Of a DNA stretch of 64,000 nt, positions 1 through 64,000 are shown piece by piece (the first letter of the stretch is position 1; the number at the start of each line of letters is the position of its first letter). Below the pieces are notes generated by a model. That model was not told where the DNA came from. It searched no databases and saw nothing but the letters and a program-made list of their open reading frames with translations. The stretch is from Candidatus Omnitrophota bacterium (GTDB lineage Bacteria; Omnitrophota; Gorgyraeia; Zapsychrales; Zapsychraceae): positions 90,184 through 154,183 of the forward strand of contig JADFYE010000002.1 in assembly GCA_015233195.1 (NCBI GenBank), read 5' to 3'. A program made the translations under genes and the position numbers.

Positions 1-1719
1 AGTAATATGTTCAGCTCCTGAAGCAGTAAACATTTCAATATTACTGGCGTACTCTTCCAATCCTTCTTCGCGTAATTTCTTTAAAATTGGCTTAGCTACT
101 CTTTCAGCAATTGTTTCTCTAACAAAAGGTACTGCCTGTGTTGTTTCAATGGTTTTACCTTCTCCCGCAAGCTCTGTTTTTATTGATTCTTTTACATCAT
201 AACCTGCTTGTTTACTGAGCAAATCCCAATCCCACTCACTCATCTTAGGCGCAAACCTTGATTCTATATATCGTTTATACGCACTTCCTGTCATTAGAAT
301 AAACCGCACTTTTAAATCTCGATTTTTCTTCATCAAACGAAAAGCCCGAACTATTTGTTCTAAATTTTCATCCAAGATAGGAAAGACTTGATCCTGAGTT
401 GCTCCAGGCATTAAAGTTCTATTCATATCCAAAACAAATGTCACCTGTTTAACGGGTTGCTCCAAATCCATTTGAGGTGGAATTTGCATATCTATCTGTT
501 TTTCCTGCCCATTAATAACAGCATGAGCTGAATATCTACTGCCTCTAATAATTGTTGATCGTAAAAACCTTCTAAAATCTTCCTTAGTTCTAATAAGCAT
601 TGCATTATCTGTTTTCAAAATCACTTCTACAGAGCGTTGCTCTCCAGTTGGTACAATTTTCGCCGCCTCTGCTTTTTTGATAATCATCGCGCTATCTGTA
701 AATCCTCCGGAAAAATACTTCCGAGGTATAATTTGTTTGGTTTGCGGATTGTATTCTTCTTTGATTACGTTATAAACTCCAGATTTAAAAGCTTTCATGT
801 ATTGATCGTAAATTTTCTGAGGCGATAGATCGGAAGTCGAGGGCAAAAGGTTATTGACTTTATTTTTTCCAACATAAACTTTATTTAAAATGCTGTTTTG
901 TACGACGTCCTTATACCATTTAGCAAGGATAAGCGAATAGAACATTTGACGTAAAGGCGCAAAATTCTTGCCGGTGTTAACTTCTTTTTCGATCTCAGGT
1001 ACAATCATGTTACGGATTATTTGAGTAGAAATATCTTTTTTTTGATAGTCATTCTCCGTCATTACTTTTAATTTAGCCTCAGTAATATAGACGGTGTTTT
1101 CGTGTTCATAAATTGTGGCAGATTCAGGCATGATCCAAACTTTATTAAACGTATCAAGAGGAATATCAGTTGTGCCAAATTCTTTTTGTGCTCGGGCGTA
1201 AATCCGATCCCACAATTCACGTCCAGCTTCGCCTTCCGGACGCATTAATGTCGCAGTTAATTGCTTTAAAATATAATCTTGTGCTAATAAATCTTGACCT
1301 AATTCGATTTTTCCTAAATCTTTTGGAATAATACGGTCTGGTTCATTTGGTGAGAGGTTTACCCATAAATCTTTTTGCGGAACAGTCATTGCAGCTAAAA
1401 AATAATTGATTAGTTTTTTAGATTCCGAGCGCAGCGAAGCCTCTGCGCTTTGATTTGCCTTTTGCAAATCAGCAGAGGTTAATTCATTCCCAGTATCCAA
1501 AATAAACTCGAATTTAAATGGATTGTCAGGATTAACTGTTACGCCTTTAAGTAAAGTCGGAACAAATGCTGGACTCATACCAACCATTGCCCCAGGGGCA
1601 GGAAGCCCTAGCACATCTGCTCTAGCTGTAGACGCTGGCATTAAACACTGCAACCCAAAAATCACAGCAATGACCATGCAAACAAATTTTTTCAGAATAA
1701 AAAATCTTGAACTAAACAT
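1..1719 (-). CDS. Large secreted modular protein, paralog A (3' end cut by window edge): family N-terminal module plus HAD-like region
   Basis: Absent from the ORF track because it runs off the edge. My reverse translation from the ATG at 1719 gives MFSSRFFILKKFVCMVIAVIFGLQCLMPASTARA (signal peptide). It continues with NPFKFEFILDTG, LINYFLAAMTVPQKDLWVNLSP, GQDLLAQDYILKQL and PRKYFSGG. These are collinear with the N-termini of the 35517..39590 and 59194..62727 proteins. The frame stays open for 573 codons to base 1. Confidence 0.8.
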   Translation of the reverse strand, partial: MFSSRFFILKKFVCMVIAVIFGLQCLMPASTARADVLGLPAPGAMVGMSPAFVPTLLKGVTVNPDNPFKFEFILDTGNELTSADLQKANQSAEASLRSESKKLINYFLAAMTVPQKDLWVNLSPNEPDRIIPKDLGKIELGQDLLAQDYILKQLTATLMRPEGEAGRELWDRIYARAQKEFGTTDIPLDTFNKVWIMPESATIYEHENTVYITEAKLKVMTENDYQKKDISTQIIRNMIVPEIEKEVNTGKNFAPLRQMFYSLILAKWYKDVVQNSILNKVYVGKNKVNNLLPSTSDLSPQKIYDQYMKAFKSGVYNVIKEEYNPQTKQIIPRKYFSGGFTDSAMIIKKAEAAKIVPTGEQRSVEVILKTDNAMLIRTKEDFRRFLRSTIIRGSRYSAHAVINGQEKQIDMQIPPQMDLEQPVKQVTFVLDMNRTLMPGATQDQVFPILDENLEQIVRAFRLMKKNRDLKVRFILMTGSAYKRYIESRFAPKMSEWDWDLLSKQAGYDVKESIKTELAGEGKTIETTQAVPFVRETIAERVAKPILKKLREEGLEEYASNIEMFTASGAEHIT

Positions 1720-1800
1720 ATTAACTGCCTTAAATATAAATATTAGTAATTTTGTGAAAGTATAATATACAAATATACTGTTGGCAAGGCGACGTAAAAG

Positions 1801-2142
1801 TTAATAACCGTTGGAAGAATTACTGGCTACTAATTGTTCTAATTGTTTGGTCTGGGCTGCGGATAAATCAAAGAAATAAATAGCTAAACCTTCACCTGGG
1901 GCGATGCGGGATATGCGGGCATTACCTTCAATAACACTTTCGGGATCTTCATTATCCATCTGGATCTTGAATTTTAATTCATCATCACGTTTTAAATAAA
2001 CGTTATATTTCATCTCAACAAACGCAGCTTTTGTTGAAATGTCCCGTAACCGACCATTAATTGATACTTGCGGATCAATAATAATCAGAATCGGACGGAG
2101 AAAATTTACACGATTATATAAACGACGATTTGGATATTGCAT
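1801..2142 (-). CDS. PilZ-domain protein (putative c-di-GMP binding)
   Basis: 113 aa. It has an RRxxxR-like motif (NRRLYNRVNF) followed about 25 aa later by a D-x-S-x-x-G-like motif (RDISTKAAF), as in PilZ domains. Confidence 0.6.
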   Translation of the reverse strand: MQYPNRRLYNRVNFLRPILIIIDPQVSINGRLRDISTKAAFVEMKYNVYLKRDDELKFKIQMDNEDPESVIEGNARISRIAPGEGLAIYFFDLSAAQTKQLEQLVASNSSNGY

Positions 2143-2194
2143 ATGTTCCTTTGTACCATATTATTTTAAATTGAGCAACAAATCATATTAACTT

Positions 2195-4123
2195 TTAACT
2201 CCTAAGCTGCTTTTCGGAGTCAACCACGTCACGGTTGATAATATGCGCCAAATCTTTTACTTTTTTCCTAAACTCTTCAGTAACTGGACATTCAGCCATT
2301 TGCCGTAAAACTTGAATTATCATTCGGAAATATCTAACTACTTCGCCTTCATCGGCACTGGCTTGCTGACTGGCTTCACCAAAATCTTTTCCTCTTACCC
2401 AAGCATCAATCGCGTTTGTAAGATGAAAATACGATAACTTTGTCCGATCTTGTAGACCAGTAGAGCGTTCCATACGATTTATATGTTTAACTACCTCAAA
2501 AGTTTTATCCTGTATGCTTAAAATACGATGGTTCAAATGCGGTTTAGTCATGCCTTTACGCGGCTCATAAATTATAGCGCCGATAAGAATCGCCAATTCC
2601 GGCAAAGTCAATTTATCCAAATACCCCGCCTCAAACAATTCAGATAAAATTAATTCATATCCATAAATCTGCGACGCGAAATCACCTTTCTCAGTTAACC
2701 CTCTTCTATCTATATAACGTAGTTCTTTTAAAATATCAACCTTAGCCCGCATTGCATAAACCGCGCGCTTACGATTATTCTTACTCTCTTGATAAAAATG
2801 AAATGAGTCCGGATAAATATCATATAACCGTTCTCCATGCACCCGGTACAAATTCAAAATCGTGGCATAAGAAGCGTTGAATTGCGAATTAACTTTTTCC
2901 GGTCTGCCATAAACCACTCTTTGCAATTCTGCTGCAGAAATGTAATGTGGATTTACCCGACAAAAAACAAACCCTTCCACGTCTATAGAACGCCGTCCAG
3001 CTCGTCCTGCCATTTGATAAAAATCCCGCGTACGCAAAATTTCAAAACCTTTACGTCCATAATATTTACTTAGCTCGTCGAATATAACTGTGCGCGCCGG
3101 CATATTGATCCCTAAAGCAAAAGTCTCAGTCGTAAAAATAATACTCAAGAGCCGCTGAGTAAAAATCTGCTCTACTACTTCTTTTAGCGTAGGCAGCATT
3201 CCGGCATGATGATACGCAACACCTCGACCAACCAGAGAACGCAATTTTTCCGCACTGGGTTCACCGACCAGATCAAAACGTTTACATAACTTGTCAAACT
3301 CCTCTAAAATTTTAATTTTCTTTTCCTGGTCGAGAAAATCAAAAGTCATCATTTCTTCAGCCAATAATTCCGCCTGCTTACGACTGAACACAAAATAAAT
3401 ACACGGCAACCGATTCGCATCTTTAAGCTCTTGAACTAAAGTTGTAAGTCGGTTGGGATGTAATTTTACAGCATGCGGCACTCTTTGCGTAGGCGAACAA
3501 TGCCCTCCTGGATATTGATATCCATATTTTGCCAGTTTTTCCCAATCATCATAAATCTTGCTTTGGCACTGAAACAAAACTTTCAAAGGAACTGGTCGCC
3601 TATCCTCTTTAACAATCATTATCGGCTGACGATGTATTTGCTCTAGCCAATGTTTAAGCTCGTCTATATTAGGGATAGTTGCAGATAAACCCAACAGCCG
3701 CATATGCTCCGGCATAAATATCAAAGATTCTTCCCAAACTGTTCCCCGTTCGCTATCGTCGATGTAGTGGATCTCATCAAAAATAATCCAACCGTAACTG
3801 CTCAAATCCATATTAGGATCAAGGATCTTGTTACGGAATATTTCAGTAGTCATGATCAAGACCGGCGCTGATGAATTTATCGTCACATCACCAGTCAATA
3901 TACCTATCATTTCAGGATTAGTGGCTTGGAAATCACGGAATTTCTGGTTGGATAAAGCTTTGATAGGCGCAGTATAAATTACTTTCTGGCCACGTTTCAA
4001 TGCCTCTTGAATTACGTATTCAGCAATCGCAGTCTTACCCGCACCCGTCGGAGCAGAAACAATAACAGAGTGTCCCTGGTCTATATATTGAATGGCTTTT
4101 AATTGAAATTCATCATATATCAT
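2195..4123 (-). CDS. Ski2/HelY-like DEAD/DEAH-box superfamily-2 helicase
   Basis: Walker A is SAPTGAGKT, motif II is FDEIHYIDD, motif III is LSATIPN and motif VI is QMAGRAGRR. A long C-terminal helical extension is typical of Ski2-like helicases. Confidence 0.9.
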   Translation of the reverse strand: MIYDEFQLKAIQYIDQGHSVIVSAPTGAGKTAIAEYVIQEALKRGQKVIYTAPIKALSNQKFRDFQATNPEMIGILTGDVTINSSAPVLIMTTEIFRNKILDPNMDLSSYGWIIFDEIHYIDDSERGTVWEESLIFMPEHMRLLGLSATIPNIDELKHWLEQIHRQPIMIVKEDRRPVPLKVLFQCQSKIYDDWEKLAKYGYQYPGGHCSPTQRVPHAVKLHPNRLTTLVQELKDANRLPCIYFVFSRKQAELLAEEMMTFDFLDQEKKIKILEEFDKLCKRFDLVGEPSAEKLRSLVGRGVAYHHAGMLPTLKEVVEQIFTQRLLSIIFTTETFALGINMPARTVIFDELSKYYGRKGFEILRTRDFYQMAGRAGRRSIDVEGFVFCRVNPHYISAAELQRVVYGRPEKVNSQFNASYATILNLYRVHGERLYDIYPDSFHFYQESKNNRKRAVYAMRAKVDILKELRYIDRRGLTEKGDFASQIYGYELILSELFEAGYLDKLTLPELAILIGAIIYEPRKGMTKPHLNHRILSIQDKTFEVVKHINRMERSTGLQDRTKLSYFHLTNAIDAWVRGKDFGEASQQASADEGEVVRYFRMIIQVLRQMAECPVTEEFRKKVKDLAHIINRDVVDSEKQLRS

Positions 4124-4175
4124 ACTAAAAGTATACTGGGTAAAATAAGAATAAGAAATATTAATACAAAAAAAA

Positions 4176-4205
4176 GTGAAGGGCGATTAACCCTTCACTT
4201 TTTAA
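4176..4205 (-). terminator. Rho-independent terminator after the porin gene
   Basis: Stem gtgaaggg (4176-4183) pairs with cccttcac (4191-4198) around a 7-nt loop. A/T tracts lie on both sides, so it could act bidirectionally. Confidence 0.7.
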
Positions 4206-4227
4206 TTTATTCTATACGCCTATTACC

Positions 4228-5529
4228 TTAAAACGCGTAAATGACTGTAGATTGGATACGATTATCAGTTCCTTTGGAATTATCTCCAAAAACTGTTCCA
4301 AAATTTTGATATTCTAACCCAACCCAAAAATTATCAGTCAGTCTATATTTTCCGTTGGCGAATGTTGACCTATTCATTCTCCAGAAAGTATTAGTAGAAC
4401 TGTATGCTGCATAATAATCTGTATTAGTGAAATCTACACCAGCACCGGTATTGAATTCCCATTTCTTAGTCGGCTTAAATGTAACCTGTGCCCAACCACC
4501 ATTTGATTTAACTGCAGCTTTTAATGACCCGCCAGTCGGAACTGATGGGATAGGACTGCCGCCAAAGAAATCAGCTAATTGCTGACCAACATATGTTTCA
4601 CCGCTAAGATTAAATTTATCATTTAACTTCAATGTTGCATCAGTAGTGAAAGCCCAGATTGGTAAATTAGAGCCTACTGTCTGAGTATATTGACCAGCAA
4701 TACCGCCGACTCCTAATTTCAAAGATTTTCCAAATACTTTTCCATCCCAGCTCAAATGCGCGCCGCCAACTGGATAACCGCGATTTTCCTGGTCTGCATT
4801 TCTAGAATCCAATGCACCAACATCAGCTACAACTTTACCTCCCAAAATATCAGGCATATTATAGCTAAAACGTACTTGTGGATTACGTGCAGCTAAGTTA
4901 CCTGCACGCCATAAAGTACCAGTATTAAATATATTAGGATTTAACGGTGAGAAAAATGCCCAAGTCTGACCAGCTAAAACACTCCATTTAGGATATGCTA
5001 ACTTGGCATAACCATGACGCAAACGTAATTCAGGATTAGTTCCGGATCCGCTGCCTGCAGCAAAATCCGCCTCAATATTTCCGCTTAATTTTCCATCCGT
5101 ACCAACATCTGGACCAGATAAGTTAAAACCTAAACGGGTATTTCTTGGATCAATGTTAAAACTATCAACATTGTGGGTTGATGATTCATTTGGCGCACTA
5201 TATGCGGTTGGACTATTCTGTGAATCATCCCAAACCACATCAGTACGTGCGTACCCGTACATCTCAACTTGAACTGGTTGCTGCGCGGTCAAAGAAAACT
5301 TTCCTGATTGTGGGTTTGAAGGAGCAGCAACTGCTGGTGCTTCTACAGATTGATTTTTAAGCTCCGCAACTTCAGCTTTTAAAGATTGATTCTCTTGTTC
5401 CAAAGCATCTAAACGCTTTAAAATACTTTGCATATCAGCTTCTTGTGCATTAGCTAAAATTCCATAATTAGAAAATAAAAAAACAGAAATAATAAATGCG
5501 GAAACTGTTTTGAAAAATAATTTTCTCAC
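4228..5529 (-). CDS. Outer-membrane porin with N-terminal coiled coil
   Basis: Signal peptide is followed by the coiled coil LKRLDALEQENQSLKAEVAELKNQ. The rest is G/N/T/Y-rich with an alternating beta-strand pattern and ends in the aromatic ...STVIYAF. Confidence 0.7.
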   Translation of the reverse strand: MRKLFFKTVSAFIISVFLFSNYGILANAQEADMQSILKRLDALEQENQSLKAEVAELKNQSVEAPAVAAPSNPQSGKFSLTAQQPVQVEMYGYARTDVVWDDSQNSPTAYSAPNESSTHNVDSFNIDPRNTRLGFNLSGPDVGTDGKLSGNIEADFAAGSGSGTNPELRLRHGYAKLAYPKWSVLAGQTWAFFSPLNPNIFNTGTLWRAGNLAARNPQVRFSYNMPDILGGKVVADVGALDSRNADQENRGYPVGGAHLSWDGKVFGKSLKLGVGGIAGQYTQTVGSNLPIWAFTTDATLKLNDKFNLSGETYVGQQLADFFGGSPIPSVPTGGSLKAAVKSNGGWAQVTFKPTKKWEFNTGAGVDFTNTDYYAAYSSTNTFWRMNRSTFANGKYRLTDNFWVGLEYQNFGTVFGDNSKGTDNRIQSTVIYAF

Positions 5530-5707
5530 TTTTCTCTCCCTTATTAATTGTTAACAACTGGTCTATATAAGGCGGTTTTAAAAAATTATAATAAAAAATA
5601 CCGCATAGTTAAATATAAACACGAAAGTGTTTTTATTATAATATAAGAATTGATTTTGACCAGAAATATTTTAAATCACACCCAGACAAAGATTTACAAA
5701 AACCTCA

Positions 5708-6184
5708 TTAATGCCCCTGACCATGAAGCATTTTTATTGCGTGTTCTAACAGATCAATTATTGAAGATAAAGACTCAACCGCCCCAGCAGGGCTGCCAGG
5801 AAGGTTTATTATAAGAGAAGAACCACGTATTCCGCATATAGAACGAGATAAGTAAGCTCTTTTGGTTTTATCAGCTCCTAAACTGCGCATTGCTTCAGCT
5901 AAACCCGAAACTTCTTTATCAACAACTTCTTTAGTAACCTCAGGCGTAAAATCCCGCGGAGAAAGACCTGTTCCTCCATTGGTCAAGACCACATCACAAG
6001 CCAATTCATCACAAAAATAAATCAAACGATCGCGTATCTGCAAAGGATCATCTGGAATTATTTCGTATGCCTTAACTTGAAAAGGCTGATCTATTAAAAA
6101 TTCTTTAAGTCGTTTCCCTGTAACATCTTCTAAATTCCCCTTGCTTCTCGTATCACTAATCGTAAGAATAGCTATAGAATACAT
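5708..6184 (-). CDS. MogA/MoaB-type molybdenum cofactor biosynthesis protein
   Basis: 158 aa with the MoCF-biosynthesis signature VLTNGGTGLSPRD. It is the last gene of the Moco operon. Confidence 0.85.
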   Translation of the reverse strand: MYSIAILTISDTRSKGNLEDVTGKRLKEFLIDQPFQVKAYEIIPDDPLQIRDRLIYFCDELACDVVLTNGGTGLSPRDFTPEVTKEVVDKEVSGLAEAMRSLGADKTKRAYLSRSICGIRGSSLIINLPGSPAGAVESLSSIIDLLEHAIKMLHGQGH

Positions 6185-6624
6185 ATATTATTCCCTGGTC
6201 TAATAACACCGCCTTTTTCAACAACTGCAAATACCCCATCTGTAGGCATAACGCACATTCCTGCCTGGTCATAAATACGGCATTTATCGTGACATTCTTT
6301 GCCTTTTTGAGTAACTCGTAATATTACTTCCTCCCCCAGCCTTAAACACGTTCCTTCACTTAAACTAATCAAATCAATACCCGACACTGTAATATTTTCA
6401 GCAAAATCGCCTGGATTAACTTTAACCCCTTTTGCAGTAATTTTAGCAATAGAATCCATTGATAACAAACTTACCTGCCGAATTCCAAGACCAGCATGAC
6501 CGTCGCCCTCAACACCCCAATTTTCTTTCAGAAATATTTCCGGATGATTTATTTTCTTTTCACCTTTTTTTACCGAAGTAGAAACAGCCTCAACTTTTCC
6601 GCACATAATTACCGCTTTTCCCAC
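6172..6624 (-). CDS. MOSC-domain protein
   Basis: 150 aa of beta-barrel-like sequence (QVSLLSMDSI..., GDFAENITVSGIDL) lying between moaC and the mog-type gene. This is a typical position for a standalone MOSC protein. The true start may be the internal MCGKV. Confidence 0.65.
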   Translation of the reverse strand: MGKAVIMCGKVEAVSTSVKKGEKKINHPEIFLKENWGVEGDGHAGLGIRQVSLLSMDSIAKITAKGVKVNPGDFAENITVSGIDLISLSEGTCLRLGEEVILRVTQKGKECHDKCRIYDQAGMCVMPTDGVFAVVEKGGVIRPGNNICIL

Positions 6625-7021
6625 CTGATTTACACATTACTTTCACATCACCTATAACCATATCTTTATCAAACGCTTTACACATATCATAAATAGTCAA
6701 AGCACTGACTGATACTGCAGTTAACGCCTCCATCTCAAAACCGGTTTTTGCATGACCACGAATAACAGCACTGATAACAATTTGGTTTTTACCAAACTTA
6801 AATTCTATTTGAGCAAACTCAATAGCAATGGGATGACATAAAGGCAATAAATTCGGCGTTTGTTTAGCTGCCAATATTCCAGCCACCCGCGCAGTTTCCA
6901 AAACATCACCTTTGGGAATTTTTTTATCTTTAATCAGCTTAATAACACCAGGAGAAATATTTATCAATCCCTGAGCTACAGCTTCACGTTTAGTAACTAT
7001 TTTATCCGATATTTCTATCAT
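6590..7021 (-). CDS. moaC: Cyclic pyranopterin monophosphate synthase MoaC
   Basis: Conserved MoaC blocks are KGDVLETARVAGILAAKQTPNLLPLCHP and TGFEMEALTAVSVSALTIYDMCKA. Confidence 0.9.
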   Translation of the reverse strand: MIEISDKIVTKREAVAQGLINISPGVIKLIKDKKIPKGDVLETARVAGILAAKQTPNLLPLCHPIAIEFAQIEFKFGKNQIVISAVIRGHAKTGFEMEALTAVSVSALTIYDMCKAFDKDMVIGDVKVMCKSGGKSGNYVRKS

Positions 7022-7028
7022 ATTTTAA

Positions 7029-7967
7029 TTAACCACCAATTTGACTCATAAATATCTGACCTGACGGGAAACATTTATAATCAACACTATTCTTTACACA
7101 AATGCGTTCCTGTATACGCAATGCCAGCTCCTCGTCATTCATCTCTTGTAACAAGGGCTTCAAAGCCAAAGCATTCTCTTCATATAAACAAATTTTAAAT
7201 TTACCAGTAGGCGATATTCTCAACCTCGAACAATCCACGCAATTTTCCGAATGCGTATGAATAAAGCCTATCTGCTGTCCATTACCCAACGTAAAATATT
7301 TTGCCGGACCTAAAGATCTGAACTCAGACGGAAACAAACCATATTTAGCTTCACACAATTTTTTAATATCCTCTATTGGTATAAACAATCGTTCATCCCA
7401 AAGCGGAGTTATATGCATAAATTCAATGAACCTGCCAATCAACCCTCGACCATTAAAAAAATTAACCAAATCACAAACCTCATCATCATTCTGACCAGCC
7501 ATTATAACGCTGTTTACTTTAATATTATTAAAACCTTCGGCTTTCGCTTTATCAATCCCGGAAATAACTTTAATAAGATTGTCAGATCCAGTAAATTTTT
7601 TAAATTTTTGAGCATTTAAAGTATCTAAACTGACATTAACTCCGTCTAAACCTGCGATTTTTAACACCCGAGCTTTTTGCTCCAACAACACCGCATTTGT
7701 AGTCAAATGCACCTGATCTATACCCTGGATATTTTTAAACGCTTTAATCAATTCACCAATATCTTCTCTTAATAAAGGTTCTCCCCCAGTAAAACGGACG
7801 CTGCTAACGCCTAAACCTGCAAAAATTTTTCCCAACCTAAGCACCTGCTCAAAAGACAATAATTCCTCGTCGCTAAATAAATCCAAACCGCAGCATGGCA
7901 TACAATATGTACATCTTAAATTGCAGCGATCTGTAACGGATATTCTTAGATAATTGTAATTAGACAT
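7029..7967 (-). CDS. moaA: GTP 3',8-cyclase MoaA (radical SAM)
   Basis: It has the CNLRCTYCMP CxxxCxxC motif, the GGEPLLR motif and a C-terminal cysteine cluster (CVDCSRLRISPTGKFKICL). Confidence 0.9.
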   Translation of the reverse strand: MSNYNYLRISVTDRCNLRCTYCMPCCGLDLFSDEELLSFEQVLRLGKIFAGLGVSSVRFTGGEPLLREDIGELIKAFKNIQGIDQVHLTTNAVLLEQKARVLKIAGLDGVNVSLDTLNAQKFKKFTGSDNLIKVISGIDKAKAEGFNNIKVNSVIMAGQNDDEVCDLVNFFNGRGLIGRFIEFMHITPLWDERLFIPIEDIKKLCEAKYGLFPSEFRSLGPAKYFTLGNGQQIGFIHTHSENCVDCSRLRISPTGKFKICLYEENALALKPLLQEMNDEELALRIQERICVKNSVDYKCFPSGQIFMSQIGG

Positions 7968-9141
7968 ATTTTATTTTAATTTTTGTGCCGGCTTTAATAA
8001 ATTCTTGCTCTTCATCTAAAATTATTAAACTATTGGACTCAACACATGAACGCAGCACTCCTGAGCTTTGGTTATCATAAGGCATAGAATAAAAAACACC
8101 GTCTCGCCATTCAGTTTTAGCCCGGACAAAATATTTTAAACCTTTATCTTTAACAAAATCTTTTTCTAAAACCGCTTCCACTATCAACGGCGAATATTCC
8201 GCACCCTGCATTTTATACAGTACGGGTTTTACAAAATTTTCAAAAGTCACTGCAACTGATACTGGATTTCCCGGCAACCCGAATATTAAAACGTCATTGA
8301 TCTTACCAAATAAAACCGGCTTTCCTGGACGCTGTGCTACCTTATGAAATAAAATAGTACCTGACAATTCTTCCAAAGCTATATGTACCAAATCATATTT
8401 TCCGGCTGATACACCTCCGGATAAAAGTATCACATCCGAAGATAACCCCCGGCTTATGACCGTTTTAATCTCCTCGACTTCGTCTCGGACTATACCTAAT
8501 CTTACTACCTGACCGCCGCACATATCGACCATACCAGATAAAATATAATAATTGGCGTCAAAAATCGTCCCCTCCGATAAAATCTCATCTATATTTATTA
8601 TCTCATTGCCAGTTGATACAATCGCGACTTGTGGCTGATAACTGACCGCGACCTCAGTGCGTCCTACCCGTGCCAACATACCTAAAATCTCAGGAGTAAT
8701 CTTTTTGCCTTTACGCAACACAACCGTATTCTGCTTAACTTCCTCACCCTGACATCTGATATTTTCACCTTTTATCGAAGCTTTTAAAATCTCAACCTGC
8801 GCGACAGATATCAGTTTAGTGTGTTCAACCATTACCACACTATCCGCGCCATCCGGTATAATTCCACCAGTCATTATATTAACCGCTTCTCCGGAAGAAA
8901 TAGACCGAACAAATTTTTCGCCGGCTTTACTTTCTCCTACAACATTAAATATTTTTGATTTATCCTCGCTATTAACTGCGTAACCATCCATGGAGGAAAT
9001 ATCACAGGCAGGAATATCAAAATCAGCTGAAATATCAGCTGACAAAATCCTTCCTAAAGATAATTCAATAGGAATAGTATCAGACGGCAATTCCTTCACA
9101 TTATCAAAAACTATCTTTAATGCTTCATCGACTTTTATCAT
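7960..9141 (-). CDS. moeA: Molybdopterin molybdotransferase MoeA
   Basis: The MoeA N-terminal region includes SSMDGYAV. The MoCF domain includes ILLSGGVSAGKYD and FGLPGNPVS. It overlaps moaA by 8 nt. Confidence 0.9.
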   Translation of the reverse strand: MIKVDEALKIVFDNVKELPSDTIPIELSLGRILSADISADFDIPACDISSMDGYAVNSEDKSKIFNVVGESKAGEKFVRSISSGEAVNIMTGGIIPDGADSVVMVEHTKLISVAQVEILKASIKGENIRCQGEEVKQNTVVLRKGKKITPEILGMLARVGRTEVAVSYQPQVAIVSTGNEIINIDEILSEGTIFDANYYILSGMVDMCGGQVVRLGIVRDEVEEIKTVISRGLSSDVILLSGGVSAGKYDLVHIALEELSGTILFHKVAQRPGKPVLFGKINDVLIFGLPGNPVSVAVTFENFVKPVLYKMQGAEYSPLIVEAVLEKDFVKDKGLKYFVRAKTEWRDGVFYSMPYDNQSSGVLRSCVESNSLIILDEEQEFIKAGTKIKIKYV

Positions 9142-10130
9142 TAGAAAAATTGATAACCATTAGATTTACAAATTGAACAAACCACCCCCGCCTTATCTTT
9201 TTTACTCAAAATAACCCGACGGGCTTCTAAATATTTTTCTCCATTCCAAACCTCGTCAAAAGACTGCTTAACTAAATTACCATAATTATATTTCGCGCAA
9301 TCATACAAAGCGCCACATGGTACCACATCTCCGTTCCAATCCACAGTCAAAGTTTTCCAGGGTTTGGGACAAGAACGCTTTATTTGCTCGGGTATGATTT
9401 TATAATTATTATACGCCGGATCGTCAGGTATCCATTTCTTATCCCGTTTTACTGAAGTATTTATATCCTCAAATATTTCTTTTCCACAATTAATCCGCAT
9501 GCCGCTGGCAGAAAACCCAACCCCAATTTCTTTGGCTTTATCCCGAGCAAGACCTACTTCATGCTGATTATGTTTAAAAACCAAATATTTCCATTCCACA
9601 TAAAGTTTATCACTCTTCAACTCTTTTTTCTTTGCTACCAGTTTTCGCATATTAGCAATCACCCGCTCAATATTACCGCCTATCCGATATTGTTCATAAA
9701 CCGGTTGAGTAGCACCGTCGCATGACACATGTATAACATCCAGCCCATAACGCACTATCTGGTCGATCTGCTCGTCAGAAATAATATTAAAATTACTGTC
9801 TAAAACTATCCGTACTTTTGGTTTTTGTTCTTTAACATATTTTACAAACAACCCGATGTCTTTATTTAAAAACGGTTCACCCCAATTAAAAAAATCCAAA
9901 GTTAGAACAAACGGCTTAACCTTATCAAAAATAGTTTGGAAAGTCTGCAAAGACATCATACTCTTAGGAATGTCACGATTCTCAACATCATTAGTCGGAC
10001 ACAAAGGACAGCGCAGATTACATATATTACCCGGCTCAATCGATATTTTTTTAGGCAAATAATGCAGTTTTACCGCGCGTTTCTCCTCAATAACCTTAAA
10101 TAACCCATCTAATATCGGCACATATCCCAT
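9141..10130 (-). CDS. Radical SAM protein with C-terminal SPASM/twitch-like cysteine cluster
   Basis: It has the CNLRCPLCPT CxxxCxxC motif. The C-terminal cysteines are CPKPWKTLTVDWNGDVVPCGALYDC...VCSICK. Its last base overlaps the moeA start. Confidence 0.8.
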   Translation of the reverse strand: MGYVPILDGLFKVIEEKRAVKLHYLPKKISIEPGNICNLRCPLCPTNDVENRDIPKSMMSLQTFQTIFDKVKPFVLTLDFFNWGEPFLNKDIGLFVKYVKEQKPKVRIVLDSNFNIISDEQIDQIVRYGLDVIHVSCDGATQPVYEQYRIGGNIERVIANMRKLVAKKKELKSDKLYVEWKYLVFKHNQHEVGLARDKAKEIGVGFSASGMRINCGKEIFEDINTSVKRDKKWIPDDPAYNNYKIIPEQIKRSCPKPWKTLTVDWNGDVVPCGALYDCAKYNYGNLVKQSFDEVWNGEKYLEARRVILSKKDKAGVVCSICKSNGYQFF

Positions 10131-10144
10131 TTATTTACTCCTAT

Positions 10145-10200
10145 AAAAAAATCTCTTTTGATTTTATATATCAATTGGATATTATAATCAAAAGAGATTT
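10145..10200 (-). terminator. Strong hairpin with U-tract between the 234-aa gene and the rSAM/Moco operon
   Basis: A 14-bp inverted repeat pairs aatctcttttgatt (10150-10163) with aatcaaaagagatt (10186-10199). On the minus strand it is followed by a T-run (10145-10149), only ~15 nt before the rSAM start codon. Confidence 0.7.
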
Positions 10201-10216
10201 TAAATTACATAATTAT

Positions 10217-10900
10217 TTATTGTCCATACATAACTTTTAACTGTTCAACCTTAGGAAACGTCTGATAAAACTCGCCCTGAGGACCAACAAATCCAGTACC
10301 CGATCTTTTAATAACAACAGCATTAAAACCACCTTTACTATTAGGAATATTTACCGTAAAAGTATTATCATCTTGTGATGTTGCTAATGATGCATTACCT
10401 TGCGGTTCCATTGGAGCAACCGGTACCGTCTGAACTGTAGGCGCTACTAGTGTTGGCGCTACATTTACAACATTGATTATCGGTTGAGGAACAACCTGAT
10501 ATCCTTGCGTAGTGTAAACATAATAAACCCCGTCATACGTATAATAAGTTACTCCATTCAAAATAACCTGTTGGTAATAAGAAGGGATAGTTCTTACTCT
10601 AACACCTATAGGCGCACGTACTGCCACAAAATCACCAAACCTGCGGGTATAATAAATCCCATCTACATAATAGTAATCATCTCCGCCTGAATACAAATAC
10701 ACATAATTTCTAGGTAAAAATGACAAACGTAAACCAAAAGAAAAACGATTATGGTCTCTATCCCCAAAATCACGATCATGATGACTATACCCTCCACGAT
10801 CATTATCATCATGTCTGTCTCGGGCAAATGCCTGACCAGTGCTTGCAAAAACCGCTACCACGCTTAAAATTACTCCTAAACTAATAACTTTGTTTTTCAT
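10217..10900 (-). CDS. Secreted His/Asp-rich and Tyr-rich repeat protein
   Basis: I prefer the start at 10900 (MKNKVISLGVILSVVAVFASTGQAFA, a signal peptide) because a GGAGGG RBS lies upstream. The mature protein has an H/D/R-rich stretch followed by YYYVDGIYY / YYTYDGVYYVY repeats. Confidence 0.6.
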   Translation of the reverse strand: MKNKVISLGVILSVVAVFASTGQAFARDRHDDNDRGGYSHHDRDFGDRDHNRFSFGLRLSFLPRNYVYLYSGGDDYYYVDGIYYTRRFGDFVAVRAPIGVRVRTIPSYYQQVILNGVTYYTYDGVYYVYTTQGYQVVPQPIINVVNVAPTLVAPTVQTVPVAPMEPQGNASLATSQDDNTFTVNIPNSKGGFNAVVIKRSGTGFVGPQGEFYQTFPKVEQLKVMYGQ

Positions 10901-10999
10901 CTTGCTACCCTCCTGCCGCAAAAGTTTTATATAATTTCTTCAAACAATTAGACAAGTTTTAATCTCAGAAAGTTTCAATTTAAAACATAGCTATTTAAA

Positions 11000-12205
11000 T
11001 TAAGGTAAATAATTATTAAGCTTTAAATATTCTTGAATTCCTTTAGAAATTATAAAATTAGCTCTAGGTGAGAAATGAACCCGGAATATTTGATTTATAT
11101 CAGTATTAGGCTCCCAAAAATCAATAAGAGGTAATGCATCAATATACTGATAATTTTTCTTTTTGAAATAGTCTAACAACGGCTGATAAACTTTGGTCTT
11201 CTCCAATCTATATCGCTCTAAATCACTAGTTTCCGGAAAAATTACAATTACCGGCATTGAACCATCACGCTTTACCTCCTCGATAAATTTGTCAAATATC
11301 CTAGTTGTAATTTTAAAAGCTATTGAATCAACATTATAAGAACCGCCGGTTATTATGCCATCCCGCTGCTGCTTAAACCTATACCGAACAAGCTTAAACA
11401 ATCTCACTGAAGGTAAAAAATCAAATTTTCCAACATAATATTTACTATTAAAATAAAAATCATATTTACCGATTGCGCTTAAATGCTTCTCCGGATCAGA
11501 TAAAAATGTACGATAATCATTCTTCTGCCGAAAATAATTCGGCATCAACTGCAATTCATCATTCTTTAAATTGTAAACCGGCTTAGGAAAAAGTATATTA
11601 CCCCATTGCCAATAAAAAGGTCGATAATTATTAACATTACGAAATATATTCTCTGAAAGATACCCAATCAATACAATGTCCGGCTTAAAAGCTTTACCTT
11701 CTTTAATATACCGCCAATAAGCCTGATCCAAGCCATAAGCAGGCACACCAAAATTCATTACTTCAACATTAGGCAACATCTTTTCTAAAAAATATTCCCA
11801 TGTGTTAGTATCCAATACTCCTTCACAATAAGTAAATGAATCACCGAAAGCCGCAATACGTTTTTTAAAAGGATCTTTATTAACCGCATAATTACCAGGT
11901 CCTCGTGTACCACTAAAATTTGTGTATACTTTATCTGGCACTACCCAAAAGTTTTTACGCGGTTTCCACCCCAAATCCTTATCAAATTCTAAATATATCC
12001 TAGCCCAATCTTTCCCGTCTAAAATGGAATTAATAAAGTTTTTTTCACTGATAGAAAGAGTAAGTCGTACTGGTTCAAACCTTAATCCTTTGTATTTTGC
12101 TAATAATCCCAAAAATCCCCAACACAATAGCTCAATTAACAAATAAACAACAAGTATTGTTAACCATACTCGTTGATCTATTTTTACTTTTTCAAATATT
12201 TGCAT
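11000..12205 (-). CDS. SGNH/GDSL-like hydrolase with N-terminal membrane anchor
   Basis: There is an N-terminal TM helix. A GDS block (AAFGDSFTYCEG) sits about 130 aa in. The protein lies next to GT39 and deacetylase genes. Confidence 0.55.
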   Translation of the reverse strand: MQIFEKVKIDQRVWLTILVVYLLIELLCWGFLGLLAKYKGLRFEPVRLTLSISEKNFINSILDGKDWARIYLEFDKDLGWKPRKNFWVVPDKVYTNFSGTRGPGNYAVNKDPFKKRIAAFGDSFTYCEGVLDTNTWEYFLEKMLPNVEVMNFGVPAYGLDQAYWRYIKEGKAFKPDIVLIGYLSENIFRNVNNYRPFYWQWGNILFPKPVYNLKNDELQLMPNYFRQKNDYRTFLSDPEKHLSAIGKYDFYFNSKYYVGKFDFLPSVRLFKLVRYRFKQQRDGIITGGSYNVDSIAFKITTRIFDKFIEEVKRDGSMPVIVIFPETSDLERYRLEKTKVYQPLLDYFKKKNYQYIDALPLIDFWEPNTDINQIFRVHFSPRANFIISKGIQEYLKLNNYLP

Positions 12206-12512
12206 ATTAAAAAACCTTGCTGACCATAAATTATTAATTTATATATATTAAAATAACTTCAGATTTTTGGGTAACTAACCAACGTTCTTTTTTATTGATA
12301 ATTATCTCCCAGCAAGGTTGGAATAAAGATCGTGAAAAATCTTTAGCAAAAACTAACCTGATTGTATAAGAATTTATCTTTCGATTTTTGCGTTGTTTTA
12401 AAACAACAGATAATGCCTCTGTTTTGCCAACACTCAAATATTTTTTCTGCCCGGTTTTGCTCCAGTTAAAACCTCATCAACTTGCGCCCTGGTCTTAGAT
12501 CCGCCCCCAACT

Positions 12513-14174
12513 TTATAATCTCTCAAACCTAACTATATATTCATCCCCGATCTGTTTTAAAATTCGGATCTCATATAGCCCTGCAATATGCCGATTTAAT
12601 ATTTCAATATCCGAATCTTTTATAATTCCGTATATTTCCTTATAGTTGCTGAGAAAATTTAAAACTTTTTCCTGGGTATTTAAATAAGGTATGGGATGCG
12701 GGCTGAAATAATTATCTCCGCTATCAACTACTACAATTTTTTTATCAGTATAGAACCGTACTCCACGAGCATAAAATTTTGAAGCTATTACAGTTGTACC
12801 AACCGGATAATTTTTGATTAAATATTCACACGCAAATTTACCGGATATGTACGGCTCAATCTGCCCCATAGACATGAATCCTGCAGTTAAGAGAAACGGA
12901 ACCTGCAAAGACGTAAAAAATACGCCCCACTCATATTTTTTCTTAAGTATCAATACCAATAAGACTACCGCTATACCTAACGCTAATCCAACCAAAAAAT
13001 TTATTACTGAAGCCTGCGGCAAATAATTATAGTAATTAAAATGTATCACTCCTTTTGAAAATAAAATAAGCAGCAATGGCAAGACAAACATTTGAAGCAT
13101 GGACACCCATAAAAATATTTTTAACCATTTACTATCCTGTTTTTTAAACAACGCCTCGAGAAAAACACTAATCATAACCGCAAACGCAGGAAACGCAGGA
13201 AAAATATAACTCGCTAATTTTGAATGCGCGACCTGAACGATTAAAAACATACCTGCCACCCAACAAAATAAATAAAGATAAATCACCTCTGCCTTTTTAT
13301 CCATAATACGTTTCCATAAATAAAAAACAGATCCAATAGTTAAAACACTCCAAGGAAAAGTTCCACCGATCAAAGTCATGGGATAAAAATACCAACGGTC
13401 ACTGCTTTTATGTTCTGCTTCAATTATGCGGCGATAATGATCATTATAAAAAAATTCATGCGTAAACGTATGTCCGTAAAGTTTGATCATATAAACATAC
13501 CAAGGCAACGCTATCACAAAAAACAATACCCACCCCCAAAAAAAAGTTTTACTAAATAAAAATTTAATATCTTTTCGTAAAAACAAAAACAGTATTACCG
13601 CGGCAATAGGAAAGACTATTCCTAATAATCCTTTGGTAAGAACCGCTAAAGCTGAAAAAATAAAAAATCCCCATACCTCTTTACGGTTATCACTAACTGG
13701 TTTAGTATACGCCAAATAAAAATAAATCATTGCCAACAATATCCATACCGAAAAAATCATATCTGTAAACACCGTCCGTGCCAAACCAATATACATTCCC
13801 ATAGACATTAAACAAAGCGCGGCGAATAAAGCTTTGCGCGAATTTTTAAATACTTTATTCGTCCAAAGAAATATAGCCAAGCATCCGATTAAAGCGAATA
13901 CTGCTGGAAAAAAACGACTGGCAAAAGGCGTTTCGCCAAAAATTTTATATGCTAAACGAATACACCAATAAGTAAAGATTGGTTTTTCAAACTGCGGCTG
14001 ACCAAATAAATATGGAACCATCCAGGTCTTTTGCTGGATCATCTCTCTAGCGGTTTGACTATAAAAAACCTCATCTGGATTAGTTAAACTGATAATATTA
14101 TTACCGGCGATAAAAAACAACAATCCTAAAATAAAAACAATAAGAAAATTCCGTATAAAAATTTTATCTTTCAT
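12513..14174 (-). CDS. GT-C glycosyltransferase, family 39 / ArnT-PMT-like
   Basis: At least 10 predicted TM helices. The first loop carries a DE motif (NPDEVFYSQTAREM), typical of ArnT/PMT enzymes. A soluble C-terminal domain follows. Confidence 0.75.
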   Translation of the reverse strand: MKDKIFIRNFLIVFILGLLFFIAGNNIISLTNPDEVFYSQTAREMIQQKTWMVPYLFGQPQFEKPIFTYWCIRLAYKIFGETPFASRFFPAVFALIGCLAIFLWTNKVFKNSRKALFAALCLMSMGMYIGLARTVFTDMIFSVWILLAMIYFYLAYTKPVSDNRKEVWGFFIFSALAVLTKGLLGIVFPIAAVILFLFLRKDIKFLFSKTFFWGWVLFFVIALPWYVYMIKLYGHTFTHEFFYNDHYRRIIEAEHKSSDRWYFYPMTLIGGTFPWSVLTIGSVFYLWKRIMDKKAEVIYLYLFCWVAGMFLIVQVAHSKLASYIFPAFPAFAVMISVFLEALFKKQDSKWLKIFLWVSMLQMFVLPLLLILFSKGVIHFNYYNYLPQASVINFLVGLALGIAVVLLVLILKKKYEWGVFFTSLQVPFLLTAGFMSMGQIEPYISGKFACEYLIKNYPVGTTVIASKFYARGVRFYTDKKIVVVDSGDNYFSPHPIPYLNTQEKVLNFLSNYKEIYGIIKDSDIEILNRHIAGLYEIRILKQIGDEYIVRFERL

Positions 14175-14916
14175 GCGCCTCCTGCATTTTTATAAGTTCC
14201 CCCACAGTAACAAACCTATACCCTTTTTTACGTAATAGTTCTGCCAACTGACCAATAACTTTTACAGTTTCTATCCGACTTCCACCTTCAGGCTTAATCA
14301 CTCCTCCCGCATCATGAAATAAAATTATATCGCCGGGTCTATCCTTCTTATCCACATAATTAAGAATTAATTTATCATCAAAAGTAACCCAATCTTTAGT
14401 ATTTATCCTCCATAAAACTATGGTATACCCTAATTTTTGTATTTCTTTTTTTTGCTTACTATTGATCCAAGCTTTGGGCGGTCTAAATAAAGTGGGCGTT
14501 TGACCTGTAATCCGCTCAATAACTGCTTCACCATCTCTCACTTCTTTCATCGCATCTGCTAACGGCAGATCAAATAAAACTTTGTGGTTCATGGTATGAT
14601 TGCCAATTTCATGTCCTTCAGCTATTATCCGTTTAACTATATCCGGATATTGCTGCACATGTTTTCCAACCAAAAAAAATGTTGCATGGATATGTGCTTT
14701 TTTTAACTCATCTAATATCAGCGGCGTCCATTTTTCTGATGGTCCGTCGTCAAAAGTCAAAGCAACTACCTTTTCTGACACATTTGCATGATAAAAAGTT
14801 TTTTTGCGAAACATAACTGACTGATCCCAAAATATCGTTATTGCCACAAAAACAATAACGCCAGTCAGCGCAGCAATTATAATTCTAATTTTATGTATAC
14901 TAAAAAACGCCCACAT
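14164..14916 (-). CDS. Polysaccharide deacetylase (NodB homology domain)
   Basis: It has the TFDDGP motif, an H-x4-H metal motif (GHEIGNHTMNH) and the RPP motif (LFRPPKA), plus an N-terminal TM anchor. Confidence 0.85.
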   Translation of the reverse strand: MWAFFSIHKIRIIIAALTGVIVFVAITIFWDQSVMFRKKTFYHANVSEKVVALTFDDGPSEKWTPLILDELKKAHIHATFFLVGKHVQQYPDIVKRIIAEGHEIGNHTMNHKVLFDLPLADAMKEVRDGEAVIERITGQTPTLFRPPKAWINSKQKKEIQKLGYTIVLWRINTKDWVTFDDKLILNYVDKKDRPGDIILFHDAGGVIKPEGGSRIETVKVIGQLAELLRKKGYRFVTVGELIKMQEAHER

Positions 14917-14979
14917 ATTTATATCTTTCTAATTAAATTTCGTCTTTTATAACATAAAAGGAAGCTGGATACAACTTTA

Positions 14980-15008
14980 AAAAAAAGGCAACCCATTTCT
15001 GAGTTGCC
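14980..15008 (-). terminator. Rho-independent terminator after the PEP-CTERM gene
   Basis: Stem ggcaac (14987-14992) pairs with gttgcc (15003-15008). The A-run at 14980-14986 gives a U-tract on the minus strand. Confidence 0.6.
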
Positions 15009-15037
15009 TATTATTCTAAATATAAAATTATTACTTA

Positions 15038-15595
15038 TTATTTTCTGCGAGCAAAAGCTAAACCACTCAAACCAGTACCAAAAAGTAATAATGAAATCGG
15101 TTCAGGAACTACATTACTAGTTTCGTTTATAGACATATTATCAACGCTTGGCCAAAACCCATTGTAATATGGAGCATTACCTGGGGCATAAAACGTGAAA
15201 GAAGAAATATTCTCTGTGTCAACACTTACATTAAGCCAAGTATTCCAAGCTGTATAATTTGTCAGATCAATAGTTGATGCCCAAACTTGTTGGTGAGACG
15301 AATCAAATGCTGCGATATCGATAAATCGTCCTGATCCTCCACCGTATCCTTCCCAAGGCATAGCATTCATTTGAAAACTGTTAACCCGGGTTGGAGAAGT
15401 GAAATAAATAAAATCATTACTATCATATTGCTCATTATAAAGATGTCCGCCGCCATCACCATTCCAAGTCATCTGTCCACCTAAAGTTACACCTAAAGTA
15501 CTTGGATCATCAAAAGTCAACATTGTGGCTGATGCTTTTCCGGCAAAACCCGCGATAACTAACACTGCTACTGCCAAACTTAACAACTTACGCAT
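15038..15595 (-). CDS. PEP-CTERM sorting-domain protein
   Basis: Signal peptide is MRKLLSLAVAVLVIAGFAGKASA. The C-terminus VVPEPISLLLFGTGLSGLAFARRK has the canonical layout of PEP motif, TM helix and basic tail. Confidence 0.85.
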   Translation of the reverse strand: MRKLLSLAVAVLVIAGFAGKASATMLTFDDPSTLGVTLGGQMTWNGDGGGHLYNEQYDSNDFIYFTSPTRVNSFQMNAMPWEGYGGGSGRFIDIAAFDSSHQQVWASTIDLTNYTAWNTWLNVSVDTENISSFTFYAPGNAPYYNGFWPSVDNMSINETSNVVPEPISLLLFGTGLSGLAFARRK

Positions 15596-15697
15596 ATATA
15601 TCTCCTCTGTTAAAAATAATTAATATGTCTAATTAATAAATGGAAGATAAATGTAATATATCATCATCGCATTGTCAACCCCCCAGTCTATGACATA

Positions 15698-16663
15698 CTA
15701 TGACATCAAATTAAACCAAAGCCCTATCTCCGAAAAATATTTTTCTACAGTTTTAGCCCGGCAAATCTTTTGGTACAAAACATTACCTTTTTCTATGTTT
15801 TTAGACCAATAAAACCATAATTCTTTCATCTTATCCAAAACATGCGCTGAGCCGCTATAATTTTCCTGATAAACTGCCAATAAAGCATTATGAAACGCCA
15901 TAAACTTTTTCGCCCGTTCCTCTTTCGTCGCTGAGCTAATGCCTTTTATTGCTTCCGGCAAAAAAGGATCAGCAATCCCGCCCCGACCAATCATCCATCT
16001 TTTTATTTTAGGAAAACGGCTGTTTAACTTTTTAAATGTTTCTATCGAATTTATATCGCCGTTATAAACCACAGTGTGTTTAGTCAAAGGTAAGCATACC
16101 GCAAACGCGTCGACATCCGCAACACCTTTATACATTTGTTTTCCAGTACGAGGGTGGATTATTATTTCTTCTAAAGGAAAAACGTTAAGCCGTGGTAAAA
16201 GCCGCAGAATATCTTCTGAATTTTCCCGTCCTAACCGAACCTTTAATGATAATTTATTCGGAATATTTGGCATCACCTGTTCTAATATTGAAACAATCTT
16301 ATCCGGGTAAGCCATCAATCCTGAACCGCGGTCTTTATTCCTAACTTTTGGCAAAGGACAACCTAAATTCCAATTCACCGTATCATAACCCAGATCAAAC
16401 ATCGCCTTAGCTAGCACCATAAAATCATCCGCATCTTTACTTAAAATTTGCGGGATTATTTTTCCAGCAAAATTATTACATTCAGGTAAAATATCTTTTA
16501 ACCGCGCCCGTTTAACCTGCGACCCCTGGGAACTCGCCACAAACGGAGTTACTACCGCGTCATATCCGGAAAAATATTTAGAATACACATCACGATAAAA
16601 ATGATTGGTAACGCCTTGGATAGGCGCCATGTATAAATACGGAAAAACTATTCCTGCAGTCAT
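15698..16663 (-). CDS. tRNA-dihydrouridine synthase family protein
   Basis: A Dus-like TIM barrel is indicated by MAPIQGVTNHFYRD, NLGCPLPKV (catalytic Cys region) and IIHPRTGKQMYKG. Confidence 0.8.
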   Translation of the reverse strand: MTAGIVFPYLYMAPIQGVTNHFYRDVYSKYFSGYDAVVTPFVASSQGSQVKRARLKDILPECNNFAGKIIPQILSKDADDFMVLAKAMFDLGYDTVNWNLGCPLPKVRNKDRGSGLMAYPDKIVSILEQVMPNIPNKLSLKVRLGRENSEDILRLLPRLNVFPLEEIIIHPRTGKQMYKGVADVDAFAVCLPLTKHTVVYNGDINSIETFKKLNSRFPKIKRWMIGRGGIADPFLPEAIKGISSATKEERAKKFMAFHNALLAVYQENYSGSAHVLDKMKELWFYWSKNIEKGNVLYQKICRAKTVEKYFSEIGLWFNLMS

Positions 16664-16675
16664 TCTTTTATTTTC

Positions 16676-18283
16676 CTAATATTTCCAAAAACCACTTTGT
16701 ATCGTATCCAACAATACTTGAGTATTTATCAGCGTTAAATCATGCGGTTTTTTATCGCCCAGAGTAAATCTTAGATATATTTCCTGTTCATAAACCTTAT
16801 TAACATCTTTATTATCCTGCATTTTATATACCAGAACTAAAGCATCATTCGTGCTGCCAAAATTCATACCAATAATTTTCCAGCCCTTGTCTTTAACAAT
16901 CTCTCTAAACATACAATTATAAATAGAAAAAATATTGTCTTTAAAATTCGTAGTCAACGTCCCAAACTCGTCATATCTTGCCTGGGCGGCAAACTTAGAC
17001 GGATATACCAAAAATAAATCGTTCTTTCCATAATTTAAAATATCTTGCATGGCATTTTTAATATACCTAACCTCTAAATTACTCGGCAGAACCCGGTAAA
17101 TATAAACATTCTTCGCAGCGAAAAACCCGCCCACAATAGCGCCGGCAAACAATAGTCCGACGAATAATTTTTTAAATTTTTTATCCGATAAAACCGAACA
17201 CCAATATTTTACAGATAAAACCAACGCCACCATCGTCAGAACACTAATCCCAACACAACAACGATAAAACGGAGCATTACCCTTAGACACTAAATTAGGT
17301 AAAAAACTCATAAAAAAACAAATAATGAAGAGCAAAGCAAAAAACCAAAATTGCTGTTTATTTTTTGAGATCACAGCTTTAATTAAAAACGTAATTACAA
17401 TTATTCCGCCTATAACAACTGCGACCCATACTTTAGGAAAAACATTCCAAAGATTCAAAGTGTTAAATAATGGTTCTCGTACAAACCAACTTAATTTATT
17501 CATCACATCAAAAGACAATCCTGTAGTGTTATATACTGGATTGATCACGTTTCCGGCATTGACATAATCAGCATAATGTTTATTAAACTGTAAATATCCG
17601 AAATATCCCGCCAAGCCTAAGAACCCGGTATAAAAGTAATTAACTGCTTTTTTGAAAAGCTCTTGAACAGGCTGTTCGTTTTTTGCGGCAAAAAGATAAA
17701 GAAAAACCATAACCCAATAAAACGCTATACCCGACTGGTAAATCAAGCACGAACCTAAAAGTAAAACAGCTGATACGACCACGAATTTATTAATTAACCT
17801 TTTTGTTAAAGTATCGTTTATAGAAATTTTACTAGCAGACCAGGCTGACAGAATCGAAAGCAATAACGCAAAAGGCGCATGGCTAACCAAACTCCACGAT
17901 ATATAAACCTCAAAAGGCGGTAAAGTCAATATCATCAAAGAAACCAAAAATGCTTGCAACCGGTTAGACAAAATCTTCTCTAAAAAATACATAAAAACTC
18001 CGCCGCATATACAAACCTGGACCAACGCGAAATATCTCAAAATTCTAAGACCATCCAAATCATTTATTAACCAGCTGGCGATTGAATAATATACCGTACT
18101 TCCCGGACGACCTAATGCCTGAAAAAAATCACGGTAAACATGCACTGGGAATGGACCAAAACCTTTTACAAACAAAGAAAAATCGTCTGAGTATCCATAA
18201 TTCATAAAAAAAGCCGGAAAAAATATTAATGATAAAACCATTAACAATAATGACGGGTAAAGATATTTTTCGTAACGTGCCAT
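16676..18283 (-). CDS. Polytopic membrane protein, possible GT-C glycosyltransferase
   Basis: About 12 hydrophobic segments. An acidic motif sits in the first loop (NYGYSDDFSLF). A soluble C-terminal domain follows. There is no diagnostic catalytic motif beyond this. Confidence 0.5.
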   Translation of the reverse strand: MARYEKYLYPSLLLMVLSLIFFPAFFMNYGYSDDFSLFVKGFGPFPVHVYRDFFQALGRPGSTVYYSIASWLINDLDGLRILRYFALVQVCICGGVFMYFLEKILSNRLQAFLVSLMILTLPPFEVYISWSLVSHAPFALLLSILSAWSASKISINDTLTKRLINKFVVVSAVLLLGSCLIYQSGIAFYWVMVFLYLFAAKNEQPVQELFKKAVNYFYTGFLGLAGYFGYLQFNKHYADYVNAGNVINPVYNTTGLSFDVMNKLSWFVREPLFNTLNLWNVFPKVWVAVVIGGIIVITFLIKAVISKNKQQFWFFALLFIICFFMSFLPNLVSKGNAPFYRCCVGISVLTMVALVLSVKYWCSVLSDKKFKKLFVGLLFAGAIVGGFFAAKNVYIYRVLPSNLEVRYIKNAMQDILNYGKNDLFLVYPSKFAAQARYDEFGTLTTNFKDNIFSIYNCMFREIVKDKGWKIIGMNFGSTNDALVLVYKMQDNKDVNKVYEQEIYLRFTLGDKKPHDLTLINTQVLLDTIQSGFWKY

Positions 18284-18295
18284 ATCCTGCCTTTC

Positions 18296-19144
18296 TTAAC
18301 CAATTTTAACCCGAAATTTTTCAACCATAACATCCGGGTCATACGAAGCTTTAGCAGTTTTCAACGCTAAAATACCCATGTCCTGTTCCAAATTAATCCA
18401 CTCATATTTCTGAGGTAATATGTTAGCAAACTGATTAAACATGTATTGATACAGCCCTTTAAACTTGCGCTTGCCTTTGGCAAAATGCAAACAAAACATC
18501 GTAGAATTCAATTCCTCGCCTAATAAAAAACCCGCAGGTTCATTATTAACATAATAAATACCCCCGCACAAAACTAAATCATCATATAATTCCAAAGCTT
18601 CCCTGCAATTAAAATAATCCGTCTTATTTTTTTCTTCCCCCATATCCGCTTGCCAAGCATCCAAAATATTAAACGCGTCAGCCATCCGCTCTTTAATTAA
18701 AGGCAAAGCCTGAACCTTATATGCAGCTAAAAATTGATTAAGCAAATTTTTTTTACTGTGTAATTTCTGACCCTTATAGGTAGATAACCGCTCAACCTTA
18801 AAAACATAATCCGAATCATTTTTGTTAAAACTAATTTCTGCACCGCTCGACGTAAATATCTCAGTCCATTCTTTTGGTATCGGATAAATAAAATCAATAT
18901 CTTTTGCTGCTTCCAATAAATACGAAATATCGACCCCGCTAAGATTTTCTGTGGGCATAATAAACTTCTGCCCTTCTTGAGTTTGACCCCTAATTAAATA
19001 TTTATCCCCCAGGGCTAGTAACTCATATTTATACATGTCCCTGAACAAATAGATGCTAGCAAAAGTATACTCGGAAAGAAATATGGGGATGCGTTTAAAG
19101 CGCTCATTTAATAATTGTTGATGTTCTAAAGAAATCTTAAACAT
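18296..19144 (-). CDS. DUF2156-like protein (resembles the aminoacyl-phosphatidylglycerol synthase C-terminal, GNAT-fold domain)
   Basis: 282 aa and soluble. The N-terminal block SEYTFASIYLFRDMYKYE and the overall length and pattern match my recollection of standalone DUF2156 / MprF C-terminal domains. I could not verify this by search. Confidence 0.5.
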   Translation of the reverse strand: MFKISLEHQQLLNERFKRIPIFLSEYTFASIYLFRDMYKYELLALGDKYLIRGQTQEGQKFIMPTENLSGVDISYLLEAAKDIDFIYPIPKEWTEIFTSSGAEISFNKNDSDYVFKVERLSTYKGQKLHSKKNLLNQFLAAYKVQALPLIKERMADAFNILDAWQADMGEEKNKTDYFNCREALELYDDLVLCGGIYYVNNEPAGFLLGEELNSTMFCLHFAKGKRKFKGLYQYMFNQFANILPQKYEWINLEQDMGILALKTAKASYDPDVMVEKFRVKIG

Positions 19145-19161
19145 AAAATATTATATCATCC

Positions 19162-20013
19162 TTAATTCAGAGGCGCTTTCAATAATTCAACCCAATGTTC
19201 TATCCAGCCTGACCCATGAGTCGCGCCGCGTACAACAGTAATTTTTTTATGGTTATTGTCGCCCATTTTTTCTACAAATGACTGCGCCATAAAACCCGGC
19301 ACTATTTTATCCGATCCCCCTACAAAATGTCTTTGAGGTAGTGCTGCGATCTTATCTGCCACGTCCAAAGGATTAAGCGATCCGTAGAGCTGGCTTACAT
19401 GATGATAAGCACTCCACTCCCTTATATCTAAATTACCAGCAACTGTGCGCAAAGTAACAACATCACTACGCGCTGCTGCAACCAGTACTGCTAATGCCCC
19501 ACCGCCTGAATACCCCACCAGTTCTATAGCGCTAGCACCTGACTTTTCTTTCAAGGCATCAATTACTTTACTCATAGCCTCAACCACTTCAGGAGCAAAA
19601 CGTTTTTTTGACCAATAACTTGAATCACACTTTGGTAAATCAACATTTAAAAATTGTCCTGGTCTTGCAATATAAGCAACATTATCCGACGGGTCAAGTA
19701 CAGCTAAACGTAAACCAAGCGGATTTAAAGGGGTGGGATCATCTGAAAGTTTATATTTACTTTTCCAAGCGTGTCCATCGCCTTCAATATAAACCCGTAA
19801 AATAGGTGCTAGCACTCTATTATTAAATTTTTGGTAAGTTAAAAGATAAAAATCATTAGCAGTAACATATTCTTTTTTGAATCCGGATTTACTAGCTATA
19901 TCCTCGCTGACCTGCGCCCTATTCTGGAACGCCGGAATTGTAGCGCAACCGCATAAAGCCGGTAATAATAAAACAATTACCAAATTAAAAATTAATTTTA
20001 TTTTATTCATCAT
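19162..20013 (-). CDS. Alpha/beta-hydrolase lipoprotein (possibly VirJ/AcvB-like)
   Basis: A lipobox-like signal (LLLPALCGC) is present. The nucleophile elbow is GYSGGG (GxSxG), with a C-terminal His (GATHGSGW). Confidence 0.6.
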   Translation of the reverse strand: MMNKIKLIFNLVIVLLLPALCGCATIPAFQNRAQVSEDIASKSGFKKEYVTANDFYLLTYQKFNNRVLAPILRVYIEGDGHAWKSKYKLSDDPTPLNPLGLRLAVLDPSDNVAYIARPGQFLNVDLPKCDSSYWSKKRFAPEVVEAMSKVIDALKEKSGASAIELVGYSGGGALAVLVAAARSDVVTLRTVAGNLDIREWSAYHHVSQLYGSLNPLDVADKIAALPQRHFVGGSDKIVPGFMAQSFVEKMGDNNHKKITVVRGATHGSGWIEHWVELLKAPLN

Positions 20014-20059
20014 TACCCTAAATTAATAACCCCGGAATGACCCGGGGCTATATTTTATC

Positions 20060-20080
20060 GGGAGGGTTACAAACCCTCCC
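20060..20080 (-). terminator. GC-rich hairpin downstream of the autotransporter gene
   Basis: Stem gggagggtt (20060-20068) pairs with aaccctccc (20072-20080). A second hairpin, ccccgg/ccgggg, lies about 20 nt further downstream and is followed by a T-rich tract on the minus strand. Confidence 0.55.
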
Positions 20081-20109
20081 CTACGAAACAACGTCTGACT
20101 TCTTTCATC

Positions 20110-23100
20110 TTACCAGAATTTATAGAGCAGTTTTCCTGATCCATAAATACCTAAAAACTCATCTTCTATTTCTGTATCTCCAGTAACGACTATGGAAAGA
20201 TCATTTTTAAAATCAAAAGCCAATTGTCCTCCTAAATTATAACTGGTCTTATCTTTATCCGATCCATTAACCACAAATGGTCCGCCGCCGCCAGTATATC
20301 TCGAGGTGATTTTCAAATTATCATTAATAATATCTTTTAACCATGTGCCGTGAAATTCCGGAATAAAATTACCCCAGCTGAGTCCACGCATAGGAAAAGA
20401 GATACTCGCGCCCAAGCCCGACTGCAAATTATCATAATTCTGAGGATCTACCTTTAAATTCAAACCTCCGGCATCAGTCTCAGTATAACCAGCTATCCGG
20501 GTATGACTATACTGAAGTGAAGCTAACGGTGTAAACTCCAAACTACTCATAATATTAAAAGTATAACCAGTCCTTAAAGTACCATCATATTGCTGCCCAT
20601 CATATTGTGCTTTTGCTATCCTGTTTATCCCGCCGATATTAATATCCCGGCGACCATCATACCAGTTCCACGCGAACGCGCCTACACCGTCAATAAAGAA
20701 CGGAACTTCAACATTATGATATCCGGCGTATAAAGAACCTTGCGCGCTTTGAATATCTGTTCTTCCCTCATTAACTTCTGAATTAACTTGACCCATAGCA
20801 TAACCACCACTGCCGCCAAACATTATTGAATCAGTTACCTGCATTTCCTCACCAATAGCCGTGCCACCGTTCCAGGCTTTATACCCATCAATACCATGCA
20901 GCCTTTTTTGATTTAAATAACTGCCATAAGTTTTTCCCCAAGCCCTGCCGGATTTTTCGCAATCACCCGACGATAGCCCGCTATCAATATTTGACTGAAT
21001 TTTATTTAAACTTGCTTCAATTGCGTCAAGCTCTCGATTTATAATGTCTGCAGTACTTAATTTAGCTTTTTTTCTTTCATCATTCAAAGCTAGCTCAACC
21101 CTTTGTATTCTTTCAAAAGAAGTATTTATAAAATTACGAAGCGAAGTGCGGCTGACATTTAAAGCTCCCCCATCTACCGCCGGATAAACCGTATCCAACG
21201 CAGCAGTTACTTGGTCATCACTTAAACCATCAAGGGTAGTCAAAACATTAGCCATATCACTAGTAGGATTTGTAACATTATCTAAAGCAGCACCTGCAGC
21301 TCTAGCATTAGCATTAGACCCTAAACTACCAAATCCGTTTGCCATACGGCTAGCAGTTAAAATCAAATCCCCGCCTGAACTTGAAAGTGAAAATGTAGCT
21401 CTAGAACTATTATATGTAAGTGTCGGAATATTTACCCCTGATCCGCCGTTACCATCTATGATCGTAAACCTAGCATTATTCGGAACATACGCAGCAACAT
21501 TAACATCAACAATACTCGTACCTGAAACAACCGCTGCTGCAACAGACTCAACTTTACCAGAAGTTGAAACGCTATCAATTGTAACTTTGAGTTTTGATCC
21601 AGCAGCCTGAGTATAAACCCCTGCAGCAGTTGTTCCGATCCCTAATGAAAAGGTGTGAGCGCCTACATCCAAAACCGCGGTAGGATCTGCTGCTAGACTC
21701 AAATCTCCGTTAATCGTATGATTGCCGCTGAGCGTAACTGTACTTCCCGCCTTAATATTAGTAACTGAGGCATAAATATCATTATTTAAAGCCGTAGCTC
21801 CGTTAAAATTTACTGCAGCTAATTCTTTAACAGCGTCACCCATATCCCCGCCGGTTGATGTTGCTCCTAAAAACGTCAACGTACCTGTACCATCATTCGC
21901 TGTTGTAACCATGCTATGAATATTATGTCCGCTTGCAATTCTCAGTTCATTATTATCCTCAAACTCAACATTTTGCGCATTAATATCGCCGTCGATTGTA
22001 ACTGTTCCCTGTCCGCAATAAAGCGTGTTGACTGCTGAACCACTTATACCAATATTCCCTGTTGCTGAACCATCCCCGAGAAAAACAACATCTCCGGTAT
22101 TATTTCCAATAATTGTTCCGGTAAAATTTACCTCGTCAGTTAGCTCTAAATTATTTGATAAGTTATCCGATAAATCTACCGTTGTAATGTTTGAATCAAA
22201 GGTCAACCGCGCAACAGACCCGCCAGAGACATTTAAGTTATGAGCATAAACCAATTGTTCGAATTCCGCTGTCGCGCCTCCATTAACATTAATAGTCCCC
22301 ACATAATGGGCAGTATCCGCAACCCCTACATTTCCATCAATAACTGAAGATCCGTTTTGTACTGTTATGTTACCAGTATTGTTTGCAGTTATTCCTCCAG
22401 TCGTCAAATTAGCCCCGTTATCCAAAATCAAAGTACCATTATGACTACCAAAAGCTACATTAGAAATATTAGAACTTTCCTGCAATTTAACAACACCTTC
22501 ACCAGCACCAGATGCACCTGTAAAATTAAGATTCGAAGCATTAACCGCATGCACAAAAGTCGCAGTAGAACCTACACCCACTTGAGCGCTGATTGTTCCA
22601 ATCCTATGACCAGCATTTGCTCCTACAGTCCCATCAATTGTAGAATTACCTAACAGAGTCAAAGTGCCTGTATTAGTAGCTGAAATATTACCTGTCATAT
22701 TCGCGCCATCTGCCAAACGAAACTCACCATTATTAACACCAAAAGCTACATCTCCAGTTAAATTAGCGCCAGTTCCTAAAATAAATTTACCCGCAGCGTT
22801 TAAACTTACATTCGTTGGACTCGCAACACTGCCATTGGTTGCACCTTGCAATTCTACAGACCCAGTGCTGTTAATATTAAGCGCTTTAACAAAAAGATCA
22901 TCTTCAAAAATTACTTCTTTTCCTGCTGCTCCTTGCGCATCCACAGTTGCTAAACGATTTCCATCTGAGCCAACAGTTCCGGAAATAATTGATGACCCTA
23001 ACAACTCTAATGTTCCATGTGTTCCGATATCGTTAGTAGTGGTGATCGCGCCAGTTAAATTCACACCATCTTCAAGCGTTAAAATTCCATCATGTGTTCC

Positions 23101-24129
23101 AAAATCTACTGTTGTGATATCATTTACTCTACCCGCAGCATACTTTAATGTTATTTGCCCATCACCAGTAAAATCAAGATTTGAAGCATATATGTTAACA
23201 TTAAAATTAGAATTTGATCCGTTAGCGCCTGCTTCAATCGTATCCAACCTAGCAGTAGTACCCAAACCAATCGTCCCTGATCTGGCAGTAGTAGCAATCC
23301 CTATCTCACCTATAACATCAGTACTACCTTCCAGTTTCAACGTCCCAACATTATTAGCAGTAATACTTGAAACTTCTAAAGTTGTATCATCACCCATGCT
23401 TAACTTGCCATTATTACTACCAAATGCGACAGTTAAAATATCAGAATCGCCAGTTAATCTTACCTCACCTACATCACTAAAATTAAGGTTATTAGCATAT
23501 ACATTACTATTCAAAGTCGAAGTTGACGTATTTCCTATGCCAACATTAATATTATTAATACGCGTATTACTCGTAGCTTTACTTCCCACCACCCCATTTA
23601 TAGTATTATTTCCATTTAACGTTAAAGTACCCACATGATCTCCATTTACAAAAATTCCAGTTCCAGTACTTCCATCACCAAGCGTCAAATTAGTTGAGTC
23701 AGCCAAAATCAAATTACCGTTATAAGCACCAAAATCTATTTTATCAATATACTCATCGCCTTGAAGTCTTAAGGTGGTTGGCGCCGATGCTGTTATGACC
23801 CCAGAATAATCAAGTAGAGTCAGTCCCTGGGCCGCACTTCCAATATTGCCAATAATTAAAGACCCAGTATTGTTCGCATCTAACTCGGCTATCACTCCTG
23901 GGTTTGCAATATCTATTTCAATAATAGATTTAACCTCATTTGCCCCATTGTCTGTCTGATAAATCCCGGTAGCGTCCGTAGAGAAAATATCCGTATAAGT
24001 TAATCCGAACGTACCTGGATCCGATGCCCAGGTTTTTGTTTCACCAGCATTAATATCAACAGCTCTACTTATAGTTGGAATTAAAAAGATAGAAGATAAG
24101 ATAATAAATAAAGAAAGAAATTTTTTCAT
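20110..24129 (-). CDS. Autotransporter (type Va) with long repetitive passenger domain and C-terminal beta-barrel
   Basis: A signal peptide is followed by ~900 aa of degenerate ~90-100-aa G/N/T-rich repeats (e.g. NLNFTG...VAFGSHNGTLxLxDGANLTG...NNTGTLTLLGNSTIDGTVG). The ~280-aa C-terminal barrel ends in ...GKLLYKFW. Confidence 0.8.
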   Translation of the reverse strand: MKKFLSLFIILSSIFLIPTISRAVDINAGETKTWASDPGTFGLTYTDIFSTDATGIYQTDNGANEVKSIIEIDIANPGVIAELDANNTGSLIIGNIGSAAQGLTLLDYSGVITASAPTTLRLQGDEYIDKIDFGAYNGNLILADSTNLTLGDGSTGTGIFVNGDHVGTLTLNGNNTINGVVGSKATSNTRINNINVGIGNTSTSTLNSNVYANNLNFSDVGEVRLTGDSDILTVAFGSNNGKLSMGDDTTLEVSSITANNVGTLKLEGSTDVIGEIGIATTARSGTIGLGTTARLDTIEAGANGSNSNFNVNIYASNLDFTGDGQITLKYAAGRVNDITTVDFGTHDGILTLEDGVNLTGAITTTNDIGTHGTLELLGSSIISGTVGSDGNRLATVDAQGAAGKEVIFEDDLFVKALNINSTGSVELQGATNGSVASPTNVSLNAAGKFILGTGANLTGDVAFGVNNGEFRLADGANMTGNISATNTGTLTLLGNSTIDGTVGANAGHRIGTISAQVGVGSTATFVHAVNASNLNFTGASGAGEGVVKLQESSNISNVAFGSHNGTLILDNGANLTTGGITANNTGNITVQNGSSVIDGNVGVADTAHYVGTINVNGGATAEFEQLVYAHNLNVSGGSVARLTFDSNITTVDLSDNLSNNLELTDEVNFTGTIIGNNTGDVVFLGDGSATGNIGISGSAVNTLYCGQGTVTIDGDINAQNVEFEDNNELRIASGHNIHSMVTTANDGTGTLTFLGATSTGGDMGDAVKELAAVNFNGATALNNDIYASVTNIKAGSTVTLSGNHTINGDLSLAADPTAVLDVGAHTFSLGIGTTAAGVYTQAAGSKLKVTIDSVSTSGKVESVAAAVVSGTSIVDVNVAAYVPNNARFTIIDGNGGSGVNIPTLTYNSSRATFSLSSSGGDLILTASRMANGFGSLGSNANARAAGAALDNVTNPTSDMANVLTTLDGLSDDQVTAALDTVYPAVDGGALNVSRTSLRNFINTSFERIQRVELALNDERKKAKLSTADIINRELDAIEASLNKIQSNIDSGLSSGDCEKSGRAWGKTYGSYLNQKRLHGIDGYKAWNGGTAIGEEMQVTDSIMFGGSGGYAMGQVNSEVNEGRTDIQSAQGSLYAGYHNVEVPFFIDGVGAFAWNWYDGRRDINIGGINRIAKAQYDGQQYDGTLRTGYTFNIMSSLEFTPLASLQYSHTRIAGYTETDAGGLNLKVDPQNYDNLQSGLGASISFPMRGLSWGNFIPEFHGTWLKDIINDNLKITSRYTGGGGPFVVNGSDKDKTSYNLGGQLAFDFKNDLSIVVTGDTEIEDEFLGIYGSGKLLYKFW

Positions 24130-24251
24130 TCTACTCCCCCTTTAGAAAAGAATGATAAAGTTCAGGTCCGCCCAAACGCGAGCCCATATTATGTAGTTAT
24201 TTATATTATAGGAGGGATTTAAAAAAATTCATATTACGAAATGAAAAATTT

Positions 24252-25973
24252 TCACTTTGCATAAATCGCGCCATCCGCGAAAATTTTAAACTCTTTTAAC
24301 AATAATTTATCCTTTACTTCTGCCGCTTCATACAAACAATCTTGTTTCTTATTGAACCAAATAAAAAATACCGATTCTTTCTTTTTGATATCTTGTGCCA
24401 ATCGTTCCAAATCATCATTACGATAAAACTCCGTCGGACATTTATCCTTTTTGGGTGTTTTAAAAGTTGTTTTACCAGATAAACTATAAACAGCTTCCGG
24501 AACATTACTATATAATTCACCCTCCAACTTATTATTTCTCAACCATTTAAACAACTCAGACTCGCGATACACAATCACATTAAAACCGCCTGCACCATTA
24601 AGCAAAAATGTGGAAAATCTTTCTACCACCCTTACGCTGGAATAAATAAGAAAAATTATTACCAAACAATTTATTATAAGCGCGGCTCGTTTATAATTTT
24701 TTACTGCAGTTAAAAAGTTTACAATGCTTACAAACATCAGCAGAATTAATAATGGATATATAGGCGCGAGCAATCTATCCGTCACATTATAAGCAGTTTC
24801 TTTAGCCGAATAGATCGTCATAAAACCCAAATAAAATATAACCACAATCACGATCGATAAAATCCCATTCCCCTCGCTATTCGCGCGCTCTTTATTCTTT
24901 GAATAAAAATAAATATTTATGCAAACTAAAAATAAAATTACACCGCACAAAATAATTGACCTCAAAAATAACGGCACGCTTCCCGGTAAAATCCACAATG
25001 ACATAACATTCAAAAGACTTTTTACAGCCCGAGAAAATTCAAAAATATGTTCCGGAGCCCGAACTCCGGTCAAAGTGGCAGAAACCGCGTAATTGCGAAA
25101 CAGCCACATCCCAAATAAAACAGACGTAGCTATCGTAAACACTAACGCGTGATTTATATTCTCTCTAACCCCCTTACCTTTAGTTAAAAATAAAATACTA
25201 ATAAAACCAGCGCCTATAACAAATATTCCCGCGTATCTTTGCATGCACGCAAAAATAACAAATACCGTAGTAAAAAATAAATTGTGTGGGTTTGGTCTTT
25301 CCAAATATCTAGTCAAAGCTATGGCGAATAACAAAATAAACAAGGCAAACAAAATATCAGAATGGACAAACACTGAAGCTGTTAATAAAGGGGAAGATAA
25401 AAATATTGCCATTACCCCAGCAATAATATATAGAGAAGTTTTAACTTTTTTTTGTAATAATATGCCAGTAAAAAACACAATCAATCCAAAAGCTATAGCA
25501 TTAATCCATTGCGCAGCGATTAAAGTATTAACTCCCAATAAATAAAAAAAACCTAACAAAACCGAAAATAAAGGCGGCCAATCCACAAAATATGAACCAT
25601 TAAAAACTATCAGCCCTTTCCCTTTTACTAAATTCTCTCCAGCTGTTAAATAAAACATCGAATCCGAATTTACGCCCGGTCCATACTTTGAAGTTGCAAT
25701 TAATACAAGAATAACTGCGCATATACTCAAACCCGAAATAAACAATTCAATTTTATTTAAAATTATAGACCAGTATGCAACTAACCACACTCCAAATAAA
25801 AATATGAAAAATGAAAAAGCGATATCTATTTTTTGATAATAATGCTCGAGAGGATTAGTAAAAAAAATTTTAACAATACTATGCCCCCCAAAAAAATAAA
25901 AAACACAACAAAAAAGCAACGCGATAAACGCGGCAAATAAAAAATTAAATTTTTTTGAACAATATTTATCCAT
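24252..25973 (-). CDS. Polytopic membrane protein, possible GT-C glycosyltransferase
   Basis: At least 12 hydrophobic segments. An early loop motif (GPGVNSDSMFYLTAGENL) resembles the GT-C acidic loop. A soluble C-terminal domain follows. Confidence 0.5.
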   Translation of the reverse strand: MDKYCSKKFNFLFAAFIALLFCCVFYFFGGHSIVKIFFTNPLEHYYQKIDIAFSFFIFLFGVWLVAYWSIILNKIELFISGLSICAVILVLIATSKYGPGVNSDSMFYLTAGENLVKGKGLIVFNGSYFVDWPPLFSVLLGFFYLLGVNTLIAAQWINAIAFGLIVFFTGILLQKKVKTSLYIIAGVMAIFLSSPLLTASVFVHSDILFALFILLFAIALTRYLERPNPHNLFFTTVFVIFACMQRYAGIFVIGAGFISILFLTKGKGVRENINHALVFTIATSVLFGMWLFRNYAVSATLTGVRAPEHIFEFSRAVKSLLNVMSLWILPGSVPLFLRSIILCGVILFLVCINIYFYSKNKERANSEGNGILSIVIVVIFYLGFMTIYSAKETAYNVTDRLLAPIYPLLILLMFVSIVNFLTAVKNYKRAALIINCLVIIFLIYSSVRVVERFSTFLLNGAGGFNVIVYRESELFKWLRNNKLEGELYSNVPEAVYSLSGKTTFKTPKKDKCPTEFYRNDDLERLAQDIKKKESVFFIWFNKKQDCLYEAAEVKDKLLLKEFKIFADGAIYAK

Positions 25974-27526
25974 TATTTATGCAGCACGCTGTGTTTAATA
26001 CTATAAGAAAAGTAAACTATTATTCCGATAATAAGCCACACCACAAATCGTATCCAGGTGATCATGGGTAAGCTGGTCATAAGAAAAACGCAAGAAGCAA
26101 CTCCTAAGAGTGGAAAGATTGGATTAAATGGAACTTGAAAAGCGCGATGACGATGCGGTTCTTTTACCCGCAAAATAATAATACCAAAACACACCAGCAC
26201 AAATGCGAACAGTGTACCAATATTAGTCAGGTCTATCATTTCATCAATATTGGTAAAAGCGGCAATGGATGCGATTATCACACCAATAAAAATCGTCGAT
26301 ACATACGGAGTTTTAAATGTTTTATGCACTTTAGAAAACATGGTGGGCAGAAGCCCGTCGCGCGACATTGAGAAAAATATTCTGGACTGCCCAAGCTGTA
26401 AAACTAAGAGCACTGCTAACTGCGCGGCAATCGACCCAAATGCCACAATTATCGACGCCCAGCCTAAATTAATATGCTGCATAGCTAATGCTAAAGGTTC
26501 AGCTTTTTCATGCGCCAATGAAGTAGTCAACAATGAGTAAGGAATAATACCAGTGAATACCGCAGCGACCAGCATATAAATTATCGTGCACACGATCAAA
26601 GAACCGATAATCCCGATCGGCATGTCCCGTTTAGGATTACGGGTTTCTTCTGCCACAGTAGAAATACAATCAAATCCGATATAAGCAAAAAACGCGATAG
26701 CAGCGCCTGCTTTTATACCAGCAAATCCATTCGGCGCAAACGGCACCCAATTTTCCGGCTTAATATGCATCGCCCCAATTGTTATAAAAAATCCTAAAAC
26801 CAATAATTTAATAGCAACTATAAACATGTTGAATTTTGAACTCTCTTTAATCCCTATCACCAAAATAATGGTAAGAAAAAGCACAATCAAGCTCGCCGGT
26901 AAATTGCAAATGATAGGCACACCAAAAATATGCGGCGCGCCATTAACTGCCAGCCAAGCTTTTTGTAACGCAGGTGTTATTTGTTCAAAAGGTGTGCCAG
27001 TATTTAATAATTGAACTGCTTTATTGAAGCCCTGAAATGCAGAACGGTAATCCAGCGTAGACCAAGCAGGAAAATCAAAACCTAAACTGTGAAACAACCC
27101 GACAAAATAACTCGACCAGCTGATCGATACCGCAATACTCCCGACACAATATTCCAACATAAGATCCCAACCGATTATCCAAGCAACCAATTCACCAAAG
27201 GAAGCATAAGCATAAGTGTAGGCGCTGCCAGAAATCGGAACTAAAGAGGCAAATTCCGCGTAACATAAAGCCGCGAAACCGCAAGCCACCGCAGTCAAAG
27301 CAAAAGAAACAATCAAAGCTGGTCCAGCTCCCGGTCGAACCGCATCCCCCGCCACTGCTGTGCCTACAGTCGCAAAAATACCAGCGCCGATTATAACGCC
27401 TACCCCTAAAAGAATAAGCTCGAGCGGACCTAAAACTTTTTTTAAATGATTCTCTGAATGTTGGGCATCAGCGAGTATCGCGCTAAGGTCTTTAAGCTTG
27501 AAAAGTTTTTTTGAAAGATTTTTCAT
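25973..27526 (-). CDS. APC-superfamily amino acid permease (cationic amino acid transporter-like)
   Basis: 517 aa with ~14 TM segments. It has the N-terminal GVGVIIGAGIF motif and the FAYIGFD block typical of APC/CAT permeases. Confidence 0.85.
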   Translation of the reverse strand: MKNLSKKLFKLKDLSAILADAQHSENHLKKVLGPLELILLGVGVIIGAGIFATVGTAVAGDAVRPGAGPALIVSFALTAVACGFAALCYAEFASLVPISGSAYTYAYASFGELVAWIIGWDLMLEYCVGSIAVSISWSSYFVGLFHSLGFDFPAWSTLDYRSAFQGFNKAVQLLNTGTPFEQITPALQKAWLAVNGAPHIFGVPIICNLPASLIVLFLTIILVIGIKESSKFNMFIVAIKLLVLGFFITIGAMHIKPENWVPFAPNGFAGIKAGAAIAFFAYIGFDCISTVAEETRNPKRDMPIGIIGSLIVCTIIYMLVAAVFTGIIPYSLLTTSLAHEKAEPLALAMQHINLGWASIIVAFGSIAAQLAVLLVLQLGQSRIFFSMSRDGLLPTMFSKVHKTFKTPYVSTIFIGVIIASIAAFTNIDEMIDLTNIGTLFAFVLVCFGIIILRVKEPHRHRAFQVPFNPIFPLLGVASCVFLMTSLPMITWIRFVVWLIIGIIVYFSYSIKHSVLHK

Positions 27527-27665
27527 GCGTTAACAAATTAACGTTTAAATTAATGAGCCAACCACTCCGGCTTACGGTGAGATTGTACACAATGTAAATA
27601 TATTATAACTGATAAATATTTCAAACAAAAATATAAAAAATAGATAAATGTATTAAAATGATTTT

Positions 27666-28316
27666 ATGGAATTAGACCTGAAAAAAATATACGCCCATAG
27701 ATTTGAAGCTGACCTTGCCTTCCGCAAAAAAATGTGGGAAATTCTGTGCACTGACTTTTTCCAAAAATATATACCGCCCAATGCCCATGTGCTCGAAGTA
27801 GCTGCAGGATACTGCGAATTTATCAATCATATAAAATGCGAGAAAAAAACCGCGCTGGATCTAAATCCGGATATTAAAAAATTCGCTAACTCAGACGTAA
27901 AAACAATTTTATCAACTTCTACTAATATGGATCAGGTTCCAGACTCATCCTGTGACGTAGTGTTTGTTAGCAATTTTTTTGAACATCTAAGCAAACCTGA
28001 CATAGCTAAAACTATTCGAGAAATTTTTAGAGTTTTAAAAGTCAATGGACGTTTTCTGGTTCTGCAGCCAAACATCCGTTTATGCGTTAAAGATTATTGG
28101 AGTTTCTTCGACCACATTACACCGTTAGATGATAAAAGCTTGTCGGAAATATTGGAAGTAACCGGATTCAAAATCGTAGAAACCAAATTAAGATTTTTAC
28201 CCTTCACTATGAAAAGCAAGCTTCCTAAATCAACTTTCCTAATTCGTTGGTATTTAAAATTACCCTTAGCGCAATTTATTTTCGGAAAACAAACCTTCAT
28301 TTACGCGCAAAAATAA
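27666..28316 (+). CDS. Class I SAM-dependent methyltransferase
   Basis: Motif I-like VLEVAAGYCEF is present. An acidic residue follows beta-2 (ALDLNPD). The post-III block is LKVNGRFLVLQPN. Confidence 0.75.
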   Translation: MELDLKKIYAHRFEADLAFRKKMWEILCTDFFQKYIPPNAHVLEVAAGYCEFINHIKCEKKTALDLNPDIKKFANSDVKTILSTSTNMDQVPDSSCDVVFVSNFFEHLSKPDIAKTIREIFRVLKVNGRFLVLQPNIRLCVKDYWSFFDHITPLDDKSLSEILEVTGFKIVETKLRFLPFTMKSKLPKSTFLIRWYLKLPLAQFIFGKQTFIYAQK

Positions 28317-28892
28317 TTATCCGTGTATCTTTTTCAAAAGCCAAGCCATATTCTCGCCTAATATCTTCATGGTCAGCATGCCTTCTTCATCCTTGAGCAC
28401 GTCTCCGATTTCGCGACCTAAAGCAAAATTCCAATAAGAAGAGCTGGCTATCATTATTTCACTAATCGTAAAAAAATGATTAATAGTATCAAACGCATGG
28501 ATCGATCCCCCGCGACGGACAGCCGTTACAGCAGCACCTACTTTACGTCTAAACATTGAATCATTAGCGCGGCTGACCAAACAAGCCCGGTCGATCAAAG
28601 CTTTCATCTCAGACGAAACATCTGCAACATAGACCGGCGAACCAAGAATAATACCATCTGCGGTACGCATCTTCTCAATACACTCGTTGATAGGATCATC
28701 CTTGATCACACACTGATTATTTTTATTTTTGTAGCAACCATAACACGCGGTACACCCATGCACCGTCTGACCCGCCAACTGGATAAGTTCGCATTCAATC
28801 CCTTCTTTTTTCAACTCATCAAAAACTTTATTAATCAAAATCGCAGTGTTACCGTCTTTGCGACCGCTGCCGTTAATACCAATAACTTTCAT
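28317..28892 (-). CDS. Flavodoxin-like FMN reductase / iron-sulfur flavoprotein
   Basis: The FMN-binding N-terminus is MKVIGINGSGRKDGNT. A compact Cys cluster (HGCTACYGCYKNKNNQC) follows, then the SPVY motif. Confidence 0.75.
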   Translation of the reverse strand: MKVIGINGSGRKDGNTAILINKVFDELKKEGIECELIQLAGQTVHGCTACYGCYKNKNNQCVIKDDPINECIEKMRTADGIILGSPVYVADVSSEMKALIDRACLVSRANDSMFRRKVGAAVTAVRRGGSIHAFDTINHFFTISEIMIASSSYWNFALGREIGDVLKDEEGMLTMKILGENMAWLLKKIHG

Positions 28893-28904
28893 AAAACCTC
28901 CTCT

Positions 28905-31900
28905 TTACGCCGGAATTCTTACTTTAAAAACTGTACCTTTACCTAAAGAACTTTGAACCGTAATATCCCCTCCATGTTTCCTAATAATATTATATACAAT
29001 AGATAAACCAAGCCCTGTACCTGCTCCAACATCTTTCGTTGTAAAAAAAGGATCAAACACCCGCGGAATGTCGCTCTCCTGAATGCCTGACCCTGTATCA
29101 GCGACTTCAATAAAAACTGATCCGGATTTTAAATATGTACTAAGCGTGATCCTGCCTTGCTCCCCTATAGCTTCAGCTGCATTAACCAACAAATTTATAA
29201 AAACTTGTTCTAATTGACGAGGATAACACAAAACCTGCGGAAGCTCAGCATATTCTTTCACAATTTTAATTTTTTCTTTCAATATATTTTGAATGATGCT
29301 CAAAGCACGGTTGATCGCCTCATGTATATCAGCTTTTTGTTTTTCTTCTTTATCTTCCCTTACAAAAGTTCTTAGATCAAACACAATCCGTTTAACCCGC
29401 TCTGCTCCTTCATTAGTCTCAGTAATGAGCCGACGAAAATCAGAAAGAATATTTCCCATGTTTTGAGTATTCTGAAAATCTTTAATACCCAGCAAGGTAT
29501 CTTTAACTTGCGAAGAAAGTTCCCCCGGAAGAATAGATTCAAGATTATCATAAAGCTGTAGAACTTTTTCAATAGTTTCAGCATATCTATCAAGCACTGA
29601 AATATTCGCGATAATATAAGCCATGGGATTATTTATCTCGTGAGCAACACCTGCAGCCAGCCGACCCAGAGATGCCATCTTCTCTGCCTGCAACAACTGA
29701 TTGTTCACCTCTACTAATTCTTTTGTTCTCTTTTTAACCTCTTGTTCCAAATGCTGACGATATTGATTCAATTCATCTTCCGCTTGTTTACGCGCAGTAA
29801 TGTCATTAAACATTGTCAAATAACATTGCTCGTTATTAATAGTAATCACTTCGCCTGAAAAAAGACCAGTGTGAATTTTTCCATCTTTTGCCCGAATCAA
29901 ACACTCGAACGCATCAATAGAACCCTTTTCAGAAATAACTTTATATGCCTTGACCCTATCATTAATATCAACCCAAAGTTTTAAATCAAGTGACGTCTTA
30001 CCAATAACCTCTTCGTGCGAATATCCCATTAATTTAGTGAACGCATTATTTACATCAATGTATGCGCCATTCTTTACCTTTGATAAAGCCATTGATACTG
30101 GGTTCATTTGAAATGCCATAGCAAATTTCTCTTCGCTCTTACGCAAAGCTTCTTCCACCCTCTTACTCTCAGTAATATCCCGTATAACCCCGAATATTTG
30201 TTGCGGCGAACCATCTGGTGATCTTTTATAAATACATTCATGACTTTCCAGCCAACGCCACTCACCATTTTTATGTTTCATGCGATAGCTCAAATTAATT
30301 ATTTCATAATCCTTAGCTTGGCTATATTTCGGAATAGTATTTTTGTTATAAAAAACAAAATCTTCCGGATGCATCAAATTCTGAATAACAGTACTTCCAA
30401 ATTTATGTAATTCTTCAACCGTATAGCCAAGCACTCTCTGAATACCCTCATTAACATAAACATTTATTTTTTCTACTAGGTCATAAATAAAAACAATATC
30501 GGGATTTAAATTTACCAAAGATTCAATAAACTTCGTTCTCTCATATAATTTTTCTTCAACCACCTTGCGTTCTGTTATATCGTGTATAATACCAATCACG
30601 CCTATTATGTTTCCGTCAACATCCTTCTGTGGACCATAGGTAGAAGAAAACCAACCTAGTTTATTAGTTTGTTGTACATGATAACGCAACTGCACAGCTA
30701 CTACAGTTTCTCCTTTTAAAGCCCGCTCCAGCAATATATCTACACCCTGTTCGCGCAAATGAGGAAATAACTCTAAAGCATTCTTCCCTATAACCTTCTC
30801 CGCAGCCATACCAGTCAAACGCTCCATAGCAAAATTCCAAACTATATATTTTAATTGCCGGTCGTATACAATAATCCCTTCAGCAGCGTTTGATATAATC
30901 TGATCGGAAAATTGTTGTGCCTCTATTAATGATATAGTCTGTTTTTTAATTTCGTAATTTAGACGCTCTCTATGCGAAAGCACATACGAAAGATAAAGCG
31001 CGAGTAGTATAGTGAGGAACGCTCCTATAGGAAGAAAAAGCCAAGCAGCCAACAAATAATTTTTTTCAACATAAGCGGTGCTCGGAAAAAAATCAATTTC
31101 CCATTCACGTCCGGCAAAAGTAATTATCCGCACCGCATGCGGTGCAGGCGGAAATAGTGGCACATTTAAAAGTTTTAATTTTTCTTTACTTACAGGATGT
31201 TTATAAATCAACCGCTTTTCACCTGAAGCTGAAAGATCTATCAACTCAAAACCAACCTCATGCAAAGGCGAATGACCAAACGCTGCAGATAAGAACATAT
31301 CTATGCGGAAAATTGCCATTGAAAACCCTTGTATAGCAGCACGACGTTCTTCAACTGTTTTAGTCGGCAACCCTTTACCATAAACCGGAACTAAAATTGC
31401 AAAACCTGGTTTTAAAGCTGCTCCCACCAGTTTGATCTGTTCACTAGCAGTAGGCTCTCCAGTATCCAAAGCGCGTTGCAAAGCCGCTCTTCGTTCGGGG
31501 GTAGAACCAATATCAAATCCTAGCGCCTGTTGTGTCTCATTATCTATAGGCTCTACATAAAATATCGGAAAATACTTATCCCTATTTCCTACAGGAATTT
31601 TTTTATTTTTATCATCCCTCTCAAAAAACATAAAGTTAGAATTTATTTCTTTACGACCCTCGTCTTCAAAACGGTCCCGCTCTTTTGCTGGTACAACCGG
31701 CACCCATTCCAGCGCCCTAAGTTCACTACGATAAACAAAAAAAGAATTCATTAAAGCCGCAAACTCTTTCCGGTCAACATTACCGAACGTCTCAAAATAC
31801 CGGCTTAGAGACTTAGTAACCAGAATAGCCTCTTCCAAATCATGTTTTACCAACTCGACCAGGAGATTTATATCACTATCAAAACGGGTACGGAAAGATT

Positions 31901-32033
31901 TTTCTTCGGCGCGTTGAATTTGCCAAAATACCATACTGGTAATAAAAAAACCAATAAGAATAATAATCATCACGACCGTAAAAATTCGACCGGATTGCAA
32001 TTTTTGCAGTAAAATTCTAGCTTTTTCTACCAT
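28905..32033 (-). CDS. Sensor histidine kinase: CHASE-like periplasmic domain, three to four PAS domains, HisKA and HATPase_c
   Basis: Two TM helices flank a ~280-aa extracytoplasmic domain. PAS repeats are recognisable (...DITERK, DITESK, DITARK ends). The H-box is GVAHEINNPM, the N-box LLVNAAEA, G1 DTGSGI and G2 GTGLGLS. There is no receiver domain and no adjacent response regulator. Confidence 0.9.
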   Translation of the reverse strand: MVEKARILLQKLQSGRIFTVVMIIILIGFFITSMVFWQIQRAEEKSFRTRFDSDINLLVELVKHDLEEAILVTKSLSRYFETFGNVDRKEFAALMNSFFVYRSELRALEWVPVVPAKERDRFEDEGRKEINSNFMFFERDDKNKKIPVGNRDKYFPIFYVEPIDNETQQALGFDIGSTPERRAALQRALDTGEPTASEQIKLVGAALKPGFAILVPVYGKGLPTKTVEERRAAIQGFSMAIFRIDMFLSAAFGHSPLHEVGFELIDLSASGEKRLIYKHPVSKEKLKLLNVPLFPPAPHAVRIITFAGREWEIDFFPSTAYVEKNYLLAAWLFLPIGAFLTILLALYLSYVLSHRERLNYEIKKQTISLIEAQQFSDQIISNAAEGIIVYDRQLKYIVWNFAMERLTGMAAEKVIGKNALELFPHLREQGVDILLERALKGETVVAVQLRYHVQQTNKLGWFSSTYGPQKDVDGNIIGVIGIIHDITERKVVEEKLYERTKFIESLVNLNPDIVFIYDLVEKINVYVNEGIQRVLGYTVEELHKFGSTVIQNLMHPEDFVFYNKNTIPKYSQAKDYEIINLSYRMKHKNGEWRWLESHECIYKRSPDGSPQQIFGVIRDITESKRVEEALRKSEEKFAMAFQMNPVSMALSKVKNGAYIDVNNAFTKLMGYSHEEVIGKTSLDLKLWVDINDRVKAYKVISEKGSIDAFECLIRAKDGKIHTGLFSGEVITINNEQCYLTMFNDITARKQAEDELNQYRQHLEQEVKKRTKELVEVNNQLLQAEKMASLGRLAAGVAHEINNPMAYIIANISVLDRYAETIEKVLQLYDNLESILPGELSSQVKDTLLGIKDFQNTQNMGNILSDFRRLITETNEGAERVKRIVFDLRTFVREDKEEKQKADIHEAINRALSIIQNILKEKIKIVKEYAELPQVLCYPRQLEQVFINLLVNAAEAIGEQGRITLSTYLKSGSVFIEVADTGSGIQESDIPRVFDPFFTTKDVGAGTGLGLSIVYNIIRKHGGDITVQSSLGKGTVFKVRIPA

Positions 32034-32155
32034 GTTTAATTTCTAATTTTTCAAATATTAAAATCAGATTATAGACATAATATTATTTTTATTATACTCT
32101 TCCTTTAAAAAATGAAGAGAATTTTTTACCGCTACCCTTACTTATTCTAAATATA

Positions 32156-32184
32156 TTGTGTAAACTGAATTTGTTTGTTATAAT
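32156..32184 (+). promoter_or_regulatory. Putative sigma70-type promoter for the GPH/MFS transporter
   Basis: TTGTGT (32156-32161), a 17-nt spacer, then TATAAT (32179-32184). It lies about 60 nt upstream of the ATG at 32245. Confidence 0.4.
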
Positions 32185-32244
32185 CCAAAACTTAAAATAA
32201 ATAACAAGTGGGCTAGTCCCTATTTATAAAAACCGGAGGCAGTA

Positions 32245-33747
32245 ATGGCACAAGCAACAGGTCAATCGACCCACCATGTGACAGCTAAAAACGACCGTAT
32301 TCCTTTTTTACAAAAAGTTATATATGGTATTGGCTCGTTCGTTAACCAATTTGCAGGCGCTGCTACAGGTTCACTAATTTTGGTCTTGAATCTCGGGCTC
32401 GGTGTGAATCCAGTGTTGGTCGGATGGGTCGGCGCGATCCCGCGTTTTTTAGACGCATTTTCCGATCCTTTAATCGGATACAGTTCAGATAACACGCGCA
32501 CCAGATTCGGACGCCGCAAACCGTGGATCTTTTTCGGCGCTTTGTTCTCCGGTGTTTTACTGGCATTAATGTTCCAATTGCATAAAGGACACGGCGAATA
32601 TTTTTATTTTTACTGGGTACTGGGCTTCCAACTTTTATTTGTACTAGCATTCGCGTGTTATTCCATTCCCTGGATCGCTCTTGGCTATGAAATGACTCCG
32701 GATTATCATGAGCGCACGCGCTTGCAGGCATACGCGAGCTTTTTCGCTCAGCCAGTCTGGATAATCGCGAACTGGCTCCCGCTCCTAATCACAGCTAAAG
32801 CGGCTGAATTAAAATTTGGTGTTATTAAAATTTTCACGTTCACTTCGCCGTTTACAGATATCACCCATGCTGTGCGCGTGATCGCGCTCATCGTCGGAAT
32901 CTGTATCACTGTGTTCGGGGTTCTTCCCGCACTTTTCAATAAAGAACATTTTGCTAATCTGCCGAAACCTGAAAAGAAAAATTATAAGGGCGTTATCAAA
33001 GACCTGATTCACAATTGCGCCACATCTTTTAAATGCAAACCATTCGTTAAACTGGTTACTGTAACATTTCTGATCTTTAACGGATTTATGCTCGCCTCCG
33101 CGTTTACTGCTTACGTCGTGTTCTTCTATGTATTCGGCGGACAGCCGACAATGGATTTAATGTATCAAAATGGCGGAACATTGCTGGGTGTTTTTGGGAC
33201 GGTGAGCCCTATTTGCACGACTTTTCTAGCGATCCCATTGACATCATGGATCTCAACCAAACTCGGCAAACGAAAAACTTTTTTTATCACCATGTCCCTT
33301 GCCATTTTTGGTTATTGCCTCAAATGGGTTGGATATAACACTGCTCATCCGTATTTACTGCTGATCGCAGCGCCATTCTTGGCTTTTCATTTGGGATCAT
33401 TGTTCACGATCGTATGTTCCATGATCGCGGATGTGTGCGATCTCGATGAACTTGAAACAGGCACGCGCCGTGAGGGTATGTTCAGCGGGATTTATTGGTG
33501 GATCCTTAAATTAGGTATAGCAGGCGCGACTCTTATCACAGGATATTTGCTCAATTGGACCGGATTCAAACAAGAACTTGGTCTTCACCAATCTGTTAGC
33601 ACGTTATTTTACATGAGGCTTTGCGACGTAGGCATACCGATTATCACGTCTTTGATCGCGATCTATATTTTTATGAATTTTGAAATTTCTGAAGACCGCG
33701 CGTATGAAATCCGCAAAGAACTGGAACGAAGACGAGGAAAAGCGTAA
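32245..33747 (+). CDS. MFS transporter, glycoside-pentoside-hexuronide (GPH/MelB-like) family
   Basis: 12 TM segments. The loop 2-3 motif is DAFSDPLIGYSSDNTRTRFGRRKPW, typical of GPH cation symporters. Confidence 0.8.
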   Translation: MAQATGQSTHHVTAKNDRIPFLQKVIYGIGSFVNQFAGAATGSLILVLNLGLGVNPVLVGWVGAIPRFLDAFSDPLIGYSSDNTRTRFGRRKPWIFFGALFSGVLLALMFQLHKGHGEYFYFYWVLGFQLLFVLAFACYSIPWIALGYEMTPDYHERTRLQAYASFFAQPVWIIANWLPLLITAKAAELKFGVIKIFTFTSPFTDITHAVRVIALIVGICITVFGVLPALFNKEHFANLPKPEKKNYKGVIKDLIHNCATSFKCKPFVKLVTVTFLIFNGFMLASAFTAYVVFFYVFGGQPTMDLMYQNGGTLLGVFGTVSPICTTFLAIPLTSWISTKLGKRKTFFITMSLAIFGYCLKWVGYNTAHPYLLLIAAPFLAFHLGSLFTIVCSMIADVCDLDELETGTRREGMFSGIYWWILKLGIAGATLITGYLLNWTGFKQELGLHQSVSTLFYMRLCDVGIPIITSLIAIYIFMNFEISEDRAYEIRKELERRRGKA

Positions 33748-33772
33748 AATATAAACTGGAACTTAAAAAAAT

Positions 33773-34711
33773 ATGGACGAAAATAATAATAAAAACATAC
33801 ATTCAAAACCAGTTATTATTTTTCCATACCGAGGGTATGAAAATAATAAACAGTGTGAATGGTATTTCTGGTGGACAGTTGACCGGTGCAAAGAAATTGA
33901 TCCCCGACCAATTGTCATGCTGCCAAGAGATACGGTCATCCGACAAGAAGCTGCGTCTTTTATAAAAGATGAAAGATACCATACTCTTGAAGTTGTGCAA
34001 ACCTGGTCGGTGGATACCTGTCAGACCTGGCTTGCAGGTTGGGGTCATGTGCTTGATAATTATCCTGACGTAGAACGAATCGTTCAAATACCAGGCGATA
34101 TTGATTATGTTGACGAAGACGTCGAATTTTATAATAATCTTAAAGCCTTTATCGAAACCACTAGTTCAGATATTGCCATAGGCGATTTTAGAACCGGCGA
34201 CCAATATAGCGCAAAAAGTTTGGTAGATACTTACGGCACTTATTCATTGCTGGCAAACTGGTTTCCTGAGATATCACGAAGCATACGATCTTTGCCGCTT
34301 AATAGACCACGGTCTGAATTCCTTAATATCAAAACATCAGTTTTGCGCGATATTATAATAAATAACAGAAATTTTGCATATGAACAAACTCTAAACTTTC
34401 TCATCAAATGCTGGAATTATGATGAAGCTAAATGGAAATATAATATATCCGTATCTCTTTTAGGAACATTGTCCGACAACAAATCTTTCAGAAATTATAG
34501 GGCTTGTATCGACCAGATAGAGCGAATTGAACGAATGCTTTCTTTATTATGGCGAGAAATCAAAGCGCCCAAAAAACGAGACGGTGTCAGCGATAAAGAG
34601 TTCGAGCAGAGATATACCTCATTCAGTAATGAATACGACAAACTCTCCACTAAATCAAACGGAATTATGGATACTGCCAGAATTACGCTAAGATCTCTCC
34701 TGGGCGTATAA
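33773..34711 (+). CDS. Hypothetical protein, co-oriented with the GPH transporter
   Basis: A 312-aa ORF starting 25 nt after the transporter stop. It has acidic clusters (IPGDIDYVDEDVEF) but no motif I can assign confidently. Confidence 0.5.
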   Translation: MDENNNKNIHSKPVIIFPYRGYENNKQCEWYFWWTVDRCKEIDPRPIVMLPRDTVIRQEAASFIKDERYHTLEVVQTWSVDTCQTWLAGWGHVLDNYPDVERIVQIPGDIDYVDEDVEFYNNLKAFIETTSSDIAIGDFRTGDQYSAKSLVDTYGTYSLLANWFPEISRSIRSLPLNRPRSEFLNIKTSVLRDIIINNRNFAYEQTLNFLIKCWNYDEAKWKYNISVSLLGTLSDNKSFRNYRACIDQIERIERMLSLLWREIKAPKKRDGVSDKEFEQRYTSFSNEYDKLSTKSNGIMDTARITLRSLLGV

Positions 34712-34736
34712 ATCTGAAATAAATTATAAATAAAAA

Positions 34737-34765
34737 AGCAGCCCATTTTTGAGCTGCTTTTTTTA
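34737..34765. terminator. Bidirectional rho-independent terminator between convergent genes
   Basis: Stem agcagc (34737-34742) pairs with gctgct (34753-34758). An A-run lies upstream and a T-run downstream. Confidence 0.7.
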
Positions 34766-34788
34766 TATTTGACCCGTTAATTGATTTT

Positions 34789-35367
34789 TTATTTGCGTCT
34801 GCGAACTAAAACTAAACCGCTTAACCCGCTGCCCAACAATAACAAAGACATTGGTTCAGGCACCACTGATTGATTGCCCTCTCCGCCAATGATCTCCATC
34901 TCTGATAACCCTGCCCAGTGCGATCCACCAACAACTTCATATTTTGCATACCGCATATCAAGCCCATAGGTTCCAAACGATAATGTTCTGGTCCAATCAA
35001 CTTCATCCACAAATGTTCCGGAAGCGACCAAAGTCCAATCCGTATTATTTGTGCCTGTATAAAAATTATAATCATTCGTATAGCCAGCATACTGACCATC
35101 CGGAGGATACATTGTGGTAAGAACAATTTGATTTACATTGTAAACATTTTGTAAATCCACGGTCACCCAATATGGGTTAGCTTCCGTAGCATGACCATTG
35201 GCCACCCAAGTCGTATAAAGATCACCATCAATTGCATTCGATGCAGGGAAATATTCGCTGTTAGCTGTTGCGATAGCGCCTAAAGCCAAATTCGTAGCGC
35301 ATACCGGCGTAGTCCACAAAAGTGCTACTCCAAACATAAACACTAAACTTAAAATAAAATTCCGCAT
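34789..35367 (-). CDS. PEP-CTERM protein with discoidin (F5/8 type C)-like domain
   Basis: I prefer the start at 35367 (MRNFILSLVFMFGVALLWTTPVCA) because an AAGGAAG RBS precedes it. NLALGAIATANSEYFPASNAIDGDLYTTWVA is typical of discoidin domains. The C-terminus is VVPEPMSLLLLGSGLSGLVLVRRRK. Confidence 0.8.
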   Translation of the reverse strand: MRNFILSLVFMFGVALLWTTPVCATNLALGAIATANSEYFPASNAIDGDLYTTWVANGHATEANPYWVTVDLQNVYNVNQIVLTTMYPPDGQYAGYTNDYNFYTGTNNTDWTLVASGTFVDEVDWTRTLSFGTYGLDMRYAKYEVVGGSHWAGLSEMEIIGGEGNQSVVPEPMSLLLLGSGLSGLVLVRRRK

Positions 35368-35516
35368 AAACTTCCTTTCGCTAAACTTGGTAATTATTCT
35401 TAGTTGATGACAATGCCTTGTCATTAAATTTATAAAAGTGAAGAGAACTATACGATATGATATAGCATATGTCAATAGGACATACCTACCCAGAGTAGGA
35501 CAAGATTAGAATCAGT

Positions 35517-38500
35517 TTACTGTTCAAAAATTTGCAGAAAATTTGTAACTGGCATAATTTGGAGGATTGTAAAAGTAACACCACTCACTTGCGCGGCATC
35601 AATTTCTATTCCATTAAAATTAAATTTAAAATCTTCTCCTCCATTTTTAACCTGCATACTCATCTGCGCAGGGTCTAAGTCAATCCCGCCTGTACTTTGC
35701 TTTTCCTCGTTAAGATACTTTTCGGGTGATTGTAAAATATCGCTTAATTTCTCTATGATTTTCTGTCTTTGACTATCTTTAATAATATTGCGATAAAATA
35801 GGTCATTACGTGAAAGCTCCTCTAATAAAATCCTCAATTCCTGCGGATACGTACGTAAAACATCCATAACCTTTGCCCATATAGCTTGCCTATACTCAGG
35901 AGGAGAAGAAACATTCTTTCCTTCTAAAAAAACAATTGTTTCAAGATTATGTAAAACATAATGTCGTATTTTTTTCTTCATAACCGGCATTTCTTTACCG
36001 CTTAATAAATGGTCCGTATAAACTTCCAGCCGACTAGCCATATTCCAAGGCTGGGCATCATCCATTGCCTTTAGAACACTAGCATTATGCTCATTAAATT
36101 CTACTGGTTTTTCAAAAGCCAATTTATCTTCCCATAAATCCAAACCCATGGCTCTGGTCCTCTGTTCCAACGCTTTGAATGAATCATCTAAGAAACTTAT
36201 TTCTCTCTCAATTAAGAAAGGTTTATGTTGCTTAAATAAAAATGACATCGTCCCGGCTCCTCTGATTTTAGGAGCAAAATCAGAAGATACCAAAAGCTGT
36301 TGAAATAATTCCTGAGGCATATTTTTCCAAAAACTAATAATGATAACTTTTTGATCCTTTTCAATAATCCACGAGTTTTCTCCCAGTACCAGTACGCCGG
36401 GTAACTTATACGGATCAGCCGGGAACCTATTTGAATAACCCCTTTGTCCTGCTCCTAAGTCAAACAGCACTACCGGTCCAGAGACATTAGCATTGATTAA
36501 ATCCTGCACATAATTTTCTAATCCTTTGAGACTATGTAAATACGCAACCGCCCATTTCATGTGTTCAAGACCCTCTCTACGGACACCTAATTTATCCAAC
36601 AACTCTCGTCTCTCCTCTAAAGTGCGTATTGCCTTTACTTGGGCATTTCCATTAACACCAACACCTAATGTCCCTGGCATAAAACCAGTGGCAAAAAAAT
36701 CCTGCTGTAAATCGCCGAATGTCTTTCCAAAATTTAAATTATCAAAATCACTGATATTAATAGTTCTTTCTACAGCGGCTTTGGGTTTCCATAAAGTTGG
36801 CAAATACTTAATTAACACATAATCATTTCTTTGAGCCATACCATCTTCAATAGTAACGAGCTCTTGTGGTTTATTAATGATTGTAGCAGTAAAATTCTCA
36901 TCCTTAACTTTATAAGCCAATATACGAATACCTTGAACCGTCTGAGCTACAAGACTCCCATTAATAGCAGGTTCAATTAACGGCAACCAACGATTTGTGA
37001 TTTTATCCTCTGTAATTAAAAAAATTGGATTAGAAGGATACCTTTCCTTTAACTTTAATAATAATCCCCAAGCAATTACGGTATCCCCACGACCATCCCT
37101 CAGGTAAGGCAGTGAAAAATAAATAGGCATATTCGGATTGCGCACTTGCTCAGATATCTTTTCTTGCCAACCCATTTCCTGTTCCCAAAGGTCTAAAGAT
37201 TCCACCGACCAATCATCACTCACACAGGTCTTCGCAAATGGAACCCAATCCTTTTGAAAATACATAGCCAGCAGATCATAAACTCCGCGCAAATCCCTTA
37301 AATAACATGTAGCCAGAGAATTCTGCACAGAAACAACTATTTGCTGGGCTTCCAAAGACTGCGGTTCCATACCTGCCCATATTTTAAAACTAATCGCCAA
37401 ATGCAAAGCCACCACTTCCATGCGCAAATAGGCATTTATATCTAAAGCCCTAGGTTCAAATAAAGGTAATGCCTGACGCAAAGCTTCTGTATCAACAAGC
37501 CCATCCCTTATCCAACCCATTGCAGCCTGCGCCAGAGCTTTAAACCAGTAACTTTGATAAAACCACCGATCTTGATCTTTTTTCAGAAAATCAAACCGTT
37601 TAGCTAAAATTAAAAATAATTCATTGCGTTTGGAAGGATCCAACTCTTTAAACCATTGCCTAGATGCAACAAACATTTTTTGTTCTTCTCCTGAATTCCC
37701 AAAAAAAGTTGATTGAGTCCATTGCTCCGCAAAATGTTTATAATATTCATCCGGATTATTTAATTGGGCATTGTCTGTCTTTACCGCCCTATATGCTGCC
37801 ATCGCGTCCTCGCCATTGTCAGAATCAAATTTTGACCAAAATTTAAGAACAATTTTTGTTCCTTTTCCTGGAAATGATTCTATATCAAATTGATCTGCTG
37901 TCGCTCTTGCCAATGGTAATCCGACTCCAGTACCGCCAGCCGCAGTTGCCCCTTCCGGCTCTGCTGACAGTCCATGAGGTTCAGATAAATCGCCTCGGAA
38001 TGCCGCCTCAATGTCCTGTATACCTTTGCCATGATCCATGATAAATATTTCTACCCCCATTCGACCAACATCAAAAATGGGGCGGCTTAAAATAACCCCA
38101 TAGTCTGCATAAAAATATGTGTTTAAAATCAATTCAATAATGGCTGATTTAATATTATCTTTCCGGTTGTTAGAGATCAAATGACTTATCGGTCTTAAAA
38201 TACGTGAAGCGACAACAGAAGCTTCAAGTCCACCGACTTCATGCGGCCAATACCCCTTAAATGCAGTTCCTTTGATCAGAGCAACTTGTTCTTCCGAAGG
38301 AGGAGATATCCGTGTATATCGTTTTAATTGTTCCACTAAAGCCAAACTTTTTTCAACATCACCCATTTGAAGATAGGACCATAACTCTTTAATAACGCCA
38401 TCGGAAAACATCGCTCCATCTGCTGACGGATTAGATATACTCCTCATCATATCCATATCACCAACAACCTCTATCAATGGTTTGGATAGTGCAGCCATGT

Positions 38501-39590
38501 CTTTAGGCGCAATCCTCGCTAAATCCAGAAATTCTATTACTGGAGTAATATTTCCAACTACCCCGCCGGAAAAATATTTCCTTGGCAAAAATTGATTTGT
38601 AAGCGGATCTGGTTCTTCTTTTATGTAGTTGTATACGCCTTTTTTAAAAGCTTGGATGTATTGTTGATAAATTTGTTCCGGGTCTCCACTTAAATTTTTT
38701 GTTGATAACAAATTACCGATTTTATTTTGGTTAGAATAAACTTTATTAAAAATACTGTCTTTAATTTTCTTTTTGTACCACGTAGCTAAAATTAATGAAT
38801 AAAATACCTGACGTAATTGCGTAAAATTTTTACCTTCATTAACTTCTTTTTCCAGCGCGGGAATTATGATCTGCTTTAAAATTTCTTGATTGATCCCCTC
38901 ACTTTTTACCTTTAACCTTTCACCTTTTTTCTGTGATGCCGCATAATCTATCTCTGTCATCACCTTCAAATGATTTTCCAATACAAAGGCTGTTCCCCCG
39001 CTTTCATAAACCACCGCCTTCTCGGGAACTATCCAAACTTTATTAAATGTATCTACGGGAATATCTGTCGTTCCATATTTGGCTTGAGCCTGAGCATAAA
39101 CTTTTTGCCAAAATTCTTTGCCTAATTGGCTTTCAGGATAAATTAAACTTGCGGTAATTTGTTTTAACAAATAATCTTGCGCCAATAAATCGCGGCCCAT
39201 TTCAGTTTTACCAAATGCTTGCGGTACAATGCGGTCTTTTTCATAAGGAGAAAGATTGACCCAAAGGTCTTTTTCAGGAATAGTTAAAGAAGCAAGGAAA
39301 TATTTGATCAAACGATTGGCTTCTTGTCTAAATTCTTCTTGTGACATTTCAGCACCGTGATCGCGAAGCGATTTTACGGTGTCACCAGTATCTACAAAAA
39401 AATTAAACTTGAACGGATTTTGCGGGTCTAATTTAATGCCTTTTAGCACTGCAGGATTGAAAGCAGGACTTAGCGATACCATTTGCCCAGGTGCAGGCAG
39501 ACTAACTTCCTGAGCATAAATTGGATTTGACCCCAGAATGCTAGTGCAGACAAAACACAAAAGAATAAATAGAGAAAGTATCTTTTTCAT
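35517..39590 (-). CDS. Large secreted modular protein, paralog B: family N-module, GHKL ATPase-like domain, ~700-aa unknown region and 'GGID' C-terminal tail
   Basis: Signal peptide is MKKILSLFILLCFVCTSILGSNPIYAQ. The N-module is shared with paralogs A and C. The GHKL-type boxes are ELILNTYFYA (N box), MDHGKGI (G1) and GGTGVGLPLA (G2). The C-terminus is GGIDLDPAQMSMQV... Confidence 0.85.
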   Translation of the reverse strand: MKKILSLFILLCFVCTSILGSNPIYAQEVSLPAPGQMVSLSPAFNPAVLKGIKLDPQNPFKFNFFVDTGDTVKSLRDHGAEMSQEEFRQEANRLIKYFLASLTIPEKDLWVNLSPYEKDRIVPQAFGKTEMGRDLLAQDYLLKQITASLIYPESQLGKEFWQKVYAQAQAKYGTTDIPVDTFNKVWIVPEKAVVYESGGTAFVLENHLKVMTEIDYAASQKKGERLKVKSEGINQEILKQIIIPALEKEVNEGKNFTQLRQVFYSLILATWYKKKIKDSIFNKVYSNQNKIGNLLSTKNLSGDPEQIYQQYIQAFKKGVYNYIKEEPDPLTNQFLPRKYFSGGVVGNITPVIEFLDLARIAPKDMAALSKPLIEVVGDMDMMRSISNPSADGAMFSDGVIKELWSYLQMGDVEKSLALVEQLKRYTRISPPSEEQVALIKGTAFKGYWPHEVGGLEASVVASRILRPISHLISNNRKDNIKSAIIELILNTYFYADYGVILSRPIFDVGRMGVEIFIMDHGKGIQDIEAAFRGDLSEPHGLSAEPEGATAAGGTGVGLPLARATADQFDIESFPGKGTKIVLKFWSKFDSDNGEDAMAAYRAVKTDNAQLNNPDEYYKHFAEQWTQSTFFGNSGEEQKMFVASRQWFKELDPSKRNELFLILAKRFDFLKKDQDRWFYQSYWFKALAQAAMGWIRDGLVDTEALRQALPLFEPRALDINAYLRMEVVALHLAISFKIWAGMEPQSLEAQQIVVSVQNSLATCYLRDLRGVYDLLAMYFQKDWVPFAKTCVSDDWSVESLDLWEQEMGWQEKISEQVRNPNMPIYFSLPYLRDGRGDTVIAWGLLLKLKERYPSNPIFLITEDKITNRWLPLIEPAINGSLVAQTVQGIRILAYKVKDENFTATIINKPQELVTIEDGMAQRNDYVLIKYLPTLWKPKAAVERTINISDFDNLNFGKTFGDLQQDFFATGFMPGTLGVGVNGNAQVKAIRTLEERRELLDKLGVRREGLEHMKWAVAYLHSLKGLENYVQDLINANVSGPVVLFDLGAGQRGYSNRFPADPYKLPGVLVLGENSWIIEKDQKVIIISFWKNMPQELFQQLLVSSDFAPKIRGAGTMSFLFKQHKPFLIEREISFLDDSFKALEQRTRAMGLDLWEDKLAFEKPVEFNEHNASVLKAMDDAQPWNMASRLEVYTDHLLSGKEMPVMKKKIRHYVLHNLETIVFLEGKNVSSPPEYRQAIWAKVMDVLRTYPQELRILLEELSRNDLFYRNIIKDSQRQKIIEKLSDILQSPEKYLNEEKQSTGGIDLDPAQMSMQVKNGGEDFKFNFNGIEIDAAQVSGVTFTILQIMPVTNFLQIFEQ

Positions 39591-39617
39591 TAATAAGTAA
39601 AAGATACTATATAAATA

Positions 39618-40346
39618 TCAATAATGCCAATCGGATGGTTTATTAATAGATTCGTTTAATTTATTTATTTCACTTTTTGACAAAAGACGCCATTTACCGG
39701 ACAGCAATCCTTCCAGGCGGATGTGCATGATCCGTACCCGTTTTAATTTCAGGACCCGATAACCGAGTTCATGCGTCATCCGGCGGATTTGAAGATTTAA
39801 TCCCTGCGTGAGAATAATCGAAAATGAATGTGGGGAGAGCATATTGACCTTACACGGTTTGGTCTTAACCCAAGACTGAATGACCGGATTAAAAATTTTA
39901 ACTCCGGCTGACATTTTTTTAACAAAAGATTCTGTAATCGGTTTATCAACATCTACCAAATATTCTTTTTCATGTTCAAACTCGCTGCGCAAAATTTTAT
40001 TCACAATCATGCCATCGTTGGTAAGCAGAATTAATCCGGACGAATTTTTATCAAGTCTCCCGACCGGGAAAATCCGCTCAGGATATCCAATAAAATCAAT
40101 AATATTATCTGGATTACTTTGATCCGTCGTTGATTCAACCCCGCGCGGTTTGTTAAAAGCCAAATACACAGTTTCCGGACGCGTTTCAATACGTTTACCG
40201 CCGATAGTAACAATATCATTCTCGCCGACATCAGTTCCAAGTTGAGCTTTTGCGCCATTAAAAAGCACCTTCCCATCACTGATCAATCTATCCGCTTCCC
40301 GCCTAGAACAATGACCGGTTGAACTGATAAATACATTAATTCGCAT
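39618..40346 (-). CDS. RsuA/RluB/E/F-family rRNA pseudouridine synthase with S4 domain
   Basis: An S4-like N-terminus (CSRREADRLISDGKVLFNG) is followed by the catalytic motif VGRLDKNSSGLILLTNDG. Confidence 0.85.
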   Translation of the reverse strand: MRINVFISSTGHCSRREADRLISDGKVLFNGAKAQLGTDVGENDIVTIGGKRIETRPETVYLAFNKPRGVESTTDQSNPDNIIDFIGYPERIFPVGRLDKNSSGLILLTNDGMIVNKILRSEFEHEKEYLVDVDKPITESFVKKMSAGVKIFNPVIQSWVKTKPCKVNMLSPHSFSIILTQGLNLQIRRMTHELGYRVLKLKRVRIMHIRLEGLLSGKWRLLSKSEINKLNESINKPSDWHY

Positions 40347-40395
40347 ATTATTCAGGCTCCAAATAAATAACAGCTATCCCTATCTATGGCATGAT

Positions 40396-41526
40396 CTATT
40401 TCAATGTATAACTCGTGCTCCGTCCACCTGCGGCGTCTTTTCTGAGAATCCCTTTTTCCATAAGATCAAGAATATCTCTCAACGCCGTGTCTTGGGAGCA
40501 TTTTGTAATCTTTGCCCATTTAGTAGACGTGAGTTTACCCTCAAATCCATCAAACAATTTATTGACCATCATTTTCTGCCGTTCGTTGATCGCCCCGGAT
40601 GAATGCTTTTCCCAAAATTGTGCTTTTTTAAACACACCTGCTAATGTGCTTTCCGTTGATACAAGAGCCCGGTCGAGACAAGTCAAGAACCACTCAAGCC
40701 AAGTCGTAATATCAACGCTGGCACCTTTCTGCGTCTTCTCAAGCACATCATAATAAACACTTCGTTCCTTACGGATCTGGACAGACATGCTGTAAAAACG
40801 TTGCGCACTACCATCGGTCCGCGCCAATTGCATATCCGTGATCGCTCGTGCGATGCGCCCATTCCCATCCTCAAAAGGATGGATTGTTACAAACCATAAA
40901 TGCGCAATCGCCGCCTTTAAAACTGGATCAAAACCCTTCGAATCACTTGTGGTGAGCGAAGTCGAACCATTAAACCATGATAGATAACTCTTCATTTCTT
41001 GATTCAAACGATCTGCGCTAGGAGCTTCAAAATGGACACGTTCCCGCCCAACGGGTCCAGAAACGACTTGCATCGGACCATCTTTATCATCACGCCATAC
41101 ACCAATTTTTATTTTTCGCATTCCACTGCGTCCCCCAGGGAACATCGCGGCATGCCAACCGAATAAGCGGTCTTTTGTGAGTGGTTTTTTAAAATTTTGC
41201 GTAGCGTCAAGCATCATCTCAACCACCCCTTCCACATGACGGTCAGAACCAACAAGTCCAGCAATGTCCATCCCGAGTCTTCGCGCAATAGATGAACGAA
41301 CCTGACCAGGATCAAGCTTCTCACCTTCAATCTCGCTGCTTTTCAACACATCCAACGTAAGCGTCTGCAAGACCGCTTCCATGCGTAATGAAAAGCCTAA
41401 AGATTCCATCCGACCCATGAGTCGCCCTTGACGATTTCGTACTGTTCCAAGCTGCGCCGCGATCTTTTCGTGACTCCATGTAAATTGAGGCCAATTTTTA
41501 AGTTGATATATATATTTCATACTCAT
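40396..41526 (-). CDS. Fic-family protein (AMPylase-type) with N-terminal DUF4172-like region and C-terminal wHTH
   Basis: The canonical Fic motif is HPFEDGNGRIARA. The N-terminal block is LKNWPQFTW.... Confidence 0.9.
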   Translation of the reverse strand: MSMKYIYQLKNWPQFTWSHEKIAAQLGTVRNRQGRLMGRMESLGFSLRMEAVLQTLTLDVLKSSEIEGEKLDPGQVRSSIARRLGMDIAGLVGSDRHVEGVVEMMLDATQNFKKPLTKDRLFGWHAAMFPGGRSGMRKIKIGVWRDDKDGPMQVVSGPVGRERVHFEAPSADRLNQEMKSYLSWFNGSTSLTTSDSKGFDPVLKAAIAHLWFVTIHPFEDGNGRIARAITDMQLARTDGSAQRFYSMSVQIRKERSVYYDVLEKTQKGASVDITTWLEWFLTCLDRALVSTESTLAGVFKKAQFWEKHSSGAINERQKMMVNKLFDGFEGKLTSTKWAKITKCSQDTALRDILDLMEKGILRKDAAGGRSTSYTLK

Positions 41527-41542
41527 ACTCCCTTAATTCATT

Positions 41543-41605
41543 TGCGGAGAAGACACTATTTATATCCGCATCTTATGCGGAGAATATAGCACGTATTCTC
41601 CGCAT
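41543..41605. promoter_or_regulatory. Repeated GCGGAGAA operator-like boxes upstream of fic
   Basis: GCGGAGAA occurs at 41544-41551. A perfect inverted repeat pairs GCGGAGAATA (41577-41586) with TATTCTCCGC (41594-41603) across a 7-nt spacer. The boxes lie 20-80 nt upstream of the fic start codon. Confidence 0.5.
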
Positions 41606-41972
41606 GCACAAGAGTATTTTATGATTTAATATGTTTCCGCAAGCGCGACTCACATTCAAACGTTATTATAATTCGTGACAGGCACTAATTAAGGGACACG
41701 ATTAAAATATCCCCTCCGGGGTAAACCAGTGACCTAATGTCTTCTGCCTTTGAATAACAACAAAATTTTTTTTTTTACCCCCCCACCCTGTGGGGAGGGG
41801 CAGGGGCAGGGGGGGGGGAATACAATAAAAACATATAAAAACATAGTCTACAGGACACGATTGCCCTTCGCTTTGCTCAGGGATTGGCTTTTCTCCTATT
41901 AAAAAATGAAAAAGCCAATAGAACGACGGCTTCGCCGTTGCACGCTCAGTCACGCGCTCACGCCTTCAAATT

Positions 41973-42003
41973 AAAAAAGGCCACCTAAAAGGTGACCTTT
42001 TTT
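41973..42003 (-). terminator. Probable ancestral tRNA-fMet terminator, now next to the partial tRNA copy (attL side)
   Basis: Stem aggccacc (41978-41985) pairs with ggtgacct (41991-41998) with one mismatch. On the minus strand it is followed by a T-run (A-run 41973-41978). It lies directly 3' of the duplicated tRNA 3' segment. Confidence 0.6.
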
Positions 42004-42006
42004 AAT

Positions 42007-42062
42007 TTGGTTGCGGGGACACGATTTGAACGTGTGACCCCCAGGTTATGAGCCTGGTGAGC
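42007..42062 (-). repeat. attL: 55-56-bp duplicate of the 3' part of tRNA-fMet
   Basis: tggttgcggggacacgatttgaacgtgtgacccccaggttatgagcctggtgagc is identical to 53572-53626. The two copies diverge immediately afterwards (ccca... versus tacc...). Confidence 0.9.
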
Positions 42063-42135
42063 CCACCCACAACTTATTGATAAATATAAACTTATGAAAA
42101 TTAAAAATCAAATGTGACGGATTTGTGACAATCAC

Positions 42136-42465
42136 CTATTCAGCCAATTTACAGCATGCTTCACTAAAACTTATAATGTCCTTTTCAAGAGCAATATCTT
42201 TTTCTAAATTAAAACAATTGCAAATATGTTCGCCTACATCATGCAAATAACAAATGACTTCCTGTAGAATTAAAAAAGTATATTTTTTAAAAATATTTGC
42301 GTCGTTAATATTTACCGTAAAATGAGTCATGTGAGAAAAATTACATAAAAACGCATAGTCACTTTTATATTTTTCAAGCAACCCAACATCTTCGGCGCGT
42401 TTTTCTACAAAAACACCGCCTAATTTATGTTTCATAGCACTAATGTTGGCTGTTCGGTCGTTCAA
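42136..42465 (-). CDS. Hypothetical protein, downstream partner of the DUF4238-like/SEC-C gene
   Basis: A 109-aa ORF starting 19 nt after the stop of the 823-aa gene, on the same strand. No motif recognised. Confidence 0.5.
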   Translation of the reverse strand: MNDRTANISAMKHKLGGVFVEKRAEDVGLLEKYKSDYAFLCNFSHMTHFTVNINDANIFKKYTFLILQEVICYLHDVGEHICNCFNLEKDIALEKDIISFSEACCKLAE

Positions 42466-42484
42466 TGATCAACGACAATTAAAA

Positions 42485-44956
42485 TTACTGATTAGAGAAA
42501 GATTCTATATATAAAGAAAGCGGCAAAGATTTTAAATATTTTTCGTGTCCAGCGTGTGCCAATAACAAGCGATAAACTGTGCTAGCGCTATGACCTGATG
42601 GAGCAATCTTGGCATTTAGCCTATACTTTTTCTGAATTACTTTAAAAGTCTCTGGGCAAACTTCATTTTTCCTTTTAATAAACTTTTCAATTGATGCACT
42701 CATATTTTTTCTGGCAAAATTCATTTCCTGTATTAAATTATCAATTTGTGATTTATTTGTTGGCGTCTCCTTTTGAACAGTGCACCAAATGTGTTTTAGC
42801 GCAGTCTTAATATGCTGTAACTCTCCTTCTTTTAATGTTAATAAAAGATCCTTCTGATCAGGAAACTCAACAAAATCAATTTCCAAATTCGTCATATATT
42901 TTTCAATAGCTTGCCATTCAGAATGTCCATCTCCATAATAATTATTAACAGATTCACAAATTTCAAACCATCTGTGTTGATGATAAGTTAGTATAAACGA
43001 ACCTGTTGATTGAGCTAAAAACAAACCCAATTCAAGATTGGGACTTAAATGCGCAATGTGCATCTGACAAAATTCTTCATCACTTTCATGAAGCTGTAAT
43101 GAAGCCAACGGATCTTGCTCTCTATTTATCTTAATTTCCACAAGAGTTTTTTCAAGTTGCTCATCGTTGATTTCAGGCATATGATGCTTAATAAATAATC
43201 TTATACGCTCATCAGGCAAATTAAACATACCTCTTATCACGTCTTCCATAGCCAACTTTTTCATTGACAGCATTACCTTCTCATCAATTTTCATTGTTTT
43301 ACACCGGTTTTGTGACGCTTCCATAATTTGTTGTCTTAATTCAAAGTCAAAATTCATTGGATCAGGAATCATATTGACCTTGCCAATTTCTATTAATGGC
43401 ATAAATGAAATAAAAAATAAAATGTTCTTTAATGTTTCTTGTCTAAACGTGGAAGGATTATTTATTGGATTGTATTCTTTAGGAAGAACATTTGCATTAG
43501 CAAACGGATTAATAATTAATATCTCATCTGCATATAAAGAAAATGCCGCAACATCCTTATAAGCAACACGCGGATCCAATAAACCTGAATAAAGCGCACG
43601 TGATATTTTTTTATCTGGCTTTGGCAATAAAGCCATTAAATCTGTTTCAGTTGGCCAAAGACTCGCGAAAACTTTATGAATTTCTATTATTTTATCATCA
43701 CTAAACTCTCGTCGAATTTGTGTCCAATCCTTTTTATCTAACTCAAGAATTTTTGTAAGAATCCGAAAAAACATTAAATTCCGTTCTCGGATACTTAATT
43801 CTGTCCATGACGACCTTTCCTCCATTGTTTTATCATAGCAACATCTCTTATATTTTTTAGCGCTTCCGCAAGGACAAGGGTCATTTACACCGATCTTGCC
43901 TTCTTTAGGTTCTTTTTTAAAAAAATTTGCTTCTGGGTGAGTTCTGCCATACTCATCGCTATAAAAATATGTGCCATCTTTATTTTGGCCATAAACTTCC
44001 CCTCCATAATTATAAAGCTTGTCTTTAGGTGGCAACAACACCTTACCTATCTCCGTCCAAGAGCTTTGAATAAATTTCTCAGGGTAAAGCCATTCTTTAT
44101 TTTCAGCAGCTAAAAATTGTTTTGATCGTAGCTTAATCATAAGATTTATTTTGGCAACTTCGTTGTCTTGTAACTCCCTTTTACAAATTATATTATCCAT
44201 TCTCCCTAAAGTATTTCGGAACGACTTCGCGTTAGCTCTATATATTTTAGGATCAGATAAATCAGGGTTACGGGCATAATCTAAGTTAGTAAGAATCAAA
44301 CAACGGGCACTATCTAGAGGGAAAACTGTTTGGGTTGCTTTCATTTCGATTCGAGGATCGTTAGGATATATACATTCTTCACTATTAGGAGGACAAGCAT
44401 AATTATAAGTTGTAATGGGATGATCAGAAACTATAAATTTTATTTTTGATTTTCTTGCATACACTATCTCTTTAACAGACTCAAACCAAAGTGTGCAATG
44501 CAATTGCCTAATTTTCTGCATTTCAAATAACAACTGATTATGTGTCAAATTTGGATACTTTGACTTCAGCCAAGCAAGCCCTTTCGGAGTACGAATTTTC
44601 TGTATATCAATGTATTCAAAAAACTTCTCAAAATTATTATGTAAATTTTCAAATTCCTGTTCAGCCATTGCACTCACAGCATTAAGACCTACATTATCAA
44701 TTTTCCCAAAAAGATAACGTTCAATGTCATCATTTAAAAATCCGTAATAATGTGTCGTATATAAATCTTTTTGGCAGAAACATTGACTAGGGCTAAAAGG
44801 ATAATTGATTGCTTTATCTTGTTTCTTGTGCCCATTGGGTAATTCTATTAGTTGTGGGCATAGATTTAAGTAATAAAAAGTGCTTTTTGAAGAAGATAAA
44901 AATCTCTTCTGATACCACTTTGGAACATAATGATTTCTACGTGTAATATCAATCAT
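42485..44956 (-). CDS. DUF4238-like N-terminal domain, SEC-C zinc motif and ~440-aa uncharacterised C-terminal region
   Basis: The N-terminus RRNHYVPKWYQKRFL and the block FIVSDHPITTY match my recollection of the DUF4238 signature. The SEC-C motif DPCPCGSAKKYKRCC is encoded at 43835-43885. Confidence 0.7.
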   Translation of the reverse strand: MIDITRRNHYVPKWYQKRFLSSSKSTFYYLNLCPQLIELPNGHKKQDKAINYPFSPSQCFCQKDLYTTHYYGFLNDDIERYLFGKIDNVGLNAVSAMAEQEFENLHNNFEKFFEYIDIQKIRTPKGLAWLKSKYPNLTHNQLLFEMQKIRQLHCTLWFESVKEIVYARKSKIKFIVSDHPITTYNYACPPNSEECIYPNDPRIEMKATQTVFPLDSARCLILTNLDYARNPDLSDPKIYRANAKSFRNTLGRMDNIICKRELQDNEVAKINLMIKLRSKQFLAAENKEWLYPEKFIQSSWTEIGKVLLPPKDKLYNYGGEVYGQNKDGTYFYSDEYGRTHPEANFFKKEPKEGKIGVNDPCPCGSAKKYKRCCYDKTMEERSSWTELSIRERNLMFFRILTKILELDKKDWTQIRREFSDDKIIEIHKVFASLWPTETDLMALLPKPDKKISRALYSGLLDPRVAYKDVAAFSLYADEILIINPFANANVLPKEYNPINNPSTFRQETLKNILFFISFMPLIEIGKVNMIPDPMNFDFELRQQIMEASQNRCKTMKIDEKVMLSMKKLAMEDVIRGMFNLPDERIRLFIKHHMPEINDEQLEKTLVEIKINREQDPLASLQLHESDEEFCQMHIAHLSPNLELGLFLAQSTGSFILTYHQHRWFEICESVNNYYGDGHSEWQAIEKYMTNLEIDFVEFPDQKDLLLTLKEGELQHIKTALKHIWCTVQKETPTNKSQIDNLIQEMNFARKNMSASIEKFIKRKNEVCPETFKVIQKKYRLNAKIAPSGHSASTVYRLLLAHAGHEKYLKSLPLSLYIESFSNQ

Positions 44957-45117
44957 ATTATAAGTAATTATTTACTAAATTCGTTATATATGCAATTATG
45001 ATTTTCAACTAAAGAAAATATTATTTAGCCATTGAATAAACGAACATTTAATCAACCCCTTAGAATAAGCAATTTCCCTGTAAAAAAACTTGTACCCTTT
45101 ATTCAACCCTTACATCT

Positions 45118-45772
45118 TTAGACACCCGCAAGAACTATCCACTTTAAGAATAACATCACGTGCTTTAAGAAATACCTCAGAAAGAAAACATCAAACTCCG
45201 GCATATACATATCCGCGTTTTCGTTTATACACTTAGTATAAAATTCGTAATTCTCATAACATTCTTGAGGTAGACCACCAAAATCAATAATTTCATGTAA
45301 TAGCTCATTGAGATCTTCTCGTCGAATATTTCAACATTATATGGCGAAATAGATGTGATAATATTATGGTTAATTACTCGCTTATTTTTAAAATAAAAAA
45401 TTATAAATACTTCGACATAAAGATTTTGGAAAGTTGAAAAAACTTCGGCAAGCTCTTGAGATGAGGTTATAGCCAATCCCTTCGGATTAAAGCTTAACCC
45501 TTTTTCAACGAGAAACTTTTTTGCGACGTCCGATAGGGAACCCTCGGTTCCACTATCCCCTCGGATATTTTCAATGTGCTCGTCTGCTTTTTGCTGATAT
45601 TCTTTTTCTTTGATTTCATACGCGACTTCCGTTTCCTTAACAGTATCGTGAATATCTAATTTTTTTTCTTCAATAAAGCGTTAAACGATTTCGTGTCTCG
45701 TAAGAACGGAGCTAATGGGCTGATAAGGTAAGAAACTTTTGATTTTTTCTTCTGCTTTTTTATGACTTTCAT
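45118..45772 (-). pseudogene. Disrupted ORF (at least two frameshifts, one in an A8 run)
   Basis: After a GGGAGA RBS, the ATG at 45772 gives MKVIKKQKKKSKVSYLISPL...ALLKKKN*, which stops inside gaagaaaaaaaattag. The next frame continues LDIHDTVKETEVAYEIKEKEYQQ...FKNKRVINHNIITS. A further shift gives EDLNELLHEIIDFGGLPQECYENYEF... Confidence 0.45.
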
Positions 45773-45923
45773 CTATATTCTCCCAAAAAACTTTTTGTTA
45801 TTCTGACAATTATATTATCATGGCTTTCTGTCTTGTCAATAGCCTCCCTACCGACGCTGTCTGATATTTATTCACACCCTTGTTTTCGGTTTTCTTCAGG
45901 GGTAAAGTTCTTTGAAAAGCTAA

Positions 45924-46070
45924 CTAAGTTTTCTTGTCTTGTGTGTTAGGGTTTTTCCCAGTCTTCTTCGCCGAAAGTATAGCCTTCTTCATTGCTCGGT
46001 TCATCCTGATCCGCTGTTCGTATAATCTCTGCTCTTCTGGATTCGGGTATTTTTGATTGATCGCTGTCAT
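45924..46070 (-). CDS. 48-aa truncated paralog of the 126-aa protein at 47867..48247
   Basis: MTAINQKYPNPEEQRLYEQRIRMNRAMKKAILSAKKTGKNPNTQDKKT aligns with MEEPRFQNPKQQKLYDLQIKLNRAMNKAILSAKMTGHKI. The upstream leader is also duplicated. It is below the ORF-track size cut-off. Confidence 0.5.
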   Translation of the reverse strand: MTAINQKYPNPEEQRLYEQRIRMNRAMKKAILSAKKTGKNPNTQDKKT

Positions 46071-46165
46071 TTTTTATTTCCTCCACTACCGGTCTTACTT
46101 ATTTATGCGACTCTATTAATAACTTTACTATTTAATGCTGTCTGGGAGTTAGCTTTATTCCTCAT
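45958..46165. repeat. Diverged ~200-bp duplication, copy 1 (copy 2 at ~48141..48340)
   Basis: ccagtcttcttcgccgaaagtatagccttcttcattgctcggttca aligns with ccagtcatcttcgctgaaagtatagccttgttcattgctcggttca. Similarity continues through the start codon and a leader containing ctattaata. Boundaries are approximate. Confidence 0.7.
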
Positions 46166-46218
46166 GGTTTCCCTCAGCTTAGCTAATTCCTTTGCAATGG
46201 AACGCATACGCATATGAT

Positions 46219-46350
46219 CCTGATCTAGGATATTATTGGGATATACCAATGTCATATCAATTCGATGCAAATGCCGTACCCGAGCCGACCACGATATTGC
46301 TATTTAGCGCGGGATTAGGTTTATTATTTAGAAAAAAGCCCTGTTCATAA
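46219..46350 (+). pseudogene. C-terminal remnant of a PEP-CTERM protein inside the island
   Basis: The plus-strand frame reads ...YYWDIPMSYQFDANAVPEPTTILLFSAGLGLLFRKKPCS*. That gives a PEP motif (from 46276), a TM helix and a basic tail. An in-frame stop just upstream leaves no N-terminal body. Confidence 0.6.
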
Positions 46351-46387
46351 GAACGAGGCTTCAACTTTTCTGCGCATGGTAGATAAG

Positions 46388-46606
46388 CTATTTAACTTCT
46401 TCGAATCTTCGCTCCCCGCATTTGGTGCAGGCAATTTTAATATGTGACCTACCGTATGCACTCAGCATTACAAACTTATGCCCGAATATCTCACACCTAA
46501 TTTTTATTAAGACCTCCGACCACTTCTTTCGAGATGATTTTAATGATACGCAGTTTTCTAATAAGTCCCGCGAACTCTTCCGAAGACATTTCATCTCTTG
46601 CCTCAT
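46388..46606 (-). CDS. Small zinc-ribbon-like protein
   Basis: 72 aa. Cysteine and histidine pairs occur in CEIFGHKF...CTKCGERRF. It lies directly downstream of the HExxH gene. Confidence 0.4.
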   Translation of the reverse strand: MRQEMKCLRKSSRDLLENCVSLKSSRKKWSEVLIKIRCEIFGHKFVMLSAYGRSHIKIACTKCGERRFEEVK

Positions 46607-46716
46607 CCAATATCTTTATTTTTGTTTCATTGTCTTGCGCCGACATAACGCCTTTTATTATAGGATCAAAAATTTTAAGATTATCTCCAGCACGTGCGCT
46701 ATTTGCCTTACCACCA

Positions 46717-47604
46717 CTAACGCTGATTCTCTAATTCAACATAACAGTCGGTATTATATTGAGCTATTCCGCGGCAATTACCACAAACGACATCTTGACA
46801 ACCTTTGTCCAATTTGATGCGTAATCTTTGAAAACAAAATGGGCATAAAACAACGGCACTCTCGAAATCCTTATCTTTTAATAGCTGACCTTTCCTATGC
46901 ATATAACTTACAACACCGTCGCGAAAACAGTCCCTTCCCTCCCCAAACAATAATTTCATTATTTCTTCATTTTTAATCGATTTGATTTGTGCATACAACG
47001 CCAAAGCATAACCCAATTCATCATTCGTTAAATAAGGCTTAATATTCTTTTTACTTATCCTCTCCTCATTTCCAACAACTTCCGATTTAGTACAAGGGGT
47101 TAACCCATTCAATAAAAAAATTCCCATTCCCAGATAAATTGTCATTAAATCCGTATAACGTTCATTATCAATCCCGTTATAAATCTCCAAATTATTGTCT
47201 TTTAAAAAAACATGTGAAATTTCATGCGACAGGCAAGCAGCTATTTGTCGTTTATCTTCCATAAAAAAATTATCAATCTCTATAAAATAATCGGTCCCGT
47301 TTCTTTGGACTACTGCCGCGCTTGACAAATTTCCTGAAAACCCAACAATAACTTGCCGCATATTGATATTCAAATTAGCCGCAATCCGACGTGTTAATTC
47401 CATACTATAAATTACACCGTCACCAAAATCTATCCCTTCATCAGTAATGAATGACTGACGTCGCAAAATCGGATGTTTAATTTTACTAATACCATGAAAA
47501 TTTTCTTCTATCCATGACCTTTTTGCCGCGACGTTAAAATATATTTTCGTCTTTTTTTCTTTTTTTTTAAAACCATTAAACATATTGTTCCTTTGTAAGA
47601 TCAA
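46717..47604 (-). CDS. Putative HExxH zinc metallopeptidase with C-terminal zinc ribbon
   Basis: The HExxH motif is CLSHEISHVFL, in an ImmA/IrrE-like context. The C-terminal four-cysteine ribbon is CPFCFQRL...VVCGNCRG. The start may be the internal MFNGF at 47583. Confidence 0.55.
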   Translation of the reverse strand: MILQRNNMFNGFKKKEKKTKIYFNVAAKRSWIEENFHGISKIKHPILRRQSFITDEGIDFGDGVIYSMELTRRIAANLNINMRQVIVGFSGNLSSAAVVQRNGTDYFIEIDNFFMEDKRQIAACLSHEISHVFLKDNNLEIYNGIDNERYTDLMTIYLGMGIFLLNGLTPCTKSEVVGNEERISKKNIKPYLTNDELGYALALYAQIKSIKNEEIMKLLFGEGRDCFRDGVVSYMHRKGQLLKDKDFESAVVLCPFCFQRLRIKLDKGCQDVVCGNCRGIAQYNTDCYVELENQR

Positions 47605-47866
47605 AAACTAAATAAAGAACCATCTTTTAATCTGTTAGAGGGAATCCTGCAACCATCTACCATCTTTATCCCCATTCTTAAATTATAACTCTTTATGCTT
47701 ACGCCAAAAATCATCCTCATCATTAATCTCTAAAACCTTCTTACCATCAGAATCTAATAAGACTAAGTTCCTTTTCTTTAGATAAAACATTCACAACATC
47801 ACTATCCGAAACAAAAAATGGAAAGGCGATTAAAAATAATATAGTAAACAAATACTTTCTCCTGCC

Positions 47867-48247
47867 TTAACCCTCATCATTTAAACAAAAATCAGCCAAA
47901 ATTTCCCCAGTATTCTTATCAATAACCACACAATTTGATGAGCAAAGAGACATGTTACCAAGTATTTCCGGATATATAACACACCAAGCGGCTTTTCCCT
48001 CCCATCGTTTCGCTAAATTATCAAAACCATATATTCGCTGACGATTGAAATTTACCTCATCAACTGTATAAACAAATACCGCGTTTTTAAGCGCATGCCC
48101 TAAAGCTATTTCTCGCGCACGATCTTTTGTAATTTTATGTCCAGTCATCTTCGCTGAAAGTATAGCCTTGTTCATTGCTCGGTTCAGCTTGATTTGCAGA
48201 TCGTATAATTTCTGCTGCTTCGGGTTTTGAAACCTCGGTTCTTCCAT
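47867..48247 (-). CDS. Hypothetical 126-aa protein (full-length copy of the duplicated module)
   Basis: The ORF has an RBS-like GGGGGAAATAA upstream. Its N-terminus is paralogous to the 45924..46070 peptide. Confidence 0.5.
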   Translation of the reverse strand: MEEPRFQNPKQQKLYDLQIKLNRAMNKAILSAKMTGHKITKDRAREIALGHALKNAVFVYTVDEVNFNRQRIYGFDNLAKRWEGKAAWCVIYPEILGNMSLCSSNCVVIDKNTGEILADFCLNDEG

Positions 48248-48340
48248 TATTTATTTCCCCCGGTGATGGTCTTTTTTCCCTCCACCACGCTATTAATAGC
48301 TTAACTATTTCGCACTGTCCAATAGTTAAACTTTGGCTTC
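48141..48340. repeat. Diverged ~200-bp duplication, copy 2
   Basis: See copy 1 at 45958..46165. This copy covers the 5' coding end and the leader of the 126-aa gene. Confidence 0.7.
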
Positions 48341-48506
48341 TATCAGCATAGTTATTTACCTTTGTTTATTTCAACAATTATAATATAAATAAGCGACAAC
48401 GTGATGTCGTAAACATTCGAAATTCATCATCGCACAAGACCTACCTTTGACCTTAACTCCTTTGCGGTTTGGGTATCTCCAAAAATATCAGCAACCTGCG
48501 CCTGAC

Positions 48507-49046
48507 TTAACATTCCGTGTAATCATATATTGCTAATGCCTGGCTTGTCTCTAAATTAATAATTAGGCATTTTTGATTAAAATGAATAGAAAAAAAAGAA
48601 CTTTTAGGTGAAACCACAACGAGCGTTGTCTCTTTTTTTAAAATATTTTTTAAACGATCCATACTAACAACTTGATTATCGACTTTTCGAAAATCAAATT
48701 CCTCATTAGGTAAAATCCTTACCCATTCATCAAAATCAGTAAGTAGTTTATCTATTTCCCAAGCACTAATATGCGGTAACTTATTAATAATAAAATTTAT
48801 AGATTTAAGACTAATACTGCTTACAACGAGCGAGTATCCATAATAAAATAGAACAGAAACAACAAGTCCAGATAAAATAACTGCTACAAAAGCACCTATT
48901 GGTATAACTTTTACCCAATAATCTCCAAACTGAAACTCAATAAGTCGTGCTAAATAATCATATAGACTCAAACAAACGATCATGACTGAAAACCACAACA
49001 CCATACGAAAAATAAAACTAAAAAATTTTTTCATCAATTTATGCAT
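48507..49046 (-). CDS. Membrane protein (two N-terminal TM helices plus a soluble C-terminal domain)
   Basis: 179 aa. The hydrophobic segments are FSFIFRMVLWFSVMIVCLSLY and VIPIGAFVAVILSGLVVSVLFYY. Confidence 0.5.
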   Translation of the reverse strand: MHKLMKKFFSFIFRMVLWFSVMIVCLSLYDYLARLIEFQFGDYWVKVIPIGAFVAVILSGLVVSVLFYYGYSLVVSSISLKSINFIINKLPHISAWEIDKLLTDFDEWVRILPNEEFDFRKVDNQVVSMDRLKNILKKETTLVVVSPKSSFFSIHFNQKCLIINLETSQALAIYDYTEC

Positions 49047-49126
49047 AATATTCTCCTTAATTAAATAACTATATCACCCAAGCCGTTTGGTGTAAAGAAT
49101 GGCGCGCTTCCTTTATAATTCAAAAC

Positions 49127-49348
49127 ATGGATAATGAAAGAGAGATAGTAAGTATATTTTCTAAACACCTGCGGAAATTGAGAATTAAAAATAATTTAAC
49201 TCAAGAAAAATTAGCCGAATTAGCGGATATTTCTTATAAAAATATCCAATACCTTGAATCAAAAAATCCAACCTGTCCGAACCTCATAACACTTAACAAA
49301 ATTGCTAACGCCTTCAAAATTTCTCTCTCGAAACTATTAAATTTCTAA
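49127..49348 (+). CDS. XRE-family helix-turn-helix regulator
   Basis: LRKLRIKNNLTQEKLAELADISYKNIQYLESK is a classic HTH_3 pattern. It is paralogous to the protein at 50929..51138. Confidence 0.8.
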   Translation: MDNEREIVSIFSKHLRKLRIKNNLTQEKLAELADISYKNIQYLESKNPTCPNLITLNKIANAFKISLSKLLNF

Positions 49349-49714
49349 CAACGCTGATTCAACTACCTTACTTCCATAACGACCTAAAATTTTATTAATC
49401 TCTGCTTCAGACTTATTAGGAAGTTTAAATCTCAAATCCTCCTCACTCTTTATCTCTTCATAGCCCATATTTTTTAATATTATTTTAGTGTTTCCATCCG
49501 ATAAATCTAATATATCCATCCATTTCCCTGCACTGACGACATATACTGCACTCACATTACGAACTTCCCCATTCGGACATCTAAAGACTAGTCGGTTAGC
49601 TTTAAAGCAATTCTCAACCGTCCTGTATCCATTAAGAAGAATGGCGTATTCTATTTTTTCAGAGATACCAACTTCAGATTCTAATTTTTTTAATCTACTT
49701 TGATAATTCTTCAT
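49337..49714 (-). CDS. Hypothetical protein
   Basis: A 125-aa ORF that converges on and overlaps the XRE gene by 12 nt. No motif recognised. Confidence 0.4.
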   Translation of the reverse strand: MKNYQSRLKKLESEVGISEKIEYAILLNGYRTVENCFKANRLVFRCPNGEVRNVSAVYVVSAGKWMDILDLSDGNTKIILKNMGYEEIKSEEDLRFKLPNKSEAEINKILGRYGSKVVESALLEI

Positions 49715-49800
49715 TCCTATTGCTCCCTCAAAAGAAATTTATTGTACTATTATTCACACAAAAAAAGACCTTCAGGTTCTATACCTGATTTTAAAGAGTC

Positions 49801-50862
49801 TTAACCTACTGTAATCATTTCACTTAAAGCATCAGGTGCATTTGTTTGTGCCAATTTTGTGCCATTTAGCTGGTCCAAACAATTAACGGCAAGTGTTTTA
49901 TGGTAACAACTTAGATGAGCATAGCGTAAAGTCATTTTGATGTCTTTATGGCCTAAAAGTTCTCTGACCGTATTTAAATCGATTCCTGCCATTACTAATT
50001 GCGAAGCAAATGTGTGCCGCAAGTCATGAAAACGAAAATTTGTAATCTCCGCGCTTTCCAAAGCGGAATAAAATGATTTCTTTATATCCACAAACGCATT
50101 CCCGGTTTTACCAACAAAAATAAAGGGGCTATCCGGCATTTTTCTCACTCGAAACAATATGCTTTTAACCGTCTCATTCATTGGAATTTCCCGCATTTCA
50201 TTATTTTTTGTTCTTAGCAAAAATATAATTCCCCGGTTCACGTCCACGTCGTGCCATTTAAGATTAAAAATTTCTCCCTTTCTCATGCCAGTATTTAAGG
50301 CAAACTCCACAATATCTTTTAAATAACCCTCGCATTGTTCCAATAAGCGCTTTATTTCCTCTTTTTCCAAATATCGGGTTCTTTGATTATTCAATTTATA
50401 AAACTTAACCTTTGCCACCGGATTGATGCCATTGTATTTTTCCCATTCGATCGCCTTATTAAACATGGTCTTTAAGGTACACAACACTTTATTAACGCTT
50501 GATTTACTTACTTTTTTAAGATGATCTATTTTTAAACGTTCAACATCAATAACTTTTATTTCATGCAAAAAGCGATCACCAAAATATTCATTTAAATGCT
50601 CCATATTATGTTTTTCAGATTTACCCCAAGTAGGACGGTTTGGCTTCAGATGGAGATCAATATATTCTGCGGAAAAGTCTTTAAAATTAACTTTTGAATG
50701 ATTTCTAATATCTAAAAATTTGTTCTCAGCAATATCAACCAACCTTTTTTTAAGGATAGTTTCTGCAATGGCTTTATTGGGGGCAACAACCTCCCTTATT
50801 CTTCGTCCATTACACGAAAAATCAATACCCCATTTATTTCCTCTTTTAAATACTTTTGCCAT
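49801..50862 (-). CDS. Tyrosine-type site-specific integrase
   Basis: I prefer the start at 50862 (MAKVFKRGNKWGIDF...). The catalytic region has TGMRKGEI (Arg), HDLRHTFAS (HxxR) and LGHKDIKMTLRYAHL (the Tyr). Confidence 0.9.
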   Translation of the reverse strand: MAKVFKRGNKWGIDFSCNGRRIREVVAPNKAIAETILKKRLVDIAENKFLDIRNHSKVNFKDFSAEYIDLHLKPNRPTWGKSEKHNMEHLNEYFGDRFLHEIKVIDVERLKIDHLKKVSKSSVNKVLCTLKTMFNKAIEWEKYNGINPVAKVKFYKLNNQRTRYLEKEEIKRLLEQCEGYLKDIVEFALNTGMRKGEIFNLKWHDVDVNRGIIFLLRTKNNEMREIPMNETVKSILFRVRKMPDSPFIFVGKTGNAFVDIKKSFYSALESAEITNFRFHDLRHTFASQLVMAGIDLNTVRELLGHKDIKMTLRYAHLSCYHKTLAVNCLDQLNGTKLAQTNAPDALSEMITVG

Positions 50863-50928
50863 AGCTATAATATACACCCAACAATCATTGGGTGTCAATA
50901 TTTATATACCTATTTATAATAGGGTGTT

Positions 50929-51138
50929 ATGAAAACTAAAGAAACATTTAGTAACAACGTTAAAAAATATCGCCAAAAGAACAACCTGACTCAAGAAGAG
51001 CTCTCAGAGATTTCAGGCGTCGCTTACAAATACATTCAAAAAATCGAAGGTAAAACTACACCCAACGTAGGAATTGATTTAGTTGAAAAATTAGCTAAAG
51101 CATTAAAAACAACATCCTCAAAACTCCTTGAATCTTAA
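50929..51138 (+). CDS. XRE-family HTH regulator, divergent from the integrase
   Basis: The HTH_3 pattern is VKKYRQKNNLTQEELSEISGVAYKYIQKIEGK. Confidence 0.8.
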   Translation: MKTKETFSNNVKKYRQKNNLTQEELSEISGVAYKYIQKIEGKTTPNVGIDLVEKLAKALKTTSSKLLES

Positions 51139-51329
51139 CTTATACTGTCAACCTTTACCGCTTTCAACCAAACCATAATTTCTTTCCGATTAAATTTCAC
51201 TAACCGTCCTATTTTATAATAAGGAAATTTTCTCGTATGCACCCAAGCATAAACCGTGCTTTCCTTTACACCTAGAAAGCTGGCTAATTCTTTTATCCCT
51301 AAATAACGATCATCCGTAAAACTGTTCAT
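51135..51329 (-). CDS. Excisionase-family (MerR/AlpA-like) DNA-binding protein
   Basis: YLGIKELASFLGVKESTVYAWVHTRKFPYYKIGRLVKFNRKEI matches the helix-turn-helix excisionase pattern. Confidence 0.75.
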   Translation of the reverse strand: MNSFTDDRYLGIKELASFLGVKESTVYAWVHTRKFPYYKIGRLVKFNRKEIMVWLKAVKVDSIS

Positions 51330-51709
51330 TTTCGCCCGTTGTCCTGTAACATAACTTTTTCTTCAATTTTATCTAACCGCTCTTCAATTTTTTCTATCTC
51401 GTGCGATCTAAAAGCAAAATTTAAAATATCTTTATAAACTAACCTTTTAAGCTCCGGACCTTCCTCGTCCATAAGTTCAATTAATCCTTCCACCGCTTTG
51501 ATCATAGCGTATTTCAAACGCTGCATACTAGCATTAATGACTTCTTCTCGTTGTCGTTTAAGTTCATTTTTAAAAACCTCATCTTTAAGCCAATAATATA
51601 TCGTGGTTTTGCTTATTCCTGTTTTCCGGCTTGCCTCCTCAATAGATGCTGAAGAAATGATATTGGCAATCGCAAGATACTGATTATTTTTTAATTTTAG
51701 TTTATCCAT
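51326..51709 (-). CDS. HTH protein resembling a phage small-terminase / regulator N-terminal domain
   Basis: The HTH SIEEASRKTGISKTTIYYWLKDEVFKNELKRQREE is followed by a helical tail. It is translationally coupled (ATGA overlap) to the excisionase gene. The function is inferred only from pattern resemblance. Confidence 0.4.
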   Translation of the reverse strand: MDKLKLKNNQYLAIANIISSASIEEASRKTGISKTTIYYWLKDEVFKNELKRQREEVINASMQRLKYAMIKAVEGLIELMDEEGPELKRLVYKDILNFAFRSHEIEKIEERLDKIEEKVMLQDNGRK

Positions 51710-51801
51710 ACTTAAAGCCCCTTTATGTGTTCAAAATCGTTCACTTTAGTGCAATAATGATAATTTGTTCACTGCCTTTTTATTTTTTAAAAATACTTAA
51801 C

Positions 51802-51984
51802 TCAAGTCTGTAATTTTTGATTAAAACGACCTTTCATATTGCCAATCCCTTTCCTGTTTGGATTCTTACCCATTCTGAAAGGATAAATTGGACATCCCGG
51901 TATTAAACAATCACGAATTTCACTTGGTTGACCATTAGAACACTCTAAACATTTTTCTCTGATTGATCTTATTGGTGTATTCAT
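51802..51984 (-). CDS. Small zinc-finger protein
   Basis: 60 aa with the four-cysteine pattern CLECSNGQPSEIRDCLIPGCPIYPFRMG. Confidence 0.5.
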   Translation of the reverse strand: MNTPIRSIREKCLECSNGQPSEIRDCLIPGCPIYPFRMGKNPNRKGIGNMKGRFNQKLQT

Positions 51985-52107
51985 CGCCTACCTTAATTTC
52001 CTTTTATATACATAAACATGATTTTCTTAGCTTTAGCTCTATTCTTTATCCATGCCAAGCATTATCTATATCTCAGCTTTTATCCTTATCCAAGCTTGAT
52101 CTAAAAA

Positions 52108-52187
52108 CCCGAGCCTCCGTATGCTTGTGTATGTCTCAGTTGGTAGAATAGTAAGACCAGTGCTGAGAAGAGTTCCGGAGGCCCGGG
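52108..52187 (-). ncRNA. Structured RNA element / complex terminator downstream of the 101-aa gene
   Basis: The outer 12-bp stem pairs cccgagcctccg (52108-52119) with cggaggcccggg (52176-52187), with one mismatch. A nested 6-bp stem (tctcag/ctgaga) is visible on the minus strand, where the structure is followed by a T-run. Confidence 0.35.
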
Positions 52188-52192
52188 AAAAA

Positions 52193-52498
52193 TTATAAAA
52201 TTTTATCAATTTCATATTTTGTTTGGTTTCTTTTACCAGTTCTTTTAATAAGAAGATAATCCCCTATTGAATAAACGCACATTTGTTTTGCTAATTCCCT
52301 TGATGTTCTGTCCCAAAACAACTCTTTTCCTTCAACCTCTAATTTGTAACGTACACATTCCACCTTTGTACCCTGAAAAGTTGTTTGCACCTTTTCAGCA
52401 CCAAGCAATCTAACTGATTTTTCTTCACCATCCGGTAAATCAAAAAACTGCGACTTGCTATCAACAAAACTGTTTAAAACATTTTTTAAATCTGACAT
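52193..52498 (-). CDS. Hypothetical protein
   Basis: A 101-aa ORF with a GAGGAGG RBS upstream. No motif recognised. Confidence 0.5.
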   Translation of the reverse strand: MSDLKNVLNSFVDSKSQFFDLPDGEEKSVRLLGAEKVQTTFQGTKVECVRYKLEVEGKELFWDRTSRELAKQMCVYSIGDYLLIKRTGKRNQTKYEIDKIL

Positions 52499-52616
52499 TT
52501 GAACCTCCTCATTTAAAATATTAAAAAAAAATCCTACGGATGTACTCCATAGGATCTAACTATAATATAAATTTAAACTATTTCCACGACGGATTAGTGC
52601 AAATAAGCCTTATATG

Positions 52617-53399
52617 CTATTTGCCAGAAACTTCCTCGATCATTTTTCTACACGATGCATAGTCTCTCTTTACTTTTTGTTTTCCATATTCAGGATTAGC
52701 AACAAAGTCTTTTGGGTAAAACTTAGCAGCTATTTGGGCCCAGCCCCATTTCTTCTTTTCTCGATAATCAAAAATTTTCAAATTACATTCATATCTATCA
52801 AATCTTTTTCTATTGTCTTTTTTAATCTTTGGGCATTCAACAGCATGCCAGATCTTCATAAGGTCTGTCATGTCTTGAATAATTCTTTCCAAAGTGCCAT
52901 TGACCCTTACCGCAAATTTTAAACATTGGATTTGTGGATCATTCACAATATTTAATTTGCCATCTCCGTGTGTTAATTCAAAAACACATTTTTCGTTTCT
53001 CTCAAAATCACGAACTATACTTTCACAAAAATACGCTGGATATTTATCACAATAAGCATCATTCAACTTATAACCAACTTCCACCATCGTCTTAAATTCT
53101 TTTTCTAGATGACCTTTTATGTTCATTGACACAGACTTATATAATTTGAAAAAAGGAATTAATGGATTAACAGGTATACGCAACCCAAATTTCTTTTTAA
53201 AAATTGCACAATGTTTTAACCTATAATTTTGCACTACATTTAATATATTGCTTTTCAGATTATTTAAACCGTTTTGATAAAGCTCAAAATCACCTTTATA
53301 TTCTTCATTCCTTCGCAAAAACTCCCATCTAAAACCATAAATCAAATATCTTTCTTCTTGTGCAGTAGTCAGCTCATTTATCTTTTTTTTTGCTTTCAC
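52617..53399 (-). CDS. Hypothetical protein with a 'WEFLRRN' (DUF6499-like) N-terminal motif
   Basis: YLIYGFRWEFLRRNEEYKGDFE resembles the W-E-F-L-R-R-N-x-x-Y motif I recall from mobile-element-associated proteins. This is the first gene inside attR. Confidence 0.45.
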   Translation of the reverse strand: MKAKKKINELTTAQEERYLIYGFRWEFLRRNEEYKGDFELYQNGLNNLKSNILNVVQNYRLKHCAIFKKKFGLRIPVNPLIPFFKLYKSVSMNIKGHLEKEFKTMVEVGYKLNDAYCDKYPAYFCESIVRDFERNEKCVFELTHGDGKLNIVNDPQIQCLKFAVRVNGTLERIIQDMTDLMKIWHAVECPKIKKDNRKRFDRYECNLKIFDYREKKKWGWAQIAAKFYPKDFVANPEYGKQKVKRDYASCRKMIEEVSGK

Positions 53400-53531
53400 T
53401 TTTTTCTCCTAAAAAGTTAAAGGTACAAGTAATCCATGTGCCGGATTTGTGCCAACTTTGTGTCAAAACTGGTCAAAATTCATGATAATTGGTAGTAATT
53501 GTAGCTTTTTAGAAAGGATTTGGCAAGAACC

Positions 53532-53562
53532 AAAAAACCCGACTATCTCGTCGATAATCGGG
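53532..53562 (-). terminator. Island-encoded terminator following the reconstituted tRNA-fMet
   Basis: Stem cccgactat (53538-53546) pairs with ataatcggg (53554-53562) with one mismatch. The A6 run at 53532-53537 gives a U-tract on the minus strand. It lies 10 nt from the tRNA 3' end. Confidence 0.6.
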
Positions 53563-53570
53563 CTTTTATA

Positions 53571-53626
53571 TTGGTTGCGGGGACACGATTTGAACGTGTG
53601 ACCCCCAGGTTATGAGCCTGGTGAGC
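53571..53626 (-). repeat. attR: the 3' 55-56 nt of the intact tRNA-fMet, identical to attL
   Basis: Exact match to 42007-42062. Confidence 0.9.
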
Positions 53627-53648
53627 TACCTGGCTGCTCTACCCCGCG
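53572..53648 (-). tRNA. Initiator tRNA-fMet (anticodon CAT)
   Basis: The reverse complement is CGCGGGGTAGAGCAGCCAGGTAGCTCACCAGGCTCATAACCTGGGGGTCACACGTTCAAATCGTGTCCCCGCAACCA. It is 77 nt with an encoded CCA. It has the C1xA72 mismatch and the CTCATAA anticodon loop. The sequence is close to my recollection of E. coli tRNA-fMet. Confidence 0.9.
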
Positions 53649-53661
53649 GCTATCTTTACTG

Positions 53662-53937
53662 CTATTTCTTTTTCGCAGGCTGCTGGTCGATCCTATAGAT
53701 CACTTCCCCTTCCCGCGCTACGCCCATTTTTTCTCTGGCTACTTCTTCCAGATATACAGGGTCGCCTTCTATTTTTCTTCTTTCATTCACCAAATCACGG
53801 TTATCTTTTTCAAGATCTTTGATCTGCTGTTGATATTCCGCGATCTGTTTTTTCTGATCCTGAATCTTTTTATACGACGGTAAAAACACGATCAAAATAA
53901 ACAAAGTTGTTATAAATAATGTGAACGCGTTTTTCAT
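53662..53937 (-). CDS. ftsB: Septum formation initiator family protein (FtsB/DivIC-like)
   Basis: 91 aa with an N-terminal TM helix and a coiled coil (QIAEYQQQIKDLEKDNRDLVNERRKIE). The conserved tail is DPVYLEEVAREKMGVAREGE. It sits in the typical position downstream of eno. Confidence 0.7.
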   Translation of the reverse strand: MKNAFTLFITTLFILIVFLPSYKKIQDQKKQIAEYQQQIKDLEKDNRDLVNERRKIEGDPVYLEEVAREKMGVAREGEVIYRIDQQPAKKK

Positions 53938-53990
53938 ATCCGAGAATTCATTAGTATAAAGGTTTTCTTTTTTTCGTCAAGCAAAACAAT

Positions 53991-55262
53991 TTACCAAATC
54001 TTTCTCCAGAGTGAACCACCGTATACTGCTTTGCTTCCCAATTCTTCTTCAATACGTAATAATTGATTATATTTTGCTAAACGGTCAGTTCTGGATAATG
54101 AACCAGTCTTGATCTGTCCAACACCAGTTGCAACTACCAAGTCAGCAATAGTCACGTCTTCAGTTTCACCTGAACGATGTGACATAATCGATGTATATTT
54201 ATTTTTACGTGCCAAATCAATAGTATCTAAAGTTTCGGACAAACTACCAATCTGATTAACTTTAATCAAAATCGAGTTAGCAATCTTTTTATCAATACCC
54301 ATTTTCAAACATTTTACGTTAGTCACAAAAAGATCGTCGCCTACTAATTGAACGTTGCCGCCGATCTTTGCGGTTAATTCCTGCCAGCCGTCCCAGTCAT
54401 TTTCATTCAAACCGTCTTCAATTGAGATTAACGGGAATTTTTTGATCATTTCAGCGTAAACATCGACCATCTGTGATGATGTCAATTGTTTGCCATCAAA
54501 TTCATATTTTCCATTTTTATAAAATTCAGATGAAGCAGCATCTAAAGCGATAAAAATATCTTTATCAGCTTTGTATCCGGCTTTAGCAATAGCTTCCAAA
54601 ATAACTTCAATACCTTCCGCATTACTACGTAAGTTCGGAGCAAAACCGCCTTCATCGCCTACTGAAGTGCTCAATCCCTTAGCTTTTAAAATTGATTTTA
54701 AAGTATGAAAAACTTCGCAAGCCATACGCATTGCTTCTGAAAAAGTCGGAGCGCCGACCGGAGCGATCATAAACTCTTGCACGTCCAAATTGTTATCAGC
54801 ATGCGCGCCGCCGTTGATGATATTCATTAAAGGAACTGGTAAAATTTTAGCTTCTTCTCCGCCTAAAAATCTATAAAGCGGTTGTTTAGCTTCACAAGCT
54901 TCGGCTTTAGCACAAGCCATTGATACACCTAAAATCGCGTTAGCGCCAAGTTTGCTTTTAGTGTCTGTACCGTCTAAACCAATCATAATTTTATCGATCG
55001 CGCGAAATTTTGCTTCTTTACCAACAACAGCGCTGGATATCACAGTATTAACATTATTCACTGCTTTTGAAACACCTTTTCCCATCCAGCGTGATTTATC
55101 ACCGTCACGAAGTTCAATAGCTTCCCGTTCGCCGGTTGAAGCTCCTGATGGAACTGCCGCACGACCAAAAGCGCCATTATCTAATGTTACATCGACTTCA
55201 ACGGTAGGATTACCGCGGGAATCAATAATTTGACGACCCTTAACTTTTACGATCTTACCCAT
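53991..55262 (-). CDS. eno: Enolase
   Basis: Enolase signature blocks include [26 protein letters not shown] and [25 protein letters not shown]. Confidence 0.97.
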
Positions 55263-55465
55263 AAATCCACCTCTCTATAAGTATAATGTTAAAAACCTTT
55301 TTAATATTTGATTGCGTCAAAATAACACAAATCCCCAGCTTAGTCAAGAAAACCCTCCGTAACCCCGGGGGTTGCTTTTGGTTGTTTTACTTTTTTTTAA
55401 TTAATTGATATGGTAGACTTGTAGCATAACTTGTTGTTTAACCTGTATTTAGAGAGAATAAAGCC

Positions 55466-58045
55466 ATGGCGAAATGTTGTCCTCCTCCACAAAATAATAG
55501 TTTTGAAACATTTGATAATAATAAAAAATATAAAAATGATCCTTTTAAAAAATTTCTTATTTTCCTCAAACTAAATGCGGCTTGGATCATATTTTGGATT
55601 GTAATAATTCTGGTCGCTATTGCATCAGTCTTATTTATTAATTATTGCTTCACCAATTTCGGTCAAATGGAAGGCTATTACAAAAAATCCATGTCTGCAC
55701 AAATGGCTTTAATGCTGCCGATGTTTGCATTAGTGCAATTAATTACTCTTCCTATGTATTTATTAATGAATTACTGGTTAATGCAAGGCGGCGGAATTGG
55801 TACACTTAAAAAAGGCAGCGTCAACCCAAAAGACATGGAAGTAAAATGGGCAGATGTTATCGGCATGGAAGATGCTAAAAAAGACGCTTGGGAAGTTGTC
55901 GAACTTTTACGCAATCAAAAACTTTTACAGCAAGTCGGCGGCAAAATAATTAAAGGCACGCTTTTAATCGGTCCTCCCGGATGCGGTAAAACTTATTTAG
56001 CTAAAGCGATTGCAACCGAATGCGAAATGCCATTAATTTCCACAGTCGGAAGCGAATTCGTATGTATGTTCGTAGGACAAGGCGCGGCAAAAATGCGTTC
56101 ATTATTTAAGAAAGCGCGTAAACTTGCTAAACTCCACGGCGGCTGTATTATTTTTATCGACGAGATTGATTCTTTTGCCCGACCGCGTACCGGCGAAAGC
56201 GGTTTTGGCGCTTCCTCCTCCATGAATGCTACTGTTAACCAATTCCTGACTGAATTAGACGGGCTTAATGCCAAAGAAAACAACATTGTAATTATAGCAG
56301 CGACGAACGTTGAAGAAGAAGAACTTGAACCAGCGATCATGCGTTCTGGACGTTTTGACCGTAAAATCCGAGTTGAAAAACCAACCTCTAAAGAACGTGA
56401 AGCCTTAATCACATATTATTTAGGTAAAGTGCAATCCGATGCCGGCATTGATATCCCAGCTTTAGCTGACCACTGTAAATGGTTTTCTCCATCTGATATC
56501 AGCAACATGGTCCGCGAAGCAGGTATTATTGCGTTACGCGATAAACGGTTAAATATCTCTAAACCCGACTTGGATGAAGCAGTAAAACGTATTATGACTT
56601 CAATTGAAAAAATGGGCGGAGATAAAATCCTAAGTCAAAAAGTCAATGTCAAATGGGATGAAGTTATTGGCATGAAAGAAATAAAAGAAGAAGCCTGGGA
56701 AATAGTTGAGTTACTGCGCGACCGGCAAAAACTTCAAAAGATTGGCGGTAAAATTGTAAAAGGTATTTTGTTTTTTGGTCCTCCAGGATGCGGCAAAACT
56801 TATATAGGCAAAGCCATGGCAACCGAATGCGGTTATCCCTTTATTTACAAATCCGGCAGTGAAATCGGAGGAATTTTTATCGGGTTAGGCGCAAAAGCTA
56901 TCAAACATTTATTTGATGAAGCCCGTAGACTAGCCCGCGCTGAAGGCGGTTGTATTATTTTTATCGACGAGATTGATACTATTGCCCGGCATCGCGTTTC
57001 CGAATTTGGTTTTGGCGGCGGTCAAGATCACAATCAAACCATCAATCAGTTATTAACTGAGATGGACGGATTAAGACAAAATGAAAATAATATTATTCTC
57101 ATGGGCGCTACTAACGCGCAGGAATTTGAACTTGATTCAGCCTTAATGCGGGCTGGACGGTTTGAAAGAAAAATTTATGTTACATTGCCAAATCTCAAAG
57201 ACCGGGAAGAATTATTTAAATTTTATTTAGCCAAAGTATCAACTGAGCCTGATGTTAAACCTGATATCTTATCCCGACGTACTTTATGGTTTTCCCCGGC
57301 TGATATCGACAATATGATCCGTGAGGCTGGTCTTATCGCCTTACGCGATAAACGTGAAGTGATCTCATACAAAGATCTATCTAAAGCCTATGACCGAATT
57401 TTATACGGCGCAAAATCCAACACCAATTTAAGTCCTCAAGAAAAAGAATGGGTCGCGTACCATGAATCAGGTCACGCGATAATCGGCTATATTCTTAATC
57501 CTACAGACGATGTAATTAAAGCTACCATCATACCTCATAAGGGCGCATTAGGTTTTGTTGCTCCTCGAGCAAGAGAAGAATATCATATCCAAACCCGGGA
57601 ATGGTTTATTGCTAGGATTAAGACTTGCGTTGCCAGTTACGCGGCGGAAATGATCAAATTCGGTTCTACTGGCAGCGGCGTAGGCGGCGGACCAGGCTCT
57701 GATTTTTTTACCGCTATGGAATTGGCTAAATCCATGGTCTGGAATTACGGCATGGGACCCTCTGGTCTCGTGGGTGATTTTACAGCAATGGAAAGCTTGC
57801 GTTATAAAATAAATGATAATGCGTTTTTATCAGAAAAAACCCGAGAACGGTTAAATGATGACGTGCAGTCAATTTTACAAAACTGCATCAAAGATGTTAC
57901 TGATATGCTTAATCAAAACCGAGGACTACTTGACCATTTCGCCCAGCAATTAGTAGAAAAAGGCGAGCTGGAATACGACGAGATCGAGACCATATTCAAT
58001 CAATTTAATGTAAAACCCTTGACTCGAAAAAGCTTAAATAATTAA
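55466..58045 (+). CDS. FtsH-like membrane metalloprotease with two tandem AAA+ modules and an M41 peptidase domain
   Basis: There are two N-terminal TM helices. Walker A (GPPGCGKT), Walker B (IIFIDEID) and an SRH region (SGRFDRKI / AGRFERKI) each occur twice. The pore loops are MFVG and IFIG. The HEXXH motif is HESGHAIIGY. Confidence 0.85.
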   Translation: MAKCCPPPQNNSFETFDNNKKYKNDPFKKFLIFLKLNAAWIIFWIVIILVAIASVLFINYCFTNFGQMEGYYKKSMSAQMALMLPMFALVQLITLPMYLLMNYWLMQGGGIGTLKKGSVNPKDMEVKWADVIGMEDAKKDAWEVVELLRNQKLLQQVGGKIIKGTLLIGPPGCGKTYLAKAIATECEMPLISTVGSEFVCMFVGQGAAKMRSLFKKARKLAKLHGGCIIFIDEIDSFARPRTGESGFGASSSMNATVNQFLTELDGLNAKENNIVIIAATNVEEEELEPAIMRSGRFDRKIRVEKPTSKEREALITYYLGKVQSDAGIDIPALADHCKWFSPSDISNMVREAGIIALRDKRLNISKPDLDEAVKRIMTSIEKMGGDKILSQKVNVKWDEVIGMKEIKEEAWEIVELLRDRQKLQKIGGKIVKGILFFGPPGCGKTYIGKAMATECGYPFIYKSGSEIGGIFIGLGAKAIKHLFDEARRLARAEGGCIIFIDEIDTIARHRVSEFGFGGGQDHNQTINQLLTEMDGLRQNENNIILMGATNAQEFELDSALMRAGRFERKIYVTLPNLKDREELFKFYLAKVSTEPDVKPDILSRRTLWFSPADIDNMIREAGLIALRDKREVISYKDLSKAYDRILYGAKSNTNLSPQEKEWVAYHESGHAIIGYILNPTDDVIKATIIPHKGALGFVAPRAREEYHIQTREWFIARIKTCVASYAAEMIKFGSTGSGVGGGPGSDFFTAMELAKSMVWNYGMGPSGLVGDFTAMESLRYKINDNAFLSEKTRERLNDDVQSILQNCIKDVTDMLNQNRGLLDHFAQQLVEKGELEYDEIETIFNQFNVKPLTRKSLNN

Positions 58046-58052
58046 TTTATTT

Positions 58053-59111
58053 ATGAAAAAAATATTTATTTCCCTTTTATGCTTAATCTTATGCGCGTGC
58101 GGTAAGCCAAAAGATGAAAGCATTACTTTAACTGAAGCGCATAAAAAATTTAAAAAGATCTGCGCGGAAGAAAATTTGAGCATGCGGATGTTTCCCTTAT
58201 CCAAAACAGTTTGGATATACATACCGCTGAAAGTAAGTTTATTCTCGACAAAGTCTACAGGTGATGAACCAAAGATCACCAACACTTACAAAAACCGTTA
58301 CAAAGTAAATTATTTAGAAAGCACTTTCGATAAACAAACCTTCTCTATCGATTACGATATTGGTCCCAGCCGCGCGTATGACATAAATTATGGATATGGG
58401 TCAAGTTATTCCCAAGAATTTTATTCAGCTTATCAGAAAGTTTTGCAAAACATATTAAGAGCATATTTTGATATTAAACCGTCGGAAAAAACCCAAATAT
58501 CAGTTAATTTAGCTGAAAATAAAATTGAATCAAAACCTATTAATGATTATGAAAAAAAATCAGGAGCTCCGGATTTTTTTGTGGTAGTAATCGCAGATAT
58601 AAACGGCGGTATTGAAACCCAGACCTTATTCTATCTTGAAGACCACAAACGCACCACTACTCAAAGTATTCCACCTGATGAAGCTAATAAACGATTTATT
58701 ATGGAACCAGCTGGGTCACCTAAAATAATCAATGATGAAAAAGGCACACATTTAAAAATACATGAAATAACCTGGCCCGAATTTTTATCTAAACAAATAA
58801 AAATGCGCGTACAATTTTTATATCAATACAGTGAGTTTGCTCCAGAGCAGAATATTGCCCTCTCAATTGCAAATACCGCGGCACTTACCTTTAAAACCTA
58901 TAATTACGGATATTACGATTCACTGATATTAAATGATCTAAAAGATACAAAACAAAAAATTTATACGCCCGCAGAAATCAATGAATTAAAAAAGAATTTG
59001 AAGGAAGCGGAAACTAAAGGTAGATATCAAACCATAAAATTCGACCCGAAAACTTTTTCACCAAAATCTGCAGACGAAGAAACGAAAACCGAAAAAACTG
59101 ATAAACCTTAG
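58053..59111 (+). CDS. Lipoprotein of unknown function
   Basis: The lipobox is LCLILCACGKP. The gene starts 8 nt after the ftsH-like stop, so it is probably co-transcribed. Confidence 0.6.
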   Translation: MKKIFISLLCLILCACGKPKDESITLTEAHKKFKKICAEENLSMRMFPLSKTVWIYIPLKVSLFSTKSTGDEPKITNTYKNRYKVNYLESTFDKQTFSIDYDIGPSRAYDINYGYGSSYSQEFYSAYQKVLQNILRAYFDIKPSEKTQISVNLAENKIESKPINDYEKKSGAPDFFVVVIADINGGIETQTLFYLEDHKRTTTQSIPPDEANKRFIMEPAGSPKIINDEKGTHLKIHEITWPEFLSKQIKMRVQFLYQYSEFAPEQNIALSIANTAALTFKTYNYGYYDSLILNDLKDTKQKIYTPAEINELKKNLKEAETKGRYQTIKFDPKTFSPKSADEETKTEKTDKP

Positions 59112-59130
59112 CAAAAACCCCTCACCCTAA

Positions 59131-59155
59131 CCCTCTCCCCAAAGGTTGGAGAGGG
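59131..59155. terminator. GC-rich hairpin between convergent genes
   Basis: Stem ccctctcc (59131-59138) pairs with ggagaggg (59148-59155). Confidence 0.55.
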
Positions 59156-59193
59156 AATCAATTACTTAACGTCAACTTTACATATAAAAATTT

Positions 59194-62100
59194 TTACTCT
59201 ACCCACTGTGATAAATCTTTAATCGGTGAGATATTTGTGATTACCGGAGCCACTGCTTCCATATTCAGCATTGCAGAATCAATATTTTGTAAATTATAAA
59301 CCGGCATAACAAAACCGCCGCCCTCCTGCGACACCTTCATGCTCAGAGCCGCAGGATTAAAATCAATCCCACCTTTAGTATCCTCGCGCGCTTTTATATG
59401 CAGATACCGCTCCCCATCAAAATTCAATTCGTACTCATCCCTAAAAAGTATTTTTATGCGTGCAACAATGGCTCCTAGCATCTCAGCCGCATCAAATTCC
59501 GATTTATCTTTGTACCGTTCATATATTTCTTTTAAATCATGAGAATTGCGCCCAACAATCCTCACAATATTCTCTACTGAATCCATCAAATCCATATATT
59601 GGGGGAACGTATCAAATTGCTGATACAATAATTTATCCGGATTATCAAATATATTCATTTCTTCATTACCATTTCTAACATAACTTAATTCTATACCAAC
59701 TACATACTCAAAAAATACCATTTTATCCCCGGTTTTTTTAAAAACAAAAAAAGTAGTATTGTGTCCAGCCATAAGAATGCCCCCCTCATTCAACATTGTG
59801 CCCATACGCTGAATAGCGTCAGCCGTTTCTTGAGCCGTATAATAATCATCAAAAACATTCGCAACCCGAATAACATTCACCTTTTGCTTAATACCCGATA
59901 GTCCAAAACCAGATTTTACAAAAGTAAGATTATCGGTTTGTTCTTTCCTTACCGGGTCGAAACTTATATTCCCTTCACTTTCTATCAGATCCTTTTCTTT
60001 AGTAAAATCTTTCTTACTATAGAAGTCTAATCCCAAATGTTTACGCATTAATTTATCGCGTATTGCTATCGCCTTTTCTTTAACCATCTTACTTTCGGTT
60101 TCATCCAAAGTCTTGTGAAGAAAACCTGTGCCGATCTTTTCAACCGCATCAACAAATATTACGCGATGCTCAACCTGTCCGGTTACCTGATTATAATTAA
60201 TTTCAAAAAACACACTATACATATCTGTTTCATTTTTAGAAAAATTAACAACATAATCTGGAATGTTTAAATCAACACCAATAACATTAGCGGTTTTAAC
60301 CACTTTTTTTGCTAATTCAACCGTTGTTATAGGTGGAAATCCTATTCCAAAATCTATAACAGTTGATCTTCCTTCGCTTTTATTATGCTTCAAATAGTCT
60401 GCAATATATTCGTCCATTGACCCATTACGATCACCGGTTATTCCCAATGTAATTTTCCCGTCCAGGTTAGAATGACCATTTAAACGTTCCTCGGTGGTTT
60501 TTATCAATGCCCTTAATCGTATTGTTTCCGGATCACCATTAAATTCTGTATTTAGGACTTCATAATCTGTATTAAAACTTTCGACTTTAACAAAAGTTAG
60601 ACCGGCTGAAAACTCAATACCAATATCCCTCATGCGATCTGTTTTTTCTTGATATGTATCCCCTCCAATATTTTTCCCTTTCAAAAAATTCATGGCTTTT
60701 AAACTTAAAAAATTACGATAGAAATTAAGAGCATAGCGCGGATCGATCCTCGCCATCATTTCATCAAACAAAGGATATTCGATATCCGTAACACCTAAAA
60801 CATCTGAAAGTTTTTTATCTGAAGAAAAATCAGCAGCCCTTAACTTTTGAAAGAACGCAAATGTTTCTAATTTATAAATCTCCCATTTATATTCGCCAGC
60901 CAAATTACGCGTTGCGTCTAAAAATTCACTAAAATTCTCTGTAGTCATATACCAACTAAGTTTATCCGCAAATTCAGAGAAAACCGGAGCTAATTGCAAA
61001 GCAGCCACCTTATATTCAGGCTCTAAGTCTTTCAAAATTAATTTATAGTTATCATATGCTTGACTCCCCTCAATAAAAGGAAACTCACTCCGCTGTATGA
61101 TCGCTTTGATAAATAAAAATTCTTGCGAATTAATTCCAAAAATCTCCTTCAAAAAAGAACCGCTCTCCTTTGCAAAATCAGCGTCAAGAAGAGCCAATGT
61201 TCTTACAACACTTGGTGGAGCCATATGCGGATCATTGTCATGCAATATTCCCGCAATAAAACATAAATTCAGCAAATCCTCGTCTGTTATACCTAAAGCC
61301 TTAGCAAAAACAACTATCTTTTCAGCAGTACGTTTAGAATGTTCCCAAGTATGATACCCTGACTTAGGATACCCCTCCATAAACTCTGAATCATTTTCAA
61401 AATATTCTATAATTTTTTCACGGCTTTTTCTTATCGCAGGTAAATCATCCCTCGCTGACTTAGCTGAAAACATAGCATGATCACGCGTATCGCTGTCCAT
61501 TTGCCAACTCAATAATGCCAAATCATGACCTTTCATTTGCACGCCCGGATTAGTCCCCCTTGCAATCAGTGCATTATCCAAAACCACCCCGCCTGAAAAA
61601 TACTTACGCGGAATAATCTGCTGATTGATAGGATCATATTCTTCCTTAATAAAATCGTATGCACCTTTTTTAAAAGCTGAAACATACTGCTTGTATATTT
61701 TCTGTACTGCCTGACTATCGTCTGATTCAAGCCCTTTAATTTTTTGATTGTTTACATATGATTTTAAAGGATTACTTATTGCAGCTTTTAATTTCTTTTT
61801 ATACCAAGTAGCCAAAAGCATAGCTTGATAAATTTGACGCAGCTTGGCAAAAGTCTTACCTTCATTAACTTCTTTCTCAACTGCAGGTAAAATAACTTTT
61901 CGGAAAACTTCAGTTGATATGCCGGATATTTGTTTTAGATCTTCAGCTTTAACATGACCCAATCCGTGCCGATCGCTATTTTTATTCATATCGAGTGCTA
62001 GATAATCTTCGTCGAGCATGACCTTTAATTTAGCTTCAGTAATGAACGCGCCTTTTTTATGTTCATAGATCTTTACCGTACCCGGGACAATCCAAACCTT

Positions 62101-62649
62101 ATTAAAAGTTTCCACCGCAAGATCCAAAGAAGACCCTTGCTGTTTACCATTCTTATAAAGTTTGCCATATATCTCATCCCAAAATTTTTGACCAAATTCT
62201 CCATCAGGATACATCAAAGACGAGACTAATTGTTTAAGCATATAATCTTGTGCCAAAAGATCACGACCCATTTCAGTCTGTCCAAAAACTTGCGGTATAA
62301 TCCGGTTTTTTTCATACGGAGAAAGGTTAACCCACATCTGGTCTTCAGGAACAGATAAAGAGGCAAGAAAATATTTAATAAGCTGATTAGCTTCTTGTTC
62401 GAACTCGTTAACCCCGTGATCGTGCAGCGATTTTACGGGACCTTTATCAACAATAAACTCAAACTTAAAAGGATCCTGCGGATCAATGTTCAAGCCCTGT
62501 ACTTGCACCGGCTGATACGCTGCGGTTAATCCAATCAACTGCAAAGCAGGCGCTGATGAAATATTTTGCGCTAACACAGACGACGGCGCCAACATATTTG
62601 TACAAAAACAAATACTAACAATAAACGCGCATATTTTTCTCATATTCAT
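59194..62649 (-). CDS. Large secreted modular protein, paralog C: family N-module, HD-domain, Rossmann methyltransferase-like region and 'GGID' C-terminal tail
   Basis: The likely start is 62649 or 62643 (MNMRKICAFIVSICFCTNMLAPSSVLAQ, a signal peptide). The N-module is shared with paralogs A and B. The HD pattern is HTWEHSKRTAEK...IAGILHDNDPH. The motif-I-like block is VIDFGIGFPPITT. The C-terminus is GGIDFNPAALSMKV.... Confidence 0.85.
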   Translation of the reverse strand: MNMRKICAFIVSICFCTNMLAPSSVLAQNISSAPALQLIGLTAAYQPVQVQGLNIDPQDPFKFEFIVDKGPVKSLHDHGVNEFEQEANQLIKYFLASLSVPEDQMWVNLSPYEKNRIIPQVFGQTEMGRDLLAQDYMLKQLVSSLMYPDGEFGQKFWDEIYGKLYKNGKQQGSSLDLAVETFNKVWIVPGTVKIYEHKKGAFITEAKLKVMLDEDYLALDMNKNSDRHGLGHVKAEDLKQISGISTEVFRKVILPAVEKEVNEGKTFAKLRQIYQAMLLATWYKKKLKAAISNPLKSYVNNQKIKGLESDDSQAVQKIYKQYVSAFKKGAYDFIKEEYDPINQQIIPRKYFSGGVVLDNALIARGTNPGVQMKGHDLALLSWQMDSDTRDHAMFSAKSARDDLPAIRKSREKIIEYFENDSEFMEGYPKSGYHTWEHSKRTAEKIVVFAKALGITDEDLLNLCFIAGILHDNDPHMAPPSVVRTLALLDADFAKESGSFLKEIFGINSQEFLFIKAIIQRSEFPFIEGSQAYDNYKLILKDLEPEYKVAALQLAPVFSEFADKLSWYMTTENFSEFLDATRNLAGEYKWEIYKLETFAFFQKLRAADFSSDKKLSDVLGVTDIEYPLFDEMMARIDPRYALNFYRNFLSLKAMNFLKGKNIGGDTYQEKTDRMRDIGIEFSAGLTFVKVESFNTDYEVLNTEFNGDPETIRLRALIKTTEERLNGHSNLDGKITLGITGDRNGSMDEYIADYLKHNKSEGRSTVIDFGIGFPPITTVELAKKVVKTANVIGVDLNIPDYVVNFSKNETDMYSVFFEINYNQVTGQVEHRVIFVDAVEKIGTGFLHKTLDETESKMVKEKAIAIRDKLMRKHLGLDFYSKKDFTKEKDLIESEGNISFDPVRKEQTDNLTFVKSGFGLSGIKQKVNVIRVANVFDDYYTAQETADAIQRMGTMLNEGGILMAGHNTTFFVFKKTGDKMVFFEYVVGIELSYVRNGNEEMNIFDNPDKLLYQQFDTFPQYMDLMDSVENIVRIVGRNSHDLKEIYERYKDKSEFDAAEMLGAIVARIKILFRDEYELNFDGERYLHIKAREDTKGGIDFNPAALSMKVSQEGGGFVMPVYNLQNIDSAMLNMEAVAPVITNISPIKDLSQWVE

Positions 62650-62750
62650 AATAAAGTCCGGGTAAAGATACACCCGCCCCCTTAATACAATATAAGTATA
62701 AGACATATTAGGTAAGAAAAACGTCAAATTGGGATGAGATAAGAAAACGT

Positions 62751-63350
62751 TTACTTCACGTCAACTCTACGTCCAGAAATCTTTAATCTACCTTCAGCAA
62801 ACAAGGCTACTGCTTTAGGATAAATAACATGCTCGACTTTATGAATCTTCTCTTCCAGCCCTGCTAAAGTTTCACCCTCTTCGATCTTAACAGTCTCCTG
62901 GGCTATGATAGGACCATGATCCATTTTATCGTCTACAAAATGTACAGTAACTCCGGTTACTTTCGCGCCGTAAGTGAAAGCATCCTTTATTCCTTGCATC
63001 CCCTTAAAAGACGGTAACAATGAAGGATGAATATTTATAATCTTGTTCGGAAATTCTTTAATAAAAAACGGTGTTAACAATTTCATATAACCAGCCATAA
63101 CAATAAAATCAATACCAGCGTCTTTAAGATGAATAACAATATCCCGGTCATAACTTTGCGGGGTAGCATAATCTTTTCTTACCAAACATAAAGTCGGGAT
63201 GCCCGCGACTTTTGCCCGTTCCAGCGCGAATGCTTTTCGATTATCTGAAAACACCATGGCTAATTCAGCTTTTATATTCCCAGCTTTAACCGCATCAATA
63301 ATCGCCTGTAAATTAGAACCATTGCCTGAAGCAAAAACCGCAAATTTCAT
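62751..63350 (-). CDS. purN: Phosphoribosylglycinamide formyltransferase
   Basis: PurN blocks are ASGNGSNLQAIIDA, INIHPSLLPSFKG and HFVDDKMDHGPIIAQ. Confidence 0.9.
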   Translation of the reverse strand: MKFAVFASGNGSNLQAIIDAVKAGNIKAELAMVFSDNRKAFALERAKVAGIPTLCLVRKDYATPQSYDRDIVIHLKDAGIDFIVMAGYMKLLTPFFIKEFPNKIINIHPSLLPSFKGMQGIKDAFTYGAKVTGVTVHFVDDKMDHGPIIAQETVKIEEGETLAGLEEKIHKVEHVIYPKAVALFAEGRLKISGRRVDVK

Positions 63351-64000
63351 TGTATCATCCTCTCTTTTGCCTTAAATTCGCCCCTAAATAATCCTACCAC
63401 ACCAATCAAACACGTAATACTTCCCGCTGTAATCAAAATATGTTGAGTACCTACATATTTTGACGCCCATGAACTCAATAACATTGATAATAAAAATGCT
63501 AAATGGATAACAATCTCCAAAGCGCTAAAAACTTTTCCCCGCATTTTCTCGTCGCTAACTACCTGCGCTACAGTATTCGTCGCTATAAATATCGGTCCAA
63601 TAAACAAGCCCAACAACGACGCCAAAGCCCCGGCTAACCAAACATTGGGATACAATTTTACCAAGTACGCAAAAATAATTAACATTATCCCTGCACTTAT
63701 AAAACTGGCAAAGATCGTCTTGTACCATACAAGTTTTTTACCCCATTTACCATAAGCCAACGCGCCCAAAAATAAACCAGCGCCCAAGCAAACTGCTAAA
63801 CCGCCGAGATGTTTCGTAACACTGCCGAACGACTGCTGAATAAAAACAATTATAACTACATATACTGATCCTGCCATAAACAAAATAGCAAATAACATAT
63901 CAATGATAAAACGTATCTCTTTATGCGTCATCAAATATTTTATCCCGTCCCGCAAATCTTCCCAAAATCCAACTTTAATTTTACCTACCAGTTCTTTACC
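63347..64000 (-). CDS. MFS-type transporter (5' end beyond the window)
   Basis: Six hydrophobic segments are visible. The frame stays open upstream of the listed Met at 63955 to the window edge (…KELVGKIKVGFWEDLRDGIKYL…). It overlaps purN by 4 nt. Confidence 0.6.
   Translation of the reverse strand, partial: GKELVGKIKVGFWEDLRDGIKYLMTHKEIRFIIDMLFAILFMAGSVYVVIIVFIQQSFGSVTKHLGGLAVCLGAGLFLGALAYGKWGKKLVWYKTIFASFISAGIMLIIFAYLVKLYPNVWLAGALASLLGLFIGPIFIATNTVAQVVSDEKMRGKVFSALEIVIHLAFLLSMLLSSWASKYVGTQHILITAGSITCLIGVVGLFRGEFKAKERMIQ

Follow-up and report, generated by a model that had tools for sequence, protein, structure and literature searches.

Heterobivalent tyrosine integrases of the lambda type use arm-type sites and an excisionase, and site-specific accretion together with cis-mobilisable elements (CIMEs) has been described for ICESt3-type elements of streptococci. 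Tandem or secondary-site integration has been described for SGI1 (PMC2297512). The Islander study of islands in tRNA and tmRNA genes (Hudson, Lau & Williams 2015, PMC4383910) applied the principle used here to thousands of islands; a 3' fragment was found in 3760 of 3919 islands, the attP was anticodon-centred in 2083, and CAT tDNAs were sorted into an initiator class. The element described below is a clean yet ordinary tRNA-targeting genomic island, of a kind that is already well known.

The 64,000-nt stretch of DNA that we analysed (the window) belongs to a contig of a metagenome-assembled genome (MAG) of Candidatus Omnitrophica, an uncultured Omnitrophota bacterium. A repeat search detected a 63-nt direct repeat of 97% identity (42000-42062 and 53564-53626). 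Two mismatches, at 42005-42006, limit the exact block to 42007-42062 = 53571-53626, 56 bp long and 56/56 identical, as a sequence-only reading had described it (55-56 bp). The single tRNA that ARAGORN found in the window is a tRNA-Met(CAT) at 53572..53648 on the minus strand (Rfam RF00005, 59.4 bits). Read from the sequence, it has the C1xA72 mismatch and A11:U24, both bacterial initiator traits, and its anticodon stem has A29:U41 and two G:C pairs, like other Omnitrophota tRNA-fMet genes. The exact block consists of the 3' 55 nt of the tRNA (linear positions 23-77) and one base beyond the CCA; since it spans positions 23-77, it passes the anticodon loop and the 5' strand of the anticodon stem and reaches the D-stem. 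The earlier assignment of the repeat to the 3' part of tRNA-fMet was correct, and its extent, given as through the anticodon loop, continues into the D-stem. The 5' 22 nt of the tRNA are host DNA, and from position 23 on the gene lies within repeat copy 1, the attL identity block (53571..53626, minus). Copy 2, the attR identity block (42007..42062, minus), is a displaced 3' fragment without the 5' part; it scored 30.4 bits as a tRNA in Rfam, barely above the 29-bit threshold, and matches the tRNA at 56 of 56 positions even though it lies outside any functional gene.

The interval between the two copies (42063-53570) is 11,508 bp. The intact tRNA marks one end and the displaced fragment, in the same orientation, the other; integrase and excisionase genes lie inside, and each copy has its terminator, all of which bears out the earlier proposal of an 11.6-kb island. 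We consider it very probable that 42063-53570 is a small integrative element that entered the initiator tRNA-Met gene via site-specific recombination by its integrase. A higher AT content of the island had been judged by eye; the computed difference is real though modest, with a GC content of 0.334 (33.4%) against 0.375 (37.5%) for the rest of the window, where the lowest value of a same-size window outside the island is 0.351. The codon-position profile also differs, GC3 being 0.275 in the island and 0.331 elsewhere (Mann-Whitney p 0.002). An assembly artefact could produce the same picture, if the chromosomal tRNA site were empty and the 11.5 kb were a free circle, or DNA of another population, threaded through the 56-bp core. 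The source is a MAG contig, the repeat is exact, and its length is near the assembly k-mer sizes in common use; several MAG contigs of relatives also end at or just past tRNA-fMet. However, GC skew and gene orientation continue unbroken across the island, and integrated related elements in independent ENA, JGI and Logan assemblies have non-identical repeats that are incapable of such threading, and we regard an artefact as very improbable. Even if it were true, the element and its tRNA-fMet-matching attP would be real, and therefore the integrated state alone is in question.

The gene order eno-ftsB-tRNA-fMet is kept in about 35 Omnitrophota species, most of which have no integrase downstream (in DNA of up to 10 kb); within the DNA examined downstream of tRNA-fMet (up to 10 kb), the tRNA 3' end recurred in none of them. 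Empty sites, which the earlier reading had proposed to look for in related genomes, were seen. The searched collections held no close relative (best enolase 79%, best FtsB 62%), so these empty sites are those of distant species and not of strains of this one. An exact-match search of JGI metagenomes for the predicted empty junction gave zero matches. Integrases of 62-64% identity belong to elements in tRNA-fMet (L084/L085) and to one at a secondary site (L087). The L084/L085 element, with an integrase 64% identical, lies in the same tRNA, and its repeats are just 87% identical, with the identity confined to CTCATAACCTGAAGGCC; the T-stems of the two repeats differ, each remaining self-complementary. 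These results argue that the element brought its own tRNA 3' half and that the exchange took place near the anticodon loop. The L087 element (integrase 62% identical) lies in a GDSL-lipase gene with the common core ATAACCTG. Among integrase relatives of lower identity (30-50%), a tRNA gene of one kind or another usually follows int at 50-150 nt.

The rebuilt tRNA gene is followed by a strong intrinsic terminator at 53533..53567 (minus; 15-pair stem and T-run, -20.6 kcal/mol, z -4.8), close to the island-borne terminator previously placed at 53532-53562. Its loop motif, CGACGAG, is common to related elements, and the hairpin after the intact tRNA is kept in position, and partly in sequence, in L084/L085 and L087 (integrases 62-64% identical). 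Given that the L087 element, outside tRNA genes, still carries the tRNA-fMet 3' half and the hairpin, both belong to the element. The displaced fragment is followed by an equally strong host-type terminator hairpin, an inverted repeat at 41962..42006 (minus; -20.6 kcal/mol, z -5.8) that covers the terminator proposed at 41973-42003 and is probably ancestral. When Omnitrophota stretches were folded and read by eye, about 30 of 34 had an A-tract, hairpin and T-tract of this type directly after tRNA-fMet, and the hairpin of L039 has flanking sequence in common with that at 41962-42006. An automated hairpin-plus-T-run test picked out no more than 15 of these 34 stretches, since folding pairs the A-tract with the T-run. 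As judged from the sequence of this window, the first terminator probably belongs to the island and the second to the host, and the related elements support this assignment.

In the mechanism that we propose, the circular element would have an attP in which a tRNA copy, from the D-stem/anticodon arm to the CCA, precedes a terminator of the element's own. Strand exchange, most likely in or adjoining the anticodon loop, would join the 5' part of the host tRNA to the element-supplied 3' sequence and terminator, so that the essential gene would stay working, and the host 3' part and host terminator would be pushed 11.5 kb away. Arm-type sites (paired TGGCACA motifs) in both arms may position the integrase, the XRE repressor divergent from int may keep the element silent, and the integrase with the HTH_17 excisionase may reverse the reaction. 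Where the crossover falls, which sites are bound, how the element is regulated, whether it still moves today and how it passes between cells are inferred.

The integrase and excisionase named in the sequence-only reading were both recovered. The tyrosine integrase (353 aa, 49801..50862, minus; PF00589 E 7.8e-36, PF24624 E 7.3e-8) has its true start at the ATG at 50862, is 100% identical to an Omnitrophica MAG protein in NCBI, and has an intact R-K-H-R-H-Y set, with R193, K218, H278, R281, H304 and Y313 invariant in a 28-sequence alignment. The candidate excisionase (recombination directionality factor) is an HTH_17 protein at 51135..51329 (minus; PF12728 54.2 bits, cutoff 27), 52-61% identical to the gene adjoining int in L084-L088. 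An XRE-family HTH regulator (50929..51138, plus; PF01381 E 1.4e-10) lies between xis and int, divergent from int, in a position and orientation kept in L084-L087. The 66-bp int-XRE intergenic region contains a palindrome, ACACCCAACAATCATTGGGTGT (50874..50895), overlapped by divergent promoter-like sites, and this may be an operator. Four further genes are on the minus strand. The 127-aa HTH protein at 51326..51709 resembles small terminase subunits in its HTH region (PHROG families, E 2.5e-8 to 2.5e-7), with Pfam HTH families below cutoff. The 60-aa Cys-rich, zinc-ribbon-like protein at 51802..51984 is conserved in related elements, with 50-58% identity to ORFs directly upstream of xis in L084-L086 and L088. 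For the 101-aa protein (52193..52498), an ORF without family assignment, there was no match in Pfam, PHROG or NCBIfam and no similarity to the SpoVG-like protein at the equivalent L084 position. The 260-aa protein at 52617..53399 is probably a transcription regulator, judging from a weak match to Trans_reg_dom at the N-terminus (PF20109, E 2.6e-4) and from its 35 remote homologues, which carry PF20109 in 26 cases and PF10074 in 14; its family has members with a RovC/DUF2285-type DNA-binding domain. Its AF2 model had a pLDDT of 45, too low for use. The anatomy of the island, these protein family assignments and the conservation of the anatomy in related elements are established.

The motif TGGCACAAAT-N-YGGCACA occurs 4 times in the window, where 0.18 matches would be expected, and its copies are putative arm-type sites for the integrase. 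Two overlapping copies lie in the tRNA-proximal arm (53437..53465, minus), at a position equivalent to that in L084-L088. One copy is within the int 3' end (49847..49864, minus), at the equivalent place in all integrase genes of the family, and another is about 60 nt inside the distal repeat (42113..42130, minus); L087 likewise has a third copy before its distal junction. The terminator and the arm motifs are conserved between this island and the related elements. At 12 nt past the int stop codon is a pseudo-core, the anticodon-arm-like hairpin TCAGGTATAGAACCTGAAGGTC with a T-run (49767..49788, minus), which is 18/22 identical to the tRNA-fMet anticodon arm of the phylum, folds weakly on its own (z -1.3), and occupies the place of the true core in L084; L087 and L088 have similar hairpins after int. 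The integrase is internal: the tRNA end is 2.7 kb away and the distal repeat 7.7 kb, unlike in L084, where the integrase is beside an att site. From the tRNA, the layout runs through a 3.8-kb recombination and regulation module, the hairpin behind int, 7.7 kb of part-decayed cargo and an arm motif to the true core. Given the internal int, the decayed hairpin, the 7.7-kb cargo and the further arm motif by the distal repeat, the island looks composite.

Two related elements inserted successively at one tRNA would explain this layout: the tRNA-proximal element (53570-49760) would retain int and xis, the distal one (49760-42063), without recombination genes, would be an int-less, cis-mobilisable remnant, and the middle att site would have decayed into the hairpin. 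The hairpin at the L084 core place, the additional motif before the distal core and a second XRE gene in the cargo fit such a tandem array, as does a longer L088-type contig, in which additional genes lie upstream of the 3' tRNA-fMet fragment that L088 has, and 125 such arrays are recorded in Islander (PMC4383910). However, the middle site is without the entire T-arm and acceptor part while the outer repeats are 56/56 identical, and no integrase remnant can be recognised in the distal part, apart from a weak overall DNA similarity of its att unit to the unit at the int 3' end (alignment score z ~2 against shuffles). The three-motif layout and the non-tRNA loop behind int also occur in L087 and L088 (integrases 62-63% identical), and this recurrence points to an old, stable architecture and not to recent tandem insertion. 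We treat the tandem array as a possibility of minor weight. The composite architecture itself most likely arose by accretion of a second element or by capture of cargo at the att site.

The cargo region (42136..49714, minus) encodes on the minus strand proteins of 125 aa (49337-49714), 179 aa (48507-49046), 126 aa (47867-48247) and 295 aa with a HEISH motif (46717-47604), an 823-aa DUF4238 and SEC-C protein (42485-44956) and a fragment-like 109-aa ORF (42136-42465); the second XRE HTH gene is on the plus strand (49127-49348). Phage structural, replication and conjugation families were searched for in this region and none was found, nor did Pfam, PHROG and NCBIfam profile searches identify transfer, replication or packaging genes in the island. 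The suggestion that the cargo has more pseudogenes was upheld in part. At 45903..46052 (minus) lies a truncated paralogue, a pseudogene, of the gene at 47867-48247, interrupted by an in-frame stop (tblastn E 4e-11, 46% identity over 50 aa, DNA repeat 87%), the 42136-42465 ORF aligns solely with the C-terminal part of a 239-aa protein from a relative, and the share of sequence in ORFs of 100 aa or more is 68% for the island and 91% for the rest of the window. Such decay may mean that the element has lost its mobility as a single unit. These features, with a 1.76-kb ORF-poor stretch (44957-46716, longest ORF at most 83 aa), would also be expected of an island that integrated as described and is now immobile and decaying. 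That state seems rather unlikely, given that the integrase retains all its catalytic residues, the excisionase ORF is intact, the displaced repeat still matches the tRNA at every position, and the arm motifs are intact on both island arms.

As in the anticodon-centred class of Islander (PMC4383910), a tyrosine integrase has split a tRNA gene that island DNA restores, the island is bounded by the restored gene and by a displaced 3' fragment of the same orientation, and the block of identity extends from the anticodon arm as far as the 3' end; the differences are the uncultured Omnitrophota MAG host, the initiator tRNA target and the internal integrase, away from the att sites. The likeness to lambda-type systems lies in the N-terminal (PF24624 Int_N) and catalytic domains, the motifs that recur at fixed distances to either side of the core and the small HTH excisionase gene upstream of int. 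Unlike those systems, the island has no phage genes, one motif copy is within the int coding sequence, and binding to TGGCACA is presumed from the motif. The composite make-up of the island, in which an att-like relic lies inside and the distal part lacks int, resembles ICESt3-type accretion and CIMEs, and the relative L087, at a secondary site with a short core in common with the primary site, resembles the secondary-site integration of SGI1 (PMC2297512). In contrast to the ICESt3-type elements and SGI1, no conjugation or mobilisation genes were found here, and what stands at the internal site is a decayed hairpin instead of a complete att copy. Diverged relatives have this layout too, which speaks for a stable design rather than a recent event of accretion.

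The only tRNA gene that ARAGORN detected in the window, an intact tRNA-Met(CAT) gene on the minus strand (53572..53648; 59.4 bits in Rfam), lies at one end of the island, and a displaced fragment of the same tRNA lies at the other, as the sequence-only reading had stated. The two copies are part of a direct repeat of 63 nt with 97% identity (42000-42062 and 53564-53626), within which a core of 56 bp is exact and in direct orientation (42007-42062 and 53571-53626). The repeat had been described as the 3' part of the tRNA from the CCA end through the anticodon loop; the first part of this description holds, but the exact block runs from linear position 23 of the tRNA to the CCA end plus one base, and hence reaches slightly beyond the anticodon loop into the D-stem. 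The C1xA72 mismatch and the A11:U24 pair that mark initiators can be read from CGCGGGGTAGAGC...GCTC...CCCCGCAACCA. The three consecutive G:C pairs (29-31:39-41) of bacterial initiators are absent, the stem being CCAGG/CCTGG with A29:U41 and two G:C pairs; the same A29:U41 pair recurs in tRNA-fMet genes elsewhere in the Omnitrophota and therefore has the appearance of a lineage trait. Judged by the remaining initiator marks, which hold, the tRNA is probably of the bacterial initiator type despite A29:U41. The terminators that had been noticed after each repeat copy both proved to be real hairpins on the minus strand, one on the island side (53567..53533; 15 pairs and a T-run, -20.6 kcal/mol, z -4.8) and one on the host side (42006..41962; -20.6 kcal/mol, z -5.8). 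The displaced fragment together with adjoining island bases (42011-42071, minus strand) scores 30.4 bits against the Rfam tRNA model, for which the gathering score is 29, and annotation pipelines could report a second tRNA gene there.

The FtsB-like, integrase and 260-aa proteins of the window have 100% identical counterparts in a Candidatus Omnitrophica metagenome-assembled genome at NCBI. The gene order eno-ftsB-tRNA-fMet is kept in approximately 35 Omnitrophota species; the nearest relative of FtsB is 62% identical, and the nearest enolase among GTDB species representatives 79%. In most of these species no integrase was found in the DNA downstream of tRNA-fMet (up to 10 kb), and a second copy of the tRNA 3' end was found in none of them over the same distance. 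These appear to be empty sites, located in distant species (enolase at most 79% identical); an exact search of JGI metagenomes for the predicted empty junction gave 0 matches. When the downstream stretches were folded and read, about 30 of 34 had a strong A-tract, hairpin and T-tract directly 3' of tRNA-fMet, although an automated hairpin-plus-T-run test, misled by pairing of the A-tract with the T-run in the fold, flagged only 15 of the 34. The hairpin that follows tRNA-fMet in one relative, locus L039, has flanks in common with the hairpin at 41962-42006 (AATTAAA...TTAATTT), which fits the assignment of the latter as the probable original terminator of the host.

Several of the related loci have peculiarities of their own past the tRNA gene. 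In L039 (JACKFI010000001.1, 12051-12350), tRNA-fMet and its host-type terminator are followed about 170 nt on by an isolated element-type fragment, composed of the tRNA 3' end CCCCGCAACCA and a terminator with the loop CGTCGAG; two arm motifs (TGGCACA-containing repeats) lie further downstream, an integrase of the family was not detected in this locus, and the arrangement suggests that an element at this site was rearranged or has decayed. In L035 (CAZFNI010000008.1, 11656-11963), an insert of about 210 nt interrupts the anticodon loop of the tRNA-fMet gene behind eno-ftsB; Rfam identifies the insert as a group I intron (RF00028, 64.6 bits, threshold 50), and ARAGORN misses the gene; ftsB loci in which ARAGORN reported no tRNA (L005, L006, L034 and others) may be similar. 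Several contigs of related metagenome-assembled genomes (L001, L024, L032, L047 and others) end at tRNA-fMet or within a few hundred bases past it, with L032 ending exactly at the tRNA 3' end and L001 27 nt past ftsB, which suggests repeated or variable DNA past tRNA-fMet in the populations with broken contigs. A 1357-aa HATPase protein (35517-39590) was rejected as a synteny anchor, its homologues in L020 and L034 being in differing contexts.

A tyrosine integrase and an excisionase had been reported within the interval, and profile searches bear this out. The integrase gene, int (49801-50862, minus strand), starts with the ATG at 50862 and encodes 353 aa with an Int_N domain and a PF00589 domain (E 7.8e-36); it is a tyrosine integrase of neither the Xer nor the integron type. 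The catalytic residues R193, K218, H278, R281, H304 and Y313 are all present and are invariant among 28 homologues. The excisionase candidate (xis, 51135-51329) matches HTH_17 (PF12728) with 54.2 bits, the cutoff being 27; its gene is separated from int, which is downstream of it, by nothing but an XRE regulator gene, and is kept in L084-L088, loci that carry related integrases. Together with genes for a 260-aa regulator-like protein, a 101-aa protein, a 60-aa Cys-rich protein and a 127-aa HTH protein, they constitute a 3.8-kb module on the tRNA side. Trans_reg_dom and RovC/DUF2285-type DNA-binding domains occur in members of the small family to which the 260-aa protein belongs; the single-sequence AlphaFold model of this protein has a pLDDT of 45. 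A palindrome separates the divergent int and XRE genes, and the XRE protein may exert control over the element. The 101-, 127- and 260-aa proteins were considered as counterparts of the positionally equivalent SpoVG-like, 128-aa and 293-aa proteins of L084, and this was rejected, BLASTP having found no similarity; the backbone conserved in sequence between elements is therefore confined to the 60-aa protein, xis, int and the att arms, with XRE conserved in position and orientation.

Thousands of homologues of int were found, the closest one outside the source genome being 67% identical. In most distant relatives (30-50% identity), int is followed within 50-150 nt by a tRNA gene of one kind or another. 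Among the matches listed in a metagenome scan with the integrase, identity was at most 49%; these matches bear on the general association with tRNA genes but not on the tRNA-fMet clade. The family is a classic tRNA-targeting one, whose closest clade is specific for tRNA-fMet. L084, L085 and L086 are from assemblies made independently (ENA, JGI and Logan); in them, eno-ftsB-tRNA-fMet is likewise followed by an element, of 6.2 kb, whose integrase shares 64% identity with that of the window. The repeats of this element are 87% identical, with identity confined to CTCATAACCTGAAGGCC; the T-stems differ between the copies, yet each is still self-complementary. Because the repeats differ outside CTCATAACCTGAAGGCC, the element must have brought its own tRNA 3' half, with the exchange probably in or near the anticodon loop. 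The island in the window might be an artefact created by an assembler that ran a free circle into the contig by way of the 56-bp core common to both; given related integrated elements with non-identical repeats in independent assemblies, we regard this as highly improbable. The integrase stop codon of the 6.2-kb element lies within the anticodon-loop copy. In L084, a small ORF with a GIY-YIG domain (4314-4664) is located between ftsB and tRNA-fMet.

The clearest evidence on what the element carries comes from L087 (JBGAJA010000003.1), where an element with an integrase 62% identical to that of the window splits a GDSL-lipase ORF, a secondary site that shares only the common core ATAACCTG with the tRNA core. 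The regions concerned are 4390-4580 and 13010-13105; one junction reads host|ATAACCTGGGGGTCGCAGGTTCAAATCCTGCCCCCGCAACCA and continues into a terminator hairpin, and the other reads ...CACTCATAACCTG|host. Since both the tRNA 3' half and the terminator that follows it are found at the lipase site, both belong to the element. In agreement with this, the island-side sequence past the tRNA in the window aligns with L084 and L085 over the terminator (loop motif CGACGAG) and a paired TGGCACA.

The motif TGKCACAAAWNYGKCACA, a putative arm-type site that the integrase may bind, has four matches in the window where 0.18 are expected: two near the tRNA end (53437-53465), one within the 3' end of int (49847-49864) and one about 60 nt ahead of the distal core (42113-42130). 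The int stop codon is followed after 12 nt by a 22-nt hairpin, TCAGGTATAGAACCTGAAGGTC, and a T-run. The hairpin agrees with the tRNA-fMet anticodon arm of the phylum at 18 of 22 positions and occupies the position that the true core has in L084. The window element is a two-part structure, with the 3.8-kb tRNA-side module followed by 7.7 kb of cargo, at the end of which are another arm motif and the true core. The interpretation given in the sequence-only reading is supported with two refinements, namely that int is internal and that the element is composite. Tandem accretion, in which the distal part would be a remnant without int, would account for the internal hairpin and the extra arm motif; however, a repeat search of the island revealed no full internal tRNA fragment beyond that hairpin, and the layout recurs in diverged relatives, so that we consider accretion possible but doubtful. 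The three-motif layout is also seen in L087, where cargo likewise separates int from the distal junction, and L088 has a similar hairpin and cargo behind int. We speculate, with little confidence, that the window element, L087 and L088 represent a clade of very small (6-11 kb) tRNA-fMet-specific Omnitrophota elements with a fixed two-site design, in which an inactivated core-like hairpin lies directly behind int and is separated by a variable cargo bay from the true core, which has an arm motif of its own; the element would then be a dedicated platform for cargo capture and not a chance tandem array. If this design were true, imprecise loss of the element would be costly to the host, since the gene whose 3' half it replaces is possibly the sole initiator tRNA gene of the cell. 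The idea that the distal att unit is a relic of the integrase 3' end was rejected, the overall similarity being weak and only the motif and its spacing being solid.

The island proper (42063-53570, 11,508 bp) has a GC content of 33.4% compared with 37.5% for the rest of the window, where the lowest value for any island-sized stretch is 35.1%, and GC3 of its genes is 0.275 compared with 0.331 (p 0.002); the greater AT-richness that had been judged by eye is real but modest. The suspected excess of pseudogenes is partly borne out: 68% of the island is occupied by ORFs of 100 aa or more, versus 91% elsewhere, and the stretch 44957-46716, in which the longest ORF is at most 83 aa, holds a paralogue of the 47867-48247 gene that is truncated and interrupted by an in-frame stop. 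The last island ORF (42136-42465, minus strand) matches only the C-terminal part of a 239-aa protein of L035 (26% identity, E 6e-12). In favour of recent or ongoing activity are the displaced copy, identical at 56/56 positions, and the fact that catalytic residues and arm motifs are intact; the decay in the cargo points to some age of the island. A fixed, dead island is in our estimate unlikely, and the element may still be mobile. A further observation concerns the start of the window (1-2200): in the first 4 kb, coverage by ORFs of 100 aa or more is only 54%, whereas it exceeds 90% over most of the remaining DNA.

Scans of the island ORFs with PHROGs and Pfam revealed no capsid, tail, portal, large terminase or lysis genes, those with Pfam and NCBIfam no relaxase, coupling protein or type IV secretion families, and those with all three no replication gene. 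By the criteria for phage satellites (PICI or P4-like), integrase, XRE and xis are present, and the 127-aa protein resembles small terminases weakly (PHROGs, E 2.5e-8), mainly over its HTH; this is the sole hint at a possible transfer route. An IMG/VR scan with the integrase gave only distant relatives (best 43% identity), and a viral origin is therefore without support. A defence function of the cargo was rejected, as the 823-aa protein owes its PADLOC matches, and likewise its PDB matches, to the SEC-C motif alone.

Just outside the island, a gene at 40396-41526 (minus strand) encodes a DUF4172 and Fic protein that matches the PADLOC SoFic model (E 6e-43), and its GC content of 0.455 is the highest in the neighbourhood. 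In L035, the 8 kb of DNA past tRNA-fMet contain RnlA-like, RNase HII, GmrSD and Fic genes; on the basis of these and the SoFic-type gene of the window, the site past tRNA-fMet looks like a hot spot for defence genes. The gene for the 239-aa protein of L035 (17841-18560) is directly upstream of a Fic gene, and the gene order in the window (the 42136-42465 fragment, the att copy, the terminator and Fic) parallels this arrangement, which may be a coincidence or may reflect a link between the two genes. Between the host terminator and Fic (41700-41960) we found no convincing ORF, a long hairpin-like tract of C- and G-runs (CCCCCCCCCCTGCCCCTGCCCCTCCCC...GGGTGGGGGGG and an A-run), and a GC-rich segment weakly resembling the sequence past the L039 tRNA terminator.

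The anatomy of the island and its conservation were observed directly, and textbook tRNA-targeting integration is the best-supported account of them. A circular element would carry the tRNA-fMet 3' part and terminator in its attP; the integrase would swap strands near the anticodon loop, with the crossover predicted within CTCATAACCTG, so that the 5' part of the host tRNA would be joined to the 3' sequence supplied by the element and the host's own 3' part and terminator would be displaced to the far end. Excision would presumably be carried out by Int together with the HTH_17 protein. The result is a precisely bounded mobile element with att sites in the Omnitrophota, a phylum known almost only from metagenomes, and the integrase, the predicted attP and the tRNA-fMet attB could provide a basis on which to develop genetic tools or to follow gene flow among these bacteria. 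The region downstream of tRNA-fMet is also marked as a recurrent hot spot for insertions and defence genes in the phylum. The island is of local interest for Omnitrophota biology and adds nothing new to the concept of tRNA-targeting islands: with an intact tRNA, a displaced direct fragment and a tyrosine integrase between them, it has the features used in the textbook account of such islands, Islander (PMC4383910), and is a further case of a very well-known kind.

Follow-up and report, generated by a model that had tools for sequence, protein, structure and literature searches.

A tRNA-Met-integrated island in an Omnitrophota genome with a small-terminase-like gene: a possible PICI-like phage satellite

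Phage-inducible chromosomal islands (PICIs), among them the SaPIs and the streptococcal SpyCI-type 'satellite prophages', are att-bounded phage satellites with an integrase, an AlpA/Xis-type HTH protein, a small-terminase (TerS) homologue and an XRE repressor, from which virion and lysis genes are absent. A capsid-morphogenesis gene is also missing from many accepted PICIs (Type B), and P4-like satellites are characterized by a psu-delta-sid operon, epsilon and an alpha primase. SatelliteFinder defines the PICI core set as integrase, regulation (a homologue of AlpA, MerR or Stl), primase-replicase, capsid morphogenesis and TerS with a quorum of four of the five, and bars tail, holin and portal genes; more than 99.9% of the detected PICIs are found in Proteobacteria or Firmicutes (PMC10085698). 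The PICMI elements of Vibrionaceae (phage-inducible chromosomal minimalist islands) always require int, alpA and a primase (DUF3987/DUF5906) and integrate next to fis, while terS, sid and ppi are absent (PMC10803314). Here, an 11.5-kb island (approximately 42063-53571) was found inserted at the tRNA-Met gene of an Omnitrophota genome, within a window of 64 kb, the whole stretch of DNA that was analyzed. It shares the PICI features named first, its XRE protein being a repressor candidate. With a probability of roughly 0.45, the sequence is read as that of an undescribed family of PICI-like phage satellites, in which the int/XRE/xis/TerS-like module, located at the tRNA-side end of the island, would be the control and hijack part.

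The borders of the island were placed on the basis of a perfect 55-nt direct repeat of the 3' part of tRNA-Met at both ends and of the native tRNA-Met terminator hairpin, which is located just beyond the left copy (approximately 41982-41994). The border features are:
42008..42062, minus strand: left att repeat, copying part of the tRNA-Met 3' end (repeat search, Rfam)
53533..53567, minus strand: island-borne intrinsic terminator just past the tRNA gene, a 15-pair stem followed by a T run
53572-53626, minus strand: right att repeat, the 3' 55 nt of the intact tRNA-Met (direct repeat D2)
53572..53648, minus strand: intact tRNA-Met gene (CAT; ARAGORN; Rfam tRNA 59.4 bits)
An exact 32-nt match was detected between the island ends, where none is expected by chance, and a search for a third copy of the att repeat found none. 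The module at the tRNA side consists of:
49801..50862 (or 50898), minus strand: tyrosine integrase, 353 aa if translated from the ATG at 50862 (PF00589 7.8e-36; phrog_1 6.4e-73)
50874..50895, strandless: perfect palindrome ACACCCAA-N6-TTGGGTGT, a candidate operator with a single occurrence in the 64-kb window
50929..51138, plus strand: XRE-family regulator, 69 aa, divergent from int (HTH_3 1.4e-10)
51135..51329, minus strand: excisionase/AlpA-like HTH_17 protein (xis), 64 aa (HTH_17 1.8e-14; AlpA 2.3e-5)
51326..51709, minus strand: small-terminase-like protein, 127 aa, with an HTH at the N-terminus and then two long helices

All ORFs listed in the first-pass annotation were recovered at their coordinates. 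The family matches given above verified its integrase divergent from an XRE regulator as well as its excisionase, and the proposed coupling of the latter to the TerS-like gene was reflected in the 4 nt shared by the xis start and the TerS-like gene end. The xis-like protein scored 24.6 bits against Phage_AlpA (cut-off 21), and its gene is convergent with the XRE gene, again with a 4-nt overlap. The integrase is 52% identical to that of a related element (L014). The divergent cI/cro-like regulators that had been proposed were reduced to a single XRE gene opposite int, with a paralogous XRE gene further left (49127..49348). The palindrome spans overlapping divergent promoter-like sites for int (50898-50869, minus strand) and XRE (50892-50920, plus strand), which were called, like all regulatory sites of the island, by consensus match alone; it is a candidate operator that the XRE protein may bind.

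Selected island ORFs of 48 aa and larger were scanned with Pfam, PHROG and PADLOC, and no capsid, tail, portal, large terminase (TerL), relaxase or primase gene was detected among them, as the first-pass annotation had claimed; the genes barred by the PICI definition (tail, holin, portal) are absent from the island. Compared with the PICI core set, the island has three of the five components (integrase, AlpA-type regulation and TerS homologue), which is below the quorum of four (PMC10085698). This count results from the lack of a replication module and of a capsid-remodelling gene, as no scanned ORF had a primase, helicase or capsid-related match in Pfam or PHROG. The same databases gave no match to psu-delta-sid, epsilon or the alpha primase of P4-like satellites. 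The island further differs from PICIs in its TerS, which is of the phBC6A51 / PF13022 type, in the presence of an FseA/RovC-like activator and in the hosts of its family, Omnitrophota and other little-studied phyla. With PICMI it shares a minimal gene content, an integrase with an alpA-like regulatory gene, accessory cargo and the absence of capsid-remodelling genes, whereas the remaining PICMI criteria are reversed: a TerS-like gene is present, the primase is absent and the site is tRNA-Met instead of fis.

The identity of the 127-aa protein was analyzed by profile, fold and gene context. In the search against small-terminase families that the first-pass annotation had called for, it matched PHROG TerS families (E 2.5e-8 to 2.5e-7); its score against PF13022 was 26.5 bits, just under the curated cut-off of 27.9. 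The family comprises about 6,700 representative proteins, and among 94 aligned relatives all matched phrog_2538 and 82 matched PF13022 (E<=1e-3). The AF2 model (pLDDT 94.7; helices 8-19, 23-30, 34-41, 44-79 and 86-125) has 2AO9 as its best PDB fold match, and the top six Foldseek PDB matches are all 2AO9 chains, with a weak E of 0.06, a TM of about 0.5 and a probability of 0.99-1.0 for the first five chains. 2AO9 is treated as a putative nonameric small terminase (PMC7672466, PMC4737164). Besides these profile and fold matches, the protein shares with phBC6A51-type TerS (2AO9; PHROG 2538) a length of about 125 aa, an HTH at the N-terminus and, as predicted by the model, helices that would form the oligomerisation region. 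Phage members of the family are located directly 5' of TerL, as seen for distant relatives in four phage or phage-like contigs (L004, L022, L089, L090), whereas the island has no TerL gene next to the 127-aa gene or elsewhere, which is expected of a satellite copy. Among 50,697 GenBank phage records, the sole matches were 14 Streptococcus satellite prophages, whose homologue, full-length and 33% identical over 107 aa, is encoded 3' of the replication genes. The TerS-like call is supported by the PHROG profiles, the fold match and the gene context of relatives. The first-pass annotation had named as its refutation a match to a plain transcription-factor family together with the lack of any related helper phage or satellite family, and this did not occur, the Streptococcus satellite prophages being the sole matches in the phage records. 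Homology suggests that the protein is small-terminase-like rather than a plain transcription factor.

The TerL-adjoining phage members are only 26-34% identical to the window protein, so that the close clade could have another DNA-binding role, and none of its members is found next to TerL. An integrative island that is no satellite, whose 127-aa HTH protein regulates transcription or assists excision and which moves rarely or by an unknown route, would agree with these observations, with the translational coupling to xis, with the position adjoining the recombinase in several relatives, with the many weak HTH-family matches of the protein (MerR, HTH_28, IS630) and with the plasmid-like ParA/ParB of some relatives. 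The locus would then be an ordinary tRNA-integrated genomic island. This explanation is a serious contender and is nonetheless judged unlikely: the match is full-length and extends beyond the HTH for the PHROG TerS families, for 2AO9 and for the homologues in Streptococcus satellites, phages use the family as TerS, and the conserved place after a primase-helicase is the PICI terS position (PMC10085698).

This placement was observed among the close relatives of the 127-aa protein (42-57% identity), which are encoded on short contigs or in small islands flanked by tRNA or tmRNA genes in MAGs of Omnitrophota, Ratteibacteria, Planctomycetes and others. For most of them the TerS-like gene is located just 3' of a primase-helicase gene, as in PICIs; the primase-helicase was found in L010, L014, L016, L019, L020 and L030. 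The order in informative loci is integrase or serine recombinase, primase-helicase, TerS-like gene, a gene for a small RLxKLE protein, and xis, and no TerL was present in the informative close-relative loci. Some relatives carry ParA/ParB, a plasmid-like trait, and one distant family member is encoded on a circular element of 7.9 kb, for which two samples gave the same assembly. Close relatives of the TerS-like protein were sought among 2.9 million IMG/VR contigs and none was found. No helper phage was identified for the island, nor was a pac or cos site found in it. Taken together, the satellite reading of the first-pass annotation gained a family of small tRNA-integrated elements devoid of virion genes, while a helper was not found and the PICI set stayed at three of five.

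The left part of the island contains the following features:
42136..49046, minus strand: cargo region with small ORFs and a 126-aa/48-aa paralogue pair
42485..44956: cargo protein with DUF4238 and SEC-C, 823 aa
46717..47604: cargo HExxH protein, 295 aa
48507..49046: membrane protein, 179 aa, divergent from the second XRE gene
49127..49348, plus strand: second XRE gene, paralogue of 50929..51138, convergent with the 125-aa gene
49337..49714, minus strand: 125-aa protein with an N-terminal RLKKLE motif
The 125-aa protein, whose gene lies outside the range covered by the first-pass annotation, belongs to the small-protein family that is usually encoded directly 3' of the TerS-like gene in related elements. 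No defence, virion, replication or conjugation genes were recognized in the cargo region. This partner gene is away from its usual spot, about 7 kb of unrelated cargo lie beyond int, TGTGCC repeats within the int 3' end may mark a former end of the element, and a primase/helicase is absent though most relatives have one. Such observations could point to a decaying satellite or a small-prophage remnant that has lost its replication module and its mobility. This appears improbable given that the two att copies agree at all 55 nt and that the module ORFs are all intact, with overlapping stop and start codons.

Further evidence against decay comes from the genes between the TerS-like gene and the tRNA:
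51802..51984, minus strand: four-cysteine zinc-finger protein, 60 aa, C-x2-C-x10-C-x4-C
52193..52498, minus strand: 101-aa protein, whose homologues in L008 and L037 are likewise encoded beside the zinc-finger and TerS-like genes
52529..52557, minus strand: terminator-like hairpin separating the 260-aa gene from the 101-aa gene
52617..53399, minus strand: 260-aa protein, WEFLRRN at residues 25-31, putative C-terminal HTH-like segment
53437..53470, plus strand: three to four TGTG(C/T)C repeats in 11-bp phase (direct repeats D16, D18)
53498..53526, minus strand: promoter-like site TTGCCA-17-TACAAT toward the 260-aa gene (consensus match)
The window island and two relatives are primase-less and instead contain a conserved block of FseA/RovC-like, 101-aa and zinc-finger genes. 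L037 is a 9.15-kb element at tRNA-Ser with homologues of all three, and L008 holds part of this layout; the block is kept at 24-65% identity in L037 and in part in L008. These two relatives are integrated at other tRNA sites, and the recombinase of L008 is of another kind. The recurrence of the layout argues against one-off decay.

The 60-aa protein has exactly four cysteines (C12, C15, C26, C31), which are kept in four homologues and bear out the zinc finger seen in the first pass; it has no family match in Pfam or PHROG, including none to Ogr/Delta. In L012, L034 and L037 its gene directly precedes the one for the TerS-like protein, and a 57-aa ORF lies between the two in L008. The 101-aa protein had no match in Pfam, PHROG or PDB. 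Two genes had initially been described as orphans, but the 101-aa protein has homologues in L008 and L037 (47-49% identity) and a 293-aa protein of L037, in which the motif reads WEFLRRD, is homologous to the 260-aa protein. The WEFLRRN motif itself was confirmed in the 260-aa protein; FseA/RovC activators contain AWEFLRRN within an N-terminal helix, and the role of the motif has been described (PMC10359603). The 260-aa protein is probably an FseA/RovC-type transcriptional activator (DUF6499 + DUF2285), with which it shares a length of about 260 aa, WEFLRRN near the N-terminus and, tentatively, an HTH-like segment toward the C-terminus, with order and spacing comparable. Its profile matches RovC (6xz5) with a whole-sequence E of 0.0017 and colinear N- and C-terminal segments; the C-terminal one, profile columns 233-276 against RovC 188-230, scores weakly at 5.5 bits. 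The protein reached only 21.7 bits against PF20109 (cut-off 23.8) and had no match to the Pfam model of DUF2285, the extended-turn HTH found at the C-terminus of these activators, and its AF2 model was of poor quality. The TGTG(C/T)C repeats are located between the promoter-like site and the 260-aa gene start, similar doublets are found at 42113-42131 and 49848-49864, and all may be candidate integrase arm sites or operators.

FseA activators switch on ICE excision (PMC10359603), and the resemblance of the 260-aa protein to them would also suit an integrative mobilizable element moved by a conjugative system under an FseA-like activator, as in proteobacterial ICEs. Such a mode of transfer is very improbable, since genes for a relaxase, a coupling protein or type IV secretion were found neither in the island nor in the related elements examined, and the packaging-type gene points to phage transfer.

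As a PICI-like satellite, the island could operate as follows. Its tyrosine integrase would recombine the 55-nt att core, both of which are present in the sequence. In the resting state, the XRE protein would occupy the palindrome at the divergent promoters of int and XRE. Upon a cue, presumably a helper phage, the FseA/RovC-like activator may turn on the 101-aa, zinc-finger, TerS-like and xis genes, and Xis together with Int would excise the island. The TerS-like protein, a predicted ring-forming HTH protein of the phBC6A51 / 2AO9 type, would bind island DNA and recruit the helper large terminase, and homology and gene order suggest that the DNA would be packaged into helper capsids. As the island has no primase-helicase, it would depend on replication by the host or helper, or be packaged without replicating. 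Judged by homology and gene order, a satellite function is plausible, which would make the island a candidate satellite from bacterial groups without any described satellite.

A wider reading, which is doubtful though far from negligible, holds that these elements form a widespread, unrecognized family of minimal satellites in Omnitrophota, Ratteibacteria, Planctomycetota, Desulfobacterota and other little-cultured phyla. The packaging motor of the helper would be captured by a phBC6A51-type small terminase and a small partner protein, whose N-terminal RLxKLE helix would mimic the terminase C-terminal helix and also the N-terminus of the large terminase of one phage. Self-replication would have been abandoned in one subfamily, which would be switched on by an FseA/RovC-type activator.

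Known phage satellites are almost all from Proteobacteria and Firmicutes, and the island, if it is a satellite, would extend their reach to candidate phyla for which hardly any phages are known. Such elements could then be traced in metagenomes by using the TerS-like gene and its RLxKLE partner as a sequence marker. To our knowledge, FseA/RovC-type activators have so far been known only from proteobacterial ICEs and T6SS control, not from satellites; their occurrence here would place them outside Proteobacteria in a new kind of mobile element. A natural satellite with a packaging gene and no replication gene would be the reverse of PICMI and would bear on the minimal gene set required for hijacking a tailed phage.

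The sole tRNA gene of the window encodes tRNA-Met(CAT) (53572..53648, minus strand), and its 3' 55 nt are repeated exactly at 42008-42062, for which the chance expectation is 0. Rfam also scored this left copy as a truncated tRNA and returned nothing besides the tRNA and its partial copy. The hairpin and T run directly left of the left copy are the native tRNA terminator. Given the exact repeat of the tRNA-Met 3' end, with the native terminator outside the left copy, the island extends over approximately 42063-53571 (11.5 kb); a second strong terminator (53567-53533) is found just inside it, past the intact tRNA. The G+C content is 0.32-0.39 in the island versus 0.37-0.45 in the flanks, and the right flank contains housekeeping genes (DivIC/FtsB, enolase and an FtsH-like protein). 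TGTG(C/A)C repeats with 11-bp phasing were observed close to either end of the island and within the 3' end of int. A split of the island into tandem elements was rejected, as no third att copy was found. Just outside attL, a protein with DUF4172 and Fic domains is encoded (40396-41526), and a C run followed by a G-rich tract (ccccccaccctgtggggaggggcaggggcagggggggggg, 41775-41822, ~190 nt left of attL) is located between this Fic gene and the tRNA terminator.

The first-pass annotation had described a satellite-like control module in the right-hand third of the island. All ORFs that it named were found where it had placed them, and the genes of this region include the following:

49337..49714, 125-aa partner protein with an RLKKLE motif
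49801..50862, or to 50898 from the first TTG, integrase gene int (PF00589 7.8e-36, phrog_1 6.4e-73)
50929..51138, strand opposite to the integrase, 69-aa XRE/HTH_3 protein
51135..51329, 64-aa xis-like protein (HTH_17 1.8e-14; Phage_AlpA match above the cut-off)
51326..51709, minus strand, gene of the 127-aa protein resembling small terminases (TerS-like), with a 4-nt overlap with the xis start

Two gene pairs are convergent and overlapping, namely XRE with xis and a second XRE gene (XRE2, 49127..49348) with the gene of the 125-aa protein. Candidate regulatory sites were recognised as consensus matches only; the perfect palindrome among them occurs once in the window:

50898-50869, promoter-like site of int, overlapping and divergent from the next
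50892-50920, promoter-like site of XRE
50874-50895, perfect palindrome ACACCCAA-N6-TTGGGTGT, flanked by the int and XRE promoter-like sites
53526-53498, promoter-like site ahead of the gene of a 260-aa protein
52557-52529, hairpin terminator after the gene of the 260-aa protein

The boundaries of the island and its recombination and regulator genes can be regarded as established. Among the cargo, an 823-aa protein (42485-44956) combines an N-terminal DUF4238 domain (6.4e-10) with a SEC-C zinc motif (6.4e-8); PADLOC matched the SEC-C stretch only, and this may be a defence gene of unassigned type. A 295-aa protein (46717-47604) with a metalloprotease-like HEISH motif and a C-terminal CxxC...CxxC ribbon had no family match. 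A 76-nt direct repeat (87% identity; 45958-46033 and 48141-48216) corresponds to the N-terminus common to a 48-aa and a 126-aa ORF, suggesting that part of a gene was duplicated.

The proposed zinc-finger protein (60 aa) does contain four cysteines, and the WEFLRRN motif is located at residues 25-31 of the 260-aa protein. A word-index search with the latter returned only itself. A profile of this protein and its homologue from the related element L037 matches the sequence of the RovC crystal structure (6xz5) with an E value of 0.0017, in two colinear segments, one covering the WEFLRR helix and the other an HTH-like region in the C-terminal part. FseA/RovC activators carry 'AWEFLRRN' as the hallmark of their DUF6499 domain, and FseA induces a conjugative element of Mesorhizobium to excise (PMC10359603). 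As the DUF6499 Pfam score of the 260-aa protein is 21.7 bits, below the cut-off of 23.8, and the DUF2285 Pfam model found no match in it, its assignment as an FseA/RovC-type activator is probable, not firm. A single-sequence AF2 model (pLDDT 46.6) was too poor for a fold search. Homology to a protein of 256-300 aa that takes the corresponding position in the related loci L008 and L010 was rejected (hhalign probability 0.5%). That the island is itself a conjugatively mobilised element is considered very improbable. The earlier statement that capsid, tail, portal, large terminase, relaxase and primase genes are absent held when the island ORFs selected for scanning were searched with Pfam, PHROG and PADLOC.

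An exact-sequence look-up with the 127-aa protein gave no record and a word-index search gave 3 proteins only. When 1.84 billion representatives were searched exhaustively with a profile, 6,733 matched at E<=1e-3 and 1,075 still did so at E<=1e-10; almost all are 115-140 aa long and aligned over their full length. Alignments A2 and A3 proved too divergent to serve in scans of loci. The protein matches three PHROG small-terminase families (2.5e-8 to 2.5e-7). All 94 aligned relatives matched phrog_2538 (best 2.8e-16) and 82 of the 94 matched PF13022, for which the window protein scored 26.5 bits, just below the cut-off of 27.9. AlphaFold modelling with the family alignment confidently predicted an HTH of three helices with two long helices after it (pLDDT 94.7). 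The top six Foldseek PDB matches of this model are chains of 2AO9, a protein of the Bacillus cereus prophage phBC6A51 that the terminase literature counts among the small terminases, with nine subunits (PMC7672466, PMC4737164); the first five reached a probability of 0.99-1.0, but E was only 0.06 and TM ~0.5. Several BFVD matches are named small terminase. A PDB sequence search with the family detected no terminase and only artificial HEAT-like repeat proteins, matches that are due to one helical hairpin at residues 57-97.

A family member is encoded directly upstream of a large terminase in four phage or phage-like contigs; the large terminase was recognised by phrog_2 in L004 (7.4e-32; portal gene next), by Terminase_6N in L022 (3.6e-13) and by matches of the downstream ORFs to annotated large terminases of GenBank phages in L089 and L090. 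Identity of the window protein to these four members is only 26-34%. Among 50,697 GenBank phage records, the window protein matched only 14, all of them 'Streptococcus satellite phage Javan' entries; the Javan130 homologue (33% identity over 107 aa) lies downstream of replication genes. Sequence comparison identifies the 127-aa protein as a homologue of phage and satellite small terminases. The same HTH protein, encoded next to xis, could also belong to a non-satellite island in which it regulates or assists recombination, a reading that appears rather unlikely. In L076, L053, L064, L070, L081, L082 and L086, which form a more remote branch with 31-36% identity, a ParB_N and DNA methylase fusion is encoded upstream of the TerS-like gene, and at some of these loci an HNH endonuclease follows it, as is typical where prophages encode their packaging genes. 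Housekeeping genes start <2 kb away in L078, L081 and L082.

A (K/R)RLxK(L/I)E motif is found at the N-terminus of small proteins (57-125 aa) whose genes come after the TerS-like gene, in many cases with their start codon overlapping its stop codon. They were found directly after the TerS-like gene in eleven loci (L001, L008, L010, L014, L031, L033, L037, L061, L070, L076, L079), and further proteins of this type are the 125-aa partner in the window and one in L006 (10118-10593). The motif is present in 32 of 946 ORFs versus ~1 expected by a rough estimate. Similar stretches occur at the C-terminus of the TerS-like protein (EERLDKIE) and at the N-terminus of the large terminase in L004 (ERRIERLE), and the motif may mark an interaction helix.

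For 15 loci taken from species-representative genomes and 58 taken from metagenomes, ORFs were called, clustered and matched against the island. The informative close relatives (42-57% identity) stem from MAGs labelled Omnitrophota, Ratteibacteria, Planctomycetales and Deltaproteobacteria and from one Woesearchaeota bin, and adjoin tRNA or tmRNA genes wherever the flank suffices. Their recurrent gene order is recombinase, small genes, primase-helicase, TerS-like, RLxKLE small protein and HTH_17 xis. The recombinase is either a tyrosine integrase (window, L009, L010, L014, L031, L037) or a large serine recombinase (L008, L032, L033, L035, L036, L044), and the target (tRNA Asn, Ser, Pro, Met, Leu, or tmRNA) also differs among close relatives that share the core genes; this variation in enzyme and target indicates that the recombination module is swapped. 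The primase-helicases are DnaG zinc-ribbon plus P-loop proteins, RepB_primase plus AAA_25, Toprim plus AAA_25, or DnaB-like. No unaccounted TerL-sized gene was detected in the close clade, the large downstream ORFs being serine recombinases, a UvrD helicase and a Fic protein. L014 shares the window order of TerS-like gene, 77-aa ORF, xis (50% identity) and int (52% identity). A 427-437-aa protein encoded after the primase in relatives had no Pfam, PDB or phage match except for a weak MarR-like C-terminus. A SpoVG homologue recurs among the small genes (L008 8589-8909, PF04026 6.5e-8; L009, L010, L033, L037, L041), upstream of either the replication block or the 101-aa/zinc-finger block; the window island lacks it. 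L011, from the bin labelled Woesearchaeota archaeon, has the same gene order as the bacterial contig L013, and its TerS-like protein is 53% identical to that of the window; this likeness could reflect mis-binning or a cross-domain element. A distant member resides on a 7,897-bp circle (L029 and L030, 8038 nt each), recovered from two samples as two circular permutations that are 100% identical, each with a 141-nt terminal overlap. Its integrase, primase-helicase and TerS-like genes are accompanied by no virion-family match. Together, these loci make up a family of small elements, integrative or circular, that is conserved and devoid of virion genes.

The primase-helicase is missing from the window island. 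The 9.15-kb element L037, between 18-nt repeats of tRNA-Ser, encodes in order int, cargo, a 293-aa homologue of the 260-aa protein (E 4e-16), a SpoVG-like protein, a 101-aa homologue (49%), a 66-aa ORF, the zinc-finger (65%) and TerS-like (55%) proteins, a 71-aa RLKKIE protein, xis and Fic; no primase was recognised among its ORFs by BLAST clustering and by eye. L008, at tRNA-Asn, combines 101-aa, zinc-finger, TerS-like and partner genes with a serine recombinase, and L012, at tRNA-Ser, carries an HUH-Rep-like protein, a zinc finger and a TerS-like gene. As the gene block recurs in L037, and in part in L008, the absence of a primase from the window island is not a one-off loss, and a decaying remnant is judged improbable. 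The three layouts indicate that the 101-aa and zinc-finger genes hold the slot of the replication genes of other members; PDB profile searches with both proteins gave nothing useful. The L037 Fic gene (11063-12424) lies inside the element, at the end matching the attL side of the window. Shared cargo was rejected, and the coincidence may be fortuitous, since identity to the window Fic protein is only 25% over the Fic core.

The PICI (phage-inducible chromosomal island) core of SatelliteFinder comprises integrase, regulator, primase-replicase, capsid morphogenesis and terS genes with a quorum of 4, and the four typical components of its Type B are all present in the primase-bearing relatives (PMC10085698). 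PICMIs, the minimalist counterparts of Vibrionaceae, were rejected as the closest family, as they have a primase and no terS (PMC10803314). The satellite interpretation proposed from the sequence is borne out in part: TerS homology and the family of virion-gene-free elements support it, and the search of 2.9 million IMG/VR contigs, which revealed no close relative of the window TerS-like protein, speaks against it. In such a satellite, XRE would act as repressor and the 260-aa protein as activator, the island would excise and the terminase of a helper phage would be redirected. The favoured reading of the island, with a probability of roughly 0.45, is a PICI-like satellite of a new type that lacks a primase, in a little-studied lineage.
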